From an uncultured Patescibacteria group bacterium (GTDB taxonomy: Bacteria; Patescibacteriota; Microgenomatia; UBA1400; PJMF01): a DNA stretch of 64,000 bases. The DNA lies in the NCBI GenBank assembly GCA_905478415.1, contig CAJQIG010000001.1, positions 150,098-214,097 of the forward strand. The letters are read 5' to 3'. Every line of letters begins with the position of its first letter. Positions within the stretch are counted from its first letter, which is position 1. A program made the translations under genes and the position numbers. The notes below the pieces were generated by a model. The model saw nothing but the letters and a program-made list of their open reading frames with translations, was not told the DNA's origin and ran no database searches. Of this stretch, positions 1-64,000 are shown piece by piece.

Positions 1-233
1 TAATGCCAACCTACGTGGTTAAAGTAGGTATACAAATATTGGCCTTCATAAAAGGGAGTTTCACCACAACCCTCATCGACGGCATCGATTGCATATGCTG
101 CTTGGGAGTTTAAAACAAGAACTTCCTTTTCGTATTCACTGTTATGGAAACTTGCATATCCAAAAACATATGCTGCAAAAACAAGAATTCCAACAACAAT
201 AGAACCAACGATTCTAACTTTTAGTACCATTTT
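1..233 (-). CDS. partial small membrane-anchored protein (N-terminus in window, 3' end at or beyond window start)
   Basis: Reverse-complement ORF with ATG at ~231-233 preceded by GGAGG (~240-244). Translation begins MVLKVRIVGSIVVGILVFAAYVFGY, a single TM helix, and continues to the window edge without a stop. Not in the ORF track because it is unterminated. Confidence 0.3.
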
Positions 234-416
234 TTTAATTCCTCCATAAGGTCTTAAAAGACGCCACTACCTATCGAGTAGTAGTGCAACATCTTCTAAT
301 TTCCTCATGGAAGAAAAACACGTTAAAGATCAGTGGTAACTCCACAGTTTTGAAACAAAACAGGGAATAACCACAAAAGATATTATATCCTATAATAGAA
401 ATTCAGTCAAGAAAAG

Positions 417-1352
417 TTAGCTTTGTTTTTTGTACCACTCCACGGTCTTCTTCAAGCCTTTCGGAAAGGTGACCTCAGAAACGAAGCCAAAGCCCTCTTC
501 TGCTCGGCTAGTATCAATTTTTCGTCGAGGTTGTCCGTCTGGTTTAGAGGTATCAAAAACAATTTTGCCTGTGTAACCAACAACATCACCAATGGTGTGA
601 GCGAGTTCTGCAATGCTGATTTCGAAGTTTGAGCCTAGGTTTACTGGTTCTGGACTGTTGTAGTTTTTAGTTGCCAGCACGATAGCGCGTGCTGCATCTT
701 CGACAAATAAAAATTCGCGCGTAGGAGCGCCTGTACCCCACACTGTTACTTCTGGAGCGTTATTCTCTTGTGCTTCCACAAACTTACGAATCAAAGCCGG
801 AATTACGTGTGAAGAAGCCGGATCAAAGTTATCGTCAGGGCCATAGAGGTTAGTTGGCAGTAAATAAATGGCTGGAAAGTCGTACTGATCTTGATACGCC
901 TGAGATTGCACCAAAAGCATTTTTTTGGCTAATCCATAGGGAGCATTGGTTTCTTCTGGGTAGCCATTCCACAAATCTTCTTCCTTAAAAGGAACAGGAG
1001 TGTACTTTGGATAGGCGCAAATAGTACCTATGCCCACAAACTTTTTAACTCCTGCCTTATATGCTTGATGGAGTACATGCGTACCCATAAGTAAATTATC
1101 GTAAAAAAGCTCAGCTGGATGTTCTTGATTGTAGCCGATACCACCGACATTGGCTGCCAAGTGGATAACTATATCTGAGCCCTTGACTACTTTGGCGGCA
1201 GCTGAGGGCTTGCGAAGGTCAAATTCCTTACTTCGAGGCACCAAAATGCTAGCAGGTTTTTCCTTTTTGAGTTCTTCGACGAGGTGGGAGCCGAGGAAGC
1301 CAGCGCCACCGGTGACTACTATTTTTTTGTTTTTGAGGGAGAGTGCTTTCAT
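417..1352 (-). CDS. fcl: GDP-L-fucose synthase (GDP-4-keto-6-deoxy-D-mannose 3,5-epimerase/4-reductase)
   Basis: ORF track 417..1448. Start moved to the ATG giving MKALSLKNKKIVVTGGAGFLGS (Rossmann GxxGxxG). Motifs PTNLYGPDDNF, SHVIPALIRKF and KPDGQPRRKIDTS are collinear with Fcl-type extended SDRs. Confidence 0.8.
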   Translation of the reverse strand: MKALSLKNKKIVVTGGAGFLGSHLVEELKKEKPASILVPRSKEFDLRKPSAAAKVVKGSDIVIHLAANVGGIGYNQEHPAELFYDNLLMGTHVLHQAYKAGVKKFVGIGTICAYPKYTPVPFKEEDLWNGYPEETNAPYGLAKKMLLVQSQAYQDQYDFPAIYLLPTNLYGPDDNFDPASSHVIPALIRKFVEAQENNAPEVTVWGTGAPTREFLFVEDAARAIVLATKNYNSPEPVNLGSNFEISIAELAHTIGDVVGYTGKIVFDTSKPDGQPRRKIDTSRAEEGFGFVSEVTFPKGLKKTVEWYKKQS

Positions 1353-1636
1353 GAGTTGGTTTTCTAATGGCTTGCTTTTGGTTATGGCTAGTATAGCAGG
1401 AGATTTGGGATTGTAAAAAACAAAGAGAAGGTTAAAAAAATATCCCATAGTATTGATTTTAAAATGTATCTCTGGTATAATTACTCGATTACAAACTTTT
1501 GAAAATCAAAAAAAGTTTCGTGATCTATTCTTTAACAGTTTACCTATTTATAAACAGTAAATTCTCTTTCATAGAATGGTGTCTTATATTCAACATTGGG
1601 TTGAATATTTAACCACCATTCTTGGAGGATTATTTC

Positions 1637-3088
1637 ATGAAGAATGCACCATTATTTGTAGGGTTAGGACTGATAGTGTTGATCCTGGGGTGGATCTTTG
1701 CCCCTTCGGCCATTGTCCATTTCATCCTTTTTGATATATTGTGGCTCGGCTTGCCTTACCTTTTGCCAGTCTTGGTTGTAATATTGCTAGTTTTACTAGC
1801 AGGCATGAAGAGTGAGGGTTTAATCATAGCCGTCTTCGTTGCTGGAGTGATTGGACTTATTTGCTGGTGGATTTATTTGCCGGCTTTAAGTCAATATGAA
1901 TTGGTTAATTCAATCAAACCAGTTCCCATCGAAGATATCCCAGCAAGTTCGAATGTCAGATTTATGCCAATGCCAGTTGCTCAACAGTTGGCATCCAGTA
2001 AATACCAGGACCCTCGTCATCATATTGGTGATATGGATCCTATCGAACTTGAAAGCGGAGACATTGGCTGGGTTGGAAGTCGTATACCAACGGGAATAGT
2101 TAACTACTACTCGGGTAATGCCCAAGGTACGATAACTGTTGATCCTTTTGGTCGTGTGACTACCCAAGATCAAGTCTTTGCTTGCGGTGAAGGAATGGCT
2201 ATTACTGATAATATCCGATGGAAATTGTGGCGTGAACATTATGGCGCCGTCCTGGATGAATATTACTATATTACAATTGACGATGAAATTGTTTTGATGG
2301 CTCCTTATATCACTTGGCATCTTGAAGGGATTGTCTTTGTGCCCCAGTGGGGTGGCGTATTTGTTGTTGACGGCGATTGTCACATTGAAGATTTATCTCC
2401 TCGTGAGGCTTTGGCCGATAGCCGCCTGATTGGGCATCGAATTGTTCCGGAAAGTTATGCTAAACGTGTTGCAGATGCATGGCAATACCGCAATGGTATT
2501 GCGAATGCTTGGTTTTACCATGTTGATCAGACTGAAGTACCAACGATTGATGGTGAGGATAACCAAATGCCGTACCTGATTCCAACGGAATTGGGTGAGC
2601 AATGGTTTATCGCCATGGAACCGTATGGGCCTGCATTTAGCATCTTTAAAATGATGTTTGTTGATGCTCATGACGGAACAATCCGCTTGTACGAATATTC
2701 TGAAGATGCGGCGATCATTTCACCTAATAAGGCGCTTGGTTTTATCCAGGCAGCCAATCCCACATACAACTGGGATAAAATTCGCGTAATTGAACCGCGG
2801 CCGCTGATTGTTGATAACGTTCTCTATTGGATGATGAGCCAAACAAGCTCTGACTTTAGTGGTGTAGAACGAACAATTCTTGTTCGATCGTCCGATGAGA
2901 AAGTTTTAGTGGTTGAATCTTATGAAGAGCTAGTGGTATTTCTTAGTGGCAACACAGCAACCGCTAGTCAGCTAGATGAAGAATCAACTGCTGTTAACAG
3001 TGAGGTTCCCAGTGACCTTACAACTTTGACTACGCAAGAGCTCTATGATTTGATCATGGACGTTGCTCGTGAGTTGGAAAGTCGTTAA
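1637..3088 (+). CDS. hypothetical protein: N-terminal 3-TM anchor plus ~380 aa extracytoplasmic domain
   Basis: ORF track 1622..3088. Position 1622 is TTG. The ATG at 1637 is preceded by GGAGG (1624-1628) at 8 nt spacing. Hydrophobic N-terminus (LFVGLGLIVLILGWIF..., LPVLVVILLVLLAG..., IAVFVAGVIGLICWWIY). Remainder is hydrophilic with no recognisable motif. GC noticeably higher than the window average. Confidence 0.6.
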   Translation: MKNAPLFVGLGLIVLILGWIFAPSAIVHFILFDILWLGLPYLLPVLVVILLVLLAGMKSEGLIIAVFVAGVIGLICWWIYLPALSQYELVNSIKPVPIEDIPASSNVRFMPMPVAQQLASSKYQDPRHHIGDMDPIELESGDIGWVGSRIPTGIVNYYSGNAQGTITVDPFGRVTTQDQVFACGEGMAITDNIRWKLWREHYGAVLDEYYYITIDDEIVLMAPYITWHLEGIVFVPQWGGVFVVDGDCHIEDLSPREALADSRLIGHRIVPESYAKRVADAWQYRNGIANAWFYHVDQTEVPTIDGEDNQMPYLIPTELGEQWFIAMEPYGPAFSIFKMMFVDAHDGTIRLYEYSEDAAIISPNKALGFIQAANPTYNWDKIRVIEPRPLIVDNVLYWMMSQTSSDFSGVERTILVRSSDEKVLVVESYEELVVFLSGNTATASQLDEESTAVNSEVPSDLTTLTTQELYDLIMDVARELESR

Positions 3089-3114
3089 TTTTTTGTAAAT
3101 AGGTACTATTGTAA

Positions 3115-3149
3115 GAGGCTCCTTCATTTCGAAGGGGCCTCATTTTTTT
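3115..3149 (+). terminator. Rho-independent terminator after 1637..3088, also abutting the convergent GT2 stop
   Basis: GAGGCTCCTTC-ATTTC-GAAGGGGCCTC gives an 11-bp stem (one G.U) and 5-nt loop, followed by ATTTTTTT. Confidence 0.65.
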
Positions 3150-3924
3150 ACTTCATCACCCGATACGCCCACACAATCAAGGTAGCATGTATCTTATGCA
3201 CAAACCGAATAAAGGGAGATTTCACGTATTTCAGAACCAGTTCATGCTCTTCGGCAAACTGCTTTTCATAGAGGGCTCCCCCTTTAGACTGGCCATGAAT
3301 TCTAAAGAGTGAAAAATGTGAATCAGTTACATGCAATGGAAATTGCTCCATAGCTCGCATCCAGTAGTCAAAGTCCATACAGAAGTGGAGGTCTTCGTTA
3401 AACATACCGACTTTATTTAGCAGCTCACGACGCCAAAAGGTACTGGGTTGGATAATATAGTTGGCAATAGAAAGTCTGGTGCGGGTAGGATCTTTGCGAA
3501 GCCATTTTTTATACTCGGCTACAAAACTTTGAATTTTGTTGCCTTTTTCATCAATAATAAAGTAGTCACCGGTTAGCCACATAGCATCGGAGTGATTGCT
3601 GAAGTACTCTGCCACGGTGTTAAGTGTATTGGGAAGAAAAACATCGTCACTATTAATAAAACAAAGGATGTCGCCAGTGGCTTTTTTAAGACCTTGGTTA
3701 ATTGCATCGGTTTGGCCTTTATCTTTCTTTGAGACCCAAGTAAATTGTGTACCGTACGATTTGAGAATCTTGACGGTATCATCGGTCGATCCCCCATCCA
3801 TGACGATATACTCAAGGTTTGGGTAGTTTTGATTGAGCACACTCTCAATTGTTTCTGTAATGAAGTGACCTTGGTTATAGCTGGGGGTGATAACGGTTAT
3901 TTTAGGAAGTTGCTTTTGTTTCAT
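3148..3924 (-). CDS. glycosyltransferase family 2 (GT-A fold)
   Basis: N-terminus KITVITPSYNQGHFITETIESVLNQNYPNLEYIVMDGGSTDDT plus the DxD-region INSDDVF are the classic GT2 signature. Confidence 0.8.
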   Translation of the reverse strand: MKQKQLPKITVITPSYNQGHFITETIESVLNQNYPNLEYIVMDGGSTDDTVKILKSYGTQFTWVSKKDKGQTDAINQGLKKATGDILCFINSDDVFLPNTLNTVAEYFSNHSDAMWLTGDYFIIDEKGNKIQSFVAEYKKWLRKDPTRTRLSIANYIIQPSTFWRRELLNKVGMFNEDLHFCMDFDYWMRAMEQFPLHVTDSHFSLFRIHGQSKGGALYEKQFAEEHELVLKYVKSPFIRFVHKIHATLIVWAYRVMK

Positions 3925-3949
3925 AGCCTTATTTTACCGTATAAACACA

Positions 3950-3980
3950 AAAAAAACGGCACCTAAAAAATAGATGCCGT
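3950..3980 (-). terminator. putative intrinsic terminator downstream of lipoprotein gene (minus strand)
   Basis: ACGGCA ... TGCCGT 6-bp stem with a large loop. On the minus strand it is followed by a T8 run (complement of aaaaaaaa 3948-3955). The large loop lowers confidence. Confidence 0.35.
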
Positions 3981-4001
3981 ATATAAAAACAATTAATACA
4001 A

Positions 4002-5006
4002 TTAACTACCGGTGAGTCCATGGACAACATGCCAGATTAACTCAAACATATCTGACTTCTTGTTGAGGACCATGTCTGCACCATTCTCTTCAAAGAGCTC
4101 ACGCACAGTCGATTCTTCATCTGACCATAACCGAGTGATTCGGTCAAGATTTTCTGATGTGTAGGCAAAAATCAACAATGGTGGTGGTAGTAAGGCTGCA
4201 ATTTCAGCCACGCAGGTGTGGCCAGGAGCTTGTCCCTCACTATGTTGGTCAACAACATACACATGGGCCAATTTAACAATCCCTGCACGCCAAGCGGCAC
4301 AGCTGGGATAGGCACCAACGGTGATAATACCTTGTTGAGCCAAGTTAGCTACAATGAGTGATGCCCACATGGCGTTATCTTCAATAACAACCGCAAGCGA
4401 ACCCGTTGGGGCCTGAATATCAATATCACCCGCCTCAACGGTAGGTGCCATTGCTACAATACCAACTTGGTCTTCAACCATTCCAGCTGGCAAGATTAGG
4501 TCAGTTCCATACCCTGCTTCCCATTCTTGGAAGCCATCAAAGGTGGTACCAGACCAGACAGCCTGATTTTGGAGACTGACTGCGGCTTGGCCACTAAAAA
4601 TTGCAACGATGCTTCCTTTGAGCATCATAACCAAAAATTCATCCCCTGGAATGGGATCGGCTACTGTTATTGCAAACAGTGGAACAAGAATATAGTTCTC
4701 GTTACCATTGAGCGATGCAGTAAATGCATCTCGATTTGTCCAACGGTACAGTGGGTCAACTACATCCCAATCAGATCCAGAGCATGATTCCCAGACACCA
4801 GAAACAACGCGAAGACTGCCTGGAGGGCAATATCCGGTATTAATGGCTTCATCTTGGGTGGTTGCTCCCCAGAAAACTGGGCTTTCGGCTGTATCTTCAA
4901 TTTTTGCAGGAGTGGAACTTTGGACAGCTGTACCAGGTGTTCCACATGCGGTTAGGGCGAATACTATGGCCATTACTATAATCAGAGTTTTTTGTGCTTT
5001 GCTCAT
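4002..5006 (-). CDS. hypothetical lipoprotein
   Basis: ORF track 4002..5018. The second ATG gives MSKAQKTLIIVMAIVFALTACGT, a lipoprotein signal peptide with lipobox L-T-A-C. The mature part has no recognisable motif. GC-rich relative to the window. Confidence 0.6.
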   Translation of the reverse strand: MSKAQKTLIIVMAIVFALTACGTPGTAVQSSTPAKIEDTAESPVFWGATTQDEAINTGYCPPGSLRVVSGVWESCSGSDWDVVDPLYRWTNRDAFTASLNGNENYILVPLFAITVADPIPGDEFLVMMLKGSIVAIFSGQAAVSLQNQAVWSGTTFDGFQEWEAGYGTDLILPAGMVEDQVGIVAMAPTVEAGDIDIQAPTGSLAVVIEDNAMWASLIVANLAQQGIITVGAYPSCAAWRAGIVKLAHVYVVDQHSEGQAPGHTCVAEIAALLPPPLLIFAYTSENLDRITRLWSDEESTVRELFEENGADMVLNKKSDMFELIWHVVHGLTGS

Positions 5007-5130
5007 TTTTGCCTCCACGAGCTAGATAGAAAATAAAAATTGTTTGTTAAAAAACGATAGTTACTTCTCAAAGAGAAATAACTATATCCTATATTATATC
5101 ATAAGAGGAGTTTAATAGTGTGTAAACGTA

Positions 5131-5159
5131 AAAATGGCAGCCTCTTGGACTGCCATTTT
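5131..5159 (-). terminator. intrinsic terminator hairpin downstream of 5177..5860 (minus strand)
   Basis: AAAATGGCAG-CCTCTTGGA-CTGCCATTTT is a perfect 10-bp stem with a U-rich 3' arm on the minus strand. Confidence 0.5.
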
Positions 5160-5176
5160 CTTTCTACATTCTTTAC

Positions 5177-5860
5177 TTACTTGCGCAGAAATCCATACCC
5201 CGTATCATCGTTTCCTGGGAATGGGTTGGGATCGTTGCTTTGGGCTCGGATAATGCCTTCCTGTTTTAGCCACCACAAGGGGCGATACTGGATTTGAGTA
5301 ACTTGTGTGGGATGGTAGGTAGCCCGTGTAAAAGGCACCTCTACCACATGGGAGACTTTGGTGCCGTCCCCTGTCATACCGACTGGAGATTTACGCAGTG
5401 TATCACCACCGCCCAAAGAAAACACCTCTTTGGTGAATGCTTCGTTCATGGGCATAACTACTTCTTTTTCTCGGAAGAAAGCTAAGCCAATGACGCCAGC
5501 ATTATCTGTGTTGCCTGAAGTCCAGGCCGCAACAGAGTTGGAAGGATAGGTAACCTTAAATGGAGAAATGGTCCCATTATCAAGGCGATATCCTTCAATA
5601 ATTAGCTGACCATCTAAGATATAACCACGGTCATTAAGAAAATCTGCAGGGCGATTGCGGTGAACAGAACGGCCGTCTACAGACATGTAGACTTCCATTC
5701 TATCAAATGGTCCAGCAGTCGAAACACGAACCTTGATATGATCATTAACCTCTGCTTGAACAAACGGCATGTTATCGCCTTGGCGATAGAAAATTTCTGT
5801 TGGCCGATCATTACGGAGGATAATAATGTTTGCCAAACTTCCAGGAATCATGTTGTTCAT
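5177..5860 (-). CDS. hypothetical soluble protein, unknown function
   Basis: 227-aa ORF with no TM segments or recognisable motifs. GC-rich (~48-50%) compared with neighbours. Followed by a hairpin terminator. Confidence 0.55.
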   Translation of the reverse strand: MNNMIPGSLANIIILRNDRPTEIFYRQGDNMPFVQAEVNDHIKVRVSTAGPFDRMEVYMSVDGRSVHRNRPADFLNDRGYILDGQLIIEGYRLDNGTISPFKVTYPSNSVAAWTSGNTDNAGVIGLAFFREKEVVMPMNEAFTKEVFSLGGGDTLRKSPVGMTGDGTKVSHVVEVPFTRATYHPTQVTQIQYRPLWWLKQEGIIRAQSNDPNPFPGNDDTGYGFLRK

Positions 5861-6060
5861 AACCTAAAATCTCCTTTAAAAAAGAAATATCCAGCCAACC
5901 GGATGTTAACTGGTGAACCAAAATGACAAAATAAGCTTGATACACCAGTTAACGTGTAAAGAATGTTAAAGATCAGAAGTATTTTACCCCATCTACATCT
6001 TCTAGTCAAATGTTATAAGTCTGTTATGTTACTATATCCCTTCAAAACTATCAAAAGAGG

Positions 6061-6801
6061 TTGTATACTCAAGTAAGTATAGAAACGAGGTATATGTCAG
6101 ATCAAACTTTAAAAACACCAGAAGAGCTTAAAGCTGCTGCCGAGTTTCAATTAAAAGCCAACCTTTCTCAAATGTCTCTGGGAGAGATTCGCATGAAACT
6201 TATCCTTGAAGGAGATACATTGCTTGAGGGTACGGGGCTCAATGCTAACGATCTGATTGTGGCGTGTAATGATTTAATAGATGCTATAGCAACTAATACG
6301 ACAGGTTCAAATGATGTTCCCGCGTACATTTTAAATAAAACTGCTCGAGCACAGGTGGTTCCTAGTTTTTTGCGTGCTACCTTTAAAGATGCCATTGCGA
6401 CTGAGATTACAACTCAACATGAAGAAGAAACTAAAAGAAAACTTGCTGAAGTAACAGCTAAAATTGGTACAGTGAAACCAACAGCAGAGAACTTATCAAG
6501 GTTTCGACGGCTTATTACTGAAGGTGTTGCATTAGGAATTATTGATCAAGATACTGCACTAGCTAAAATAAATAAAGCTATTGAAGCTACACTAGCAGTA
6601 ATAGATGTAACAATTAAAGAGATGACTACCATAAACATGCATAAAGACAAGCAACGTTTCTCTCCAGATATTTTGCAACACTATATGTCTAAAAAGTTAG
6701 AGCAACAAGATGATCTACCACCACTCGATTTTTTCGGCGAAGCTCTCTCAGACTATGCTGAAAAGAGTTTGCATGTAAAAAGAAAGAAGCAAGGAAATTA
6801 G
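6061..6801 (+). CDS. hypothetical acidic alpha-helical protein
   Basis: ORF track. Alternative start at MSDQTLK (6094). No motifs recognised. The stop overlaps the convergent GT2 stop at 6798-6801. Confidence 0.5.
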   Translation: MYTQVSIETRYMSDQTLKTPEELKAAAEFQLKANLSQMSLGEIRMKLILEGDTLLEGTGLNANDLIVACNDLIDAIATNTTGSNDVPAYILNKTARAQVVPSFLRATFKDAIATEITTQHEEETKRKLAEVTAKIGTVKPTAENLSRFRRLITEGVALGIIDQDTALAKINKAIEATLAVIDVTIKEMTTINMHKDKQRFSPDILQHYMSKKLEQQDDLPPLDFFGEALSDYAEKSLHVKRKKQGN

Positions 6802-7529
6802 ATTTTCAATAAAATTCCAAACTTCAGGATCACCCACACAGCCCGAAAGGCATCTTTGAGAGCAATCTTTTTGCCTTCTTCGTAGGTGCGACCGTGGTAG
6901 GAAATGCCAACTTCGTACATACGAACTTTTTTATGGGCAATTTTTGCCGTTACCTCTGGCTCAATACCGAATGAATTTTCTGTAATCTCAATTGATTGAA
7001 TCACTTCTCGACGGAACATTTTATAGCCAGTTTCCATATCAGTCAGGTTAATGTTATTAAAAATATTTGAAAGTAAGGTTAAACTCATGTTAGCCAAGTA
7101 GTGCCAAAAGTAGACAACTCGGTGGGCATGAGCTCCCATAAAACGGGATCCATACACGACATCTGCTTTATCGTCTAAGAGTGGTTGTAGTACCAGTGGC
7201 AGATCGTTTGGGTCATACTCTAAGTCTGCATCTTGGATAACCACAAATTTGCCAGTGGCTTGTGCGATCCCATCCCGAAGTGCGGCACCTTTTCCACCAT
7301 TTTTATCTCTAAAGATGAGCGTGGCAATATACTTTTTTTCTAATTTTTTTAGAATCTTTCGAGTTGAGTCCTTAGATCCATCGTCAACAACAATAACTTC
7401 AATCTCACCAAGTTTGGCAGCATGAACAGCTTTAAGTACACGTTCAATTGTTTTTTCTTCGTTGTAAGCAGGAATAACTATACTCAGCAGTGGAGCCTTT
7501 TTACTTTTTGCCATTGGACTTCTTTCCAT
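6798..7529 (-). CDS. GT2 polyprenyl-phosphate sugar synthase (Dpm1/GtrB-like)
   Basis: LLSIVIPAYNEEKTIERVL...EVIVVDDGSKDST...VVIQDADLEYDPNDL... plus a short C-terminal hydrophobic tail. This is the DPM1/GtrB/ArnC subfamily signature. Possible later start at MAKSKK (7514). Confidence 0.8.
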   Translation of the reverse strand: MERSPMAKSKKAPLLSIVIPAYNEEKTIERVLKAVHAAKLGEIEVIVVDDGSKDSTRKILKKLEKKYIATLIFRDKNGGKGAALRDGIAQATGKFVVIQDADLEYDPNDLPLVLQPLLDDKADVVYGSRFMGAHAHRVVYFWHYLANMSLTLLSNIFNNINLTDMETGYKMFRREVIQSIEITENSFGIEPEVTAKIAHKKVRMYEVGISYHGRTYEEGKKIALKDAFRAVWVILKFGILLKI

Positions 7530-7845
7530 TCGTAATTGCTTCTGATCTAATAACTTCTTCTAATTTTTTTTCTAGTGACCTGACTTTAAAGTAGCTCATA
7601 AATACTACCACCGAGAGAATCATAAAGGCAATCACAATCAACAGGTCAAATACTCGAGCGAAGTTTAAAAGTCCCGTAATTCCGAGTAATAAGTTTGGGA
7701 AGAGGGCTACAACGGTGAAAGCCACCCAAATAGATGACCAAGCCCAAACCTCAACTTGGTTTAAGTTTCGTTTTTTACCATGAATAGTCACCACATACAT
7801 CATGAAGAGTGCAAACAAGGCTGAAATTATTTGAAATATTGTCAT
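7501..7845 (-). CDS. small 3-TM membrane protein (accessory to Dpm1-like GT2; GtrA-/DUF2304-like role suspected)
   Basis: ORF track 7501..7863. The ATG at 7845 gives an ATGA overlap with the upstream GT2 stop. Three hydrophobic helices and a basic C-tail. Sandwiched between two Dpm1-like GT2 genes. Confidence 0.55.
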   Translation of the reverse strand: MTIFQIISALFALFMMYVVTIHGKKRNLNQVEVWAWSSIWVAFTVVALFPNLLLGITGLLNFARVFDLLIVIAFMILSVVVFMSYFKVRSLEKKLEEVIRSEAITNGKKSNGKK

Positions 7846-8534
7846 AAGGTTATCCTCCACCATAAAATGTTATGTAAAAAATCGAGCGTGTTCAGTATGG
7901 TCATACCTTTATCGTGATCATGGTAGATGGTATCGATAGTAATAGTAGTAAAGGGGATTCTATACTTTGAAACCCGGCATGCAATCTCCATTTCGACTTG
8001 GTATCCTAGCGCATTCCATCTCAGCTTTTTATACGCTTTTTTATTTAAGGCTTTGTATCCAGATGGGATATCGGGAATAAAAGGACTTTGAAAAAGTACT
8101 TGGACAAGATGGGAAGCAAGTTGATTAAAAAAACGCTTAAACCCTGGCATGTCTCCGCTGAGCCTTCGTGTTCCAAAAACAATCTCTGCCTCTGATGATG
8201 CAAAGGCTTTGACAAAAGACTGTAATTCGGCTGGATTATGTTGATCGTCACTGTCCATCATAATGACAGTATTGGCACCTAGTTCATCAAATGCATAGTC
8301 ACATCCGGTTTTAAGTGCAGCCCCTTTCCCCATATTGACTCGATGACGCAGTACATGAGATATACTTTTTTTTGCTTCAGAGAAGGTAGCATCACTAGAG
8401 CCATCATCAATAAAAATAATGTTTGGTGTATATGCACTCACCTTTTGTAGCACCGAACCGACATATTTTTCCTCGTTAAGACCAGGCATAACGATCCAAA
8501 CATCTCTAGGTAATTTTTTAGTCTTGGTTTTCAT
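7842..8534 (-). CDS. GT2 polyprenyl-phosphate sugar synthase (Dpm1/GtrB-like)
   Basis: VWIVMPGLNEEKYVGSVL...IIFIDDGSSDAT...VIMMDSDDQHNPAEL is the DPM1-like GT2 signature. Confidence 0.8.
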   Translation of the reverse strand: MKTKTKKLPRDVWIVMPGLNEEKYVGSVLQKVSAYTPNIIFIDDGSSDATFSEAKKSISHVLRHRVNMGKGAALKTGCDYAFDELGANTVIMMDSDDQHNPAELQSFVKAFASSEAEIVFGTRRLSGDMPGFKRFFNQLASHLVQVLFQSPFIPDIPSGYKALNKKAYKKLRWNALGYQVEMEIACRVSKYRIPFTTITIDTIYHDHDKGMTILNTLDFLHNILWWRITL

Positions 8535-9459
8535 CCGAATGTTCTTTCCAGTACTGAGTAAAATACTGAACGGTTTCTGTAATACCTTCTTCTAAGCTCA
8601 CCTGTGCTCGCCAACCTAACTGCTTGTGAGCTTTGCCTGCATTTGCATAGAGCATTAATGGATCTCCTGGACGTTCTGGCAAGTGTTTGATTTGAGCCTT
8701 TTTTTGCATGGCTGATTCAATTGCAGCTGCAATTTCCAACACAGTAGATGGTTTTTCGGTGCTCAAATTAAAGTAGTGGTAGGCACCTGGATTTTGCAGA
8801 GCATAGTCAAGAGCTTTGAGGTGTGCATCGACAATGTCAGTCACATGAATATAATCTCGCTGGTGTTCTCCACTGCCATAGACGGTTACCTCTTGGTCGG
8901 TATAGATTTGTTTAATAAACCTTGGCATGGCATGTGATTCTGGCTCGTGGTGTTCCTTTGGACCATACAAATTAAAGTACCGAAGCGCCACTGCGGTAAA
9001 ACCATGAGCTTGTACATAACTAGAGATCAATCCTTCCATGGCAAGTTTTGTCATACCGTAGGGGTTAATAGGAATAGTTCGATCGTCCTCAGTAATAGGA
9101 ATAGTTTGAGGTTCCCCATACACAGCTGCTGATGATGAAAAAAGAAGTATTGTAATGTTATTTTCTCGCATCGCTTCTAGGACTGCAACAGTTCCAGAAA
9201 TATTAGTATCAACAAAAGTTTGAGGAAACTTGACTGATTCACCAGCTTCAATTAAGCCAGCTAAATGTAAGACGGCATCTGCATCCTTGATGACTTCTTT
9301 CATTCTCTGTGCATCTCGAATATCAGCTAAGATAGTTTCAACTTCAACATGCTTGGCTGGACGAATATCAACGTTTAAGACCGTATGACCAGCAGATTCG
9401 AGTGCTGGAATCATGTGACTACCCAAGAATCCCGAACCTCCTGTAACAATTATTTTCAT
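8518..9459 (-). CDS. NAD-dependent nucleotide-sugar epimerase/dehydratase (GalE-like extended SDR)
   Basis: ORF track 8518..9486 (TTG). ATG at 9459 gives MKIIVTGGSGFLGSHMI. YxxxK region: PYGMTKLAMEGL. AAGGAAAG lies 4 nt upstream of the ATG. Confidence 0.75.
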   Translation of the reverse strand: MKIIVTGGSGFLGSHMIPALESAGHTVLNVDIRPAKHVEVETILADIRDAQRMKEVIKDADAVLHLAGLIEAGESVKFPQTFVDTNISGTVAVLEAMRENNITILLFSSSAAVYGEPQTIPITEDDRTIPINPYGMTKLAMEGLISSYVQAHGFTAVALRYFNLYGPKEHHEPESHAMPRFIKQIYTDQEVTVYGSGEHQRDYIHVTDIVDAHLKALDYALQNPGAYHYFNLSTEKPSTVLEIAAAIESAMQKKAQIKHLPERPGDPLMLYANAGKAHKQLGWRAQVSLEEGITETVQYFTQYWKEHSDENQD

Positions 9460-9473
9460 ATCTTTCCTTTCGA

Positions 9474-10691
9474 TTATGCAACCCAATAGCCTTGTATAAA
9501 GAGAACTGTGTTTAATACTAACAAAATTCCGCTAAAAATAAACCAAGTGTATCTAAAGAGTCTATTTTTTTCTGTCCAGTCAGCTAGAACTATAAAAAGT
9601 GGAAAACAAACCAAGATGTATCTTGGCAAACTCGAGAAAGTACCAGTCAAGGTTGGAGCAATAAAGACTAAGAGAGAAAAAATAACGTAACTTAACCTGA
9701 CTTTTGTTGCTGAATATACAAGTAAACCCAATCCTACTGTACCAGCAATAAAATCTTGCAGATACGAATAATACTTGAAATCAAAAGGACGAGCAGTCAC
9801 CAAAATTTTTAAATAACGATATAAAACTTGAGGATACGTTACCACTACTTCCTCTCTAATACCTCCAAACTCCGCTTGAACATGAAAAAAATAGAGGGGA
9901 TCACCAAATTCAGTAGCCAGGTAGTACATATACGTTAAGAGACCTAATGATCCAAGTGCTACGGTTGCTAATGGAAGAGCGTGTTTAGAAATACGTTTTT
10001 GTGCCCATAGGACAAAATAATTTTTTTTCTTAAGTACTAAGTGTTGCATTTTATTCCAAGTATATCCTTCAAAAAGGATCTCAAAAAAAAGTGCTGGGAT
10101 TAAAAAGATACCGACAATTCTAGTAGCACTCGCTAAGGCTACAAAGAGCGCTGTCAGCATGTACTTCTTTTTTTGAGTTGCGATAAATGAAAGTATGACC
10201 ATCAAGAGAAAAAACGATTCTGTGTAAGCGGCACCGAAAAATAAGGAGGTGGGAAAAACTAGCAGGATTATGGTTGCTATGAAAGCTCTCTTCTTAGAGA
10301 AAGATTCTTTTACAAAATAGTACCAAGTAATAAGTAAGGCTGCAAAGGAAAGGTTGGAGAGTGCTAAGTTCGCCAATAAAATATTATCGATACTCTTATT
10401 GAGTAACGATGAAAAATAGGGATAAATAGGAAAGAAGGCTTGCATGTAACTTGCTGAACCATAGCCATCTCTAGTAATTGTAATGTAGTGGACACCATCA
10501 AAGTTTGCCCATGAATACAACCATTGTGGGAGTCCAAATGTATCAAGCAAACCAATAGAGTAAGGAAACGAAGGATCATAGGCCAAAAAAGTATTTGCAA
10601 AATACCCAACAAGAAAAAGTATGCTTCGCCACACCAAGAATATGCCCATAAGTGGGAAAATAAAATGAATCTTTTTACGTACTGCTACCAT
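9474..10691 (-). CDS. polytopic membrane glycosyltransferase, PIG-V/Mannosyl_trans2-like (GT-C fold)
   Basis: About 10 TM helices. The first loop carries W-ANFDGVHYITITRDGYGSASYMQAFFPIYPYF, resembling the W-D-x-E-H-[FY]-L-x-I-A-x-x-G-Y...AFFP motif of PIG-V-type mannosyltransferases (motif recalled from memory). Confidence 0.5.
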   Translation of the reverse strand: MVAVRKKIHFIFPLMGIFLVWRSILFLVGYFANTFLAYDPSFPYSIGLLDTFGLPQWLYSWANFDGVHYITITRDGYGSASYMQAFFPIYPYFSSLLNKSIDNILLANLALSNLSFAALLITWYYFVKESFSKKRAFIATIILLVFPTSLFFGAAYTESFFLLMVILSFIATQKKKYMLTALFVALASATRIVGIFLIPALFFEILFEGYTWNKMQHLVLKKKNYFVLWAQKRISKHALPLATVALGSLGLLTYMYYLATEFGDPLYFFHVQAEFGGIREEVVVTYPQVLYRYLKILVTARPFDFKYYSYLQDFIAGTVGLGLLVYSATKVRLSYVIFSLLVFIAPTLTGTFSSLPRYILVCFPLFIVLADWTEKNRLFRYTWFIFSGILLVLNTVLFIQGYWVA

Positions 10692-11739
10692 TTTTAAGAA
10701 TACTTTTATACACTGCTACCGTTTCATTGGCCACTTTTTCCCAGCTAAATGTTTGTGACCATTTATATGCTTCTCGGAGCCAAGTGATCCGCTTTGTTTT
10801 TGACCATGATAGTACTTGGTTTACAGCTTGAGCCATTTTTTCTGCTTGTGGCTCTGTAAAGATGACCTGCTCACCTCCGACTTCAATCAGAGAGGAGTTA
10901 TGACTACACACAACTGGAGTTCTACACTGCATAGCTTCTAACACAGGTAATCCAAAACCTTCATAGAGGGAAGGTTGTACATATGCTTGGGCACCACTAT
11001 AGATAGCAGCGAGTTCATCGATTGATTCAGTCAAGATTGATGGCAAAAATATAACCCGATCTTCGACATTGCTGAGTGCTAACTGTGTCTCAATCCATTG
11101 CCATTCCGGTATATCCTGAGGAGTAAAGTTCCGACCTAAGCAAACAAGTTTAACTTCAGGGTCCTCAATAAACTTCATCATTTTTATGAGTTGAGGAATA
11201 TTTTTATTATAGTTAATATCTCCGACGTAGAGCAGATATTTAGCTGGTAGTGCATTTTTCTTAGCTACTGTGGTAATCATTTCATCATTTTGAGCTTGCA
11301 GGTTTGGATTAGCAGCCAAGTACACAACATGAACCTTTTCTGTATGCACACCTAAATGTTTTACTATGTCTGCTTTTGAAGCCTGTGAATCCGTAATAAT
11401 GGCTGCTACATTTTTGAGAGCCATTTTTTGTTTGTGAAATCTGAGTTTTCCTTTTATACCTGGTTTGTATTGCTTCGGAAAAACAAGGGGAATCACATCA
11501 TGAATGGCAACGACTTTATTTTTTGATCCAGTCAAAGGTAAGGTGTTAAAAAAGAGGTCAAAAAATGGGTAGTGCACAACATCAGCTTTAATTTTTTCAT
11601 TTTTACCTAAAGTGCTTGTTTTATACACCTCAACATCATCTCTTTTTTCTAGTTCAGAGAGTAACATTCGAGCATAGGTACCAATACCTCTGGCCGAGTG
11701 ACCACCACTTAAAACGCTGGTTTCAAAGAGTAATTTCAT
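10675..11739 (-). CDS. glycosyltransferase family 4 (GT-B fold)
   Basis: C-terminal EGFGLPVLEAMQCRTPVVCS is the canonical GT4 E-x7-E nucleotide-sugar-binding motif. Confidence 0.85.
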   Translation of the reverse strand: MKLLFETSVLSGGHSARGIGTYARMLLSELEKRDDVEVYKTSTLGKNEKIKADVVHYPFFDLFFNTLPLTGSKNKVVAIHDVIPLVFPKQYKPGIKGKLRFHKQKMALKNVAAIITDSQASKADIVKHLGVHTEKVHVVYLAANPNLQAQNDEMITTVAKKNALPAKYLLYVGDINYNKNIPQLIKMMKFIEDPEVKLVCLGRNFTPQDIPEWQWIETQLALSNVEDRVIFLPSILTESIDELAAIYSGAQAYVQPSLYEGFGLPVLEAMQCRTPVVCSHNSSLIEVGGEQVIFTEPQAEKMAQAVNQVLSWSKTKRITWLREAYKWSQTFSWEKVANETVAVYKSILKNGSST

Positions 11740-12548
11740 GAACTGTCTCTTTTCTTATGTTCTCTCAACTCCCAGAGGAGTAGGTATGCTACCTGATGGT
11801 GCAATCCACTCATAAGCGCAAAAACAAATCCTGGAATTCCATCAACATACCCTCTGTGTCTGATAAATAATTGTACAAAAGTGTAGATGGGTTTATAGAT
11901 GACGTAGTTGAGTGTGTTTAAAATAGAAATTTGCAGGTTATCTTTTTCGAGCTGTTGCGCTTTAAAGTTTGTATAGGTGCTGAATTTTCGTAAATAATCT
12001 GAGAAAGTTGGATTTGCATAGTGTATCAAGTGCCCTTTGGCCCAACCAATCTCTCCTTTCACTTCCATTTGTTCATGGACATCTTTTTGTGGAAGTTTTG
12101 CATAACCATGTATGTACAGTCTAATAACTGGATCTGGATATTGACCTCCCTTTTTAAAGTAGTGACCTAAAAAGAAATTCTTTCGTTTTAGCCACCAAGC
12201 TACTGGAGAACCAGAATAAGTACTGCCAACTGTGAACCCAGACCGGACTACTTCTGTATGTAGTGATGTAATCCATTTCTTTTGTTCTTTGTCTGGCCAC
12301 TCGTCAGCATCTAATTGGAGTACCAGTTCTCCTTTGGCAGCATCCATAGCCATCTGTTTATTTATATGGAAATTTGCTTTATTAGTAGTGGAAATAATTT
12401 TGGCGCCATTTTTTTTCGCAATTTCAACTGTTTTATCTGTCGATGAACCATCTACAACAACAATTTCGTCAGCAATATCTGCAATAGATTGCAGACACTT
12501 TGCAATATTCTTTTCTTCGTTATAGGTAGCCAAGACGACTGATAACAT
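11736..12548 (-). CDS. glycosyltransferase family 2
   Basis: MLSVVLATYNEEKNIAKCLQSI...IVVVDGSSTDKT...LQLDADE is the GT2 signature. Confidence 0.8.
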   Translation of the reverse strand: MLSVVLATYNEEKNIAKCLQSIADIADEIVVVDGSSTDKTVEIAKKNGAKIISTTNKANFHINKQMAMDAAKGELVLQLDADEWPDKEQKKWITSLHTEVVRSGFTVGSTYSGSPVAWWLKRKNFFLGHYFKKGGQYPDPVIRLYIHGYAKLPQKDVHEQMEVKGEIGWAKGHLIHYANPTFSDYLRKFSTYTNFKAQQLEKDNLQISILNTLNYVIYKPIYTFVQLFIRHRGYVDGIPGFVFALMSGLHHQVAYLLLWELREHKKRDSS

Positions 12549-12611
12549 AGGGACATTGTATCAAAAGAAGTAGATTTGTTTTTTAGCACTTTTTAGGATA
12601 GATTGAACCAT

Positions 12612-14495
12612 ATGAAGAAATTACTCATTTTCGCTACTTTTGTTTATTTTCTACTCGCACCGATTACCTACCATCCCGACAATAAACTAGTGCTGAACTG
12701 GGCAAGTATCAACAACGGTACTAACTGGAATATCTGGAATGCAACCGCCGATGAACTCAAAGACGTAGGGCAATTCAACTATCCTCCAGTGCATTTTTAT
12801 TTAGACAAACTGCAGTACTTTATTACGAAACCTATTGGTGGCTCTGGATTTTACGAGTGGCTTTCGACCCCTAACTCTACCGACCAAAATCAGGACAGCC
12901 TTCCTCGATTTACTTTTGCGATCAAGTTCCCTCTCATGCTTTTTTCACTTTTAGCAGGGTACCTTTTATACTTACTTGCTAAGCAATCGAAAGCTACTGA
13001 GAAGCAAGCAATTTTTGTAAGTGCCTTATGGCTTCTCAACCCGATCACTTTGTATAGTATCCCTGTCATGGGACAAAATGACGTTATGGCTATCGTCTTC
13101 TTTTTGGCTGCTTGGCTCTTTTTAAATAAGAAAAAATTATTTTACTCAGCGCTCTTATTTGGTTTGGGAGCATCAATCAAAATGTTTCCATTGCTGTGGC
13201 TCCCCTTTTTACTTCTTGTCGAGAAACGTCTTTCCTTAAAAGAAAAACTAGTAACTTTTGGAAGTAGTGTGCTGGTCTACATCGCGACATTGCTCCCATT
13301 TATTTCTAACCCTGCATTTAGAGCTGCTGTGTTTGAACGAGGCATAGATCGACTTTTTATTGCTAGAATTGACTTGGGTTTCGAAGATAAAATTTTGATT
13401 GTACCAATCCTACTCATGCTTTTAGTTGCGGGAGCAGTTCATAAATATAAAACTATAGAGACAAAAAAAGTAATGATTCATCAAGCCAGTATTTTACTGC
13501 TGTTGAACATGATCTTTCTTTTCTTCAATCACTTTCATCCTCAATGGTTTACTTGGCTACTTCCTTTCTGGGCACTTTGGTTTCTTAACCAGAAAAAAGA
13601 AAATCTTGTTTGGGTCCTCCTTACAAACGGGATTGTTTTAGGAGCATGGGCACTTATCATTTTGCTCTTTAATGACACTGCACTTACGGCGGGACTCTTG
13701 ACTCCGTTAAATGCATTCTTAATGACGCTTCCTTCAATGAGAGAACTACTACTGAGTCAGGGTGTTGATGTTAAAACGTTCAATAATTATGGGCATACTT
13801 TGTTAGCGGGTATGGGAATACTTTACTTTTCATATTGGTTCAAGAGTCAAGAGGTTTCCCTCCGTCATTCTATAGGTGAGTTTAGGTACTTTTGGAAAAA
13901 AATACCCAAGTTAGTTCTCTATATATCAATTTTAGCAATTTCTTTTACTAGCATTCTTATGTTGACGTTTATTGCCAATGCAATTCCTACGCCTATTGCC
14001 AGTAACAATCCAGTAGTCGTTGATTATGAGCCTTTTGTTTCCACCATAGAACAAACATTTATTGGACAAACCAACGGTTTATACCGAATTGATTTATATT
14101 TGTCAGACATTGACCTACAAAATACAGACACATATAGAGTACAAATGATGTCGGAGGATGGAACGCTGGTTCTAGACCAAGTCTTTTCTGGTATCAATAT
14201 TGGATATAAATCTGAAATCCGTTTTGATCTAAGATCTCAAGGAAATTCAATGAACCAACCCTACACCATTAAGCTGATTCCCCTTGAAATAACAGAAGAA
14301 GACCCATTGGAGATAGCATTAACAGAATCTGACAGACTTGAATCATTTGCCTTTCGAAGTTTCTATAAAAAGCCCCGTGGGAACAAGTATCTGGGGTATG
14401 TGCTGACAGAAACACTCCAACAGGATTTCAACATACTCAAGCAGGTTCCCATTGTCATTATCGCTCTTCCTATTTTACTCTGGTTGGCACTCTAA
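12612..14495 (+). CDS. large polytopic membrane protein (~13 TM), putative GT-C-like glycosyltransferase
   Basis: ORF track 12603 (TTG)..14495. ATG at 12612 (MKKLLIF). Multiple TM helices and a C-terminal ~170 aa hydrophilic domain. No definitive catalytic motif identified. Confidence 0.5.
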   Translation: MKKLLIFATFVYFLLAPITYHPDNKLVLNWASINNGTNWNIWNATADELKDVGQFNYPPVHFYLDKLQYFITKPIGGSGFYEWLSTPNSTDQNQDSLPRFTFAIKFPLMLFSLLAGYLLYLLAKQSKATEKQAIFVSALWLLNPITLYSIPVMGQNDVMAIVFFLAAWLFLNKKKLFYSALLFGLGASIKMFPLLWLPFLLLVEKRLSLKEKLVTFGSSVLVYIATLLPFISNPAFRAAVFERGIDRLFIARIDLGFEDKILIVPILLMLLVAGAVHKYKTIETKKVMIHQASILLLLNMIFLFFNHFHPQWFTWLLPFWALWFLNQKKENLVWVLLTNGIVLGAWALIILLFNDTALTAGLLTPLNAFLMTLPSMRELLLSQGVDVKTFNNYGHTLLAGMGILYFSYWFKSQEVSLRHSIGEFRYFWKKIPKLVLYISILAISFTSILMLTFIANAIPTPIASNNPVVVDYEPFVSTIEQTFIGQTNGLYRIDLYLSDIDLQNTDTYRVQMMSEDGTLVLDQVFSGINIGYKSEIRFDLRSQGNSMNQPYTIKLIPLEITEEDPLEIALTESDRLESFAFRSFYKKPRGNKYLGYVLTETLQQDFNILKQVPIVIIALPILLWLAL

Positions 14496-14514
14496 AGAAT
14501 CTGTATACTTGGAG

Positions 14515-16224
14515 ATGATGAAAAAAATTGTTACACAGAAGTTTTTTATTTATCTAGGTTTGGTCCTAGCTCTGGCAATTATTTTGAGATTTCCTTTTTT
14601 AAATACCTTTCCACCGAGCATGGTTCAAGATGAAGTTGGCTTGGGATACACAGCAATTAGTATTGCTGAAACGGGTAAGGATGAGTGGGGAAACTCATTT
14701 CCACTTGTTTTTAAATCCTTCGGAGACTATAAACCACCTGCCTTTTTTTATGCTACTGCCCTTCTTTATAAGATTGTAGGCTGGCAAGAAGTATTGCCAA
14801 GAATAACTTCTGCTTTGGCAGGCCTTTTTGTTGTTCTCTTTGGAGCACTTTGGATCCGAAAAATAGGTAAGTCAGACCATCTTGGTTTAATTGGGGGGCT
14901 CATCCTAGCAGTCAGTCCATGGACAGTACATCTGAGCAGAATGGCTTTAGAGTCAAACCTCGGTTTAGCATTCTTTTTTGGAGGGTTGTTTTATTTGAGT
15001 GATGCTAAGAAATCAAAGTTAAAGGTAGTGCTTTCAGCGTTATTTTTCAGCCTCAGTACTTACAGTTACCATGGATTTAGATTCACGGTAGTTCTATTTT
15101 TAGGGTCTGTTCTGGCAGTCACCGTGATTGCTCACTTGAAGCATATTCGTGCCCACTTTGCTGAAATAAGAACACTGAGTATCGTATTGCTTCTTTCAAC
15201 TATTTTATCTTTGCCAGGATTTTTTATTGGGGGCGCAACCAACAGATTAGATCAGACACTCACGTTGACTTCAGAAAAAACACTGTATTTGTATAATCAT
15301 TATGAAAACAACTGTCATGTCACTTTCATAGAAATCCATCCTCAGTTAACGAAACTCTGCAAACTAAAATATAATCGCTTTACCAAACCGTTGCTGATTG
15401 GAACTGATAGTTTTGTTAAGCACTTATCTCCAGCCTTCCTTTTCTTTGTTGGTGATTCTGATGTAGGTAGAAATCCAACTGAAGCTGGAGAGTTTTTTGT
15501 TATTCTCTTTCCAATTTGGATGATCGGAATCTTACTTCTCATTAAGAACTATCGTCAGCAACTGTTATTAGTGGTCGGATACTTCATTGCTATTCTGCCT
15601 TCAACATTTGCGGGAGATCCTCATGCCATTAGAATGTCTGCGCAGATTCCCTTTGTAGTGGCAGTGCTAGTACTTGGGTATGATTATCTGAGAAAAAAGT
15701 ATAGTAATTTTTCTAAGATAGCTATCATCACCTTACTTTTCTTTACAGGGGCATATGCGCTGATGTATGGCGTAACCACCTATGCGACTCATGAAGGGAC
15801 TGCTACATTTTTATCCTATGCAAAAAAGATTGCAGTACTTTCACACCAATACGCCCAAGATGGGTTTGTAGTGTATGCTGACCACGACCTTTACCCAGAA
15901 CCACATATGTACTATGCATACTATAATCACATAGATCCAGTGCTCACCCAGCAATCATTTGCGAACATCTATGAAGAAAGTACTGGGTTTACTCGACCAA
16001 CTCAATTTGGAAATCGAGTTTTTTTTGAAGAAGGAAATAGTAAGTCCTTAACCTGTGATAGTGAGTATACGCAACCAACAGTATTTATTACGAATGACCC
16101 TCAAAAATTCACTCCTACTAAAACCATTCAAGACAATACAAACACGTATGATTTTGCATACGTGTATACTATAGAAGCAATGAGAAGTGAAAAAACGAAA
16201 CTACTGAGTTTTTGTAATAGTTAG
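14515..16224 (+). CDS. PMT/ArnT-like membrane glycosyltransferase (GT39/GT83-type, GT-C)
   Basis: ORF track 14452 (TTG)..16224. ATG MMKKIV at 14515. After TM1 comes MVQDEVGLGYTAISIAETGKDEWGNSFPLVFKSFGDYKPP, then SPWTVHLSRMALESN. This is the characteristic DE-loop architecture of Dol-P/Und-P sugar dependent PMT/ArnT enzymes. Confidence 0.75.
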   Translation: MMKKIVTQKFFIYLGLVLALAIILRFPFLNTFPPSMVQDEVGLGYTAISIAETGKDEWGNSFPLVFKSFGDYKPPAFFYATALLYKIVGWQEVLPRITSALAGLFVVLFGALWIRKIGKSDHLGLIGGLILAVSPWTVHLSRMALESNLGLAFFFGGLFYLSDAKKSKLKVVLSALFFSLSTYSYHGFRFTVVLFLGSVLAVTVIAHLKHIRAHFAEIRTLSIVLLLSTILSLPGFFIGGATNRLDQTLTLTSEKTLYLYNHYENNCHVTFIEIHPQLTKLCKLKYNRFTKPLLIGTDSFVKHLSPAFLFFVGDSDVGRNPTEAGEFFVILFPIWMIGILLLIKNYRQQLLLVVGYFIAILPSTFAGDPHAIRMSAQIPFVVAVLVLGYDYLRKKYSNFSKIAIITLLFFTGAYALMYGVTTYATHEGTATFLSYAKKIAVLSHQYAQDGFVVYADHDLYPEPHMYYAYYNHIDPVLTQQSFANIYEESTGFTRPTQFGNRVFFEEGNSKSLTCDSEYTQPTVFITNDPQKFTPTKTIQDNTNTYDFAYVYTIEAMRSEKTKLLSFCNS

Positions 16225-16237
16225 GTCAGTGATTCTT

Positions 16238-17137
16238 ATGAAAATCAAAAGAATTCTTTTATTGGTTGAAAACTATCTACTACCTATTTTTTTATTATTT
16301 GCTATTACAATAATTTGTCTTGAATTTTTGACTCATACCAACTTCATTTTGGAAACTCTACATATAGATTACGTTGATACATTTATCATAGCTAGTTTTT
16401 TATACTTAGTGAGTAAGATTAGGAACGGGACGGCTTTTTTCAGAAAGCATTGGCAAACTGCAATCTTCTTGCTACCTCTCTTTCTAACAGCGATATTCAT
16501 GATCGTTTTTATGAGGCATCACTCTTTCTACCTTTTTATTGAAAAAGAAGACTCGCTGATTGAATGGGGTCAGTTTCTTTTTATTGCTCTGAGTAGTATT
16601 TTTAGTTTCTTACTGTATCGCAAATGGTATCAAAAACATACAATTCTTGGTATTTTGTTTTTCCTTGCTGCCATTGGTTTCTTTGTGATTGCTGGAGAAG
16701 AAATTTCTTGGGGACAACGAATTTTTAACATTCAGACTCCCGAAGAGTTTGCAAAGATGAATTCTCAAGGTGAAATAACCCTGCACAACTATGGCCCAGT
16801 GTTTGGCTATGTGTACCGAGCCTATGCCCTACTAGGATTCATTGGTGCTGCAGCCTGGACAGTAAAGAGAGCCATCACCAAACAGTTAGCAACTGAGTAT
16901 AAGAAAATTACCGAAGTTTTAATTCCGAGTTGGTACTTTTTTTTCTACTTCTTTACGACTTTTGCGTATAATCTCTATTTCCATATTTTATTCCCAAGAA
17001 CTGGGGGAAATACTGGCGATGATCTCTTTGAAGAACCGATCGAACTACTCCTTTTCTTTGGCGTAGCTCTCTTCCTTTTTACTCTACTACTTTCTGTCTA
17101 CTCAAAATCTAAGCAGCGAAAGCAACGAGCAAAATGA
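16238..17137 (+). CDS. polytopic membrane protein (~8 TM), unknown function
   Basis: ORF track 16229 (GTG)..17137. ATG at 16238. Stop overlaps the next start (ATGA at 17134-17137). Conserved-looking EEISWGQRIF loop. Confidence 0.5.
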   Translation: MKIKRILLLVENYLLPIFLLFAITIICLEFLTHTNFILETLHIDYVDTFIIASFLYLVSKIRNGTAFFRKHWQTAIFLLPLFLTAIFMIVFMRHHSFYLFIEKEDSLIEWGQFLFIALSSIFSFLLYRKWYQKHTILGILFFLAAIGFFVIAGEEISWGQRIFNIQTPEEFAKMNSQGEITLHNYGPVFGYVYRAYALLGFIGAAAWTVKRAITKQLATEYKKITEVLIPSWYFFFYFFTTFAYNLYFHILFPRTGGNTGDDLFEEPIELLLFFGVALFLFTLLLSVYSKSKQRKQRAK

Positions 17138-18768
17138 CTACTTATTTAAAAAAACACAGCACCGTTATTACTCTGCTTTTAATTTTAGTTCTTGCAACTT
17201 TTCTTCGAGTAGTCAAACTAGATACAACGCCAAGTGGTTTTCATGCAGACGAGGCATCCTTTTACGTCAATGCCGTCGCGCTTTCTGAAACTGGGGCTGA
17301 TGAAGATAATGTCAGGTTGCCAATATCCCTGTCATCCCTTATAGACCCAAAGCCCGCCTTGTATTCATATTTTCAAATTCCCTTTATAACAACACTAGAA
17401 AATCAGGTGCTAGCTTCTCGTTTGCCTGCTGCTCTGATGGGAATAGCTTCATTAGTTGTTATATATCTACTACTCTTACAGATTATCAGTACAAATGTTG
17501 CACTTTTAATGACTCTTATTTTGAGTATTTCTCCTTGGCATATTGTCGTTAGCAGAGGCACTCAGGAGGTAATTGCTTCTTTCTTTTTTATGACTCTAAG
17601 TTTGTTGTGTCTGTTGCTGTATCAAAAAAAAACCAGCTACAAAAAAGTGATTGCTTTTTCTGTTTCTGCTTTTTTAAGTATGTATTTTTATCATTCGGCT
17701 AAAGTATTGTTGCCATTACTAGTCTTTGGACTAAGTATGTACTCTTATAAAAAATCAAAAGACTCAATAAAGATCTTCATTACAGTGTTGGGCATTACTT
17801 TCCTCGCTGCTCTATTTTCAGTACTGGTTCAAGAAAGTACCTCTAGAATTGCAGCCGTAGGTATTCTTACAGATGAAGCTCCAATGCATAGATTAGTAGA
17901 AAAAATATATACACTACATGGCGAACTACCTGTGCCAGTGGTACGAATCTTTTATAACAAAATCGGTGCATATCTTGGAGCTATAGCTGAAGAGTATGTA
18001 GCTTATTTTTCACCTGAGTTCTTATTTCTAGAAGGTGGAAAACCATTTAGATATACTGTTCCGGGTCATGGATTACTCTATCTAATTGAAATTCCACTTC
18101 TCCTGTTAGGTTTGTTTTCGGCGATCAGATCTAAAAAGAAAGCCACCTACTTATTTTTAGGATTGTTACTGTTAGCACCTATTCCAGCAGCTTTAACAAC
18201 TCAAGAGACACCCAGTATGATTCGCTCTTTCCCTATGGTGATAGCGCTTGCTTATTTTATTGCGGTGGGAATTTCCAGTATTTATTCTGCTAGATTTCAG
18301 TATGTAAGACACCTCACTCTTCTTAGTATTATTCTTGTGTACTGTTGGCAAATTGGGTACTTTGCTCTGCAATATGATGTTCAGGCTTATTATGACACTC
18401 CTTGGTATCGAAACAGCCCGTACTCCGACATTGCAAAGGAAGTCGCTGCAAGTTCTGATAACTATCGAGAAATTAGAGTCACCAATGACCTTCGCCCTCT
18501 CTATGCCTACTTTGCAATTGAAAACTTGTTTGATGTAGCAGAGCTGCAAACACAGCCTCATGCGCGCGACAATGCAGAGTATCGTTTGGGTAAGTTTGTT
18601 TTTAACCGTGGTGTTTGTGATCTGGGAAGCCGAGAGCAAGGTGTTCTCTATATCGCTGAGACTCAGTGCAGAGAAAGAATAGAAGATGCATCATCTTTTA
18701 AAGTAGTAAAAACAATTTCGTATCAGGATGGAACTCCGGTCTATGAACTTCTTGAAATTACAGAGTAA
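17134..18768 (+). CDS. PMT/ArnT-like membrane glycosyltransferase (GT39/GT83-type)
   Basis: TM1 is followed by TTPSGFHADEASFYVNAVALSETGADEDNVRLP, then SPWHIVVSRGTQE. DE-loop signature. Confidence 0.75.
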   Translation: MTTYLKKHSTVITLLLILVLATFLRVVKLDTTPSGFHADEASFYVNAVALSETGADEDNVRLPISLSSLIDPKPALYSYFQIPFITTLENQVLASRLPAALMGIASLVVIYLLLLQIISTNVALLMTLILSISPWHIVVSRGTQEVIASFFFMTLSLLCLLLYQKKTSYKKVIAFSVSAFLSMYFYHSAKVLLPLLVFGLSMYSYKKSKDSIKIFITVLGITFLAALFSVLVQESTSRIAAVGILTDEAPMHRLVEKIYTLHGELPVPVVRIFYNKIGAYLGAIAEEYVAYFSPEFLFLEGGKPFRYTVPGHGLLYLIEIPLLLLGLFSAIRSKKKATYLFLGLLLLAPIPAALTTQETPSMIRSFPMVIALAYFIAVGISSIYSARFQYVRHLTLLSIILVYCWQIGYFALQYDVQAYYDTPWYRNSPYSDIAKEVAASSDNYREIRVTNDLRPLYAYFAIENLFDVAELQTQPHARDNAEYRLGKFVFNRGVCDLGSREQGVLYIAETQCRERIEDASSFKVVKTISYQDGTPVYELLEITE

Positions 18769-20458
18769 CGCTTTTAAAACTATCGTCAGTATCCTTTTTA
18801 TTTCTTTTTGTGTTGTATTTGTAAATAAAGCACTCCTTGCTAATGTAGTGTATGAAAGTGACGACTACTTGCATCATGCAGCACGCACAGCCAACTACTA
18901 CTTAGCACTCCAACAAGGGCAATTTCCTGTTAGATGGGCTCCAAATTTAAATGAAAGTTATGGCTATCCATCATTTAACTACATGTACCACACCCCCTAT
19001 ATGGTTGGGAGTGTCTTTCACTTTTTAGGACTTTCAATACAACAAAGTCTTAATTTCTCCGTTTTATTTTCCCTCCTCATTGCAGCAGTCGGTTGCTGGT
19101 TGTTACTCAATTCTTATAAACTATCCTCTCTATGGAAAGTACTCTTAAGTCTTTTCTTCGTCTTAAATCCTTATACCTTACTTTCGGTGTATTGGAGGGG
19201 GGCTATTGGTGAACTTTATTTTTATGCGTTTGTACCACTTTTTTTACTCTGTGTAAGAAAACTCTTACAATCCAAGCTTTTTAAACAAACTTGGAAACTC
19301 TACTTTATCGCCTTGGTTATCTCAACCGGTTTATTAGTGCTATCCCATTTGCCGTCTATGATCTTGCTGGCTCCACTCCTACTCACCGTTCTGTATACAG
19401 AACACAGTGAGACACGTTCTCTTAAGATCTATATTTCACTCATAGTAGCAGGCATATTGGGGTTACTGCTTAGCTCCTGGTATTGGGTGCCAGCTTATTT
19501 TGAACAATGGATGATTGTATACCAAGATGGCACTTCGCTTTTACAACACACAAATCAATTTAGTTCACTCATAGCAATACTCGATATTCGAAGAAACTTT
19601 CTTAGTAGTGAATTTTTTTCAGGGGTAATTAACGTCGGTGGGGTATCACTCTTAGCAATTATTTTTGGGTTAGCTAACTCATTTTTTACTAAAAAAATAC
19701 TCCCGTGGCTAAGTTTGTTGTTGCTAGCTCTTTTTTTCATGCTCAATTATTCTGAAAATGTTTGGGATTCTGTCACCCTTCTGCAGTATGTTCAGTACCC
19801 ATGGAGAATGCTTTGGGTTATAACTATCTGTACTCTATTCATATGGATCCTTCTTTTGCGAGAAAAAAAAATAAGTCATCTCTATAAAAAAATAGCTTTT
19901 GGAGTAATTACATTTAGTGTCTTATTTTCTGTACAAGGTTATGTGGCAACTAAGGGTTCAACAACACGATCAGATTTTGAATGGTACCATACCTTCGCAA
20001 CAGGTTCTAGTTTTGATGAGCACCGACCCATTTGGTCAAAGCAACCTTATTACTTTCCTGAGGAATTGATTTTTGTATATGCAAGTGAATCTGCCACAAT
20101 TTCAAAAGAAAATAATAGGAAACTCATTCATTCTTTTTCTGAGTTACATCCAAGTATTACTTCATTTTCAGGCACAACCATGCAATATGGTATTGAGCCT
20201 GAGCAAGATATCATTGTTCTTCACAAACGCCTTTTTTACCCTGGCTGGGAGGCTTTTCTTGACGAAGAAAAAGTGGATTTTATTAAAAATATCCCCCAAT
20301 ATGAGGGGATTCTTGCAGTTGCAGTGCCAAACCGCAGGGCTTCTCTAGTAATCACTTTTACAGGTGCTACTACTCTAAGAAGAGTAGCAGAATATATTTC
20401 ACTGCTGACCCTTATTGGGTTGGCAACTTTCTTACTGTATCCGCTTAAAAGAAATTAA
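18728..20458 (+). CDS. uncharacterised GT-C-like polytopic membrane protein, GQFPVRW family (paralog 1 of 3)
   Basis: N-terminal loop HHAARTANYYLALQQGQFPVRWAPNLNESYGYPSFNYMYHTPYMVGS. About 12 TM helices. C-terminal soluble domain with FYPGWEAFLDEEKV motif, then a terminal TM helix. Confidence 0.6.
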   Translation: MELRSMNFLKLQSNAFKTIVSILFISFCVVFVNKALLANVVYESDDYLHHAARTANYYLALQQGQFPVRWAPNLNESYGYPSFNYMYHTPYMVGSVFHFLGLSIQQSLNFSVLFSLLIAAVGCWLLLNSYKLSSLWKVLLSLFFVLNPYTLLSVYWRGAIGELYFYAFVPLFLLCVRKLLQSKLFKQTWKLYFIALVISTGLLVLSHLPSMILLAPLLLTVLYTEHSETRSLKIYISLIVAGILGLLLSSWYWVPAYFEQWMIVYQDGTSLLQHTNQFSSLIAILDIRRNFLSSEFFSGVINVGGVSLLAIIFGLANSFFTKKILPWLSLLLLALFFMLNYSENVWDSVTLLQYVQYPWRMLWVITICTLFIWILLLREKKISHLYKKIAFGVITFSVLFSVQGYVATKGSTTRSDFEWYHTFATGSSFDEHRPIWSKQPYYFPEELIFVYASESATISKENNRKLIHSFSELHPSITSFSGTTMQYGIEPEQDIIVLHKRLFYPGWEAFLDEEKVDFIKNIPQYEGILAVAVPNRRASLVITFTGATTLRRVAEYISLLTLIGLATFLLYPLKRN

Positions 20459-22236
20459 TGTTTGCTGAAAAAAGTTTTACAAAAAGCTTCGTCACTCATT
20501 TTTTCAACCGCGAAAGTATTCTTTTTTACTGAGGGGTATGATTGCAAATCAAATTGACTACACAAAGCATCGTTATACAAAACAAAAATAGTACCACTAT
20601 CAATGAGTGATTTTATTTCTGTCACTTTATCTGAATCTGTTGGTGGCTCGCAGGGAGTCTTCGTTAAATGAACGAAGGTAGTAGTATTGTTCGCAACTTC
20701 GCTAATCGATTTAGGGCAGTTACTTAAAAGTGTTATCGAATTAATTTCAAAGTTCTTCGTTTGAGCCGCTGCCATCACTTGTTCTTTATTTTTAGCGGTG
20801 AGTAAGTGATTATAGGTAATCAAGTAATCAAAGGTAGCATCAGCACGATCTGGAATAATCAGTAACTCTGTATCCTTTGCTACCCGTTCGGCATAACTAG
20901 CTACGATACGCTCATAAAAACCAGTATGCGTGGTATGAGTAATTGGGTATCTAAAAAAGTAGATAAAGAAAAAAGGAAGTGTTGCACCCAAATAGATGAA
21001 AATAACTAAAGTTCTAACTCTTGGCTTTAAAGTTTTTAAAAACTGAGTAAACCCAATGCCCATCAGAAGGATCATACCTAAAAAGGTGAACGCTCCCCTG
21101 AAGATAATCCAAGGCAAACCCGTTCTAATGACATTTGGTACTGTCCCAATCACAATAAATACAGCAATGAAGATGACCATTTTGTAGTCTCTTTTTTTCG
21201 TGAATAGAAAAAGAAGACTGATGCTTACTACCAAAATATCTATCAAATGGAAGTAACCATAATCAAGAACGGTGAAAGTGTCAACAGCTCTATCTCCAGA
21301 AATAAATAGGCGTTTGGTATTGAATGAGTTCAAAAACCGCTCACTCAGGTCTTCAGCTAAAACAGTATACTTATTTACAAAAAGTGGGGTTAGGGGAGAA
21401 TTAAGAGTAAGCCGCCTTCTGGTATTTACTTCTGTTGCTAATACAGTTTCATCATAGAAAGAAAATTCTGAGATTCGTTCTCCAGAAGTTAAATGTGGTA
21501 ATCTGACCATATAGGTAACTGTCAACAACAATGAAAATAAAACTAGAATAAAACTAGAAATAACATTGGTATTCTTGAGTAGCTGTGAAAAGGTACTTTT
21601 TATTGAACTCCAAGAGTAGGCATCGAAGACGACATAGAGGAAAGAAATTCCGATCAATGGTACTAGTAATGGCTTATGACCTTGATACTGGAAAAATCCA
21701 AGGAACAGAGGGATCAAAGCCCAGAGTTTGCGCCATTTTTGTTGGTACAGTACTAGCACTATGGCCAAAGAATAAAAGACTACACTAAAAAGTGAATCGT
21801 ATCCCATTCTAGAAAATTGAAAAATCCAAGGGTTTAAGGTTGCGATGGTTGCAGTGGTAATAAAAACTAAAGGGTCTTTCTTAAGCTTATAAGCAATCAA
21901 AGCCAACAACACCGGAAGTAGGCTTCCCAGGAGGAGGGGGATGAATTTGCTTGCCAACACAGGATTGTTTGGAAACAAAATAAACCCGGGTACGAGCATC
22001 GTACTGGTGAGCTCAGTGTAAAAGGCATCTGATGGTTCCAGGTGCCAGGGACGCCAGTTCCCCGTTAGATCTGTGCCATAAGCAACAATACTCTGCGCTT
22101 CTGCAGCATAAATAATTTCGTCATAGGTAGCACCAGGTGGAGTTGAACCAATTGCAAAAAATTTTAGAAGTAGATTAAGACAAAGAAATCCAATAATTAA
22201 GTATTTGATTCTTGAAAGAATATTAGTTTGTACCAT
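20455..22236 (-). CDS. PMT/ArnT-like membrane glycosyltransferase (GT39/GT83-type)
   Basis: TM1 followed by STPPGATYDEIIYAAEAQSIVAYGTDLTGNWRPWHLEP, then NPWIFQFSRMGYDS. Stop overlaps the convergent stop of 18728..20458. Confidence 0.75.
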   Translation of the reverse strand: MVQTNILSRIKYLIIGFLCLNLLLKFFAIGSTPPGATYDEIIYAAEAQSIVAYGTDLTGNWRPWHLEPSDAFYTELTSTMLVPGFILFPNNPVLASKFIPLLLGSLLPVLLALIAYKLKKDPLVFITTATIATLNPWIFQFSRMGYDSLFSVVFYSLAIVLVLYQQKWRKLWALIPLFLGFFQYQGHKPLLVPLIGISFLYVVFDAYSWSSIKSTFSQLLKNTNVISSFILVLFSLLLTVTYMVRLPHLTSGERISEFSFYDETVLATEVNTRRRLTLNSPLTPLFVNKYTVLAEDLSERFLNSFNTKRLFISGDRAVDTFTVLDYGYFHLIDILVVSISLLFLFTKKRDYKMVIFIAVFIVIGTVPNVIRTGLPWIIFRGAFTFLGMILLMGIGFTQFLKTLKPRVRTLVIFIYLGATLPFFFIYFFRYPITHTTHTGFYERIVASYAERVAKDTELLIIPDRADATFDYLITYNHLLTAKNKEQVMAAAQTKNFEINSITLLSNCPKSISEVANNTTTFVHLTKTPCEPPTDSDKVTEIKSLIDSGTIFVLYNDALCSQFDLQSYPSVKKNTFAVEKMSDEAFCKTFFSKH

Positions 22237-23704
22237 ACCAGATGACTTTCCATTCTGAATCCTCTATCTCAAAAATATCTCGAAGACCTTTATCTTTGAA
22301 TGCAACCATGGCATATGATTTGTCTTCTCTTAGTTCTTCATCAGTTGCGGTAGTAATCACAAAAAGGTGTTCTGAAGCATCATACTCACTCGCTGCTCTC
22401 AGGCCTGTATTTTTCATTCTAATATAGTCTCGATATCGTTCTGCTAAAGGAGCGTCATCGTGACTCGCGAGTGCAGCCACATTCGCATTATTTAACTTTT
22501 CTTCTTTAATTGTAGTAATAATTACTTGGCTAGCTTTTGTAAAAACCCGCATGCTTGGAGGCACTTCAGAAATGGTTAACTGAGATTTTATCGTTAGCAG
22601 TGATCCTAGAATCATAATGAAAAAAATTATATTACTCAGTGCTGTATTGATTCGCTCTTTTCGAGGAATAAGTAGCCAAACAAAAAGAAAGGCTAAGCTC
22701 GAAAACACATACCGAATTTGAAAATCATCTAATATTATCCCACCGAGAATAATTGATGTAGCTGGAATAAACCAAGTCATTGTTCGGTAAAAATACTTTT
22801 TATATTCAAGTAAAAATAATGAGACTATAGAAGTTCCCAATAATAACTGTAAAAACGAGTTTTGTACAAAGGCTGATAGATATACTGAGACATTTCGTTT
22901 TAAGTGGTCAACAATCAAACCTATGCTCATCTGAGACTCAACATGGGGGGTACTTCCACCAGTTAAGTACCTCCCGAAGAAGAGACCGGGTGGATTTTTG
23001 AGATCAAAAAGAACAAAAATGAGATGTGGCAATAGATAACCTACTACCAATAATAGTACTGACTTATAGTTTCTCTTTCGTAACATTGGAAGTGAAATGA
23101 ACAAGAGAAACGGAGCTGTAGTGATCAGTGCCACATAATGATGGTGGAACATTGCTCCTAATGCTATCCCAATACTCAAGTATGCTATCGAACCTATTCG
23201 CTTTCTATACTGATATATCAATAGTGCCAACGATGCCCAAAAAACAACAAAGTGAGGATTCCAAGCCCAACGACTCATTAAAACCAGTGGGAACCAAACA
23301 CTAATCAATACTGCAGCCATACCACTCTTTTTTATATCAATTGATCGAGCTAGGAGGAATAAGAACACTGCTGTCAAAACACCTAAAAAAGCCATTCCAT
23401 ACACTGGAGATACAGGGGTAAAGTCATAGGCTATGGCGAATGGCATAACTAAGTAGTAACTCAAAGAACTAAAAACTTTACTTCGATCATTAGAGATAGG
23501 ACCAATCAATGAGATTTGCTTGTTCTTATAGTACTGCTCCATTCTGGCTAAATCACTTGATTCATCTTGAGTAAAACGAGCCGTACCTTCCAAGTTATAA
23601 AAGCGAGTGAAAATAACAGCTAGTAAGAAAAGAAACAGAAAAAATCTTGTCCTTCTTGAGGTGTTCTTGAGTGCCAGCAAGCATTTTTGAATAAGTCTCT
23701 TCAT
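22223..23704 (-). CDS. PMT/ArnT-like membrane glycosyltransferase (GT39/GT83-type)
   Basis: TM1 followed by EGTARFTQDESSDLARMEQY, then SRWAWNPHFVVFWAS. Overlaps the downstream gene by 14 nt. Confidence 0.7.
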   Translation of the reverse strand: MKRLIQKCLLALKNTSRRTRFFLFLFLLAVIFTRFYNLEGTARFTQDESSDLARMEQYYKNKQISLIGPISNDRSKVFSSLSYYLVMPFAIAYDFTPVSPVYGMAFLGVLTAVFLFLLARSIDIKKSGMAAVLISVWFPLVLMSRWAWNPHFVVFWASLALLIYQYRKRIGSIAYLSIGIALGAMFHHHYVALITTAPFLLFISLPMLRKRNYKSVLLLVVGYLLPHLIFVLFDLKNPPGLFFGRYLTGGSTPHVESQMSIGLIVDHLKRNVSVYLSAFVQNSFLQLLLGTSIVSLFLLEYKKYFYRTMTWFIPATSIILGGIILDDFQIRYVFSSLAFLFVWLLIPRKERINTALSNIIFFIMILGSLLTIKSQLTISEVPPSMRVFTKASQVIITTIKEEKLNNANVAALASHDDAPLAERYRDYIRMKNTGLRAASEYDASEHLFVITTATDEELREDKSYAMVAFKDKGLRDIFEIEDSEWKVIWYGTN

Positions 23705-23728
23705 GTAACTACTCTATCTTTCCATGGG

Positions 23729-24295
23729 TCATAGTGTCAATTGGGTGACGTTATACCACTGTTGATTTTTAATAAGTTCTCTCTCTTTAGACGTATAGTC
23801 AAACATGCCGTTCACTCGTTGCATTTCTTCTGTAGAAGTGATGAACACGAACAAGTACTGCGATTGGTTTATTTTAGTTAGAATAAAAGAGTCACTTTCT
23901 AAAAGAATTTCACCTGTACTAGCAGCTTTAAATTCATTCAATCTTACCCTTGTATCACCTAGTAAAAGGCCATCCATGCTTGTTAAGTATTCCGATGTAT
24001 AGAAAAGAAGTGGCGTGCTCTCTTCTTCTAAAGAAGTAATTCTAAAAGTGGTGAAAAAATCAGTATTTTTTTCTTCACGAGTAAAAGCACCTGGGCTAAA
24101 ACGTTCACGAAATTGCCAATACACTTCTGGATCTAAACCGTTTGTCTTTAGTTGGGTTTGAAACTCAGTAAAGAGCTTTGTTCTATACCAAGTTGAATAT
24201 TGAGCCTTTACATCTGGGTGCCTCAAAAAAGCAATCGTGAGAATTAAGAACGTAAGTACTATCAAAAAAAGTGTATTTGAAGACTTTTTATTCAT
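23729..24295 (-). CDS. hypothetical membrane-anchored (signal-anchor) protein
   Basis: MNKKSSNTLFLIVLTFLILTIAFL is an N-terminal TM helix. The rest is hydrophilic with no motif. Confidence 0.5.
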   Translation of the reverse strand: MNKKSSNTLFLIVLTFLILTIAFLRHPDVKAQYSTWYRTKLFTEFQTQLKTNGLDPEVYWQFRERFSPGAFTREEKNTDFFTTFRITSLEEESTPLLFYTSEYLTSMDGLLLGDTRVRLNEFKAASTGEILLESDSFILTKINQSQYLFVFITSTEEMQRVNGMFDYTSKERELIKNQQWYNVTQLTL

Positions 24296-24333
24296 ACATT
24301 CATTATAGCACTTTTCTACTGTATACTTGAGCT

Positions 24334-25998
24334 ATGAAGTTAGATAAAAGACTGATTCTTTGTATGTTAGTGCTCCTGGCACTGATAAGTGTGGCTGATT
24401 TACTGATCCGACCGGGACACCCCGTAACTTTTGATGGCCATATTCATATGACTACCATGAATCAATTCGCACAAAGCCTTGCTGACGGTGAATTTCCTGT
24501 TACCTGGTCAAATAACTTTGCCAACTTTGGACTTCCTCTGCCACTGTTTGCTCATCAACTGCCTGCCTACTTAGGTGCTGTGCTCATTCTACTTGGAGCT
24601 TCTACAGAAACCGCGTACACAGTGCTTGTTACTTTTTCACTTATCGGGGCCACGATTTTATTTTATGTTTTTTTTCGAAAATATGCAAACCAATTAGTCT
24701 CGCTTACTGCAACAGGTATAGCAACATTTTTTCCTTATCGAGCTTTAAACATTTACACTAGAGGAGCTCTTCCAGAAATCATGAGCACGTTATTCTTGCC
24801 AATAGTATTCCTAAGTATTTGGAATCTGCAACATAAGAAGTATCATCTTGCCTTGGGACTGCTATTTATGAGCACACTAGGAATTGCGCTAACGCACCCA
24901 ATGATGCTGCTGATCTTTTTTATACCACTCTCACTCTATTTTTTAAGTGGCCTTGATAAAAGAACTGCCTTAAAACAAGTAGTTATAGCAGCCAGTAGTG
25001 TAGGCTTAGCATTACTGGCTGCAAGCTACTACCTTCTCCCACTTTTTTTAGAAATGAAGTATTTCTATCAAGCAAATATTCAGTCAAGTATTGTAAATGA
25101 TGGTTTTCTATCACTCACTCAACTCTATAGTACACAATGGTTTTACACCTTCACACACCCTGGCCCTAGAGGAAACTTTATTAAACTAGGTCTCTTTGAG
25201 CTCAGTATCTTTATAGCTAGTCTCATAGTACTTTTTTTATCTCAAGTAGATCCAATAAAGAAATATGTTAAAAAGAAAGCACTACCCGAGTTGAAAACTT
25301 GGATTGCCATGTCAGTTATGAGCCTGCTCTTATTACTACCAGTAACCAAACTCCTCTACACTTTGCCGCTCGTAGATAAAATTCAGTATCCATGGAGGTT
25401 TTTAAATGTCTTACAATTCTTATTACCTGGTCTTTTTGTGATGCTAACACAAGCAGTTCCAAAACTTCAAAATAAAATTGTATTAGTAACACTCCTAGCA
25501 CTCGTTCTTTGGCTTAGAGTACCAGAGTTTTATGGAAAAAATTATATTGTTCAACCGGAATCAGATTATGCCTTTACTACAGCCAACTTGCACAGTCTTA
25601 ATATGAACCCTGTCTGGACAGGAAACAGTGAGGAATACCCAACAAAAGAAGTACAAGCTGAAATTATTGAGGGAACTGGAACTTTAGAAATCAGCACAGC
25701 TAAAAATGCCAGTAGAGAGTACCAAATAGACTCTGAAACTGAGATTAGAATGATAGATTACACCTTCTACTTCCCTGGGTGGAACGTTTTTGTAGACGGA
25801 AATCCAGTTGAGATTGAATACCAAGATACTAGGTATCGTGGGCTGATTACCTATCGGGTCCCAGCGGGAAAACATACTTTAAGTGTTATCTATAGTCCAA
25901 CAAGAATACGACTTTTGAGTGGCGTCCTTTCAGGACTTGGCCTCTTTATATTTGGACTTCTCTCTATTGTAACTAAAAAAAAGAAGCTATTGCTCTAA
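24334..25998 (+). CDS. uncharacterised GT-C-like polytopic membrane protein, GQFPVRW family (paralog 2 of 3)
   Basis: N-terminal loop HIHMTTMNQFAQSLADGEFPVTWSNNFANFGLPLPLFAHQLPAYLGAV. C-terminal FYFPGWNVFVDGNPVEIEY...VPAGKHTL plus a terminal TM. Collinear with 18728..20458 and 38878..40620. Confidence 0.6.
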   Translation: MKLDKRLILCMLVLLALISVADLLIRPGHPVTFDGHIHMTTMNQFAQSLADGEFPVTWSNNFANFGLPLPLFAHQLPAYLGAVLILLGASTETAYTVLVTFSLIGATILFYVFFRKYANQLVSLTATGIATFFPYRALNIYTRGALPEIMSTLFLPIVFLSIWNLQHKKYHLALGLLFMSTLGIALTHPMMLLIFFIPLSLYFLSGLDKRTALKQVVIAASSVGLALLAASYYLLPLFLEMKYFYQANIQSSIVNDGFLSLTQLYSTQWFYTFTHPGPRGNFIKLGLFELSIFIASLIVLFLSQVDPIKKYVKKKALPELKTWIAMSVMSLLLLLPVTKLLYTLPLVDKIQYPWRFLNVLQFLLPGLFVMLTQAVPKLQNKIVLVTLLALVLWLRVPEFYGKNYIVQPESDYAFTTANLHSLNMNPVWTGNSEEYPTKEVQAEIIEGTGTLEISTAKNASREYQIDSETEIRMIDYTFYFPGWNVFVDGNPVEIEYQDTRYRGLITYRVPAGKHTLSVIYSPTRIRLLSGVLSGLGLFIFGLLSIVTKKKKLLL

Positions 25999-27924
25999 AG
26001 TAATAGCCGTAATTGATCCATATTTTTCGCCTGTTATTTGCAACATTTTGAGCACTTTATCTGTTAATGAAGCATCTGTACAAATAATTTTCGTCACTCT
26101 ATCTTTTTCAAGTAGTTCTGTAAAATCCGCGACGTTATTTTGATCAATGATTTCAGCTACTCGCTTTGCTTTTGACTGATCACTTCCAACCAATGTTAGC
26201 TGAGAAGGGTTTGCAACATAGACTTCTGCTGGAGTTATAGCTTTCACTAGAGCAGATTTATACAAGGTGCTTCCTTCTGGGCAAATAAGTACATGATCAC
26301 TAGCAGATAATGAGCGTAAGTACTGAACTTCTTCAGCTGGCAGTACATAAGGTGATCTATTTTTATCTACTATTGTTTTTACGCTTGTAGGTATCGCTAA
26401 AACAAAAAGAAGCAGGGAGACAAAAACTACTGTAAGAGTTGATTTGTTCTTAAGTAGTTCCGAAATAAAAAGTGCAACCAAAACGTTGGCAAAAATCAAA
26501 GCATAGTACCAAAATTGAATAGAGTTCCAAACGGTCCCTCTCTGTAGAAACAATAAAGGAAACACAGAACTAAATAAGAAGCCAAAAAAAACATAACTCA
26601 ATACGGGATTGTTTGAAAAAAACTTTTTTCTGATTATAGCTAAGATGGGTAAACCGAGAAAGAAAGATCGAATGCCTAAATTACCAAGATAAAAGACTGC
26701 TAACTTTCTAGCTTCAAGAAAATATAGACGTAGCCAATTCTTCTTCCAAAGGTAGTGATCCTGCAAAAACTTCCATTCTAAATAATTTACTCTGTCTGGA
26801 CTCTCAATCATTGTATTCGTAAACCAGAGCGGTTCATAAAAGAACGAGTTCCCTTTAAAACGGGTAATTAACCATACTAAGGGGACAGAAAGAGTCACAT
26901 AGAAAATACCCGTTAGAATAGTTCTTAGTGACTTTTTTGTAATAAGCTCTACAAGTAAAAAGACTCCATAAATTGCAGTCAAAAGTACCCAAGCATAACT
27001 TTTAAAACCAATACTTGTGGCTGCTAATAAACTAAGTACTATATGGAACTTTAAGGCATCACTTTTTTTCAATTGTATGTTGCTTATTAAGTGAAGAATG
27101 AAAATAAAGATATAAGTAATACCCAACGTGTAAATGACCTGAGGATTAACCATCATTACCAGTGTTTGGCTAACCCAAAAACTAGACTCATGCCAAGCCC
27201 TTCCAGGAATAAATAGTGGAATCAAATAAGCAAAACTTCCCGAAAAAACAGTAAAGGTTGTTAAATAATAAGCTGCCAATACTCCATGCATTCTTTTCCC
27301 TAGCACAAAGGCTGCTGAAGATATAAAGACTCCTAAGAAAACTACGGAATACTGATAGTATAAAGTAAAAAGAGAAATGCGAGAGAAATAGGTGAGGCTT
27401 GCTAAAAAGAGATCATAAAAATAGTGATAACTATTTAATAAAATACTCGGATCAGATGGATGTTTGGGTGGAACTGAGGTAAGTAAATTTTCAACCAAAC
27501 TAATGTGCCAAACACTATCGTGAACTTCTTGCAAACGGAGGGAACCATCTCTAGTTGCACCACTAAAACCAATAGTACTCGCAAGTACTAAAGTACATAC
27601 AAGAAAAAACCCCACAAGCAACTTGTTTTTAAAAACCTGCTTCTTAACAGACTTTAGATACTTAAAAAATTGTTTGAAGTTAGTCAGGCTCAGGGCACCT
27701 GTTAACACTAGTGTCCAGTAGGTATTGGTGCTAATAAATTGCCCTAAAAGAGCCATAACACTGACTACTAGAGAGATACTTATCGCAGTAGCCAGTACTC
27801 CTCTTTCAAGTAGTGAAAGTGTGATTTTTAGATTGAGTTTAGAAAGTAGCCAGAGTCCAAATCCAAAATATGAAATCAAGAAAATGATAAGGGTCATTAG
27901 AAAAGTCATGAAAGTAACTACCAT
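25987..27924 (-). CDS. large polytopic membrane protein (~14 TM) with C-terminal soluble domain, putative GT-C-like
   Basis: 645-aa ORF with extensive hydrophobic helices and a C-terminal ~150 aa hydrophilic domain. No catalytic motif recognised. Convergent overlap (12 nt) with 24334..25998. Confidence 0.45.
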   Translation of the reverse strand: MVVTFMTFLMTLIIFLISYFGFGLWLLSKLNLKITLSLLERGVLATAISISLVVSVMALLGQFISTNTYWTLVLTGALSLTNFKQFFKYLKSVKKQVFKNKLLVGFFLVCTLVLASTIGFSGATRDGSLRLQEVHDSVWHISLVENLLTSVPPKHPSDPSILLNSYHYFYDLFLASLTYFSRISLFTLYYQYSVVFLGVFISSAAFVLGKRMHGVLAAYYLTTFTVFSGSFAYLIPLFIPGRAWHESSFWVSQTLVMMVNPQVIYTLGITYIFIFILHLISNIQLKKSDALKFHIVLSLLAATSIGFKSYAWVLLTAIYGVFLLVELITKKSLRTILTGIFYVTLSVPLVWLITRFKGNSFFYEPLWFTNTMIESPDRVNYLEWKFLQDHYLWKKNWLRLYFLEARKLAVFYLGNLGIRSFFLGLPILAIIRKKFFSNNPVLSYVFFGFLFSSVFPLLFLQRGTVWNSIQFWYYALIFANVLVALFISELLKNKSTLTVVFVSLLLFVLAIPTSVKTIVDKNRSPYVLPAEEVQYLRSLSASDHVLICPEGSTLYKSALVKAITPAEVYVANPSQLTLVGSDQSKAKRVAEIIDQNNVADFTELLEKDRVTKIICTDASLTDKVLKMLQITGEKYGSITAITLEQ

Positions 27925-27925
27925 A

Positions 27926-29548
27926 CTATTCTTCCTTGGTTCTATATATTTGAAACTTCATTTCATGGTCTGAACCATAAATAATATGATCTGCTTTTTC
28001 TAGAGGGAGCTCATCTTGATTACTTCCAACAATCAGAGCATTCTTTCTAGAAAGATCACTTATTGTTATGTCATCATAAAACTCATACTTAATCAATGAA
28101 CCACCTTGATACCAGATGGGGTTCGTTTTTCTTGCAAAAAGAGCATAAATGTATGGTTGCCCATAGTCTGAAGTAAAAATAATTGTATCGACTTCATTAA
28201 CACCCTCTCCATATTCGTACTTCTTGACTATCTCAAAAGCATCTAAATATCCATCTTTAAAGCCCTCAGCTGACTCTGCTGCAAAAGTAGTAAAGTAGTG
28301 ACCTAAAAAAGCAATAAAGAACATACTGTGCACCATTAAGAATAAACCCACAATTGAAGTCACAATAATGTTTTTTTCTCCATGAGAACCTCGAGCACTT
28401 TTATTCATTGCTCTCACTCTTACTTTTTTAAGCACATAGTCTAAACCATAGACGGCTAACATGATGAAGCCTGGTAGTGCCAACAGAGATCTATTACTAT
28501 GAGGTACTTCTGAAGAAACACTAGCCGGTAGAAAACCAATGACAACTATCAGTATAAAAAGTGCCATTTGTTTTCTGTGCATCTTTTCTTTTAGAAACCG
28601 AACCAACCCCGCTAAAATCAGCACTAGCGTTGTTATAAATAAAACTCCTAGGTACCCTGTTCCATGTCGGAGGGTCGTTGTTTCTCCAAAAAGAAGAAAC
28701 TGTGGTGAAAAATGTGCCCCGTAGTTTTTTAAAATTAAAAAAACTTTGTCTTGAAAAGATATATCTTCAAAGACAATGCTGACTCCAGCTCGAGTTAAAC
28801 CTTCTCCATATAATGAATCTTTAATCAAAGGTATGAGTAAAACAACAAATGCCACAGCTAATGTTACTACCTTACGAATATTTTTAATAACAGAAGCAAA
28901 ATAAAATATAAAAAGAGCTACGAGCATTAACGGCACTACTACTTTGGAACTATGGTAGGCATACATCGACCCAGCAAAGCCAAGTATTGTTAGCAAAGAA
29001 GCTGTTTTATCTGCAAAAAGAGTATGTAGTGATTTGAAGAAACCATACAGGCCCCAAATAAATAAGGTTAGCGCGATTCCCGATTCAAAACCAGTCCGAG
29101 AATAGTGGAAATGCCATGGAGATGTAGCAATGAGAAATCCAGCAAATAATGCATAGTGTTTTGCATACTTATGTTTTAAAAATACTTCCTTTGTAAGTAA
29201 CACAGTACCTAATATTCCAAAAATTGAAAAAATAAAAAATGGTAGTCTGACAGCAAAAAGGTTCATTCCAAAAACAAAAGTGAAAAAGCCACTTAGGTAT
29301 ATTGCCAATGGTGCTTTATAGTCTCCAAAGGATCTGAAACTAACAGGAAGCCTTGTTAACCATTCGTCTCTCCTGGTAGTAAAAATTGCAGAGCCATTAT
29401 ATCCAATTGCAGCTTCATCCCAAGTCATACCATGTGGGACAGATCCTAGTTGATAAAAGCGAAAAGCACCCGCTATAAAAAGAATTGCCAGCAATGATAC
29501 AAGATACCAATTTTTTTTAAAAAATGCAGTCATAACTACGACATCCAC
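27926..29548 (-). CDS. PMT/ArnT-like membrane glycosyltransferase (GT39/GT83-type)
   Basis: TM1 followed by GSVPHGMTWDEAAIGYNGSAIFTTRRDEWLTRLPVSFRSFGDYKAP, then SPWHFHYSRTGFES. The same loop architecture as 14515..16224. Confidence 0.75.
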   Translation of the reverse strand: MDVVVMTAFFKKNWYLVSLLAILFIAGAFRFYQLGSVPHGMTWDEAAIGYNGSAIFTTRRDEWLTRLPVSFRSFGDYKAPLAIYLSGFFTFVFGMNLFAVRLPFFIFSIFGILGTVLLTKEVFLKHKYAKHYALFAGFLIATSPWHFHYSRTGFESGIALTLFIWGLYGFFKSLHTLFADKTASLLTILGFAGSMYAYHSSKVVVPLMLVALFIFYFASVIKNIRKVVTLAVAFVVLLIPLIKDSLYGEGLTRAGVSIVFEDISFQDKVFLILKNYGAHFSPQFLLFGETTTLRHGTGYLGVLFITTLVLILAGLVRFLKEKMHRKQMALFILIVVIGFLPASVSSEVPHSNRSLLALPGFIMLAVYGLDYVLKKVRVRAMNKSARGSHGEKNIIVTSIVGLFLMVHSMFFIAFLGHYFTTFAAESAEGFKDGYLDAFEIVKKYEYGEGVNEVDTIIFTSDYGQPYIYALFARKTNPIWYQGGSLIKYEFYDDITISDLSRKNALIVGSNQDELPLEKADHIIYGSDHEMKFQIYRTKEE

Positions 29549-29558
29549 TCACTAAGTC

Positions 29559-31103
29559 TTATAAAGTTCTTGCCTTGTAGACAACTATTTTATCTCCAAA
29601 TGATTTCTCTGAAAGTATTTCACTATATCGTTGTCTACCCCACCAATTAGTAAGTACATCTGACTCTCTTGTATCAGTGATAACGTAATAAATATTTTTG
29701 GGTGTACCTTGTAAGCGAGGGCCATATTTGGCGTCAATTACTCCTAAAATATCTTCTTTTTCCCTAATATAGGAAACCACACCTGGCTCGTAAGCAAATT
29801 CTACAGGAAGTTCTTCACCCTCCAACCCCTGTTTTAAAAATAAATACTGGTACGGAAAATCATAGACATCAGGCATGTAGGTGTACACTGAAAAACGGGT
29901 GTCACCGGTGTCTTCTCTAATATAGTCGACTACTTTTTCTTTGACTGGGTAGTGAACTGTATCAAATTCAAATATAGGTTTTTCTACTTGTAGATAGTAA
30001 TTCAAACGCACTAAACCAGATACAATGAAAATTGACATACAAAGAACTGAAAATGCTTTAGGGGTTTTACTGAATACGGTACCCAAAAGAATAGTAACGA
30101 TTGGAATCATAGGCAAGACATACCAAAGGTTAAAGTGTAAGAAAAAGAATCCAATGATAGGAAAAATAGTAAATAGGCCTCCGATAATGAGTAGCTGTTG
30201 TAGTTCATTGTCAAAACTTTTTTTCTTCCAAATAAAATATCCAGCTAGTATCACTAACATTAGCAAGAGAGCCAGTGAATATTCTCTTAAAACACCAGGA
30301 AGTTCAAACAGTGTTCCACGAAACTCACCAAATGTAATCTGTAAGACAGAAAGAATTTTCTCCACACCAAAAGTATGACTTTCTCCTTCAGAGAAGTATG
30401 CAATGATCGCTCTTGCTTCAACAAAATTATTTTTAATTTCGAACAGCAACTGAGGAATAAAGGGGAGAAAGAAACCAAGCATGCTAGCAAATAATGCTCT
30501 AACATTTGGTCTGAATTTATACAACAATAAGGTGGCTACAATTATGAATGGATAGAAAATGGCAAATGCTGATGAAAAATGAAATCCAAAGGCAGCAGTA
30601 AAAAATAAGCCAAATACAATTTTTTCATTGAGTTTTTTTTGCGCAATCTGCTTTTTAAGTAATATGAGAATAACAATTGAAAGTAAGGTCATTGGGAATG
30701 GATTCCAAGCACTTCTGGATATTGTTAACCAAAAATTTGTGAACCCCATTATGACAGCAGATTCAATGTTGAAGTATCTATACACAAGATACATCTGCAG
30801 TAAAACTAACAAGGTCATCCCAACGGCAAAGAACGAAGGATCAAAGCCGCCAAGTAAAGCAAAAGGAGCCAAGAAATAATACCAAGCGGGACCAAAAAAG
30901 AGTCCTGGGATACTTGTCCAAGGACCAATGAACTTGATTTTTGGAACTACCAACATGTGGAGGACTGCTATGGCATCTTTACCATGATCAAATAGAAAGG
31001 GAACCACTCCACCTTGAATGTACAAAAAACGCACGATTCCAGCCGTTACTAAAAGTAAGATAAACCATAAGTGTTTTGATACTAAACTCTTAATTTTGAA
31101 CAT
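29559..31103 (-). CDS. GT-C-like polytopic membrane protein, G-D-x-G-[RK]-D family (tandem paralog A)
   Basis: TM1 followed by VVPFLFDHGKDAIAVLHMLV...IGPWTSIPGLFFGPAWYY, then SRSAWNPFPM. Collinear with 31152..32708 (FLGDQGRDALIVSRIF...IGPVTSVGNMYLGPLYYY...FSWNPNPAPF). Confidence 0.6.
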   Translation of the reverse strand: MFKIKSLVSKHLWFILLLVTAGIVRFLYIQGGVVPFLFDHGKDAIAVLHMLVVPKIKFIGPWTSIPGLFFGPAWYYFLAPFALLGGFDPSFFAVGMTLLVLLQMYLVYRYFNIESAVIMGFTNFWLTISRSAWNPFPMTLLSIVILILLKKQIAQKKLNEKIVFGLFFTAAFGFHFSSAFAIFYPFIIVATLLLYKFRPNVRALFASMLGFFLPFIPQLLFEIKNNFVEARAIIAYFSEGESHTFGVEKILSVLQITFGEFRGTLFELPGVLREYSLALLLMLVILAGYFIWKKKSFDNELQQLLIIGGLFTIFPIIGFFFLHFNLWYVLPMIPIVTILLGTVFSKTPKAFSVLCMSIFIVSGLVRLNYYLQVEKPIFEFDTVHYPVKEKVVDYIREDTGDTRFSVYTYMPDVYDFPYQYLFLKQGLEGEELPVEFAYEPGVVSYIREKEDILGVIDAKYGPRLQGTPKNIYYVITDTRESDVLTNWWGRQRYSEILSEKSFGDKIVVYKARTL

Positions 31104-31151
31104 CTGCGTATCTTACTTTCTACTCAAAAAATATCTACTTTAATACTAACA

Positions 31152-32708
31152 TTAATTCTGCTCTTTTCGCAGCATGGTAATCTCTGGGCCGTCAGGAATA
31201 GTGTAGACCTCAACCGGTTTTTTATTTGGGAACACAACAATTTCGTAGACGGGAGAATCAACTTCTTTCTCTATCTTTCGTTCCTCATCAATAATAAAAA
31301 GTGTTTCAACTTGACCGAACTCTTCTTCTGAAACTATTTTTTTGTCATCAGATGTTGATAAAAAATACCGATAATTTTGACCATTGAGATCACCAGTGCC
31401 ATTCAATAATACAATATTGTATTTTTCTCCTGGTTTTACTCTATCTTCAATTGTTTGTGCAACACTCTGAATATTAGCAATTGTCCACCCCAATGACTCT
31501 AGCATTTCTCTTCCATAAATAAAGTTGAATTGTATAAAAAAGAAAGAAAAAATACCTACCAAAATTTTTCCAACCATACTTTTTTGATATAAGTAATCTA
31601 AAATAATTGCGAGTGAAAAAAAGGCAGCAGGAAATAGATATGCAATATAATGATGATAAATATTATGTCGATATAAAGCAGTGCCGATAATTCCAGTTAT
31701 TAAAAATGAGAAAACAATAAACTCTCCTGATGCTAATCGACCTTTCTTGAACTTTCTAATTACAATATAAAATAAAACTGCAATCAACGAGAAAGCTATA
31801 AAAGTATCAAAAGATGAGTCATGTTCTCCCACACTTAAATCGGTCAAAATAAGTTTTGCTCGACTTCTAATGTTAATCAGTGTACTTGCAAGAACAGTAG
31901 GCGCTTCATGTTCATTTTTTGCAAAGGTTTCTTCCTTCGTTAAAATATTTATAAAAGCCTTCTTATTTAAACCATCATGTTTGATATCAAATAACACTAG
32001 TGGGGTGAGTGAGAGAAGAAAAATAAGCACTCCTACTGTTGTAGCAGTAAACATTTTTTTCAAAGGCTTTTTTTCTTTTATTTTTGTAAAAAGTTGATAA
32101 AGCCAAACCAACCCAAAAGCTGCGCCCGCAAGCAGTGTCATGTAGTGAAGCTGAATCAAGACTGCAAAACAAACTACCACAGCAATCCAATACTTCACAT
32201 TTTGTAGTGCCTTAAAGGTAAAATACATCAGCAGTAATGAAACAAATGGCGCTGGATTTGGGTTCCAACTGAAGCGAGTGTTTTGAGCCACCACAGCAGA
32301 TAAACCAAAGAGTGTTGCTGCAATAAGAGCTACTCGTTCACTTAAAAATTTCTTTCCCAAATGATACATCAAGAACACCGTCACAACTCCTAACAGTGCA
32401 ATTGCATAAACAGGTCCCATTGGACTTGGATAGGTCAACCAGAGAAAAGGGACCATAAAGTAGTAGTACAACGGCCCTAGATACATATTCCCCACACTGG
32501 TGACGGGACCAATGAAAACAAAATCTAGTTCTCGAAAAATTCGTGACACAATTAATGCATCACGTCCTTGATCTCCCAAAAACTGAACCGTATTTGCAAC
32601 ATTATAAAATCTTAAAAAAGTAGCAATACCTAAAACTATCAAGATAAGTACATGCTTTCTCTCAAACTTTTTCGGTACTAAGGATCTGATGCGTGCTAGT
32701 ACTTTCAT
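31152..32708 (-). CDS. GT-C-like polytopic membrane protein, G-D-x-G-[RK]-D family (tandem paralog B)
   Basis: See paralog A. Shares the loop-1 acidic motif, the xGPxTSxxxxYxGPxYYY segment and the SWNP motif. Confidence 0.6.
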   Translation of the reverse strand: MKVLARIRSLVPKKFERKHVLILIVLGIATFLRFYNVANTVQFLGDQGRDALIVSRIFRELDFVFIGPVTSVGNMYLGPLYYYFMVPFLWLTYPSPMGPVYAIALLGVVTVFLMYHLGKKFLSERVALIAATLFGLSAVVAQNTRFSWNPNPAPFVSLLLMYFTFKALQNVKYWIAVVVCFAVLIQLHYMTLLAGAAFGLVWLYQLFTKIKEKKPLKKMFTATTVGVLIFLLSLTPLVLFDIKHDGLNKKAFINILTKEETFAKNEHEAPTVLASTLINIRSRAKLILTDLSVGEHDSSFDTFIAFSLIAVLFYIVIRKFKKGRLASGEFIVFSFLITGIIGTALYRHNIYHHYIAYLFPAAFFSLAIILDYLYQKSMVGKILVGIFSFFFIQFNFIYGREMLESLGWTIANIQSVAQTIEDRVKPGEKYNIVLLNGTGDLNGQNYRYFLSTSDDKKIVSEEEFGQVETLFIIDEERKIEKEVDSPVYEIVVFPNKKPVEVYTIPDGPEITMLRKEQN

Positions 32709-33562
32709 AGGTGTCTTTTCCGAATGTTAAGTAATTTTAAAAACCAATACGGTTGCCAAAGTAAATAGTTTAGGTATTGACTCAGAGAAGCATGTTTGAC
32801 CGTAAAAGCAGCTCCATTTTTTAAAGAGATTTCTCTAATCTTTTGTGCACCAAACACATTTCGGTGAGTTGATTCATGCTTATGGAACACAATAGCTTTG
32901 GCTTCAAAAAGCACTTTCCAGTCTCTTTTTTTAGCCCGAAATGAAAGGTCTATATCTTCCCAATAAGCAGGATAAAATCGAGTATCAAGCCCACCTAGTA
33001 GCAACCATTTTTTTCGATCATAGAGACCACTACCACCACTCACCCAAGCAGTTTCCCCTGATGTCATTTGGGGTGCTTTTGAGTGAATAAACCGACCACG
33101 TTCAAACCACAATAAATTGCGGCCACTTTCTTCACCGCTCTCATCTTGCTCATACTCCTTACACCCAACAGCGAAACAGCTTGGATCTTCAAAGTAAGGT
33201 AGCAAATACTCTAAAACATCTTCTTTTGGTGAGACATCATTATTTAGTAGGAATATATAGTCACCAGTTGCAACTTGCACACCTAGGTTAACCGTACCTG
33301 CAAACCGCATATTTTTTGAAGTTGAGACAACAACCATCTTCACTCTCTTCTCTTCAGACAGATTACCAGTGTAGAGATGTGTATCACTATCTTTTTTTAA
33401 TGTGAATTTTTCGACCAAGTATCCAACACTCATATCAGTGCTAGAATCATCTGCAATCACAACTTCATCACCTTCACGCAAAGAATCAAGAACTGCAGGC
33501 AAGTGCTTCTTTAGAAGGTGTACTCCATTATAGTTTGGAATAACGACTGAAATTTTTGACAT
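32705..33562 (-). CDS. glycosyltransferase family 2
   Basis: ORF track 32705..33622. Start preferred at MSKISVVIPNYNGVHLL (33562), giving minimal overlap with the upstream gene. VVIADDSSTDMS and LNNDVSP are GT2 signatures. Confidence 0.75.
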   Translation of the reverse strand: MSKISVVIPNYNGVHLLKKHLPAVLDSLREGDEVVIADDSSTDMSVGYLVEKFTLKKDSDTHLYTGNLSEEKRVKMVVVSTSKNMRFAGTVNLGVQVATGDYIFLLNNDVSPKEDVLEYLLPYFEDPSCFAVGCKEYEQDESGEESGRNLLWFERGRFIHSKAPQMTSGETAWVSGGSGLYDRKKWLLLGGLDTRFYPAYWEDIDLSFRAKKRDWKVLFEAKAIVFHKHESTHRNVFGAQKIREISLKNGAAFTVKHASLSQYLNYLLWQPYWFLKLLNIRKRHL

Positions 33563-33563
33563 G

Positions 33564-34640
33564 TTATACCATTTCCTTGACTCTAGCAGTGAAAGCCTCT
33601 TTGCTAAATTTTTTAACTTCAATTCTTGCTTGAACAGCTAGTTTTTTTCGGTACTTTTCATCTTTGAGAATACCAGCTGTGATTGCTAAACACTCTTCTT
33701 TTGATTTCCAGAGTACTTCTTTGCCTAAAGATCCAACTACTTCGACCTGGCCTCCTTTTCCAAGTACAATCGGGACAACTCCATAGGACATAGCTTCTGC
33801 CGTTGTAATTCCAAAGTGTTCAACCTTTTCTGGATGCTTTTCTTCAGAAACTTCATACCCAGTTGCATGCCAATAAATTTGAGCTTTTTTATACAACTGC
33901 TGTAACTGAGCATGTGAAGCATCCCGTATAAATTCTATAGGAAGTCCCTTGGCTTGTTCTAGTAGTTCTTTAAAATAGTCTTCATCTTCAACAGTACCAA
34001 TAAAGACAAGTTTCCAACCTTTAGTTCTTCGGGGATGACGAGTGAGTAACTCCTTAAAAATAGCCACTAAGACATCTTGTCGCTTTGCGTGAAGCTGTCG
34101 GAAGAAACGACCAACGTGCAGAATGATCTTTTCCTTCTTTGCTGGAATTCTGGTTGGAATTACTATCATCGGATAATTAACTACATCAATAGATGTCTTC
34201 CAGTATTTTTCAACTAACTTTTTTGTAAACTCTGAGTTTGTATTTTTTATCTGCCAATTTCTAAGTTTTAGCCGCTCCAACAAACTAGACTTATCAAGAA
34301 TCAGAGGAATTTGAATATGCAAATTATTTTTTTTAGCTAAACTGAAGAAAAGACTTCCATCAGTAACATAGTAAAAGTAGTCAAATTGTCGTGTCCATAA
34401 GGTCTTTTCTAAAAATCCACCACCATAGAATGGAGATTGCACAAATGTTATTGCTGGGTGTAACTTTCTACCAAGAAATGATTCGTATGCCTGTTTATAG
34501 CTCTGCAATTCTTCTGAGGAACTTACCGGCACTGCTATCCAGACTGCATGTTCGCTAGCGAGCTCCTGGGCAACATCAAAAAAGTGCTTTTCACCTCCGC
34601 CAAAGTGTTTGGGTATGTAGGGCGAAAAAAAACCTATTTT
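33564..34640 (-). CDS. glycosyltransferase family 4 (GT-B)
   Basis: ORF track 33564..34658. MKIGFFSPYIPKHFGGGEKH N-terminus. C-terminal EHFGITTAEAMSYGVVPIV is the GT4 motif. Confidence 0.8.
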   Translation of the reverse strand, partial: KIGFFSPYIPKHFGGGEKHFFDVAQELASEHAVWIAVPVSSSEELQSYKQAYESFLGRKLHPAITFVQSPFYGGGFLEKTLWTRQFDYFYYVTDGSLFFSLAKKNNLHIQIPLILDKSSLLERLKLRNWQIKNTNSEFTKKLVEKYWKTSIDVVNYPMIVIPTRIPAKKEKIILHVGRFFRQLHAKRQDVLVAIFKELLTRHPRRTKGWKLVFIGTVEDEDYFKELLEQAKGLPIEFIRDASHAQLQQLYKKAQIYWHATGYEVSEEKHPEKVEHFGITTAEAMSYGVVPIVLGKGGQVEVVGSLGKEVLWKSKEECLAITAGILKDEKYRKKLAVQARIEVKKFSKEAFTARVKEMV

Positions 34641-35470
34641 CATGAGTCTTTTTTCCATTTTTTTTGAATTTCATCTTCAAGATACTTATACCGTTCAGGA
34701 ATACTTGGTTCTTGCTGTAATTCCCAAATTTGCATATATATCCACATGCGATTGATAGCCTGAGTAAGTGACTCAAGTAACCCTACCATTCCATCTTTGT
34801 AGCCTTTATCTCGAATGGCTCGACGCCAAAACTCCATCAAACCTTTTCTGAGTATGGTTTTAAAGGTTACTGGAGCGATATTTGCTTCAATAAATGCCGT
34901 GGCTTCTTTCTGTGTCCACTCAGCACTTTTCTTGAGGTTATCAGTTACACTTCTGTGTGTAAGGTGTACTAATGAAGAATTGAGAAGTTCAGCTTCACCG
35001 TTAAAGTTGGGGCTCTCGTGTATATCTCCTACCCATTCTTTTAACTGAGACACTTTAAAAACTCGAGTCACTACATCTTCTTGCCAACCACCATAGGTAA
35101 CGGGATGTCCAAAAAAGTAGTTCTTTCTCAAGATGGAAAACGCGTTCGCTGCACTTGTTTCTGTATGCACAGCTATCTCTTTTGCTAGTGTAGGAGTAAT
35201 ACGTTCATCTGCATCGAGATAGAGAATCCATTTGGTAGTTACATGCTTTATAGCTTCTTCTCTCACTCGTGCAAACGAATCAGATTTAAAGCTAATAACC
35301 TTTGCTCCTGCTGTCTCAGCTAATTCAGCCGTGTTATCAGTTGAACCATTATCAATAACTAAAACGTGGTCACACCATCTAACAGTCTTCAAAGCCGACA
35401 AAATCATAGCACTCTCATTTCGAGCGATAATTACTGCAGTTATTGATGGAGTTAGTTCAGTTTTTTTCAT
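34640..35470 (-). CDS. glycosyltransferase family 2
   Basis: ITAVIIARNESAMILSAL...VLVIDNGSTDNT...LYLDADE. Confidence 0.8.
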   Translation of the reverse strand: MKKTELTPSITAVIIARNESAMILSALKTVRWCDHVLVIDNGSTDNTAELAETAGAKVISFKSDSFARVREEAIKHVTTKWILYLDADERITPTLAKEIAVHTETSAANAFSILRKNYFFGHPVTYGGWQEDVVTRVFKVSQLKEWVGDIHESPNFNGEAELLNSSLVHLTHRSVTDNLKKSAEWTQKEATAFIEANIAPVTFKTILRKGLMEFWRRAIRDKGYKDGMVGLLESLTQAINRMWIYMQIWELQQEPSIPERYKYLEDEIQKKWKKDS

Positions 35471-36378
35471 ACAACAGGTTGCTTTCCAAAACGACGGAGT
35501 AAAAAATGAAGCACTGCCGTTTGTTCATACTTTGTACCTGCCCATATATACTGAAGCAAAATTCTGCATCCTGCTAGTAAGGCTTTAAAATTACCATGCT
35601 TAATAGTAAACAACAATCGGTTTCGAGCGATATAGTATTGATGTAGTTTTGATCCAGAGCCACCACTTGAACCTGCATTCTTATGCCAAACTATCGAGGC
35701 AGGACAAAAACCAATTTCATACCCAGCTCGACGAGTTCTGACACTTAGATCCACGTCTTCGAAATAGAGGAAAAAACGTTTGTCAAAAGTTCCTACTTTT
35801 TCTAGCACTTCGCGCTTAATTAAAACACAGCAACCAGTTGCAAAATCACTCCCTTGAAATGAATCAAATTGACCACGATCTACTTCGTCAACTCCTCTAT
35901 GAAAGGCCGCAAGGTTTTGCCAATCTATACTGCCGCCAGCATACCAGAGGACAGAACCCAACTCAGAGCGAGCATATTCCTTCTTATGATATTCGTTACC
36001 TTTATAAAAATAAATTTTGGGACAAATGAGTCCATATTCCGGATTTTCTTGACTACATTCGGCGAGTCTCTTTAAAAAGAGAGTGTCAACGACAGTATCG
36101 TTATTTAGAAGTAAAACATAATCGGAGTTATATTTTTCGATGGAGTAAAAAATTCCTAAGTTATTACCTCCCGTAAAACCTAAATTGGCTTCACTCCGTA
36201 CTACTTCAAATCGCTTCTTATCTAGTCCACGAGGAAGTTGGTACTGCTCAATCGAACCATTATCCACGACAATAACTGTGAATTTTATTTCTCTGCCAGA
36301 AACCTTTGCCAATGACTTCAAACACTCATCGGTATCAGATTTGGTATTGTAGTTTACTATAACTAAGCTTATGTGCAT
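35467..36378 (-). CDS. glycosyltransferase family 2 (rhamnosyl/galactofuranosyl-transferase-like subfamily)
   Basis: MHISLVIVNYNTKSDTDECLKSL...VIVVDNGSIEQ...LLLNNDTVV. Confidence 0.8.
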   Translation of the reverse strand: MHISLVIVNYNTKSDTDECLKSLAKVSGREIKFTVIVVDNGSIEQYQLPRGLDKKRFEVVRSEANLGFTGGNNLGIFYSIEKYNSDYVLLLNNDTVVDTLFLKRLAECSQENPEYGLICPKIYFYKGNEYHKKEYARSELGSVLWYAGGSIDWQNLAAFHRGVDEVDRGQFDSFQGSDFATGCCVLIKREVLEKVGTFDKRFFLYFEDVDLSVRTRRAGYEIGFCPASIVWHKNAGSSGGSGSKLHQYYIARNRLLFTIKHGNFKALLAGCRILLQYIWAGTKYEQTAVLHFLLRRFGKQPVV

Positions 36379-36400
36379 AAAATGTCTTACAATCAGTATA

Positions 36401-37303
36401 CTATGAATGGAGCTTTCGCTTTATTTTTGAAAGCATCTTATTAAAACCACTCTTATGTTCTGCTTCGTAATCAGCTATCCAATACGATATATCCTTTTGC
36501 ATGGCTTTAAGGGCCTTGAGTGTTTTCCTCTGGTCTATCGAGGTCTTTTTAAAACCCTGTGACTCCCATTTTTTGAGTACTAACAAAATAGAGTAAAAAC
36601 TTTGAAGAAAACTCAGACTTACTCCATGCATGCCTTCGTCGATTCCCCTAAACTTAAAGAGACGACTCATCAACTCATCTTTAAATGCAGTCACAATAGC
36701 AGCAGGTCCAGGATGATCATCGCGCAAATACTCAGATTGAATATCTGTGTATCGATTCATTCTCTCAACAAATTGTGAGATTGATTGATAATTATGATGA
36801 AGTATAGCCAAAGAATTCTTTTGTTCAATGTATGCTACTTTACCCTGTACTGTTGGAACTGAATGAATCGTATCATCCCAACTAACAACACCTTTTTTAA
36901 ATATCCTCAACTGGTAATCTGGCCACCAGCCTGTTTTCTGCATCTGATGTCCAAAGACTTCATTAAGCCTTGGAATGTAGTATGCATCGGCTGCAGGGTT
37001 TTTGATGATGTCTTGCAATTTCTCTTTGAGCGTTGGTAAGATCTCCTCATCTGCATCCAAAATCAAGATCCACTCTTTTGTGGCTTTGCCAATGGCAAAA
37101 TTACGAGCTGGCTCAACATATCCCACATCTTTATGGTTGAAAACATGGCTCGTGTATTTCTTGGCAATGCTTTTAGTAGCGTCGGTGCTCTGCATATCGA
37201 CGACAATGATCTCATCAGCAAAAGCAACAGACTTCAAGGCTGCCTCTAAAAATTGTTCAGAATTCTTTGTATTGAGAACGACCGAAAGAGATGTGCTTTT
37301 CAT
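36401..37303 (-). CDS. glycosyltransferase family 2
   Basis: LSVVLNTKNSEQFLEAALKSVAFADEIIVVDMQSTDAT...LILDADEE. Confidence 0.8.
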   Translation of the reverse strand: MKSTSLSVVLNTKNSEQFLEAALKSVAFADEIIVVDMQSTDATKSIAKKYTSHVFNHKDVGYVEPARNFAIGKATKEWILILDADEEILPTLKEKLQDIIKNPAADAYYIPRLNEVFGHQMQKTGWWPDYQLRIFKKGVVSWDDTIHSVPTVQGKVAYIEQKNSLAILHHNYQSISQFVERMNRYTDIQSEYLRDDHPGPAAIVTAFKDELMSRLFKFRGIDEGMHGVSLSFLQSFYSILLVLKKWESQGFKKTSIDQRKTLKALKAMQKDISYWIADYEAEHKSGFNKMLSKIKRKLHS

Positions 37304-37306
37304 AGA

Positions 37307-38878
37307 TTACCTTAGGCTTTTCAGCTCTACCATTAGTTTATCACGACCAACCAGTACTAGGGCGAGAATGTAGGAAGAACCAGTGATAACTCCGCCTAGT
37401 AAGAGATGACCAAATCCCAATCCCCAATAGTCTCTTCCTAAGAAGCCCACAAAAGCCATAACTATAGCTGCCACTGCCTGACGCCAAACTGACTCTATAA
37501 AGTTGATCGGTACTATCTTTCGAACATAATACACCGGTAAAGCCGAAGTGAAGGAAATTGCTAATGCAGCCAGAGCTACTCCATTATACCCATAGAAAAC
37601 TATAAGAACTGGAGTCAAAACCCAAGTCAAAATTGTCCAGAAAATCATCAATTTTAAAGTTGTGTTTATCTGTCCAACAGCGTTGAGCGTATTGGTGAGT
37701 GGCGTTGAAACTGCACTCCAACCTATACTGAGAGTAAAGAAAATAAGACTGAATGCCGCAGGTTGCCACTTTTGATACTCTGGGATAATTGTCAAAGCTG
37801 GAATTATAAAGGTCACCATACCGATTAAAATTGGAAAAATGGCAGTGGTAATAAAGAAAAGAGATTTTTCAATTGCTTTTCTCAAGGCAACTTTATGGCC
37901 TTGTAAACGAGAGAATGCCGGGAACGTAACCGACATAACATTTTGAACAGTTAAGCTATAAGGATACATGGACCATTGCTTAGCCCAAGTGATATAACCA
38001 AATTCCTTTGATGGCAAAAATGCTGCCAAGAAAAAGTAAAAGAGCTGGTCTTTAATTCGTGCCAAGAAATCATTAATCTGGAATTTAGCACCGTAACCAA
38101 ACAATCCTTTTAGGGCTGGCACGTGAATCATAATACCAAATGACCAAGGTTGTAGCACTGACATACTGATAGCCCCAACCACTGAACGAAAGATAATAGC
38201 GTAGGCATATGAAATCAATCCATAGCCACGAATAACCATAAAAATAAGTGTGCCTTGAAACACAATTTGTTCTAGGATCTGTGGCAAGACAAGTTTTGAA
38301 AAATCTAACTTTCTTTCCAAAATAACAGATGGGATTGTCTTTAAGGTTGCAAGCGGAAATGAGAGACCCATTGCCAGGAGGATCCAAATACCGGCATTAC
38401 CAGCCTTCATTTGAAATGCTGCAGTAGTTGCTACAAGAATAGTTATACCAAAAATGAGCCAACTCAAAAGTTGTTGTACAGTAAATGCAGTCCGGTACTC
38501 ACGTTTGGTCGGAGTAGTCTTCTTTTGAATCAAAGCTGCTGCTAACCCAATATCTGAAAAGAAAGTTAAGAGCCCAACAACTTGAATCACTAGTCCATAA
38601 ATACCATAATCTTCAGGGGAAAGATAAAAACCTAGTAAAGAGGTTGCAACTAATCCAATGACCTGCAAAAGAACTGTTCTTAAAAAGTATGAAGCGGCCC
38701 CATTGACAGAACGTTTTTTAATATCTTGGATAGCAACTTCCTGTGCATGAGTAATTTTTTCCTCTTGTTCCGGAAACGAGCCAACTGATTTAAGACTCGG
38801 CTTTTGTGGAAATATCGGAGTACCAAGCTTTGAAACAAGATCTCTATATTTAGCTTTTTGAAAAAGGCGAAACAACAT
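37307..38878 (-). CDS. wzx: Wzx-type lipid-linked oligosaccharide flippase (MOP/PST family) with ~55 aa hydrophilic N-terminal extension
   Basis: About 12-14 TM helices. N-terminal region ASYFLRTVLLQVIGLVATSLLGFYLSPEDYGIYGLVIQVVGLLTFFSDIGLAAALIQKK matches the conserved Wzx/PST N-terminal core. Start codon shares one base with the upstream stop. Confidence 0.75.
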   Translation of the reverse strand: MLFRLFQKAKYRDLVSKLGTPIFPQKPSLKSVGSFPEQEEKITHAQEVAIQDIKKRSVNGAASYFLRTVLLQVIGLVATSLLGFYLSPEDYGIYGLVIQVVGLLTFFSDIGLAAALIQKKTTPTKREYRTAFTVQQLLSWLIFGITILVATTAAFQMKAGNAGIWILLAMGLSFPLATLKTIPSVILERKLDFSKLVLPQILEQIVFQGTLIFMVIRGYGLISYAYAIIFRSVVGAISMSVLQPWSFGIMIHVPALKGLFGYGAKFQINDFLARIKDQLFYFFLAAFLPSKEFGYITWAKQWSMYPYSLTVQNVMSVTFPAFSRLQGHKVALRKAIEKSLFFITTAIFPILIGMVTFIIPALTIIPEYQKWQPAAFSLIFFTLSIGWSAVSTPLTNTLNAVGQINTTLKLMIFWTILTWVLTPVLIVFYGYNGVALAALAISFTSALPVYYVRKIVPINFIESVWRQAVAAIVMAFVGFLGRDYWGLGFGHLLLGGVITGSSYILALVLVGRDKLMVELKSLR

Positions 38879-40620
38879 TAAGATCTTTCTTTCTTGATTT
38901 TTTGTTCTTGGCTTATATACAAGTAAAGAACGACTACTAAAAGCAAACTCACAGCCGAAATCGTATCACTAATCTTTCGAACCTGGGTAGACTGAAATAC
39001 TACTTTTACTATTTTTCCTCCTGCAGGAAGAGCTGCTTCAAGTAACCCTGTTGGAGATATTCTTTTTTCAACCTGCACTCCATCTACAAAAACCTGCCAT
39101 CCTGGAAAGTCGGCAATCGAGAAGAGTACTTGTCTGTCAGTTTCGCTAGCTACAAATTGATATATTTTCTTGTGACCAGCACTCTCAATAACCTCATATT
39201 CGCACTCATCCTGTAAGCACTCCAGTTGTTGTTGGGGCGGCTGGATACCATCCAAAATCATTGCACTGGGTATGTAATCAGGTAGCGTCTTACTCATTTC
39301 ACTTGCTACCCGAGCTGGATTATCATAGTAATACTTTTCAGGTGCATCCAAGTAGGATTTTGGCTTAAAAATACTTGCAGTACTGAGTAACAGAAAGAAC
39401 ATCCCCACAATGTAGAAACGGGCCTTCCTTCCTTTCAAGAAGAAAAGAGGTACTCCAACTGAGCTTGCCAAAAATACTGAAGTAATGGACAAGTATCTCC
39501 AAGGAAACTGAATGTAAGACATAAAAGGAAGAGCTCTCCAAACTAAGATTGAACGCTCAAGCGAAAGAAACAATCCTAAACCAATAAGTAAAAATAGAAT
39601 TCCTAGTATGGCGATCTTATTAAATAGCGCGATTTTTCTTTTCTTATACAAAGATGTTGAAACAGCTGAGTTTCGAATTACTTGAACCACTAACAGTAGA
39701 GATCCAACCACACTCACGAGTTGACCAGTCCCTAAGTAAAATGAAATTGGATCGTTCGGCCCCCATTCTGATCCACCATATCCCCAGAAAGCGGTAAAAA
39801 ATTGACGAATATACAAAAAATGCAGTGAAAAATCAAAATATCCAGAAAGAATAGTGGCATCTACTTGTGTAAAATCTTTTTCAAGTAATGCTGGGAAAAT
39901 ATAAAACGCTGCCAAACCAACTGCAAGCAAAACTGATGAAATTACTCCACTAAGTTCTTTACCTAGTTCTTGCAATCTTATCTTCTGTAAATAATAGCCC
40001 TGGCCAAGTTGAAATAAATAAAACAAGACAAAAAATGGAGCTGAAATTAAAGCCGTTAGGTTATGACTCAGCAATAAGATAACCAAACCAAAAGTAATAC
40101 CTCCCCAACCTTTCCAAAAATGAGTTCTGATTTTGATCAGACCCCAAAGAACAATTGGTATCGCCATCATTCCCCAAGATTCACTCAAAGCGCCTCTGAC
40201 AAAAAGATTTAATGCTCTGTATGGTGCCAACGTTAAGGCAGCTGCTACTAACACACCTGCTGCTTTACTCTTAAATAGTTCTTTGGCAAAAAAGTAGGCC
40301 GCAAGTAAAGTACCGACGCTACTGAGTAAAAACAATGCTTTGACTGCAGTGATAAGTGGAAATCCCACTTGATAAAGAAGTGACCCAATAAAGTACGGTA
40401 ACGGCGCATAAAACTCAAAAAGAGGCATACCATATCCATAACCAAAATTTTGACTCCATCTAACCGGGAATTGCCCTTCTTGGAGTGCACTGGTCATCTC
40501 GGTAATTCTAACGCCATGAATGAAATCATGAACATCAAACATACCAGGTTTGAGTAGTGCCCAACTAGAAGCTACTATAACTAATAGAAGACTTAGGCTT
40601 ACCAATAGCTTTCTTTTCAT
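38878..40620 (-). CDS. uncharacterised GT-C-like polytopic membrane protein, GQFPVRW family (paralog 3 of 3)
   Basis: N-terminal loop VHDFIHGVRITEMTSALQEGQFPVRWSQNFGYGYGMPLFEFYAPLPYFIGSL. C-terminal ADFPGWQVFVDGVQVEKR...LPAGGKIVKVVF plus a terminal TM. Confidence 0.6.
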   Translation of the reverse strand: MKRKLLVSLSLLLVIVASSWALLKPGMFDVHDFIHGVRITEMTSALQEGQFPVRWSQNFGYGYGMPLFEFYAPLPYFIGSLLYQVGFPLITAVKALFLLSSVGTLLAAYFFAKELFKSKAAGVLVAAALTLAPYRALNLFVRGALSESWGMMAIPIVLWGLIKIRTHFWKGWGGITFGLVILLLSHNLTALISAPFFVLFYLFQLGQGYYLQKIRLQELGKELSGVISSVLLAVGLAAFYIFPALLEKDFTQVDATILSGYFDFSLHFLYIRQFFTAFWGYGGSEWGPNDPISFYLGTGQLVSVVGSLLLVVQVIRNSAVSTSLYKKRKIALFNKIAILGILFLLIGLGLFLSLERSILVWRALPFMSYIQFPWRYLSITSVFLASSVGVPLFFLKGRKARFYIVGMFFLLLSTASIFKPKSYLDAPEKYYYDNPARVASEMSKTLPDYIPSAMILDGIQPPQQQLECLQDECEYEVIESAGHKKIYQFVASETDRQVLFSIADFPGWQVFVDGVQVEKRISPTGLLEAALPAGGKIVKVVFQSTQVRKISDTISAVSLLLVVVLYLYISQEQKIKKERS

Positions 40621-40713
40621 TCATTCCATTTTATCAGGCAACAGCAGAGAAAGATAATCTTGTTTCTATTTTTTTAAAATAAAGATGGTATACAATGATG
40701 TACACACTACTTT

Positions 40714-41838
40714 ATGACAGACACTCAACTACCTGACCATCAACCAAAAACTTATTCTGAGTCGGCAGAACATCAGATTCGTGTTTTAACTGGTCCACAG
40801 CTCTTTCTAAAAGCAACCCTCCTTTCGGCGGGCATGGCAGCAGTCATGCTAGTAATCACCTTCATTGGCGTACTTATTTTCTGGTCAAACCAACTTACTG
40901 TCTTTCTTGATACCGCCAATATCTCTTTTTCAGAATTACGACAAACAGTTACTGTTGGACTCGAAACTCAACCTAAACAAACTGGTGACAGTACCACGGT
41001 ACTTCTCTTAGGCTTGGATTCACTAGAAACTAGACCAGGTAGTCCTCAACTGACAGACACAATGATAGTGGTGTCACTCAACTATAAAACAGCAAAGGTC
41101 ACTACAATTTCATTGCCTAGAGACATCTGGAGTACGGCGTACCAAACAAAAATCAATGCCCTCTATCACTACGGTCAAGAACGATATCCCACCAATCCAA
41201 GTCAATTCCCAACTGAAGTCATTTCTGAGATGACTGGACTACCCATCGAGTATACTGTTGTCATCACCATGAAACAGGTAGCAGAGATTATTGATGTGCT
41301 CGGTGGTATTGATGTTGATATCCCTGCAGCTTTCACTGACACTCAATTTCCTCGCCCTGATGTAGACGTGAGTGTCGTCCACGACCCAGATCTTCTCTAC
41401 CAAACAGTGACCTTTGAAGCTGGACAACAGTCACTAGATAGCACCAGAGCACTACAGTACATTAGAAGTAGAAAAAGTGGCGATACAGAAGGTGATGATC
41501 TAGCTCGAGGAAAGAGACAACAGCTCATCATTGAATCCTTAGTTGCACAACTTCAATCAAAAGAGACCCTTACCAACCCTCAACTTTTAGGCACACTCTA
41601 TACCTATTATCAGAATACGTTTAGTCAATTTGTTCCACTTAATGAAAGCATTGGTCTTCTCACTCAAGTCTTTCCTCAAAGGAATGTTTTAGAGCTCAAA
41701 ACAGCAGCGCTCCCCATTGCCCCCGATGATCCTAACGGCGTACTCATAAATCCACCTATTTCTAAGCACTCAGTTTGGGTGTATGAAGTCGTCGATCAAG
41801 ATAGTTTTAGAAATTATGTGAAATCGCTGGTAGAATAA
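40714..41838 (+). CDS. LytR-CpsA-Psr (LCP) family cell-wall glycopolymer ligase
   Basis: N-terminal TM, then TTVLLLGLDSLETRPGSPQLTDTMIVVSLN...ISLPRDIW...INALY. Core LCP-domain motifs. Confidence 0.8.
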   Translation: MTDTQLPDHQPKTYSESAEHQIRVLTGPQLFLKATLLSAGMAAVMLVITFIGVLIFWSNQLTVFLDTANISFSELRQTVTVGLETQPKQTGDSTTVLLLGLDSLETRPGSPQLTDTMIVVSLNYKTAKVTTISLPRDIWSTAYQTKINALYHYGQERYPTNPSQFPTEVISEMTGLPIEYTVVITMKQVAEIIDVLGGIDVDIPAAFTDTQFPRPDVDVSVVHDPDLLYQTVTFEAGQQSLDSTRALQYIRSRKSGDTEGDDLARGKRQQLIIESLVAQLQSKETLTNPQLLGTLYTYYQNTFSQFVPLNESIGLLTQVFPQRNVLELKTAALPIAPDDPNGVLINPPISKHSVWVYEVVDQDSFRNYVKSLVE

Positions 41839-41842
41839 GAGT

Positions 41843-42058
41843 ATGCACTATAAAAACCTAGAGCTTTCTGATAAAACTCTCTTTAGAATCCTGATGGGAT
41901 GTATTATCGGGCTAGCACTGGCAAGTGGGTTATTTGCAGAAGAGTTACGACAGGAGCGAAAGCGCTATGATCGCATCGAAGATAAGTATGTCCGAGTCAG
42001 AGATCAGCTTGGTCGTCCAGAGACACAACGACTCTTGGATCAAAGTTACCTAAAGTAA
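41843..42058 (+). CDS. small membrane-anchored protein, unknown function
   Basis: 71-aa ORF. TM (ILMGCIIGLALASGLF) then a charged helix. Tightly spaced after the LCP gene. Confidence 0.4.
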   Translation: MHYKNLELSDKTLFRILMGCIIGLALASGLFAEELRQERKRYDRIEDKYVRVRDQLGRPETQRLLDQSYLK

Positions 42059-42071
42059 AAGGATATCCACC

Positions 42072-43106
42072 ATGAGTACATCAAATACAAAAAAAACACT
42101 CCTTGTTACTGGCGGGGCAGGTTTTATTGGAAGTAATTTTATTTTGTACTGGATGAAACACCACCCAGAAGATAAAATTATCAACCTAGACGCACTTACT
42201 TACGCTGGCAATCTTGAAAATTTACGATCAATCCAAGACTCTAAAAACTATATTTTTGTTGAAGGTAATATAGTGGACAGAGATTTAGTCGAACGCATTG
42301 TTGCAGATGTTGATATGATCGTTCACTTTGCAGCTGAGTCACATGTTGATCGCTCAATTTTGGAACCAGATGCTTTTGTACAGACAAATATTGTAGGAAC
42401 TCAGGTACTGCTCGACCTAGCTGTCAAACACAAAGTCAAACATTTCCACCATATTTCAACTGACGAAGTGTTTGGATCCTTAGAACTTGGTAAAGATACA
42501 CAGTTTTCAGAAACAACTCCCTATGATCCTCGCAGTCCTTACTCTGCAAGTAAGGCTTCATCAGACCATCTTGTCAGAGCCTATGGCGAAACCTACGGTT
42601 TACAGTACACAATTACCAACTGTTCAAATAACTATGGTGAGTATCAATTTCCAGAAAAACTTATTCCCTTAGCAATTACTAATATTCTCGATAATAAAGC
42701 TGTACCTGTATACGGAGATGGCCTGCAAGTCAGAGATTGGCTCTACGTCCAAGATCACTGCAGCGCTATTGAAAAAGTCCTCGAGAGTGGTAGTTCTCAA
42801 AAAACCTATGTTGTGGGTGGCTTAACTGAAGACATTCCAAATATTGAAGTCGTTAAAACTATCCTAAAAATCATGGGGAAATCAGAACATATGTTAGAAC
42901 ATATTACTGACCGGGCTGGTCATGATGTTCGTTACAGTGTTGATTGGAGTCACATTAAAAAGGATTTAGGTTGGGAGCCTTCTGTGAGCTTTGAGGTAGG
43001 CATAGAACAAACAATTACGTGGTATCTTGCAAATGAGTCCTGGTGGAGACCACTCCTCTCGGACAATCAAGATTATTTCAAAAAAAACTATCAAGACAGA
43101 ACATAG
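42072..43106 (+). CDS. rfbB: dTDP-glucose 4,6-dehydratase
   Basis: LVTGGAGFIGSNF, HFAAESHVDRSI, FHHISTDEVFG, PYSASKASSDHLVRAY, TNCSNNYGEYQFPEKLIPLAI. Nearly motif-for-motif with RmlB. Confidence 0.9.
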   Translation: MSTSNTKKTLLVTGGAGFIGSNFILYWMKHHPEDKIINLDALTYAGNLENLRSIQDSKNYIFVEGNIVDRDLVERIVADVDMIVHFAAESHVDRSILEPDAFVQTNIVGTQVLLDLAVKHKVKHFHHISTDEVFGSLELGKDTQFSETTPYDPRSPYSASKASSDHLVRAYGETYGLQYTITNCSNNYGEYQFPEKLIPLAITNILDNKAVPVYGDGLQVRDWLYVQDHCSAIEKVLESGSSQKTYVVGGLTEDIPNIEVVKTILKIMGKSEHMLEHITDRAGHDVRYSVDWSHIKKDLGWEPSVSFEVGIEQTITWYLANESWWRPLLSDNQDYFKKNYQDRT

Positions 43107-43119
43107 AGAGAAGTTGCGT

Positions 43120-43716
43120 ATGTACACACCCAAAGAATCACTGCAGGTTGGAGAAAGTATCTATAGTTCTAAGCTTGAGGGGTTGTTTTTCCTTGAAAGT
43201 AAGAAGTTTGATGATGAGCGTGGTTACTATGCCGAACTGGCTCGTATTCCAGAGCTAGACGCACTCAGAGGTGTTGAGTTTTGTACAAAACAAGTCAATA
43301 TCGCTCGATCTAGTCAAAATGTTGCTCGTGGTATTCACTCAGAAAATTGGAATAAGTTAGTGACAGTTACCAATGGCGTAGCTTTTTGTGCTCTAGTGGA
43401 TTTAAGACCTACTTCTAAAACATTTGGAGTATTTGAAACAATCCTATTAGGAGTTGGAAAGGATGCTCTCCATGGGAGCGTTTTCATTCCCAGTGGAATT
43501 GGTAATTCTCTCTGTGTAGTTGAAGGTCCTGTTGACTATCTCTACTATGTAGACAAACTGTACAAAGATCGTGATCCTAGTGGAGACAAAGCACTGTCAC
43601 TGTTTGATCCTGACCTCGCTATCTCTTGGCCAATAGCGAAAGAAGAGATGATACTTTCACAAAGAGATCAAAACACTGTCACTTTAAAAGAATTATTTCC
43701 GGAAAAATATGCGTAA
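43120..43716 (+). CDS. rfbC: dTDP-4-dehydrorhamnose 3,5-epimerase (RmlC-like cupin)
   Basis: ORF track 43027..43716 overlaps rmlB. The ATG at 43120 sits just after the rmlB stop. ...QVNIARSSQNVARGIHSE...VDLRPTSKTFG...FIPSGIGNSLCVVEGPVDYLYY...DPDLAISWP fit the RmlC fold motifs. Confidence 0.75.
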   Translation: MYTPKESLQVGESIYSSKLEGLFFLESKKFDDERGYYAELARIPELDALRGVEFCTKQVNIARSSQNVARGIHSENWNKLVTVTNGVAFCALVDLRPTSKTFGVFETILLGVGKDALHGSVFIPSGIGNSLCVVEGPVDYLYYVDKLYKDRDPSGDKALSLFDPDLAISWPIAKEEMILSQRDQNTVTLKELFPEKYA

Positions 43717-44587
43717 CTCACTACTCGCTACTGGTATTAATGGTCTTGTTGGTTCAAAATTTAAAAATGATTTTTCTGATTCGTACCAATTTGATTCTTT
43801 AGATATTTCAGACCCTCAAAATCGCGTTGATATCACTGATATAAACCAAGTTATGGCAGCTTTTGAGGCCTCAAAAGCAAGGTATGTCTTACACCTAGCG
43901 GCCTACACCGATGTGACTGGAGCGTGGAATCAGCGGGGTGACAAGAATGGCCTTGCCTATAAAGTTAATGTTACCGGTACTCAAAACATTGTTTCCGCTT
44001 GCAGAGAACACAATGTCCATCTCATTCATATTTCAACCGCCTATGTTTTTGATGGCACAAAAGAAACCCTCTATACTGAAAATGACACAGTACACCCCAT
44101 TGAGTGGTACGGAGAAACAAAAGCTCTAGCTGAAGAAGTTGTTACTAACAGCGCGATCGACTGGACGATTCTTAGAATTGATCAGCCATTTAGAAGCGAC
44201 TCTTTTCCAAGACAAGATATCGCTCATCGAATTATAAGCGGACTAGAAACTGCTACGCTCTATCCTCAATTCACGAACCACTTCTTTGGACCAACTTTTA
44301 TCGATGATTTTGCGAAAGTCATAGATTGGGTGATCAGAACTAAGACTACTGGTCTGTTTAATGCTTCCAGTGGAGAAAAATGGAGTGATTTTGCATTTGC
44401 GCAAGCAGTAGCCAAACAAATTGGTAGTACAACGTCTATAAAGCCTGGAAATTTAGATGAGTATTTGAAAACATTGGATCGCCCCTATCAAAAAAATACA
44501 GCTATGGACACCTCTAAACTACAGTCAAAACTTGATTTTTCACTTCGGGATATTGCCTCTGCCCTCAGTGAAGTAACCAGTAACTAA
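43709..44587 (+). CDS. rfbD: dTDP-4-dehydrorhamnose reductase
   Basis: LLATGINGLVGS, HLAAYTDVTGAWNQ, IHISTAYVFDG, YGETKALAEE match the RmlD_sub_bind family. 8-nt overlap with rfbC. Confidence 0.75.
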   Translation: MRNSLLATGINGLVGSKFKNDFSDSYQFDSLDISDPQNRVDITDINQVMAAFEASKARYVLHLAAYTDVTGAWNQRGDKNGLAYKVNVTGTQNIVSACREHNVHLIHISTAYVFDGTKETLYTENDTVHPIEWYGETKALAEEVVTNSAIDWTILRIDQPFRSDSFPRQDIAHRIISGLETATLYPQFTNHFFGPTFIDDFAKVIDWVIRTKTTGLFNASSGEKWSDFAFAQAVAKQIGSTTSIKPGNLDEYLKTLDRPYQKNTAMDTSKLQSKLDFSLRDIASALSEVTSN

Positions 44588-45255
44588 CTTTTTTTCGTGG
44601 TGTTAGATTTTCGGTGAGATTCTCGCCATTCTTCAATCTTTTTGTGATCCCCGGACATAAGCACATCCGGCACACGCATTCCTCTGAATTCTTGAGGTCT
44701 CGTGTATTGAGGAAATCCCAAGGTGCCGGGAGTATCATGAGATTCGCCCACAATGCTCTCCTCATTCCCTAAAGTTCCTGGCAATAACCGAATAATGCTA
44801 TCTGTTATAACTGCTGCTGCTCCCTCTCCACCACTGAGAACAAAGTTACCTATTCTGATTTCATGATCGACAAAGTGTTCCGCAATTCGTTCATCTACCC
44901 CTTCGTAATGACCGCAGATGATAATGACCACATCTTGAGCAGCATAGTCTCTTGCCATTGCTTGAGTATAGAGTTTCCCCTGAGCTGAAGTTAAAAGGAC
45001 TATCACCTTTTTATCTGTAGAAATTGTCTCTTTAATCGATTCGAGTGCCCGCACAATCGGCTCAACTTGCATAACCATACCTGCTCCACCCCCAAATGGG
45101 CGATCATCAGTCCGATGATGTACATCAGTAGCGAAATCACGAATATTACATACCTCAATGGTAGCAACTCCCTTTGAGAGCGCCTTTCCAATCAGTGAGA
45201 CATCAAAGAGTCCCGAAAAATATTCTGGGAATAAAGTTAAAAGTACAATTCGCAT
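44584..45255 (-). CDS. trmD: tRNA (guanine37-N1)-methyltransferase
   Basis: MRIVLLTLFPEYFSG...DDRPFGGGAGMVMQVEP...GHYEGVDERI are TrmD SPOUT signatures. Confidence 0.9.
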   Translation of the reverse strand: MRIVLLTLFPEYFSGLFDVSLIGKALSKGVATIEVCNIRDFATDVHHRTDDRPFGGGAGMVMQVEPIVRALESIKETISTDKKVIVLLTSAQGKLYTQAMARDYAAQDVVIIICGHYEGVDERIAEHFVDHEIRIGNFVLSGGEGAAAVITDSIIRLLPGTLGNEESIVGESHDTPGTLGFPQYTRPQEFRGMRVPDVLMSGDHKKIEEWRESHRKSNTTKKS

Positions 45256-45351
45256 AGATACAAGTATTTTACCACTCTTTATACCTAGTCTCCTAAAGAG
45301 GACTAAAAACCACTGCTGGAGTTGTCAGCTGGTACTTGCTATTATAGATAC

Positions 45352-46437
45352 ATGCCTCAGATGAACACTACCGGTCCCAATCTTACCTATGTTTCTATGC
45401 TCGCTCGAAAAGCTGTAAAATTTGGTTCAATTGGCTTAGTCACCCTGATTGTGGGAAGAGTTGTCTTAACTACTGCCATTGCCTGGTGGAAAGCTGTCAA
45501 TCCACCACCTCCGCCACCCCCAACTGTTGGCTTTGGTATTCTCCCTCCATTAGCATTTCCACCCCAAGAGGCAGACGAAAAACCACTCAGTTATAAATTG
45601 GAGACACCAAATGGAACGACTCCATTCTTTTCAGATCGTGCAAAAGTCTTTCTTATTCAGCATCCAGCAGCTAACCTCTTAGCTGATGAAAATGCCAAAC
45701 AGCTTGCTCAAAAGTACGGGTACGTCTTTGAGCCAGACAAACTCCCTAAAAATATATATCGTTGGAATAAAAGTGAACCACTAAAAGCCAAGTTTGAATT
45801 TAACATCGTTTCACAACAGTTTGAACAAAGTACTGATTATTTATCTCACCCAGAACTACTGACTGGTAATTCTCTTCCCACTAGTTTTGATGCTGTCAAA
45901 CAAGTCAAAGATTTTCTCAAAAAAGGGGCATTGCTTGGAAGTGATATGGCTACTGCTTCAGGTGAAGTCGTCTACTTAAAAGCTTTAGGAGACGAACTAG
46001 CGCCTGCTGTTTCACCTTCGGACGCTGATTTCATGCAGGTTGACCTCAATCGCACTCCCATCGATATGCAGTACCGAATGTACACACCAAATGGGTTTGA
46101 GGGAATTGTAACGGCTATCCTTAGCGGAGCACTAAAAAATCTAGATAACATTGTCTACATAAAATCTGGATATAACACTGTTGACTACACGCAGGTACAT
46201 ACCTATCCACTCAGGTCTTCGGCTGAAGCTTGGCAACTGCTCAAAGCTGGGGAAGGATATATTGCCAGTCCAGGTGAAAGTGAAAATGTTACCATTCGTG
46301 AAATCACACTCGGTTACTTTGATACTGCTGAACCACAAGATTACCTACAACCCGTGTATGTTTTTTATAACCCAGAAGATGGATTTATGGGGTTTGTTCC
46401 GGCTCTAGACCCTCAATTTATTCAAGTCATCCAATAA
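45352..46437 (+). CDS. hypothetical membrane-anchored protein with polyproline linker
   Basis: ORF track 45322..46437. ATG at 45352 (MPQMNTT). TM helix (FGSIGLVTLIVGRVVLTTAIAWW) then NPPPPPPPTVGFGILPPLAFPP, then a ~280 aa domain without recognisable motifs. Confidence 0.5.
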   Translation: MPQMNTTGPNLTYVSMLARKAVKFGSIGLVTLIVGRVVLTTAIAWWKAVNPPPPPPPTVGFGILPPLAFPPQEADEKPLSYKLETPNGTTPFFSDRAKVFLIQHPAANLLADENAKQLAQKYGYVFEPDKLPKNIYRWNKSEPLKAKFEFNIVSQQFEQSTDYLSHPELLTGNSLPTSFDAVKQVKDFLKKGALLGSDMATASGEVVYLKALGDELAPAVSPSDADFMQVDLNRTPIDMQYRMYTPNGFEGIVTAILSGALKNLDNIVYIKSGYNTVDYTQVHTYPLRSSAEAWQLLKAGEGYIASPGESENVTIREITLGYFDTAEPQDYLQPVYVFYNPEDGFMGFVPALDPQFIQVIQ

Positions 46438-46464
46438 CAAATAAGATAGAGTATAATTGCACCC

Positions 46465-47895
46465 ATGACTACTACACACGTTCGTACCAGAATGGCCCCC
46501 AGCCCAACCGGTGATATGCATGTCGGTAGTATGGGCATTGTTCTAAAAAACTATGCGTATGCTAAAAAACATGGTGGATCATTTGTATTGCGTATTGAAG
46601 ATACTGATAAGGTTCGCGAAGTCGAAGGAGCCGTTGATAGAATTCAAGATATTATTACCGCCTATGGTCTTGATTGGGACGAAGGTCCAGGGAAAGGTGG
46701 AGATTTTGGCCCCTACATTCAGTCTCAAAGAATTGACCTTTACACTCAAATGGCCAGAGAACTTGTCGAAAATGATAAAGCCTACTACTGTACCTGCAGT
46801 AAAGAACGACTTGAAGAGGTCAGAGACTCAATGAGAGCTCAAAAGCTCCCACCTAAATATGATCAGCGCTGTCGAAATCAACAAGAGTTAGTTCTCGGAG
46901 AAATGGCAAATGGGGCACAAGCAGTTATTCGTCTTAAAACTCCTAAGGACCAAGATGTATCATTTACTGATTTAATTAGAGGGACTATTACCTTCAACTC
47001 AAATACTGTTGATGATCAAGTTCTTTTAAAGTCTGATGGCTATCCAACCTATCATCTTGCCGTCGTTGTAGATGACCATGGTATGGACATTACTCACATT
47101 ATGCGAGGTGAAGAATGGATAAGTTCAACACCAAAACATGTGTTACTCTACCAAGCTTTTGGCTGGGAGATGCCTGTTTTTGCTCATATACCTGTCTACC
47201 TAAATCCTGATGGTAAAGGCAAGATGAGTAAACGCAAAGGTACTGTTTCTGCTCAATCATTTCTTGATAGAGGCTATTTACCAGAGGCGCTTCTCAATTT
47301 TTTTATGATCTTAGGTTGGGCTCATCCAGATGAGAAAGAAATTCTGTCTCTCGAAGAGTATATTCAGTACTTTGATCCTAAAGATGTCAGTCCTAAATCA
47401 GTTGTATTCGATATGAAAAAGCTTGACTGGATGAATGGCATGTATATTCGTCAATTACCTCTTGAGGAACTTGAGTCTAAGTTACAACCATTTATCCCTG
47501 AAGAATTTCCAAAAGAAAAAGTTGCTTTAGTACTACCACTTATATTTGAGCGATTAGAAAAACTATCAGATTTTGCAGAACTTACCAGTTTTTTCCAAGG
47601 AGAAATAACTATTCCCACTGACCTCTTACTTAAAAAAAGCTCCGTTGATCAAGTAAATGAGCAGATCACTGCCTGTATTGAAGCACTCACAAACATTGAG
47701 TGGTCAATTGAAACTATAGAAACAGCAATTCGCAACCTACAAGAAAAGAACGACTGGAAAAAGAAACAATTTTTTATGATGGTCAGAGTAGCCGCAACTG
47801 GTAAAAAGGCTACCCCACCTTTATTTGAAACTATGCAGTTAATCGGAAAAGAGGCTATACTACAAAGACTCAACCAATCACTACAACAAGTATAA
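46465..47895 (+). CDS. gltX: glutamyl-tRNA synthetase
   Basis: VRTRMAPSPTGDMHVGS (HIGH-type motif), ...KMSKRKG (KMSKS), class I GluRS catalytic core. Confidence 0.9.
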   Translation: MTTTHVRTRMAPSPTGDMHVGSMGIVLKNYAYAKKHGGSFVLRIEDTDKVREVEGAVDRIQDIITAYGLDWDEGPGKGGDFGPYIQSQRIDLYTQMARELVENDKAYYCTCSKERLEEVRDSMRAQKLPPKYDQRCRNQQELVLGEMANGAQAVIRLKTPKDQDVSFTDLIRGTITFNSNTVDDQVLLKSDGYPTYHLAVVVDDHGMDITHIMRGEEWISSTPKHVLLYQAFGWEMPVFAHIPVYLNPDGKGKMSKRKGTVSAQSFLDRGYLPEALLNFFMILGWAHPDEKEILSLEEYIQYFDPKDVSPKSVVFDMKKLDWMNGMYIRQLPLEELESKLQPFIPEEFPKEKVALVLPLIFERLEKLSDFAELTSFFQGEITIPTDLLLKKSSVDQVNEQITACIEALTNIEWSIETIETAIRNLQEKNDWKKKQFFMMVRVAATGKKATPPLFETMQLIGKEAILQRLNQSLQQV

Positions 47896-47904
47896 AAGAC
47901 AACC

Positions 47905-48810
47905 ATGCCTGCCAACAATTCTGCTCGTCTTGATTTTCTTCAGGACGATCTACAGCAAAAGTCTTCAGAAGTTCCACTCGAATTTCAAACTATTCCAGAG
48001 CTCTTTAAAGATGGTGCCTTTGTCGGTGTTGAAGCTTTTTTTGGAAAAGATTCCTCCACCGAAACCGTCTTTCAAACTCAGAGTCCAACTGACTCAATCC
48101 AGGCTGATGTCTCATCAATTTTAGAAAAAAAAACTAAAAATAACTCTCTCCTTTCCCAAATTTCGGCAGAAGAACTTGAAGATGTGCTGAACAAACTCAG
48201 AACAGTCCTCACCCTTCCACCAGGCCAACTTGACCGTGAGTCAGAACTCTATCTAGAACAACAAATAAGTGAAATGCTTGGTTTTGAGGTAACTAATATT
48301 CTTGAGGGACATCAGCTGCAATATAATACTGGAAAAATAAAGGCACTGCCCCACCTCAAACGACATCCAACAGACGCAGTCAAATCTCACGAAAAGTACC
48401 AACAAGCTAGTATGAGTCAAAAGAGAGGTGCCTTTGGTTGGTTCTTAGAACAAGGAAAAACTACGGCTGATACCATTCAACTTGAAAAATATTATATAGC
48501 GCTGCAGCTCTTTTACTCTCCAGAGTGGTCGAGTTCTCCCAGAGAGATAAAGAAATGGTACAAATATCGGAAAATGGTAGTACTCAACCCCTTTGATAAA
48601 GTTGCTGTGGTGTGTGCAGTTGGTAGCATTGGTCCACAGATACCAGTTCGTTACCAATTTGGAGCTTCACCAGAGGTAATTGTTGAGGGCAAGTTTTGGA
48701 GCTCTCAATCAAATGGACGAGCTATCGTTCTCTTTGTCGATGATCAGCAAAACAGTATACCGCTTGGGCCCCTTACATTAGGCATACCGTCAAAGGCAAC
48801 TACATCATGA
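47905..48810 (+). CDS. hypothetical protein
   Basis: 301-aa ORF, acidic N-terminal half, no motif recognised. 4-nt overlap with the following ORF. Confidence 0.5.
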   Translation: MPANNSARLDFLQDDLQQKSSEVPLEFQTIPELFKDGAFVGVEAFFGKDSSTETVFQTQSPTDSIQADVSSILEKKTKNNSLLSQISAEELEDVLNKLRTVLTLPPGQLDRESELYLEQQISEMLGFEVTNILEGHQLQYNTGKIKALPHLKRHPTDAVKSHEKYQQASMSQKRGAFGWFLEQGKTTADTIQLEKYYIALQLFYSPEWSSSPREIKKWYKYRKMVVLNPFDKVAVVCAVGSIGPQIPVRYQFGASPEVIVEGKFWSSQSNGRAIVLFVDDQQNSIPLGPLTLGIPSKATTS

Positions 48811-49145
48811 ATACAAAAATTCTCAGCACAACCTTTATCGGAGAGGCGCTAGAAGAGACAGTACTCAGAGATATTTTAGCTGATGTGCCCAGTGAACAAC
48901 AAGATACGGTACTCCAACGCATTGCTGCTACCATTGGACTCAGTACCCTCAAATATATCTATGAAAGTATTGACGATACTCATAAAAAGATTGCCTTTCT
49001 CCATGCTATTCCACAGTTTCTAGCACAAGAGTTACTCTTAGCTGATCTAGCTGAGTACAGCGAGAACATGCCTCAATTAGCTCGAGAACATATTACTCGA
49101 TCACTCTTGGCTTTGAGAACAAAACTAAAGGCATTTACTACCTAG
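48807..49145 (+). CDS. hypothetical protein
   Basis: 112-aa ORF, helical, unknown. Confidence 0.4.
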   Translation: MNTKILSTTFIGEALEETVLRDILADVPSEQQDTVLQRIAATIGLSTLKYIYESIDDTHKKIAFLHAIPQFLAQELLLADLAEYSENMPQLAREHITRSLLALRTKLKAFTT

Positions 49146-49192
49146 ATCATCTGGCATGACCAGTTAATTTATATTAGAATGACACTCGTACT

Positions 49193-49582
49193 ATGATAGT
49201 TATAAATTTATATATTGGTTCCAGATATCCTGTTAATCGAGCTAAACTCAGAAAAGCTGCGCGTGAGGTTCTTAAAAACAATGGTATCGATCATGCACAA
49301 GTTGATATTTCGGTGGTTGGAAAAAGAAAAATCAAAAAATTAAATGAGTCCGAACTCAAACATGAAGGCACTACTGATGTTCTTTCATTCCCTATTCACG
49401 AAAAGAACAGCCTCAATGATTTCCCACTACCCGAAGGTATTCCCCCTCACTTGGGCGACATTGTGGTTAGTTTTCCCGAAGCAGTCAACACTGCTAAGCG
49501 ATATGGAAAATTGGTTGATGATCAAATTTGTTTTTATCTGCAGCATGGTATGATGCACTTACTTGGATATCACCACGATTAG
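49193..49582 (+). CDS. ybeY: endoribonuclease YbeY (16S rRNA 3'-end maturation)
   Basis: C-terminal HGMMHLLGYHHD is the H-x-x-x-H-x-x-x-x-x-H zinc motif of YbeY/UPF0054. The ~130 aa size fits. Confidence 0.85.
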   Translation: MIVINLYIGSRYPVNRAKLRKAAREVLKNNGIDHAQVDISVVGKRKIKKLNESELKHEGTTDVLSFPIHEKNSLNDFPLPEGIPPHLGDIVVSFPEAVNTAKRYGKLVDDQICFYLQHGMMHLLGYHHD

Positions 49583-49588
49583 ATCATT

Positions 49589-51178
49589 ATGCCCTGGAAC
49601 AGAACCTACCGACCACACACCTTAGCAGACCTCCATCTCACTTCAGTTAGAGAAAACTTACAAACACTTTTAAAAAATAAGAAAATCCCTCATGTCTTCC
49701 TGTTTGCTGGACCAAAAGGCACCGGTAAAACCAGTTCATCAAGAATTATTGGTGCAATTTTAAATGAACCTAAAAACAAAGAAATTGTGGAAGAACTCTT
49801 TTTTGGTAAAAAGGCTTCAAAAAAATCATTTGTTCCACCTGACCCCTCCAACCCTTTTATTGAAAAAATACTCACTGGTTCTTCATATACCGTCCAGGAA
49901 ATGGATGCGGCATCAAATCGGGGCATAGATAACATTCGTGAACTGAAAGAACGAGTCGCTCTCCCTCCTCAAGAAGGACTCGTAACCGTCTATATTCTTG
50001 ATGAAGCTCACATGCTGACAACTGAAGCCTTTAATGCCCTTCTTAAAGTACTTGAAGAACCACCTGAACATGTTGTCTTTATTTTAGCTACAACCGAACT
50101 TCATAAAGTTCCTGATACTATTAAATCCAGAAGTCACCTTGTTGCCTTTAAAAAAGCGAGCAAAGAAGAACTGACCCAGGCACTTGAAAGAATCATTGGT
50201 AAAGAAAAATTAAAAGCTGAACCAGAAGCAGTGCAATTAATTGCAGCCCATGCAGATGGGAGTTTCAGAGATGCAATCAAGTTACTGGAATTACTTTCTG
50301 AAGAAGGATCACTCACGCTTTCGGCAGTCACCACCGCCCTTTCGTTGACTGATAGTGGTTCGATTACTGCTTTCGTATCTGCACTCATTCAAAAAAACGC
50401 AGCTGAGGTAGTCTTGCTCTTTCAAAAGCTCAGAGACCAAGGAAATAACGAGAAGTACTTTCATACAACACTGCTTGAGTATTTGCATGCAACACTGTTA
50501 GCCAACTATGGTATCGGTACCGCTCCTCTCGAAATAACAGAAGCTGCCACTCTCTTTCTATTAAAAGAATTTGCAGACTCACAACTCTCAACCCAAAGTG
50601 TAATTCCATTTTTACATTTGGAAATTAAAACACTTGAAATCATTGCTCGTGCTACCCAAAAGTCAAACACTTCACCAAAAGTCCGAAGCAAAGCCGAGTC
50701 AATAGCTCCTGCTCCAACTATAACATTGCCATTACCAATGAGTACTCAAAACTCACCCACAAAAAAAGAGATTCAAAAATTACAGCGAATAGAAACAGAA
50801 ATAGTAAGTTCCCCAGCTAGAATCACTGTTAACTCAGATGCACCACAAGGTGATGGTCAGGTACTCTTAGAAAAATGGAAGACATTCGTCGATGCAGTAG
50901 CTGCAGATAATAGTACTTTTGGTGCGCTTCTCAGGTCAGCCCAACCAATTTCAGCAGTAGATAACGAAATTACTATTGGCGTCTACTATAAGTTTCATCA
51001 AGAACAGCTCTCTGACACTAAATTTTTAATACGGGTTCAGGATTATGTCGAGAAAATTTGTGGTGGCTATATCAGCTTTACTTTTACATTAGTAGACACT
51101 CCAGCTACAGCCGACTTGACTAGCCCCTCAAACGAAGCCAAGGACCTCGCCCAACTAGCCAGCGAGAGTTTGATGTAG
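49589..51178 (+). CDS. dnaX: DNA polymerase III subunit gamma/tau
   Basis: HVFLFAGPKGTGKTSSSRIIG (Walker A), YILDEAHMLT (Walker B / DExx), ...SRS (sensor). Followed by ybaB, the classic dnaX-ybaB synteny. Confidence 0.9.
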   Translation: MPWNRTYRPHTLADLHLTSVRENLQTLLKNKKIPHVFLFAGPKGTGKTSSSRIIGAILNEPKNKEIVEELFFGKKASKKSFVPPDPSNPFIEKILTGSSYTVQEMDAASNRGIDNIRELKERVALPPQEGLVTVYILDEAHMLTTEAFNALLKVLEEPPEHVVFILATTELHKVPDTIKSRSHLVAFKKASKEELTQALERIIGKEKLKAEPEAVQLIAAHADGSFRDAIKLLELLSEEGSLTLSAVTTALSLTDSGSITAFVSALIQKNAAEVVLLFQKLRDQGNNEKYFHTTLLEYLHATLLANYGIGTAPLEITEAATLFLLKEFADSQLSTQSVIPFLHLEIKTLEIIARATQKSNTSPKVRSKAESIAPAPTITLPLPMSTQNSPTKKEIQKLQRIETEIVSSPARITVNSDAPQGDGQVLLEKWKTFVDAVAADNSTFGALLRSAQPISAVDNEITIGVYYKFHQEQLSDTKFLIRVQDYVEKICGGYISFTFTLVDTPATADLTSPSNEAKDLAQLASESLM

Positions 51179-51228
51179 TAGAATTGAGCTCACAAGAAGT
51201 AATACTAATTTGAATAACGAAAGAAATT

Positions 51229-51510
51229 ATGGCAAATCCTTTTCAAGCCCTCGGAGACATTAATAAGCTCAGAAAACAAGCAAAACAAATGCAGGACGAA
51301 CTCTCTGGCGAAACAATTCGTGTAGAAGAAGGTGATATCGTTGTTGAGATCTCTGGATCACAAGAAATTAAGACCTTCTCAGTTCAAGGAATTAGCAGCG
51401 ATGAAGCGGTAAAAGTCCTCAACAAAGCTATTAAAAAATCACAAGAATTAGCTGCCAAAAAACTTCAGTCAATGACTGGTGGCCTGGGTGGCATGCTCGG
51501 AGGAAAATAA
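51229..51510 (+). CDS. ybaB: nucleoid-associated protein YbaB/EbfC
   Basis: 93-aa. MANPFQALGDINKLRKQAKQMQDEL...GGMLGG match the YbaB family, in conserved position after dnaX. Confidence 0.85.
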   Translation: MANPFQALGDINKLRKQAKQMQDELSGETIRVEEGDIVVEISGSQEIKTFSVQGISSDEAVKVLNKAIKKSQELAAKKLQSMTGGLGGMLGGK

Positions 51511-51514
51511 TCTA

Positions 51515-52102
51515 GTGGAGATTGTCCTAGCAACAACAAATCCTGGTAAAATAGCCGAAGTTAACTCATTGTTTAAAGATAGTGGTATCTCCATTCTGTC
51601 TATCAACGATGCTAAGGTTCCAGCACTTGAAGTTGAAGAAACAGGTGACACCTTTGCTGAAAATGCAGAATTGAAAGCTCGAGCCTTTGCAGTGGCCACT
51701 GGCCTCCCTGTCTTAGCAGATGACTCTGGACTTGAAGTCACTGCCCTCGGTAATCAACCGGGAGTCAAAAGTGCTCGCTGGGTTTCCGGGAGCGATACTG
51801 ATAGGAATACTGCTCTTCTTGAAAAACTCTCCACCATAAAAGACCGCTCTGCCCGTTTCAAAACCGTCATTTGCTACTTAGAAAATGCAGATGCAGAACC
51901 ACACTTTTTTGTTGGAACAGTCTCTGGTACTATCAACACTGTTGCTAGCGGAAAAACTGGTTTTGGATATGACCCAATTTTCATTCCCGATGGTCACACG
52001 CAAACATTTGCTGAGCTTGGTATGGATGTTAAAAACAAGCTTTCCCATAGAGCACAAGCTTTTACACAAGCAGCAACATTTCTTAACAAGCGACAAAATT
52101 AG
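51515..52102 (+). CDS. rdgB: dITP/XTP pyrophosphatase (Ham1/RdgB, non-canonical purine NTP pyrophosphatase)
   Basis: ORF track 51479..52102 overlaps ybaB. GTG at 51515 lies right after the ybaB stop, with GGAGGA 12 nt upstream. IVLATTNPGKIAE...FGYDPIFIP...KNKLSHRAQA are Ham1 motifs. Confidence 0.8.
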   Translation: MEIVLATTNPGKIAEVNSLFKDSGISILSINDAKVPALEVEETGDTFAENAELKARAFAVATGLPVLADDSGLEVTALGNQPGVKSARWVSGSDTDRNTALLEKLSTIKDRSARFKTVICYLENADAEPHFFVGTVSGTINTVASGKTGFGYDPIFIPDGHTQTFAELGMDVKNKLSHRAQAFTQAATFLNKRQN

Positions 52103-52114
52103 AAAGATTTTCCC

Positions 52115-53323
52115 ATGAAACCTGGATATACTCCTTCAAAAAAGGTGTTAGAAAACTACGCAAAACTACTTGTCACTTTTGCACTCGGTGGCGGAGCTGG
52201 TATAAAAAAAGGCGATGTCGTTCAATTAGCTGTTCCAGATGTTGCCATGCCACTTGCACTGGCATTACAAAATGCGGTTCTTACAGCCGGAGGACACCCG
52301 CTCGTAAAAATCATACCGAGCAATTTTGATCGTGATTTTTATACCTATGCAAATGATGAACAATTAACTTTTTTTCCAGAAGATTATCTTCAAGAAAAAG
52401 CAAAAATGCTTGACCACTCCATTAGCATTATTGCTGATATTAATCCCACAGAACTTGCTGACGTAGACCCTAGACGAATTATGAAGTCCCGTGAGGCCAA
52501 GTATCCTTTTAGAGAATGGCTGTTTGCTAAAGAACATAGAAAAGAATTTTCCTGGACGATAGGTCTTTGGGGAACTCAAGCAAAAGCCGATATTGTTGGC
52601 CTGAGTCTCGAAGATTACTGGAAACAAATTATTCATGCCTGTTATTTAGACGCAAAAGACCCTATTTCAGAATGGAGAAAGCTCACACAGTTGCAACGAG
52701 ATATTAAAGAAAAATTAAATGCTTTAGAGATTGAATATGTCACCATTAAAGGCGCCGATGTTGATCTTAAAATTGCTATCGGTGCGGAACGTTCCTGGAA
52801 GACAGGCAGCGGCTGCAACATTCCAAGTTTCGAACACTTCACCTCGCCAGATTGGCGTGGTACAGAAGGCTGGATCAAGTTTAACCAGCCACTCTATCGC
52901 TATGGAAACATAATTGAAGGTATCCAGTTAGAATTTGAAAAGGGGCGAGTAGTTTCAGCTTCTGCAAAAAAAGGAGAAAAAACTCTCAAAGATATGTTAG
53001 CTACAAAAAATGCCGATAAATTAGGCGAGTTTTCTCTTACAGATAAACGACTCTCACGCATCACCCACCCGATGGCAGAAACTTTGTATGATGAAAATAT
53101 TGGTGGCCCTTTTGGTAATACCCACGTTGCAGTGGGCATGGCATATAAAGACTGCTACAAAGGTGAAACATCAAAGGTCACTCAAAAAGAGTGGGAAGAA
53201 ATGGGATACAACAACTCGTCTGTCCACACCGACATTGTCAGTACTACCGATAGAACAGTCACGGCACACTTGGTTGATGGCACAGAGTTAGTTATTTATA
53301 AAGGTGGATTGTTTGTGCTGTAG
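52115..53323 (+). CDS. aminopeptidase, M29 family (AmpS/PepS-like)
   Basis: Collinear with thermophilic metallo-aminopeptidase M29. YAKLLV N-terminus, ...TLYDENIGGPFGNTHVAVGMAY, ...VHTDIV. Confidence 0.8.
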   Translation: MKPGYTPSKKVLENYAKLLVTFALGGGAGIKKGDVVQLAVPDVAMPLALALQNAVLTAGGHPLVKIIPSNFDRDFYTYANDEQLTFFPEDYLQEKAKMLDHSISIIADINPTELADVDPRRIMKSREAKYPFREWLFAKEHRKEFSWTIGLWGTQAKADIVGLSLEDYWKQIIHACYLDAKDPISEWRKLTQLQRDIKEKLNALEIEYVTIKGADVDLKIAIGAERSWKTGSGCNIPSFEHFTSPDWRGTEGWIKFNQPLYRYGNIIEGIQLEFEKGRVVSASAKKGEKTLKDMLATKNADKLGEFSLTDKRLSRITHPMAETLYDENIGGPFGNTHVAVGMAYKDCYKGETSKVTQKEWEEMGYNNSSVHTDIVSTTDRTVTAHLVDGTELVIYKGGLFVL

Positions 53324-53333
53324 AAATAAAAAA

Positions 53334-53356
53334 ACAGCGGGTGTTGTACCCGCTGT
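53334..53356. terminator. bidirectional hairpin terminator between convergent aminopeptidase and fbaB/small-ORF units
   Basis: ACAGCGGGT-GTTGT-ACCCGCTGT is a perfect 9-bp stem. Flanked by A7 upstream (a T-run on the minus strand) and T-rich sequence downstream. Confidence 0.6.
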
Positions 53357-53371
53357 GCTCTGTTCTCAACC

Positions 53372-53470
53372 TTACTTCGAAGAATACTTCTTTTTTAACT
53401 TTTTTACGAAGGTACTAAGGTTATCCCAAAAAATCAGTACCTTTTGCCGCCAAATAGGAATGTAAGTCAT
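53372..53470 (-). CDS. candidate small protein (32 aa) downstream of fbaB
   Basis: Minus-strand GGAGG-aaaa-ATG, then MTYIPIWRQKVLIFWDNLSTFVKKLKKKYSSK, stop, then the hairpin terminator 53334-53356. Not in the ORF track (<60 aa). Confidence 0.35.
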   Translation of the reverse strand: MTYIPIWRQKVLIFWDNLSTFVKKLKKKYSSK

Positions 53471-53605
53471 TTTTCCTCCAAGAGTGGTATAAAGAACAAT
53501 TAAAGCTGCTTGCAATCAAAAGAATGTAATTTCTTTCTATATAAGCAACTCTCTTCAGTATATAAGAAAAACCAACAAAAGTCAATAGTTATAGGATATT
53601 ATTAT

Positions 53606-54667
53606 CTAGGCGAGATCTATCTCATCATTCAAGTACACATCTTGCACAGCATGAAGTAACTTCACACCCTCTGCAAATGGTTTCTTGAATACTTTTCGGC
53701 CCATAATCAGTCCTGAACCACCTGCACGCTTATTAATAACCGCAGTTCGAACAGCATCGGCAAAATCATCTTCCCCACCTTTTGCTTCACCACCAGAATT
53801 AATAAGTCCAATTTTACCCAGGTAGCTATGGGCTACTTGATACCTCACTAAATCAATTGGGTGATCGGTGAGCAAGGTTTCGTACATTTCATCATTATAT
53901 TTACTAAATGCAAGTGCTTGGAACCCATGAAGTGGTGTTGGAAGTTTTTGTTTCACAATGTCGGCTTCAATGGTAACTCCAATGTGTATTGCTTGAGAAG
54001 TTATATCAACGGCTGTAGTGTAATCAGTATCTCCATCTTTATAGTTTGGGTTACGAGGGTAGCACCATAAAATGGTCAACAAGCCCAACTCGTGGGCGCG
54101 CTTGAATTTTCGACTAATCTCAACAATTTGGCGATGAGATTCATCGGAACCGAAGTAAATAGTCGCCCCCACACCCACAGCTCCAAGGGCGGCTGCCTGA
54201 TCTATAGTTGAAAACAGTAGTTCGTCACTTTTTGCTGGAAAGGTAAGATGCTCACTATGATTTAACTTAAGAATAAACGGAATTTTATCTGCATATTTTT
54301 TAGCATGGAGTCCAAGCACACCCAAATTACTTGCCAAACCGTTTGTACCACCTTCGATGGCCATTTTGATAATGTTTTCAGGATCAAAGTAAATTGGATT
54401 CTCATAAAAAGAATAGGCAGCTGTGTGTTCCATTCCTTGATCAACCGGAAAAATTGAAAGGTATCCAGTATTAGCAAGTCGACCTGTACCATATAAGCGT
54501 TCCAGGTTCGCAATAACTTGCTCCGATCTATCAGACTCAAGAAAAATTTCTTTGACATGATTAGGGCCAGTTTGGTGAATCGTTGCCTTCGGAATCCTAG
54601 CGCAAGTATGTTGTAAAAGAGAGTCGGCTTCACTTCCGAGTAACTGAGCAATTTGATCTATCTTCAT
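53606..54667 (-). CDS. fbaB: fructose-bisphosphate aldolase class I (DhnA/FbaB type)
   Basis: Near-collinear with E. coli FbaB: IAQLLG..AD.LLQH, TGRLA.TGYLSI.PVDQG.EH, IPF..KLNH.E, GA.GVGATIYFGS.ES.RQI.EIS..F.RAHELG, ADIVKQK, VRTAVINKRAGG.GLI.GRK.FKK, VKL..AVQDVYL. Confidence 0.9.
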   Translation of the reverse strand: MKIDQIAQLLGSEADSLLQHTCARIPKATIHQTGPNHVKEIFLESDRSEQVIANLERLYGTGRLANTGYLSIFPVDQGMEHTAAYSFYENPIYFDPENIIKMAIEGGTNGLASNLGVLGLHAKKYADKIPFILKLNHSEHLTFPAKSDELLFSTIDQAAALGAVGVGATIYFGSDESHRQIVEISRKFKRAHELGLLTILWCYPRNPNYKDGDTDYTTAVDITSQAIHIGVTIEADIVKQKLPTPLHGFQALAFSKYNDEMYETLLTDHPIDLVRYQVAHSYLGKIGLINSGGEAKGGEDDFADAVRTAVINKRAGGSGLIMGRKVFKKPFAEGVKLLHAVQDVYLNDEIDLA

Positions 54668-54723
54668 GTTTTTTGAATCTCCTATTGGCTAACTTCTGTA
54701 CCATACGGACAATCTATAGTACT

Positions 54724-56415
54724 ATGAATAGTGTATCAAAAGTTACCTACAAGAAGAAGTCTCGTCAAATGAATACAACCATATCAAAAGACAACCCCAT
54801 TGCCTATTTTTGTGCTGAGTATGGCATAGCTACCGAATTACCTATTTATGCTGGAGGACTCGGAATCCTTTCGGGAGACACAATAAAAGCTGCTGCCGAT
54901 ATGGCTCTGCCTTTTATTGGTGTTGGTCTACTCTATCGTGGACATGGCGTGGTACAACATATTTCTGACGAAGGACTCCAAACTGAAGGTGACTATGTCT
55001 TTGATCCCCTCGAAAACGGCCTCGAACATGTCTATCACGATGGCGAACCACTGTTCGTGCAAGTTCACTTAACTGAACTTGATGTTTGGCTCAGAGTTTG
55101 GAAAAAATCTCTTGGCAATGGGGTAGTACTCTACTTGCTTGATAGTGAGACTGATCAGAATGAATTAATTGAACGAGATATCACCCAGGTACTCTATTCG
55201 GGAACTCAAGAAAATTTAGTCAAACAACAACTATTACTTGGTATTGGTGGGGTCAAGTTACTAGATAAACTTGGCATCACACCAAGCGTCTATCACATTA
55301 ATGAAGGCCGACCAGCTTTTGCTCACTGGCAACTTATTCGTCAAAATATGGATGACCATGGCATGGGATACGAAGACGCCAAAGTGGCAGCCATTCAAAA
55401 AACAGTGTATACAAACCACACCTTAGTAGCAGCAGGAAATCAATCGTATCCCCCCGAACTAATTAAAGCTTACAGCGCCTACTATGCTCAAAAAATGGGT
55501 ATTTCTAATGATGTTCTCATAGCTGATGGTTTAGAAGAAGGCGGCGGTTTTTCAATCACTCGATTTGCCCTAAATACTTCTCGCAGAGCTAATGGAGTCA
55601 GTTCGCTGCACTCTAGACTATCCGCACAGAATTGGCCTGAGTACGATTGGGTTAACATTACAAATGGCGTCCATCACTCTACTTGGAAAGCCCCAGAACT
55701 GTTAGATAGTCATACTCTTTCTTCTGCAGAACTTTGGAATATTCATCTCAAACTCAAAAAAGAAACCATGCAGTATGTGCAAGAAAAAACAGGTTTTGGC
55801 TATAATGAGCAAAACTTAGTGCTGGGTTGGGCACGAAGAATTGCTGGATACAAACAGCTCCCAAGTCTCTTTACAGATCTAGAACGTTTGAGAGGCATAT
55901 TGAAAAATAGTACTCGTCCAGTCCAAATTCTTGTAGCCGGTAAAGCTCACATGGGAGACACCGGTGGAAAACAAATGTTGCAACAACTCATTGGGAACTT
56001 CTCAAAAGAACTTGCTGGATCAGCCCTTTTTGTTCCTAACTACAACATTGAAGTGGCTCAGCATTTAAGCCGAGGCGTTGATGTCTGGTTGAACACTCCC
56101 GAATTTGGAAAAGAAGCATGCGGAACCAGCGGTATGAAAGCAACCAGTAATGGCGTTCTCAACTGTACAGTTGCCGATGGCTGGGCCGAAGAGGTTACGT
56201 GGGGCTCTCAAGGGTGGCCGCTTGATCACGAAAACATCTCAGAAAGTTTTTATTCGACTTTAGAATCTGAAATAGTTCCCCTCTATTATCAAAGAGATGA
56301 ACAAAACATTCCACAAGCGTGGATTGAAAAAATGCGTGCTGCTATGGACTTGGGAGATGAATATAGTGCGCAACGAATGCTGAATGAATACTTAACAAAA
56401 CTCTACACTGTATAA
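54724..56415 (+). CDS. glgP: alpha-glucan phosphorylase (short GT35 family)
   Basis: ORF track 54673..56415. Start more likely at ATG 54724 or 54769, given the divergent fbaB start at 54667. IAYFCAEYGIATELPIYAGGLGILSGDTIKAAADMALPFIGVGLLY is the GT35 N-terminal signature. K at ...TSGMKATSNG is the PLP-binding region. Confidence 0.8.
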   Translation: MNSVSKVTYKKKSRQMNTTISKDNPIAYFCAEYGIATELPIYAGGLGILSGDTIKAAADMALPFIGVGLLYRGHGVVQHISDEGLQTEGDYVFDPLENGLEHVYHDGEPLFVQVHLTELDVWLRVWKKSLGNGVVLYLLDSETDQNELIERDITQVLYSGTQENLVKQQLLLGIGGVKLLDKLGITPSVYHINEGRPAFAHWQLIRQNMDDHGMGYEDAKVAAIQKTVYTNHTLVAAGNQSYPPELIKAYSAYYAQKMGISNDVLIADGLEEGGGFSITRFALNTSRRANGVSSLHSRLSAQNWPEYDWVNITNGVHHSTWKAPELLDSHTLSSAELWNIHLKLKKETMQYVQEKTGFGYNEQNLVLGWARRIAGYKQLPSLFTDLERLRGILKNSTRPVQILVAGKAHMGDTGGKQMLQQLIGNFSKELAGSALFVPNYNIEVAQHLSRGVDVWLNTPEFGKEACGTSGMKATSNGVLNCTVADGWAEEVTWGSQGWPLDHENISESFYSTLESEIVPLYYQRDEQNIPQAWIEKMRAAMDLGDEYSAQRMLNEYLTKLYTV

Positions 56416-56450
56416 ATTGCTTACTGCTTAGAATTATAGAGAACCTACGT

Positions 56451-56753
56451 ATGGCCGTACAAAAATATAAAAAATACTACGAATTGATGGTTGCCCAAAA
56501 TCAAAAAATGTTTGATCAATTTCTTGAAGTTCATAATAATTTTTTAGTTGATGAAAAAAAATATGCTACCCAATTTCATACTCTGGGACGTGATGTCACG
56601 GATACTATCCGTTTCTGGGAACGAAAACTCTGTTCTGGTATGGAGCGAGGAAAGAACAGTCAATACTCTAGCAAACTTGCAGAAAAATTTTGGGGGCAAG
56701 TGAGAAAGACCTATACTCACATTGACCTAGTTGGAGTTGAAGTAAAAAAGTAA
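56451..56753 (+). CDS. hypothetical protein
   Basis: 100-aa ORF, basic, no motif. Confidence 0.4.
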   Translation: MAVQKYKKYYELMVAQNQKMFDQFLEVHNNFLVDEKKYATQFHTLGRDVTDTIRFWERKLCSGMERGKNSQYSSKLAEKFWGQVRKTYTHIDLVGVEVKK

Positions 56754-56766
56754 CATAGAAACAGAC

Positions 56767-58431
56767 ATGGAAGTTTTTGTTGAGCTCAGCTTAATTATCA
56801 CCATCACCACTTTAGTTTCATTTATCATGAAACAGCTCAAACAACCATTAGTGGTTGGGTATATTTTAAGCGGTATCCTTGTCGGACCGCTCTTTCTCAA
56901 TTTACTTCACTCCACTGACGTGATTGAGGTCTTCTCAAAGTTAGGCATTTCAATTCTTTTGTTTATCGTTGGACTCCATATGAATCCTAAAATTGTGAAG
57001 GAAGTGGGTTCTGTTTCGTTAATCACTGGAGTAGGTCAAGTGCTTTTCACCTCATTCTTTGGTTTTATTCTTGCAGTTCTACTTGGTCTTGATACGGTGG
57101 CAGCCATGTACGTTGCAATTGCCCTTACCTTTAGTAGTACTATCATTATTCTTAAACTTCTTTCTGATAAAGGTGACGTGCATAGTCTCTATGGGCGGAT
57201 ATCTGTCGGATTTTTATTAGTGCAGGATATCATTGCAACCTTAATTTTAATTATTGTGTCTTCGGTGGCAGGAGCAGGTGACATGCCGCTTTCATTCACC
57301 CTTTTTTCTGTTCTGATGAAAGGCGCTTTTATTTTGATTTCACTCGAATTAATAAAAAAATTAGTGCTTCCAAAGTTGCTCGAAGCAGCTTCGGATAACT
57401 CAGAGTTATTATTCATCTTTTCTCTGACTTGGGGACTTGGGTGTGCTGCCCTATTCTACGTCCTTGGACTCTCTGTAGAAATTGGTGCCTTAATTAGCGG
57501 AGTGGTGTTATCTTCTTCTATCTATGCTGAAGAAATCGGCTCACGCTTGCGACCGCTCAGAGACTTCTTTATTGTGCTCTTCTTTGTACTCTTAGGGGCT
57601 TCAATGACCCTTAATTCTGGATTTACATTAGTGCTACCAGTGCTTGTTTTATCACTGTTTGTCCTAATTGGAAATCCAATTATTGTCGTCATCATCATGA
57701 ACTTACTTGGATACCATAAAAAGACTGGGTTCCAAGCGGGACTTACCGTTGCCCAAATTAGTGAGTTTAGCCTTATTTTGGCTACATTAGGCTTTAATGT
57801 GGGACATATAAATCAGGAGATCTTAACCATGATTACTTTGGTAGGACTAATTACTATTTCTGGTTCAACCTACTTAATTTTGTATTCAGACAAAATCTAT
57901 ACTCTGATTGAAAAATACCTCTCATTTTTAGAGCTGAGAAAAAATAATCAAAGTAGTACCGGTAAATATGCAAAGGTCGATACCTTTATTTTTGGATTTA
58001 ATCGAGTTGGCACCACATTTTTAGATACCTTTAAAGAACTTGGCTATAACACTGGCATAGTTGATTTTGACCCGAATACTCTCGATAAATTGCCCAAACG
58101 AAGTAACTATTACTATGGTGATGTGGCTGATGTAGAATTTTTAAGTGAACTTCCTCTTGGACAAGTAAAGTTTGCTATTTCCTCAATTAAGAACCGTGAA
58201 GCAAATCTGACAGTATTAAAACACTTGGCGGAACGACAACCAAAAGCCATTAGTATTATCTTTGCTGAGGATGTTGTAGAAGCTCAAGCACTGTACGAAG
58301 CCGGTGCCAATCAAGTCGTCCTGCCTCACTTTGTGGGTGCCGAAGTCACTGCTAAACTCATTAAACGAGTAGGATACTCACCAGCTAGCTTCGACAGAAA
58401 AAAACAAGAGCACATCAAGAATTGGAGTTAA
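56767..58431 (+). CDS. monovalent cation:proton antiporter (CPA2/Kef-type) with C-terminal RCK/TrkA-N domain
   Basis: About 12 TM helices with a CPA2-like N-terminus (VGYILSGILVGP). C-terminal FIFGFNRVGTTFLDTFKELGYNTGIVDFDPNTLDKL is the Rossmann RCK domain. Confidence 0.8.
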   Translation: MEVFVELSLIITITTLVSFIMKQLKQPLVVGYILSGILVGPLFLNLLHSTDVIEVFSKLGISILLFIVGLHMNPKIVKEVGSVSLITGVGQVLFTSFFGFILAVLLGLDTVAAMYVAIALTFSSTIIILKLLSDKGDVHSLYGRISVGFLLVQDIIATLILIIVSSVAGAGDMPLSFTLFSVLMKGAFILISLELIKKLVLPKLLEAASDNSELLFIFSLTWGLGCAALFYVLGLSVEIGALISGVVLSSSIYAEEIGSRLRPLRDFFIVLFFVLLGASMTLNSGFTLVLPVLVLSLFVLIGNPIIVVIIMNLLGYHKKTGFQAGLTVAQISEFSLILATLGFNVGHINQEILTMITLVGLITISGSTYLILYSDKIYTLIEKYLSFLELRKNNQSSTGKYAKVDTFIFGFNRVGTTFLDTFKELGYNTGIVDFDPNTLDKLPKRSNYYYGDVADVEFLSELPLGQVKFAISSIKNREANLTVLKHLAERQPKAISIIFAEDVVEAQALYEAGANQVVLPHFVGAEVTAKLIKRVGYSPASFDRKKQEHIKNWS

Positions 58432-58432
58432 C

Positions 58433-58460
58433 TTTACGCATTCATGTGGTAAACTATAAT
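58433..58460 (+). promoter_or_regulatory. sigma70-like promoter for tRNA-Gln
   Basis: TTTACG (-35), 16-nt spacer, TATAAT (-10), ending ~15 nt upstream of the tRNA 5' end. Confidence 0.45.
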
Positions 58461-58474
58461 CGATTATTGCCCAA

Positions 58475-58545
58475 TCCCGAATAGTGAAGTGGCATCACAA
58501 CAGGTTCTGGTCCTGTTATCCTAGGTTCGAATCCTAGTTCGGGAT
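58475..58545 (+). tRNA. tRNA-Gln (anticodon CUG)
   Basis: Manual fold. Acceptor TCCCGAA/TTCGGGA (U1-A72 as in bacterial tRNA-Gln), U8, D-stem GTGA/TCAC with GG in the D-loop. Anticodon stem ACAGG/CCTGT, loop TTCTGGT gives CTG. T-arm CTAGG-TTCGAAT-CCTAG. CCA is not encoded. 71 nt with a 4-nt variable loop. Coordinates +/-1. Confidence 0.8.
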
Positions 58546-58634
58546 CCTTTTTCTTAAAAAAGTATACTACCTGATAGATTTTATTTTAACTTTCCTTTTG
58601 AATACCAAAGCTTTCATCTTTATACTAGGTTCAT

Positions 58635-59684
58635 ATGCCAGAGCATCAACGTCCATTCATAGATACTATTGTGAACAAGATACATTCAGCTCCTGATACT
58701 GCAGAAAATAACATCCAATTTTTGCTAAGAGTCGAAGCGTATGAGTATGGATCTACGTTACAAACAAAGCATCAAATAGCTGAAGCACTTCAATCAATTG
58801 CAATCCCAGAGAGCATGCGCGAAGAAGTGGAATTATATCTTCTCTATTTGAAAAGATACGAGCGCACCACACCAGTCTTCGATGAAACATGTATTACCTA
58901 TGACAACGGATACTTCATTGGGGGCTTCCCACTTTTTGATGCAACCAAAAACTACATTTTTCAGCCAAACTATACAGGTGTGGTCATTGCTCAATCGGGG
59001 GAACAATACCAAGTCACCTGTTATCCAAACTCTGTAGAAATTAAAAACTATGGCAGAGTGGAACAAATGTCAGGAGAACCCGGCTATTTCAAGTTAAAAA
59101 AAGAAGAACAATATGCACAAGCTTTTGTTGAAAAGGAGTCTCCAGACAAATCAGAGAGAGATCCCAACATATACTTTGGTCGTTTACTTCAATATTTAAC
59201 TGATACCTATCCATTTGCAATGGGACCTATTACTCACTTTAGAGCGGATTGGAGAAAAGGAACAAACTATGATGTATATCAGGAATATACTGCACTGTTG
59301 CAAAAACAAATAAAACCTTTTGTCAACTCACCTGTGGCAGCACAGCCATTGTATGAGCAATTGGCACCATATATTGTAGACACACCACTTAACGGGGTAG
59401 ATCTAGCAACCTATCTAGAAAAACTAAAAAAAATAGAGTTAGAAAGACGACAACAAAAAATAGCAATAGGATGGGACTATGCTCTTGATCAACAAGCAAT
59501 TAATCAAGAAGCTATTTTAGAATTATGTGCTCAAATTGCTGCATGGAAAACAGCCACCGGAACGGCGTTGCACACGAAATTAGGTTTTTCCAGCGTACAT
59601 ACGTTTCCTTTATTGTTATTTTCTAGAGAGATAAAAACTGTTCTAGAGAGAGAAAAAAGAATACAGAGTTTACCGGTTATTTAA
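58635..59684 (+). CDS. hypothetical protein
   Basis: 349-aa ORF, soluble, no motif recognised. Confidence 0.5.
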   Translation: MPEHQRPFIDTIVNKIHSAPDTAENNIQFLLRVEAYEYGSTLQTKHQIAEALQSIAIPESMREEVELYLLYLKRYERTTPVFDETCITYDNGYFIGGFPLFDATKNYIFQPNYTGVVIAQSGEQYQVTCYPNSVEIKNYGRVEQMSGEPGYFKLKKEEQYAQAFVEKESPDKSERDPNIYFGRLLQYLTDTYPFAMGPITHFRADWRKGTNYDVYQEYTALLQKQIKPFVNSPVAAQPLYEQLAPYIVDTPLNGVDLATYLEKLKKIELERRQQKIAIGWDYALDQQAINQEAILELCAQIAAWKTATGTALHTKLGFSSVHTFPLLLFSREIKTVLEREKRIQSLPVI

Positions 59685-59791
59685 CAGTTAAAATAACTAT
59701 GATTATTCAAAATGAAGATATTTGAAGTTCCAACATAATACAACAGTACCCTACTACAATAACTAGCTACCATGTAAAGCATCCCATAGTA

Positions 59792-59820
59792 TTGAGATTA
59801 TTTAATCTTTATGTTAAAAT
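59792..59820 (+). promoter_or_regulatory. sigma70-like promoter upstream of 59863..60180
   Basis: TTGAGA, 17 nt, TAAAAT. Confidence 0.35.
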
Positions 59821-59862
59821 AGCAGACATATTTTATCAACACATCAGCAATCAACCGGTTGC

Positions 59863-60180
59863 TTGAACATTAATAATAACAAGGAGGATGAAACTTTGAA
59901 AACAGTGACTAGTACTGTTGTTTCAAAATCAAAGTATAAGGGAATGCAACCGATGAATGGAAAAATGATGATGTTTGATTTTCCATTCAAGCGGCCAATC
60001 TGCTATCAGCTACATTTAGCAGAGGGATGCACTATTGATGTGAGTAAAACTAAATACTACTCCACAGCAATAGGTGACACCATTACTGCTGAATGTATGG
60101 AGTTATCAGATGTCCTGATTATTCTAAGTATTATTGTTGTTCTTATTTGCCTCTTTTTTGCATTATTTGTTCTTATTTAA
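59863..60180 (+). CDS. small C-terminally membrane-anchored protein
   Basis: ORF track (ATG 59863). A strong AAGGAGG at 59881-59887 sits 7 nt upstream of an in-frame TTG (~59896), so the real start may be there (94 aa). C-terminal VLIILSIIVVLICLFFALFVLI is a TM tail. Confidence 0.5.
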   Translation: MNINNNKEDETLKTVTSTVVSKSKYKGMQPMNGKMMMFDFPFKRPICYQLHLAEGCTIDVSKTKYYSTAIGDTITAECMELSDVLIILSIIVVLICLFFALFVLI

Positions 60181-60199
60181 AAGGTTGATAATTATTAAT

Positions 60200-60233
60200 C
60201 CTCTTCGGCATTGCCTGAAGAGGATTTTTTTTA
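60200..60233 (+). terminator. Rho-independent terminator
   Basis: CCTCTTCGGCA-TTGCC-TGAAGAGG hairpin followed by ATTTTTTTTTATT. Confidence 0.65.
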
Positions 60234-60278
60234 TTATTTGATACTTTTTAAATAAATAGAACCTATATTTATTTTTTA

Positions 60279-60287
60279 TGATATAAT
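60279..60287 (+). promoter_or_regulatory. extended -10 promoter element (TGaTATAAT) upstream of 60362..60769
   Basis: TGATATAAT matches the TGnTATAAT consensus ~75 nt upstream of the ATG. The gene has a GGAGG SD at 8 nt spacing. Confidence 0.45.
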
Positions 60288-60361
60288 TTAAAACGATTAC
60301 CATAGTAATCATCGCAATTTAAAATATCTTTGTTCAGCTTACGCCAAAGGAGGCATTCTAC

Positions 60362-60769
60362 ATGGTTTCACTCAATACTTTACAATCTGAACCCTATAAA
60401 GGGTATGTGAAAAAACTCTCTATTGAAGCAGGTTGGTCAGTAGAGGTCTATGATGTGCAAGCAGAACAGATTTGCTTGTTAGAAGAGTATGATGGAAAAT
60501 ACTTAGTCAGCGGAAGCAGTTTTCTAATTGCTCTCAACTATTACGGTTGTACACAATTAGAGTGGGAAGCAAAAAATGCACAGGGTGCTTCATGGTATGA
60601 TGCAAAGCCAATTTCTGGTACTGAATTAACAATCGGATTCTCAAAAATCTGGTTATTTTTTCAAGAGGACGAAGCAGAAGTAACCTTAAAAGTCCGGTTA
60701 CATGATGCAAGTAGCGAAGATAGTTTAGGAGAAGAACATGTTATTCACTTACAGCTAGTGAAAATATAA
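60362..60769 (+). CDS. hypothetical small protein
   Basis: 135-aa ORF with AAAGGAGG at 8 nt. No motifs. Confidence 0.55.
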   Translation: MVSLNTLQSEPYKGYVKKLSIEAGWSVEVYDVQAEQICLLEEYDGKYLVSGSSFLIALNYYGCTQLEWEAKNAQGASWYDAKPISGTELTIGFSKIWLFFQEDEAEVTLKVRLHDASSEDSLGEEHVIHLQLVKI

Positions 60770-60791
60770 TATGTATCTTTTCATATGCAAT

Positions 60792-60819
60792 AAAAAGCTG
60801 TCATTTTGGCAGCTTTTTT
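60792..60819. terminator. bidirectional intrinsic terminator between convergent small genes
   Basis: AAAAGCTGTC-ATTTT-GGCAGCTTTT, with the A-run and T-run forming the stem ends, so it works on either strand. Confidence 0.6.
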
Positions 60820-60879
60820 GTTATATAACAAAACGCCTCATTATTGAAAAAAATTATACATCTGAATCTTTTTACCACC

Positions 60880-61317
60880 TTAACTCAACTGATCCCTTAC
60901 TCTATTTGCATTGCTTGCTAATCCATCTCTAAACTGAGTAGCAACTTCTTGACCCAAATCCTTGTGCATTAATACAATGGTTGCCACATTTTTATTTGCA
61001 TCATCTTGTTTTGGTAACGACCTCAGCTGCATGCCCATTATTTCTGCCTCTACTTTGTCATTAAGCTGTATCTTCACTTTAGGCAATCTATCACTTTCTT
61101 TCAGTCGATGCATTGCCAATTCTAGTGCCACATGATCTATCTGTTGATGGGAAAAGGAAACAAATAGAGGAAGATAATCTGCGTTTTCTTTAGGAAAGAT
61201 TCTATCAAGTTGAACCTTTGTTTCTGCTCCAACTTGGTCAATTGTGATAAGGCCACAATCCTTTGATCTCTTTACCACCTGTGTTTCATTGTCATTTTTA
61301 GCTTCACTGCCATTCAT
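60880..61317 (-). CDS. hypothetical small protein
   Basis: 145-aa ORF, hydrophilic, no motifs. Confidence 0.5.
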   Translation of the reverse strand: MNGSEAKNDNETQVVKRSKDCGLITIDQVGAETKVQLDRIFPKENADYLPLFVSFSHQQIDHVALELAMHRLKESDRLPKVKIQLNDKVEAEIMGMQLRSLPKQDDANKNVATIVLMHKDLGQEVATQFRDGLASNANRVRDQLS

Positions 61318-61377
61318 ATTTTTCTTTCATTCTAATGTTAGTGATACTTTTAAGTATACTACAAACATACCATTATA

Positions 61378-61406
61378 TTTACTTTATCCTATAAGTTTGC
61401 TATAAT
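61378..61406 (+). promoter_or_regulatory. sigma70-like promoter with extended -10 upstream of 61449..61847
   Basis: TTTACT (-35), 17-nt spacer, TGcTATAAT (extended -10). Confidence 0.45.
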
Positions 61407-61448
61407 GCCGAATCTTTAACATCAGTCACCTTTTCAATGGAGGAAACA

Positions 61449-61847
61449 ATGAGTAAGGTACGTTTGTCTTTAGGACCAAAACTTGAATATCCAAGTGTCC
61501 CAGCAGTTTTTATAGAACAAAAAGGAAAGCTTTGGCCACCCTTTTCATATAAGAAAGTTGAGCACGCTACAAAATGTAGTGCAAGTATGCAACCAGTTTT
61601 CCTAGTTGAATCAGATTTTGCTCGTCAGTTTGTTGGGTTTATGGAACCTCTTCAAAAACCCAGAAGTTTGTTACTACTCCCCTGTGATCCGAATGAGGAA
61701 ATAACGCTCAGTGGCCTACACAAAGGCCATATGATCTATGACGTGAAAATCAGGTTTGTCTCATTTTCTACAGTCAAATTAACGAGCTTTTTCCCGTTTC
61801 CAGATTCGGGAATTGCTACGTATTCTGTTGATTTTGAAGCACAGTAA
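61449..61847 (+). CDS. hypothetical small protein
   Basis: ORF track 61437..61847. The ATG at 61449 (MSKVRL) is preceded by GGAGG at ~6 nt. No motifs. Confidence 0.55.
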   Translation: MSKVRLSLGPKLEYPSVPAVFIEQKGKLWPPFSYKKVEHATKCSASMQPVFLVESDFARQFVGFMEPLQKPRSLLLLPCDPNEEITLSGLHKGHMIYDVKIRFVSFSTVKLTSFFPFPDSGIATYSVDFEAQ

Positions 61848-61866
61848 TAGTGACTTGTTAAATTTT

Positions 61867-61896
61867 AACCCGGGCAAACACCCGGGTTATTTTTTT
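61867..61896 (+). terminator. Rho-independent terminator
   Basis: AACCCGGG-CAAACA-CCCGGGTT then ATTTTTTT. Confidence 0.7.
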
Positions 61897-61934
61897 ATCG
61901 ATCACAACTCACATTCATTTGCTATACTTCTTTT

Positions 61935-62735
61935 ATGAAGATTCTTTCTTACAACATTATGAGTGGCGGTTTTAATGGCTACGACCATGAAACAAAGCAA
62001 CCGCAGCGACTAGAGCTGATCAAAAAGAGTGTTAAAGCTATCAATGCGGATGTAATCTCATTAGTTGACACCTTCAGGTGGGATCAATTATATACGAACA
62101 AACAACTCTGTGAGATGTTTAAGTATCGATATGCCCACTGCATAAACCTAGGCGACAGCAGACTTAAAAAACTTGGACATAACAATGGCATAACAGTGCT
62201 CTCCAATGTTGAAGGAACCACTTTTAAAACTCTGAATCTTGGAACTAGAAATGCCATCCAGACATCAATACCACAAGGTGGTGCCCCAATAGATCTATTT
62301 AGCATCTATCTAGATGACCTGAGTGAAGAAGTCCGATTGCAACAAATACATCACCTAGTAAAGAATCTAGAACCTCAAAAAGCATCAATTATTATGGGAG
62401 ATCTAAATACACTTAGCCCAAAAGACAGTGTCATTACAAAGAGTGTTGTAGATATTCTTTTACAGGAAAATCCAAAATACGAATTTATTAGAAATCAACT
62501 ATACGACATGATGGAAACCAAAGTTATACAGCAACTCTTTGACCTGGGTTTTAAGGATGCAGCAAACCCTCCAATCAACACAGCGCCCACAAAACTGACA
62601 CACATCTCAGATAAAGCTTTTTTACGACTGGATCATTGTCTCTATAAGAATGTACCTATTAAAACATTTCAAGTTCTGACTGATACTTTATATGACCAGG
62701 TATCTGATCACTACCCCATCGTAGTGGAGTTATAA
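61935..62735 (+). CDS. endonuclease/exonuclease/phosphatase (EEP) family protein
   Basis: N-terminal ILSYNIMSGG and C-terminal SDHYPIVVEL are the hallmark first and last catalytic motifs of EEP-fold Mg-dependent nucleases/phosphatases. Confidence 0.7.
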   Translation: MKILSYNIMSGGFNGYDHETKQPQRLELIKKSVKAINADVISLVDTFRWDQLYTNKQLCEMFKYRYAHCINLGDSRLKKLGHNNGITVLSNVEGTTFKTLNLGTRNAIQTSIPQGGAPIDLFSIYLDDLSEEVRLQQIHHLVKNLEPQKASIIMGDLNTLSPKDSVITKSVVDILLQENPKYEFIRNQLYDMMETKVIQQLFDLGFKDAANPPINTAPTKLTHISDKAFLRLDHCLYKNVPIKTFQVLTDTLYDQVSDHYPIVVEL

Positions 62736-62798
62736 TCCTTTCTCATCCTAAAAAGAACAATCATTTAGTAAACAAGACTTTACTGCTATTATAAGAAA

Positions 62799-64000
62799 GT
62801 GAAAACAATCGCTCAGCTCAACAAACCTGTCATTCTTTTTTTTATTTTATACTTTCTTTTGGGAACACTTATTTTTAAAAATTATGGAATATCTTGGGAT
62901 GAACCCTATCAGCGACAAATCGGCTACGTCAGCTTAGAATATATTAGAGGAGACACATCTCTACTCAGCTTCACTGACCGCTACTACGGAGTTATCTTTG
63001 AACTTCCACTCGTCATAATAGAGAGAGTTGCAAATATTGAAGATACTCGAATAATCTATCTTTTTAGACACTACGCTACTTTTTTGCTTTTTTATGCAGG
63101 TGTTATTGTGTTTTACTTACTCAATACAAAGCTCTTTAAATCTTGGAAACTAGGTCTTGTTGCTTGCAGTTTTTTACTTCTCAACCCCCGAATATTTGCT
63201 GATAGTTTTTATAACTCAAAAGATATACCCCTTTTGGTTTTCTATATTTTTTCAACCTATACTACCTACCAATTTGTTACAGAAAAAAAGAAGACTAACT
63301 TTTTTTTACACAGCCTAGCCTCTGCCCTCGTCATAAATACTCGGGTTGTAGGATTAATTATTCCTGCCGTCACTACCCTATTTCTGCTAGTTTCTGAACC
63401 TAAAAAAAACATTAAAAAACTAGTTTACTATCTAACTACTACGTCAATTTTTACTTACCTCTTCTGGCCAGTACTCTGGACAAATCCACTCCGTATTTTC
63501 GAAGCCATCGCAACTATGGCTAATTTTTCATATCAAAAGAATCTACCAACTCTCTATCTTGGCGAGTTCGTCTCAACCTTTTCTTTGCCATGGCATTATT
63601 TACCCGTTTGGATAGGTAGCACTCTTCCCATCAGTTTTTCAATTCTTTTTCTTTTAGGACTTCTTAAAGCTTTTTTTGAATATAAGCAAGGAACATCAAA
63701 AAAGTTGCAAGAGAATTCTCTGCTGTTGGTGCTTATGTGCGTTCCAATTCTCAGTGCCATTTTCTTAGGATCTACTCTCTATGACGGCTGGAGACATTTC
63801 TACTTTATCTACCCATTAATGGTCGTTTTTATGATCAAAGGTGTACAGATCTTACCAAAAAAACTACTTTTAATTGTAGGAATTGAACTACTACTGACTA
63901 TCAGCTTCATGATCAAAAATCACCCTCACCAACAGGTCTACTTTACTAGCATCTTCAGAAATAATTTTGAAACTGCGAAACAACTCTTTGAGTTAGATTA
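62799..64000 (+). CDS. PMT/ArnT-like membrane glycosyltransferase (GT39/GT83-type), 5' part; runs off window end
   Basis: Open frame from GTG ~62799 to the window end (not in the track because it is unterminated). TM1 then KNYGISWDEPYQRQIGYVSLEYIRGD, plus multiple TM helices. Same DE-loop architecture as the five paralogs upstream. Confidence 0.55.
   Translation, partial: MKTIAQLNKPVILFFILYFLLGTLIFKNYGISWDEPYQRQIGYVSLEYIRGDTSLLSFTDRYYGVIFELPLVIIERVANIEDTRIIYLFRHYATFLLFYAGVIVFYLLNTKLFKSWKLGLVACSFLLLNPRIFADSFYNSKDIPLLVFYIFSTYTTYQFVTEKKKTNFFLHSLASALVINTRVVGLIIPAVTTLFLLVSEPKKNIKKLVYYLTTTSIFTYLFWPVLWTNPLRIFEAIATMANFSYQKNLPTLYLGEFVSTFSLPWHYLPVWIGSTLPISFSILFLLGLLKAFFEYKQGTSKKLQENSLLLVLMCVPILSAIFLGSTLYDGWRHFYFIYPLMVVFMIKGVQILPKKLLLIVGIELLLTISFMIKNHPHQQVYFTSIFRNNFETAKQLFELD

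Follow-up and report, generated by a model that had tools for sequence, protein, structure and literature searches.

Neighbouring GT-C-fold membrane proteins of a Patescibacteria bacterium are ancient paralogs with a probable role in cell-envelope glycosylation

Two adjacent genes of an uncultured Patescibacteria group bacterium, here called A and B, probably encode ancient GT-C-A paralogs that move a polyprenyl-phosphate-linked sugar onto a cell-envelope acceptor on the extracytoplasmic side of the membrane. The genes lie in a 64,000-nucleotide stretch of contig CAJQIG010000001.1 (assembly GCA_905478415.1), which we call the window and whose positions are used throughout. An earlier note, made from the letters of this DNA, had described neighbouring open reading frames of 514 and 518 aa, and both are present as described, on the minus strand. 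The genes considered below are the following:

29559-31103, minus strand: gene A, 514 aa, predicted GT-C-fold membrane glycosyltransferase, currently unannotated
31152-32708, minus strand: gene B, 518 aa, existing annotation GT39-family
22223-23704, minus strand: gene C, 493 aa, third paralog of the A/B clade (BLASTP E 1e-16 to B and 6e-9 to A)

Homology and distribution of A, B and C

The peptides quoted in the earlier note, FLFDHGKDAIAVLHML and FLGDQGRDALIVSRIF, are found in the A and B proteins, and its description of the two as collinear paralogs holds. The pairwise alignment check gave 27% identity over 279 aa (BLASTP, E 7e-18), and comparison of the two family profiles with hhalign gave a probability of 99.9% (E 1.8e-31) over 424 aligned columns. 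The similarity between A and B is far above chance. The IGP...GP.YY and WNP.P segments are common to both proteins, as had been noticed, and are invariant inside each family.

Gene C is located 6 kb away, and the A-B pair is in fact a trio, for which a three-way alignment was made. A, B and C each belong to a separate orthologous family that is conserved in Pace-, Woese-, Beckwith-, Levy-, Davies- and Chisholmbacteria; members of one family share 35-65% identity, and members of different families about 21-27%. In this search, members of the clade were found only in the superphylum Microgenomates of the Patescibacteria. B homologs are labelled 'glycosyltransferase family 39 protein' in NCBI and JGI, and all family A and C members are currently labelled 'hypothetical'; the search with family C returned only 'hypothetical' proteins without Pfam domains. 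A literature search on GT-C enzymes in Patescibacteria/CPR gave nothing specific.

Fold, first-loop motif and family assignment

The view that A and B are GT-C-like membrane proteins is borne out by AF2 models (pLDDT 94.4 and 91.6 for A and B, respectively) and by a Foldseek match to ArnT with a TM-score of 0.57 and a probability of 1.00. Each protein contains 11 modelled transmembrane (TM) helices and starts on the inside; its first outside loop bears two juxtamembrane helices, and its C-terminal alpha/beta domain (about residues 380-514 in A) is extracytoplasmic. In the predicted secondary structure, the juxtamembrane helices between TM1 and TM2 span residues 38-52 and 73-84 in A and 45-59 and 80-92 in B, and TM3 is split (113-121 and 123-130 in A; 124-136 and 138-143 in B). 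The hallmarks of GT-C-A enzymes are a pair of helices that separates TM1 from TM2, a TM3 that is kinked or split, and an Asp at the tip of the first juxtamembrane helix (PMC12041299), and the proposed catalytic Asp is placed after TM1 (PMC11127046). A and B show a TM count within the range of 7-13 together with a structural match, the N-terminal module, and an invariant outside Asp. The family-wide positive-inside count is 15.0 Lys and Arg residues for six short segments on the cytoplasmic side and 0.4 for three short loops on the outside, a bias that places the acidic motif, the WNP segment, H175/H188 and the C-terminal domain outside. Sequence searches against all PDB chains, with single proteins and with family profiles, returned nothing meaningful and no ArnT chain. 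Families A and C can be assigned confidently to the GT-C enzymes.

The acidic motif of the first loop is found at equivalent positions in the three proteins:

30975-30989, minus strand: motif D39-H-G-K-D43 of A, where the first juxtamembrane helix begins (N-terminal tip of AF2 helix 38-52), within extracytoplasmic loop 1
32559-32573, minus strand: motif D46-Q-G-R-D50 of B, at a position equivalent to the A motif (AF2 helix 45-59)
23552-23566, minus strand: motif D47-E-S-S-D51 of C, from the motif census

A G-D-x-G-[RK]-D motif had been proposed for both A and B. It describes B, which has GDQGRD, but not A, which has FDHGKD with no Gly before the first Asp. GDQGRD occurs in 118/120 B homologs and FDHGKD in 102/120 A homologs, and the wider clade motif D-x-[GAS]-[KR]-D is present in 102 of the 106 full-length representatives. 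D39 and D43 of A are invariant across 58 family-A members, as are G45, D46, Q47, G48, R49 and D50 of B across 59 family-B members. The N-terminal loop of A or B contains no DE, the residues at this site being D-H in A and D-Q in B. The first motif Asp of B lines up with the DE-dyad Asp of the window's 544-aa PMT-like gene in a weak alignment (hhalign E 8e-4, probability 24%), and comparison of family B with the 540-aa PMT_2-like gene of the window was not significant. Given such weak profile alignments, the marginal PMT_2 score of B and the D-E that family C carries at the same site, D-x-[GAS]-[KR]-D is best read as a probable variant of the classical DE catalytic loop and not as a different loop. 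The putative equivalence of the motif Asp to known catalytic Asp residues is based on its position in a predicted model and on these weak alignments.

The proposal that A and B form a second, distinct GT-C lineage is correct in that they are separate from the PMT_2/DE group, the YfhO/PTPS_related group and the GT87-like gene of the window, but they do not stand wholly apart from the PMT_2 clan, with B at the PMT_2 threshold and family C retaining D-E. Against the PMT_2 gathering threshold of 26.1 bits (PF13231), B scores a marginal 26.9 bits and C 18.3 bits, and A has no match; sub-threshold PMT_2 matches were found in just 4/58 family-A members. The families suggested earlier, DUF2079 and DUF2723, gave no Pfam match, and DUF6057 was matched in the Pfam search at E 0.27 at best. 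The WWD/WWDxG motif of STT3/PglB/AglB (GT66) is absent from A, B and C, and the NCBIfam archaeo_STT3 model, whose cut-off is 450, gives 12 bits. Protein O-mannosyltransferases (GT39 proper) are marked by a DE dyad in loop 1 and by MIR domains in the large luminal loop; A and B lack the dyad, and Pfam found no MIR domain in them, whereas family C has D-E.

The surrounding locus and proposed function

A and B are embedded in a co-directional operon with a gene content that suggests polysaccharide assembly:

25987-40620, minus strand: 12-gene block with A and B (Pfam and ORF calls), intergenic gaps of -59 to +48 nt
37307-38878, minus strand: Wzx flippase
32705-33622, minus strand: GT2 gene preceding B
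40714-41838, plus strand: LytR-CpsA-Psr (LCP) gene (PF03816, 107 bits), divergent from the operon
6798-7529 and 7842-8534, minus strand: two small soluble GT2 genes, candidate polyprenyl-phosphate-sugar synthases and a possible source of lipid-linked donor

The order of the block is a 580-aa polytopic protein, the Wzx flippase, three GT2 genes, a GT4 gene, the GT2 gene at 32705-33622, B, A, a 540-aa PMT_2-like protein and a 645-aa polytopic protein. Scans for operon promoters and terminators gave no excess over shuffles. The LCP gene adjoining the operon is kept in related genomes, and rmlBCD also lies near the operon of A. LCP-family enzymes of characterised bacteria attach glycopolymers to peptidoglycan. 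The two small GT2 genes are 22 kb away, and in NCBIfam they come closest to AglJ, dolichyl-phosphate hexose transferase, PpgS and ArnC, with every score below the curated cut-off. In total, ~28 kb of this tiny CPR genome holds at least 12 GT-C-like membrane proteins along with Wzx, LCP and many GT2/GT4 genes, which suggests a complex and so far unexplored glycan on the cell surface.

Building on the homology, fold, topology, conservation and position of the motif, and gene contexts, we propose the following for catalysis, donor type and acceptor. The active site of A and B would be on the outer face of the membrane. There, the invariant Asp that opens D-x-[GAS]-[KR]-D and caps the first juxtamembrane helix may act as the catalytic acid/base, and the second Asp, one helical turn on, together with the Lys/Arg, may hold the donor phosphate/sugar or a metal ion. 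The donor would be a polyprenyl-phosphate-linked sugar already flipped across the membrane, a suggestion drawn from gene context, namely the GT2::GtrA fusion that adjoins B orthologs in other genomes. The acceptor would most likely be the glycopolymer that the Wzx/GT2/GT4 operon makes and that the neighbouring LCP enzyme would link to the wall, although it could be a protein or a lipid instead of a wall polymer.

The close association of A with Wzx raises an alternative. A Wzx ortholog is located within 10 kb upstream of A in 13/25 species loci and immediately upstream in 4. In several genomes (L016, L024 and L013), the stop codon of Wzx overlaps the start codon of A, which comes directly after it. 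A, and possibly B, may then be an en-bloc transferase or polymerase (OST- or Wzy-like) that acts on a Wzx-flipped polyprenyl-diphosphate-linked oligosaccharide, rather than a decorator that adds single sugars; the presence of Wzx and LCP in a locus where Pfam recognises no Wzy-type polymerase fits this possibility. We nonetheless consider it unlikely, since WWDxG is lacking in A, B and C, family B goes together with GT2::GtrA donor synthases of the monosaccharide type in other genomes, and Wzx-type flippases such as GacK can serve polyprenyl-monophosphate sugars too (PMC8035078).

Less likely still is the protein O-glycosyltransferase activity that the 'GT39 family' label suggests, by which A and B would decorate secreted or surface proteins instead of a glycopolymer. 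B does exceed the Pfam PMT_2 threshold, and the best NCBIfam match of its GT2::GtrA partner is PgfS, at a score below cut-off. PgfS belongs to a streptococcal protein-glycosylation system. The PMT_2 score is, however, marginal for B and absent for A, neither protein has the DE dyad or a MIR domain in Pfam, and the operon setting is that of polysaccharide assembly with an LCP gene. The PMT_2 model is also broad and extends to transferases that act on glycolipids and teichoic acids (PMC8035078, Table 2).

That one or both proteins are inactive GT-C-like scaffolds, as PIG-U or GAB1, seems very improbable: the helix-tip Asp and the outward polar residues (WNP, His, D-x3-D) are invariant over hundreds of sequences in both families, which is the pattern expected of an active site.

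The gene B cassette and the origin of the A-B pair

We favour the reading of A and B as ancient paralogs, with A a fixed member of a Wzx/GT2/GT4-type operon and B normally housed in a separate cassette and apparently relocated beside A in this lineage. B orthologs are located elsewhere in 5/5 other genomes examined (on one contig of GCA_900089805.1, B is 44 kb from A), and in all five B directly follows a GT2::GtrA_DPMS_TM fusion, so that synthase, flippase and GT-C genes are adjacent there. This cassette consists of a nucleotide-sugar dehydrogenase, an SDR enzyme, a GDP-mannose 4,6-dehydratase, the GT2::GtrA fusion and B. The best NCBIfam matches of the fusion are the polyprenyl-phosphate sugar synthases PgfS, AglJ, PpgS and ArnC, all below cut-off. 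One SDR scores above the NCBIfam cut-off as GDP-mannose 4,6-dehydratase, and the dehydrogenase passes a subfamily threshold only. An interpretation of the cassette as arn-like synthesis of a pentose/uronate donor was dropped on account of this GDP-mannose 4,6-dehydratase match. In the window, the operon contains Wzx and several GT2 genes, and no GT2::GtrA fusion adjoins B or occurs elsewhere in the operon.

A tandem duplication with divergence, as proposed earlier, would suit two adjoining, same-strand, collinear genes of similar length, but a recent local duplication is hardly credible: A and B share 27% identity against 55-65% between each of them and its orthologs in other species, the syntenic operon of the nearest relatives (L006, L007 and L041) is missing B, B is the immediate upstream neighbour of A in 0/25 species loci whose upstream sequence reaches 8 kb or more, only four of the full set of species loci have a clear family-B gene at 10 kb or less from A, and B orthologs sit in another conserved cassette. 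B has no informative repeats on its flanks, and GC and GC3 show no anomaly; a recent mobile insertion is therefore not indicated. The adjacency of A and B is a lineage-specific change of gene order between ancient paralogs.

A bolder interpretation, which we regard as doubtful, takes D-[EQH..]-x-x-D at the tip of the first juxtamembrane helix as the defining mark of families A, B and C, which would make up a GT-C-A clade restricted to Microgenomates, unconnected by sequence to any characterised enzyme, and would found one or more new CAZy families. In this interpretation A would be the conserved extracytoplasmic transferase, perhaps an en-bloc or polymerising enzyme that works with the adjacent Wzx, and would build an LCP-anchored wall glycopolymer in uncultivated ultra-small bacteria of unexplored envelope chemistry. 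The A-B pair is real but fairly ordinary, its members being distant relatives within the well-known GT-C fold. The usable results are the reassignment of A and C from 'hypothetical' to GT-C, a catalytic-loop signature for the clade, and the placement of B in a synthase/flippase/transferase cassette. These provide handles for annotation and heterologous reconstitution, and reveal no new mechanism.

Comparison with known glycosyltransferases

ALG12 and ALG9 (GT22, Dol-P-Man mannosyltransferases) share 10-12% sequence identity with A and B and give no sequence-level match. They are eukaryotic ER enzymes and do not have the C-terminal alpha/beta domain found in A and B.

The PMT_2 proteins and eukaryotic Pmt1/2/4 resemble the clade in that B is just above threshold, its first motif Asp is weakly aligned with the D of DE in the PMT-like gene of the window, and family C has D-E. 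They differ in the DE dyad and the MIR domain, neither of which is present in A and B, and A and C are sub-threshold.

ArnT (GT83), the undecaprenyl-phosphate-L-Ara4N:lipid A transferase (5F15/5EZM), shares with A and B the GT-C-A fold with a C-terminal extracytoplasmic alpha/beta domain. It also has an acidic residue right after TM1 (WQPDETRYAEI in Escherichia coli, compared with FLGDQGRDALI in B), and the arn operon follows a logic similar to that of the B cassette in other genomes, with sugar-nucleotide-modifying enzymes and a GT2 lipid-sugar synthase. Alignment of both family profiles to E. coli ArnT with hhalign detected no similarity (probability 0.3%), which leaves the visual resemblance of DETRYAEI and DQGRDALI as only a lead. 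The motif of ArnT is D-E-x-R-Y and that of the clade D-x-G-[KR]-D, and ArnT has 13 TM helices, against the 11 modelled in A and B. The enzymes of the B cassette, one of them GDP-mannose 4,6-dehydratase, are not arn homologs. ArnT acts on lipid A, whereas the host here is presumably monoderm and without lipid A.

The multi-component systems (Gtr*, GtlB, CsdB/D/F, GacL and the GT136 ORF12) likewise combine a GT2 synthase, a flippase (GtrA domain or Wzx) and a GT-C enzyme side by side, as in the loci of B orthologs. In their GT-C enzymes, TM1 is followed by a small outside domain that carries a conserved Asp, as in A and B (PMC11127046; PMC8035078). The present locus differs in its at least dozen GT-C-like genes and in the separation of B from its usual GT2::GtrA partner; the likeness is one of gene layout and of the domain after TM1, and it extends to the setting in a cell-wall polysaccharide locus with rml and LCP genes.

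Three paralogous membrane proteins and their loop-1 motif

The two neighbouring ORFs described in an earlier note, and the peptides quoted from them, were both found in the window at genes A and B. A third paralog, gene C, was identified by all-against-all BLAST of the window ORFs.

Gene A: 29559-31103, minus strand, 514-aa ORF
Gene B: 31152-32708, minus strand, 518-aa ORF adjoining A
Gene C: 22223-23704, 493 aa, third paralog

The paralogy of A and B proposed in that note is borne out as clear homology, both by BLASTP (27% identity across 279 residues, E 7e-18) and by profile-profile alignment. The family profiles A2 (58 sequences, family A) and A3 (59 sequences, family B) align in hhalign with a probability of 99.9% (E 1.8e-31) over 424 columns, which span the entire membrane part and the beginning of the C-terminal domain. 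Gene C is related to B with an E of 1e-16 and to A with an E of 6e-9. We note that a 117-aa ORF lies antisense within gene A (30025-30378, plus strand), probably no more than a chance product of AT-rich sequence.

On Pfam PMT_2, B reaches 26.9 bits against a gathering score of 26.1, and its homologs in public sources carry the name "glycosyltransferase family 39 protein" or "ArnT-like". C falls below the Pfam threshold, A has no match in Pfam or NCBIfam, and every A and C homolog is labelled "hypothetical". Our literature search found no paper on this clade. The clade is nevertheless sizeable, as 1.84 billion representative proteins searched by profile yielded 4746 relatives at E <=1e-3 and 493 at E <=1e-30. 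Nearly all homologs of the three genes are from Microgenomates-group Patescibacteria (Pace-, Woese-, Beckwith-, Levy-, Davies-, and Chisholmbacteria). Many records with these CPR-type loci (L007-L053 in our gene-order comparison) go under the titles "uncultured Pseudomonadales", "TM6", "Limisphaerales", or "Methylococcaceae"; homologs and gene content indicate Patescibacteria, which makes mislabelling or contaminated bins the probable explanation.

The loop motif G-D-x-G-[RK]-D, attributed to both proteins, holds for B, which reads G-D-Q-G-R-D (118/120 homologs), but not for A, which reads F-D-H-G-K-D (102/120 homologs). The motif is D-E-S-S-D in C and D-x-[GAS]-[KR]-D in 102 of the 106 full-length representatives of the wider clade. 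Both Asp residues, IGP/GP, YY, PF, WNP, and one His are invariant in all three families. The motif had also been regarded as distinct from DE, the acidic dyad of PMT-like GT-C proteins. A and B indeed lack this dyad, but we read D-x-x-x-D as the customary acidic motif of GT-C loop 1 in an elaborated form rather than as an unrelated site. This sequence-based reading follows from a weak profile alignment (E 8e-4, probability 24%), in which the first Asp of GDQGRD aligns with the D of "ADE" in the PMT-like protein at 17134-18768, and from family C, which keeps D-E at the first-Asp position and has the second Asp four residues on.

Predicted fold and membrane topology

No match to PDB chains was obtained with A or B, either as single sequences or as family profiles. 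Confident AlphaFold2 models were built from the family alignments, with a pLDDT of 94.4 and a pTM of 0.93 for A, and 91.6 and 0.92 for B. The best full-length TM-score in Foldseek was to ArnT (0.57), in agreement with a Z-scored structure comparison, in which Z was <=8 beyond the leading matches. When compared with the listed features of the GT-C-A subclass (PMC12041299), both models contain two juxtamembrane helices between TM1 and TM2 and a split TM3. In each, the first juxtamembrane helix carries the invariant Asp (D39 in A, D46 in B) at its tip. Mean K+R in family A is 15.0 in six short predicted cytoplasmic segments versus 0.4 in three short outside loops, and the predicted topology is N-in and C-out with 11 TM helices. 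This topology puts the motif, WNP, and the conserved His on the outer side, together with the C-terminal alpha/beta domain.

Gene order and the origin of the A/B pair

The earlier note took A and B for a tandem duplication, which our comparisons speak clearly against. Ortholog identity within a family is 35-72% over several candidate phyla, versus 21-27% between families A, B, and C. When 49 species-level loci with an A relative were searched with family HMMs, a clear family-B gene was found within 10 kb of A in only four, and never as its immediate neighbour. The three closest species (L006, L007, and L041; A ~55% identical) share the gene order of the window minus B: LCP (LytR-CpsA-Psr), 580-aa protein, Wzx flippase, GT2, GT2, GT2, GT4, GT2, A, and 540-aa protein. 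The position between A and the operon's last GT2 (31104-32708 in the window) varies in content. Across these loci and L009, L042, L049, and L059, it holds nothing, a 742-aa unknown, a ~370-400-aa unknown, or a 511-aa opposite-strand gene, and in the window it holds B. In GCA_900089805.1, A and B are on one contig, 44 kb apart. The window's copy of B is not flanked by repeats and is unremarkable in composition.

B orthologs (47-63% identity) were found in a conserved cassette in all five other genomes examined.

B cassette: L060:3571-13242, likewise in L056, L057, and L058, Microgenomates genomes

The cassette runs nucleotide-sugar dehydrogenase, SDR, GDP-mannose 4,6-dehydratase (TIGR01472, 436 bits, cut-off 415), GT2::GtrA fusion, B, small GT2, and MptA/B-family GT-C, with a PMT-like gene in most. 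It is a candidate multi-component glycosylation pathway and a tidy target for experiments. In the window, it is not present at the corresponding place beside trmD.

The predicted glycosylation locus and its relation to known families

The window matches, with full identity, a portion of a 584-kb ENA metagenome scaffold. About 13 polytopic GT-C-like genes (490-650 aa) lie within 28 kb (12603-40620), in at least four sequence groups: PMT_2/DE, YfhO/PTPS_related, A/B/C, and a GT87-like gene with other unassigned proteins. For an apparently ~0.6 Mb genome, this is an unusually heavy outlay on extracytoplasmic glycosylation. The region also holds Wzx together with several GT2 and GT4 genes, and LCP, rmlBCD, and further sugar-nucleotide genes are found just beyond it.

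Block holding A and B: 25987-40620, 12 co-directional genes, gaps -59 to +48 nt

Promoter-like and terminator-like sites in this block are no commoner than in shuffled sequence. At its two ends are polytopic proteins of 645 aa (25987-27924, minus) and 580 aa (38878-40620, minus), with conserved synteny and no significant Pfam match (very weak YfhO for the latter); both are candidates for the missing polymerase or further GT-C enzymes. A conserved 188-aa single-TM protein (23729-24295, minus) invariably separates the PTPS_related-like gene from the GT-C gene that follows, and a conserved 302-aa protein with ~7 TM helices (16229-17137, plus) has orthologs directly after A in L042 and L049. Neither has a Pfam match, and each may serve as an accessory or flippase-like component. 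The 405-aa protein at 9474-10691 (minus; ~9 TM helices, sub-threshold PMT_2 match), adjoining GT4 and GT2 genes and conserved in L042, is a further small GT-C-like gene product. Genes for rmlB (above the NCBIfam cut-off), rmlC-like, and rmlD-like proteins (42072-44587, plus) adjoin LCP; GDP-fucose-synthase-like and GalE-like genes (417-1448 and 8518-9486, both minus) lie at the left window end. Together, their annotations suggest a glycan with rhamnose or another 6-deoxyhexose.

With characterised GT-C enzymes and multi-component transmembrane glycosylation systems as models (PMC8035078, PMC11127046), A and B most likely act as extracytoplasmic sugar transferases. Each would take a sugar from a polyprenyl-phosphate-linked donor at the outer membrane face and pass it to a cell-envelope acceptor, with the helix-tip Asp (D39 or D46) as the putative catalytic residue. 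For B, the GT2::GtrA fusion of other genomes is an evident partner for donor synthesis and flipping. Two small GT2 proteins of the window find their best matches among polyprenyl-phosphate sugar synthases, with scores under the curated cut-offs. A is conserved alongside Wzx, cytoplasmic GT2/GT4 genes, other GT-C genes, and LCP, company that points to a role in building or decorating a glycopolymer linked to the wall. Alternatively, A and B may have an en-bloc or polymerase role together with Wzx, may glycosylate proteins at O-linked sites, or may be inactive scaffolds. We favour extracytoplasmic sugar transfer. The recognition of A and B as GT-C-like proteins helps in the annotation of CPR envelopes and would come as no surprise to a specialist.

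Among known families, A and B do not group with GT83 (ArnT), lack the WWDxG motif of GT66, and lack the DE dyad and MIR domains of GT39 proper; B alone reaches PMT_2, marginally. Authentic E. coli ArnT reads WQPDETRYAEI at the place corresponding to the A/B motif, a likeness we treat as a mere lead because its comparison with the A and B profiles was not significant. Judged from the models, A and B appear to be ordinary GT-C-A enzymes at the fold level, and by sequence they seem to stand outside every characterised family.

Follow-up and report, generated by a model that had tools for sequence, protein, structure and literature searches.

A probable lineage-specific accessory slot between tRNA-Gln and CorA in an uncultured Microgenomates-type CPR genome

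When a run of small orphan genes with conspicuous promoters, SDs and terminators lies directly behind a tRNA gene, is it an integrated islet of foreign DNA or an ordinary variable part of the host genome? The question is raised by a locus in an uncultured Microgenomates-type CPR (Patescibacteria) bacterium, located near the end of the 64,000-nucleotide stretch of DNA that was analysed as a whole (hereafter the window). An earlier note on this DNA had described a tRNA-Gln(CUG), five ORFs (A to E here), an EEP-family gene and a PMT-like gene together with their promoters, SDs and terminators, all of which are found where it had placed them (Table 1), and had suggested a possible tRNA-adjacent islet. 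The evidence below suggests that the tRNA-Gln-to-CorA stretch is, on balance, a lineage-specific accessory slot. It is an ordinary variable region without the marks of a classical mobile island.

Table 1. Features of the tRNA-Gln/CorA slot (window coordinates).
Feature	Position	Strand	Remarks
Promoter-like site of tRNA gene	58433..58460	+	TTTACG-16-TATAAT; -10 region kept in relative
tRNA-Gln(CUG)	58475-58547	+	ARAGORN; Rfam 60.2 bits; left boundary of variable slot
Lineage-specific segment	58548..64000, onward to about 64340	.	Comparison with L011
Promoter of A	58598..58626	+	TTGAAT-17-TATACT; -10 ends 8 nt before ATG
Gene A	58635..59684	+	349 aa; predicted cytosolic
Promoter of B	59792..59820	+	TTGAGA-17-TGtTAAAAT; extended -10 TGTTAAAAT at 59812-59820
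SD of B	59881..59887	+	AAGGAGG, 8 nt before TTG 59896
Gene B	59896..60180	+	94 aa; ORF opens 59863
Intrinsic terminator after B	60197..60226	+	-17.5 kcal/mol, then T8
Extended -10 of C	60279..60287	+	TGATATAAT; leader about 70 nt
SD of C	60347..60353	+	AAGGAGG, 8 nt before ATG 60362
Gene C	60362..60769	+	135 aa, acidic, predicted cytosolic ORFan
Bidirectional terminator, common to convergent C/D	60792..60818	.	-14.3/-9.5 kcal/mol
Gene D	60880..61317	-	145 aa, predicted cytosolic ORFan
-10 of D	61372-61377	-	TATAAT; no good SD
Promoter of E	61378..61406	+	TTTACT-17-TGcTATAAT; divergent from D; extended -10 TGCTATAAT at 61398-61406
SD of E	61440-61444	+	GGAGG, 5 nt before ATG 61449
Gene E	61449..61847	+	132 aa; alternative ATG 61437; ORFan
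Intrinsic terminator after E	61866..61889	+	-16.2 kcal/mol
Promoter of EEP gene	61901..61928	+	TGcTATACT ends 6 nt before ATG; leaderless type
EEP-superfamily hydrolase	61935..62735	+	266 aa; PF03372 39 bits vs cut-off 24.5
GT-C/PMT_2 membrane glycosyltransferase	62799..64000, beyond window	+	Start GTG 62799; PF13231

The boundaries of the slot came from comparison with related genomes. Here it holds seven genes in about 5.8 kb between the tRNA-Gln 3' end and the CorA start codon, extending ~340 nt beyond the window end, up to the CorA start (position 15706 of locus L001). These genes are mostly species-specific, mostly without relatives and missing from the closest known relative (L011; 63-74% protein identity), in which the flanks are nevertheless syntenic. 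DeoC, a phosphorylase, hyp100, a Na+/H+ exchanger and tRNA-Gln are kept on the tRNA side and CorA, RR, HK, PMT and MptA on the far side, with 35-74% identity for the flank genes on both sides. DNA homology breaks off at the tRNA 3' end, to restart at the CorA start, and the same slot in L011, of about 1.1 kb (1.07 kb), contains one unrelated 274-aa orphan; the EEP and PMT_2 genes are missing there as well. By this comparison, made with one close relative (L011), the insertion directly adjoins the tRNA 3' end, and the related genome lacks it at the corresponding site. The junction is rearranged in four further loci: in L016 the PMT and RR genes are inverted and placed between exchanger and tRNA, and in L019, L022 and L023 CorA is inverted and immediately follows the exchanger, with no tRNA in between. 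A tblastn search of 165 related loci (2.25 Mb) gave no match to B-E, EEP or PMT_2. The earlier note had held that an unchanged gene order next to tRNA-Gln in all relatives would make the block ancestral; gene order is not the same in relatives, which favours an islet, one relative being sufficiently close for the comparison.

Since synteny rests on that one relative, itself so distant that synonymous sites are saturated, differential loss has to be weighed, i.e. the seven genes would have been present in the common ancestor and deleted or replaced in the L011 lineage. Such a history would agree with the native composition, codon usage and promoter types of the region, with the availability of a single close relative, and with the clonality of the population, in which 11 contigs from several sample series are all at least 99.96% identical and display no presence/absence variation. 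However, the exchanger adjoining CorA in L019, L022 and L023 suggests a short junction as the earlier arrangement, C, D and E are without homologue among 5.8e9 proteins, and the homologue of A occupies another place in the relative's genome and is of more recent date than the core genes. An ancestral origin of the whole region appears quite improbable.

Of the slot's genes, at least A carries a lateral-transfer signature. It belongs to a tiny, CPR-only family (four representative clusters among 1.84e9 proteins), and a copy that is 70% identical occurs in the relative's MAG at a different locus, on another contig and among unrelated neighbour genes. Homology between the two copies is confined to the ORF and about 23 nt of promoter, the -10 being kept. 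The proportion of identical codons at conserved residues is 0.66 in A (vs 0.44 expected) and 0.41 in seven syntenic core genes (vs 0.40 expected), four-fold sites are identical at 37/72 positions in A vs 144/490 in the core genes (p = 4e-4), and dN/dS for A is 0.22. This persistence in A of a synonymous similarity no longer seen in the core genes suggests lateral transfer, and A, together with its own -10 box, was most likely acquired in this way between related CPR bacteria, a signal that presupposes that CAZKVV010000006.1 is correctly binned with CAZKVV010000002.1 (composition does not separate the two genomes). Because the -10 ends so close to the ATG, the mRNA of A is predicted to be leaderless or nearly so.

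None of A to E has a match in Pfam, PHROGs, PADLOC or NCBIfam, and C, D and E have none at E<=0.1 among 5.8 billion proteins, their 90% clusters containing this species only. The position of the SD makes a product of 94 aa more likely for B than one of 105 aa. This is the small protein for which a C-terminal TM tail had been described, and it would combine a soluble N-terminal portion that contains Cys with a TM anchor at the C-terminus (residues about 73-94); its mRNA would have a leader of about 70 nt. C and D correspond to the reported convergent pair with a common bidirectional terminator. The terminators after B, at C/D and after E have z-scores of -2.6 to -5.7. The maximum 19-aa hydropathy of A, C, D, E and EEP is below 1.0, and B is the only product among A-E and EEP with a hydrophobic segment; A, C, D and E, having none, should be cytosolic. 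A hydropathy scan found no signal peptide in A-E or EEP. The suggestion that these are effectors or other small secreted proteins is therefore not supported, on account of the missing signal peptides and the C-terminal position of the sole hydrophobic segment in B.

Are these ORFs genes at all? One or more of them, most plausibly E, could be chance ORFs or non-coding transcripts between real promoters and terminators. The orphan proteins are without homologues, so that conservation gives no test, the coding score of E is the lowest of the five and just under that of the lowest background gene (0.169 vs 0.188), and AlphaFold yields no confident fold for D. The AlphaFold models obtained (pLDDT 40.9 and 35.5) were unusable for deriving a function. 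Nevertheless, ORFs of 94-145 codons are improbable by chance at 38% GC, the annotated frame scores best of six for all five, B, C and E have an SD ideally spaced from the start, and independent gene callers annotate A-E in every metagenome assembly. We consider a non-coding nature of any of them very unlikely.

It is even harder to see B-E as one or several toxin-antitoxin, immunity or anti-phage defence cassettes, as had also been put forward. Small species-specific proteins in a variable region would suit such a role, and the convergent arrangement of C and D, for example as an interacting pair, could permit antisense or terminator-linked coupling. However, PADLOC, Pfam and NCBIfam returned no TA or defence family, and co-transcribed small gene pairs were not found: the genes have their own promoters and form separate transcription units, B, C and E each with a terminator and C and D convergent. 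Moreover, there are no paralogues or homologues, although families of defence and TA proteins tend to be widespread. This role is extremely unlikely.

The two genes at the far end of the slot could be assigned to families. In the EEP protein, PF03372 covers residues 4-259 (profile positions 1-225 of 225), which places it in the superfamily, and a GDLN motif and a C-terminal SDH motif are seen in the sequence, with no specific subfamily at cut-off in NCBIfam and no PDB match. The PMT_2 product, of 494 aa in L001, is a polytopic membrane protein and a member of its family (PF13231, 31.8 bits vs a cut-off of 26.1), the gene being preceded by a TGcTATTAT that ends 6 nt before the GTG. A hydrolase and a GT-C glycosyltransferase might belong with the envelope-glycosylation theme seen in the window.

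The earlier note had relied on expression signals that it took to be scarce elsewhere in the window, and on this point its argument is not supported. All five exact TGNTATAAT sites in the window are in promoter positions, and three of them (1473, 5101 and 24310) are outside the block. An SD core of 5 nt or more is found ahead of about 7/50 other window genes vs 3/7 block genes, a weak enrichment (roughly p = 0.09 by our own estimate), and good intergenic terminators occur elsewhere at 3115, 3980, 5085 and 53334-53356. Promoters and SDs of similar quality, which had been named in advance as evidence against foreign origin if found genome-wide, are thus present elsewhere in the window, although SDs are weakly enriched in the block and terminators are denser there (three in 1.7 kb vs about four in 58 kb). 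This greater density reflects the fact that the block consists of monocistronic genes, while the rest of the window is mostly made of tightly packed operons. Two initiation modes can be recognized. A, EEP and PMT_2 have no SD and look leaderless, like seven others whose -10 box precedes the start codon by 6-8 nt, while B, C and E, like several genes at 1.6-5.9 kb, have a 5' leader and an SD. Judged from sequence, the promoters of the block are host-type and its signals those of the genome's own two modes, both in use elsewhere in the window, which leaves differing signal usage unsupported as an argument for foreign DNA.

Composition gives a similar picture. The GC (0.34-0.39) and GC3 (0.29-0.35) of the block are inside the window's range, its tetranucleotides correlate with those of the window (r = 0.95), and frame-specific coding scores are 0.17-0.33 vs 0.31 +/- 0.065 for background genes, all of which is native. 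Only codon usage in A (z = 3.3) and D (z = 3.1) is moderately off, the z of B, C, E, EEP and PMT_2 being below 1.4; this deviation could reflect foreign origin or an expression-linked bias.

Direct searches for mobility were negative. Pfam and PHROGs revealed no integrase or recombinase in the seven slot genes or their neighbours over the next 7 kb downstream, and a search for an att copy of the tRNA end found none within 11 kb downstream, the same outcome as in the earlier inspection. Patterns of 17 and 24 nt from the tRNA end, searched with up to 3 mismatches in L001 (21 kb), matched the tRNA itself alone, and the repeat search yielded short AT-rich chance pairs only. There was no PHROGs match below E = 0.1, and IMG/VR scans returned no relative of A, B, C, D, E or EEP; a single match of E, an 8-mer in the wrong frame, was put down to chance. 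GenBank phages (tblastn) and plasmids contained no relatives of the block. With no integrase, no att repeat and no compositional deviation, an integrase-type island is not supported. What stands of the proposed islet is that it is lineage-specific, begins at the tRNA 3' end and includes a gene with a transfer signature.

A decayed integrative element or prophage remnant at tRNA-Gln, which later lost integrase and att, with B-E as surviving 'moron'-like cargo cassettes, is rather unlikely. The tRNA 3' end is precisely where the block starts, the relative's locus has no such block, the genes are ORFans, A appears laterally mobile, and each of B, C and E comes as a promoter-ORF-terminator unit, D combining a promoter of its own with C's terminator. 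Against it stand the same negative searches (no integrase, recombinase, phage or plasmid gene in Pfam or PHROGs, no att copy of the tRNA end in 11 kb downstream, and no relatives in IMG/VR, GenBank phages or plasmids), as well as the native composition and coding statistics and the host-type promoters.

Known systems offer partial parallels. Like tRNA-associated genomic islands, the slot begins at a tRNA 3' end, is missing in the nearest relative and carries accessory or orphan genes, but integrase, tRNA-end direct repeat, mobility genes and compositional deviation are all missing, its length is no more than 5.8 kb, and the genes in it look like an assembly of kinds that the host itself has. 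Phage 'morons' are autonomous promoter-ORF-terminator cassettes in lambdoid prophages. B, C and E resemble them as compact units with their own strong promoter, SD and factor-independent terminator amid unrelated genes, and D in part (own promoter, terminator common with C), but no prophage surrounds them and the viral collections searched contain no homologues. In plasticity zones or hypervariable regions, syntenic small reduced genomes differ in lineage-specific hypothetical genes. The slot shares with these the conserved syntenic flanks, the unrelated, ORFan-dominated content and the rearrangement breakpoint, although it is small and does not vary within the population (11 contigs).

These observations are best accommodated by an accessory slot at a junction that would have been repeatedly rearranged in this family, and apparently filled piecemeal by gene gain rather than by one integrase-mediated insertion. 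A, EEP and PMT_2 would be expressed in leaderless mode, from -10 boxes 6-8 nt before the start and without SD, while B, C and E would be stand-alone monocistronic units, in which an extended -10 is followed by a leader of 42-75 nt with a strong SD and the gene by an intrinsic terminator. D, convergent to C, would be transcribed from its own promoter and end at the common bidirectional terminator. The ORFans might be dispensable, fast-evolving, species-specific accessory proteins. More speculatively, and in our opinion improbably, B-E would be expressed autonomous mini-genes without relatives that are either the cargo of a novel CPR element using tRNA-Gln without a conventional integrase, or newborn or very fast-evolving factors for host-cell or phage interaction at a recombination-prone tRNA junction.

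The importance of the finding is limited: it pinpoints the tRNA-Gln/CorA junction as a place where genes turn over in an uncultured Microgenomates-type CPR bacterium, and supplies a small set of well-delimited ORFans with clear predicted expression signals. The more useful by-product is that this genome combines leaderless and SD-led initiation, in consequence of which strong SDs and terminators would mark stand-alone leadered genes and not foreign DNA, calling for caution with signal-based island calls in such genomes.

By its sequence, the 5.8 kb between tRNA-Gln(CUG) and CorA reads as an accessory slot specific to this lineage, set in a CPR genome at a tRNA junction that is prone to rearrangement. 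The Na+/H+ exchanger directly upstream of the tRNA has its top relatives in Patescibacteria MAGs (Roizmanbacteria, Shapirobacteria, Levyibacteriota), the nearest being on L011, a contig of MAG GCA_964556485.1 (63% identity), and a scan of JGI metagenomes returned no relative nearer than this one (top match 54% identical). DeoC, a phosphorylase, a 100-aa protein, the exchanger, tRNA-Gln, CorA, a response regulator, a histidine kinase, PMT and MptA occur in the same order in both genomes, and DNA homology ends at the tRNA 3' end and starts again at the CorA start codon. The intervening slot measures 1.07 kb in L011, with one 274-aa orphan, and 5.8 kb in this genome, with seven genes. The orphan, tried as a relative of the first of these (gene A), was rejected as unrelated, and no copy of it turned up in the 69.7 kb of this genome that could be searched. 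Among more distant relatives, one contig (L016) has the PMT and response regulator genes in inverted orientation, with the tRNA on their far side, and in three others (L019, L022 and L023) the exchanger is followed directly by an inverted CorA. These arrangements imply repeated rearrangement of the junction, which appears to be a recurrent rearrangement point and whose short form looks like the older state.

The block itself is present on 11 metagenome contigs from several sample series, which are at least 99.96% identical and represent one clonal population. These contigs (L001-L010 and L096, from SOLA22-1, KRUG19-2, ERZ1764xxx and ERR4352522) are 0-2 SNPs apart over 3-15 kb, making the population of this organism remarkably clonal and widely sampled. 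About 3.3 kb past the window end, at 17333-18400 of L001, the longer contig of this organism, the response regulator and histidine kinase genes are separated by an Acyl_transf_3 gene; this gene is missing in L011, where the other two adjoin, and is a second lineage-specific insertion near the first. The exchanger (56767-58431), which carries a TrkA_N domain, is matched over its full length, at 43-51% identity, by proteins of many DPANN archaeal MAGs (Woesearchaeota, Pacearchaeota, Nanohaloarchaea) and has relatives in CPR bacteria too, suggesting that ultra-small organisms share genes across domains. Several of the records compared (L011, L015-L019, L022-L024 and others) are Patescibacteria by gene content and similarity and bear titles such as 'uncultured Pseudomonadales' or 'Gammaproteobacteria'; they are probably mislabelled.

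Features of the tRNA-Gln/CorA slot, of the gene A family (about five known members, CPR only) and of genes with a -10 box at the start codon
Feature	Position	Strand	Length	Signals and remarks
tRNA-Gln(CUG)	58475-58547	+		ARAGORN and Rfam agree
Gene A	58635-59684		349 aa	
Gene B	ORF opens 59863; in-frame TTG 59896		94 aa from TTG	extended -10 box TGTTAAAAT; AAGGAGG, 8 nt spacing
Gene C	60362-60769		135 aa	extended -10 box TGATATAAT; AAGGAGG, 8 nt spacing
Gene D	60880-61317	-	145 aa	
Gene E	ATG 61449; alternative ATG 61437		132 aa	extended -10 box TGCTATAAT; GGAGG, 5 nt spacing
EEP-domain protein	61935-62735			
PMT_2 (GT-C) glycosyltransferase	from GTG 62799, past window end		494 aa in L001	
A-family members	window 58635-59684; L091 10001-11050; L093 338-1636; L094 2309-3595; L095 1-440			
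-10-at-start genes	1448(-), 3924(-), 12548(-), 24295(-), 24334(+), 40620(-), 46465(+), 58635, 61935, 62799			

The ORFs that the earlier note had listed downstream of the tRNA were found, followed by the EEP and PMT_2 genes. Genes A-E have no match in Pfam, PHROGs, PADLOC or NCBIfam, against PDB sequences A, C, D, E, EEP and the A-family profile scored no better than chance, only the tRNA exceeded the threshold when the block was scanned permissively with Rfam, and no paralogy was found among A-E. When C, D and E were searched as one 412-aa concatenated query against 5.8 billion clustered proteins, none of the 2173 candidates was a homolog at E<=0.1, and the 90% clusters of the three proteins have members from this species only. 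Likewise, B-E, EEP and PMT_2 had zero tblastn matches in 165 related loci (2.25 Mb). AlphaFold2 reached a pLDDT of 40.9 for A (two-sequence alignment) and 35.5 for D (single sequence), both too low for a usable model. Secreted effectors, which had been put forward as one possibility, are unlikely since A, C, D, E and EEP have no hydrophobic segment and B has only a C-terminal one. Beyond the block, long series of 500-650 aa proteins occupy 12603-32708 and 37307-40620; four of the ten scanned have GT-C-type Pfam matches (PMT_2, PMT, GT87, ALG3), two match DUF6056 and PTPS_related and four are without a match. The whole resembles an extensive array of envelope-glycosylation genes, and more PMT and MptA genes lie directly past the window end.

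Could the block be a tRNA-adjacent island, as had been proposed? Its position next to a tRNA and its absence from the relative are in accord with this idea, but a recombinase is found neither in the block nor in the following 7 kb, and the att-type direct repeat expected of the tRNA-Gln end did not materialize (no repeat of its last 17-24 nt with up to three mismatches in the 21 kb locus, and only short AT-rich pairs in a general repeat search). Nor is the composition deviant. The GC content of the block is 0.34-0.39 and its GC3 0.29-0.35, against 0.393 +/- 0.028 and 0.332 +/- 0.037, and its tetranucleotides correlate with those of the window at 0.95. When a 3-periodic Markov model was fitted to the other window genes, it favoured the annotated frame for all five ORFs, with coding scores per codon of 0.17-0.33 (E being the weakest) versus a background of 0.31 +/- 0.065, and codon usage deviates moderately only in A (z = 3.3) and D (z = 3.1), one background gene reaching 3.7. 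By these measures, the composition of the block appears native. Nothing in the block matched IMG/VR, GenBank phages or PLSDB plasmids; an IMG/VR contig (L092) tried as carrying a relative of E was rejected, since this high-GC contig shares with E just the 8-mer PCDPNEEI, by chance and in an overlapping frame. The block is not demonstrable as an integrative element, a prophage remnant or a TA/defence locus; less probably, it could be a fully decayed element.

The promoters, Shine-Dalgarno (SD) sites and hairpin terminators of the small genes are present as the earlier note described. The three block terminators consist of a hairpin and a T-run (-14 to -17.5 kcal/mol, far beyond shuffled controls), and the one predicted between the convergent genes C and D serves both strands. 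However, such signals are not largely absent elsewhere. Exact TGNTATAAT sites number five in 64 kb, all at promoter positions, and three of them lie outside the block; about 7 of 50 other window genes have an SD core 5 nt or longer; clear terminators follow genes 1622-3088, 4002-5018 and 5177-5860, and one lies within 53323-53606. Most other window genes are within tight operons, and SD sites and terminators are dense in the block because four of its small genes are monocistronic, not because of a distinct signal dialect. The observation behind the islet proposal stands, but the signal contrast was over-read and does not mark the block as foreign. Like B-E, three genes at 1622-5860 stand alone and lack Pfam matches; they have SD sites, strong terminators and long leaders, their GC content (0.44-0.47) is above the window mean, and one of them (4002-5018) encodes a lipoprotein-type signal (LTAC lipobox).

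A positional scan of 57 genes accounts for the contrast that the earlier note had seen, by revealing a second type of start. Ten of these genes have no SD and carry a -10-like hexamer, in many cases preceded by TG, whose end lies exactly 6-8 nt upstream of the start codon; hardly any such hexamers end at other short distances. A -10 box so placed is a signature of leaderless mRNA, which points to leaderless mRNAs being widespread in this CPR genome, beside a minority of SD-led genes having 5' leaders. Three block genes belong to this class, A (8 nt), EEP (6 nt, with TG) and PMT_2 (6 nt, with TG), and the block would be a mixture of the two native initiation modes of the genome.

Gene A has one homolog (70% identity) among 5.8 billion clustered proteins, and a two-sequence profile retrieved with HMMER just three further members or fragments from 1.84 billion representatives (35-55% identity by tblastn), on CPR-like contigs and in unrelated contexts. 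The family has strongly conserved motifs (IGGxPLFD, EPGYFKxK, RDPxxYF, DTYPF, WRxGxN, AWKTxxG, LGF) and two members have an N-terminal extension of about 80 aa. DNA-repair genes are found beside two members, UDG and UvrD adjoining one and DinB lying near another. The 70% homolog belongs to the same MAG as L011 and lies on a separate contig (L091), flanked by GT4 and GNAT genes; its neighbours are all absent from the 69.7 kb of this genome that were searched, and the genes around it include no mobile-element markers. Nucleotide homology of the two copies is confined to the ORF and about 23 nt upstream, -10 box included. Identical codons are used at 66% of conserved residues versus 44% expected from the codon usage of the two copies themselves, whereas in seven syntenic core genes the observed 41% equals the expected 40%, and synonymous sites there are therefore saturated. 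The two copies of A agree at 37/72 four-fold sites, the core genes at 144/490 (p = 4e-4), and NG86 estimates for A are dN 0.18 and dS 0.81 (ratio 0.22). Provided that the second contig belongs in the bin of the relative, this excess of synonymous identity implies that the A copies are younger than the genomes, and A would have passed laterally from one related lineage to another, or entered both of them; tetranucleotide composition does not separate this genome from the relative MAG.

The slot was probably filled piecemeal, with one gene bearing a signature of lateral transfer, and its genes are predicted from their signals to be expressed as the host's genes are, in part leaderless and in part SD-led. 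It is a fresh instance of an already familiar type of region.
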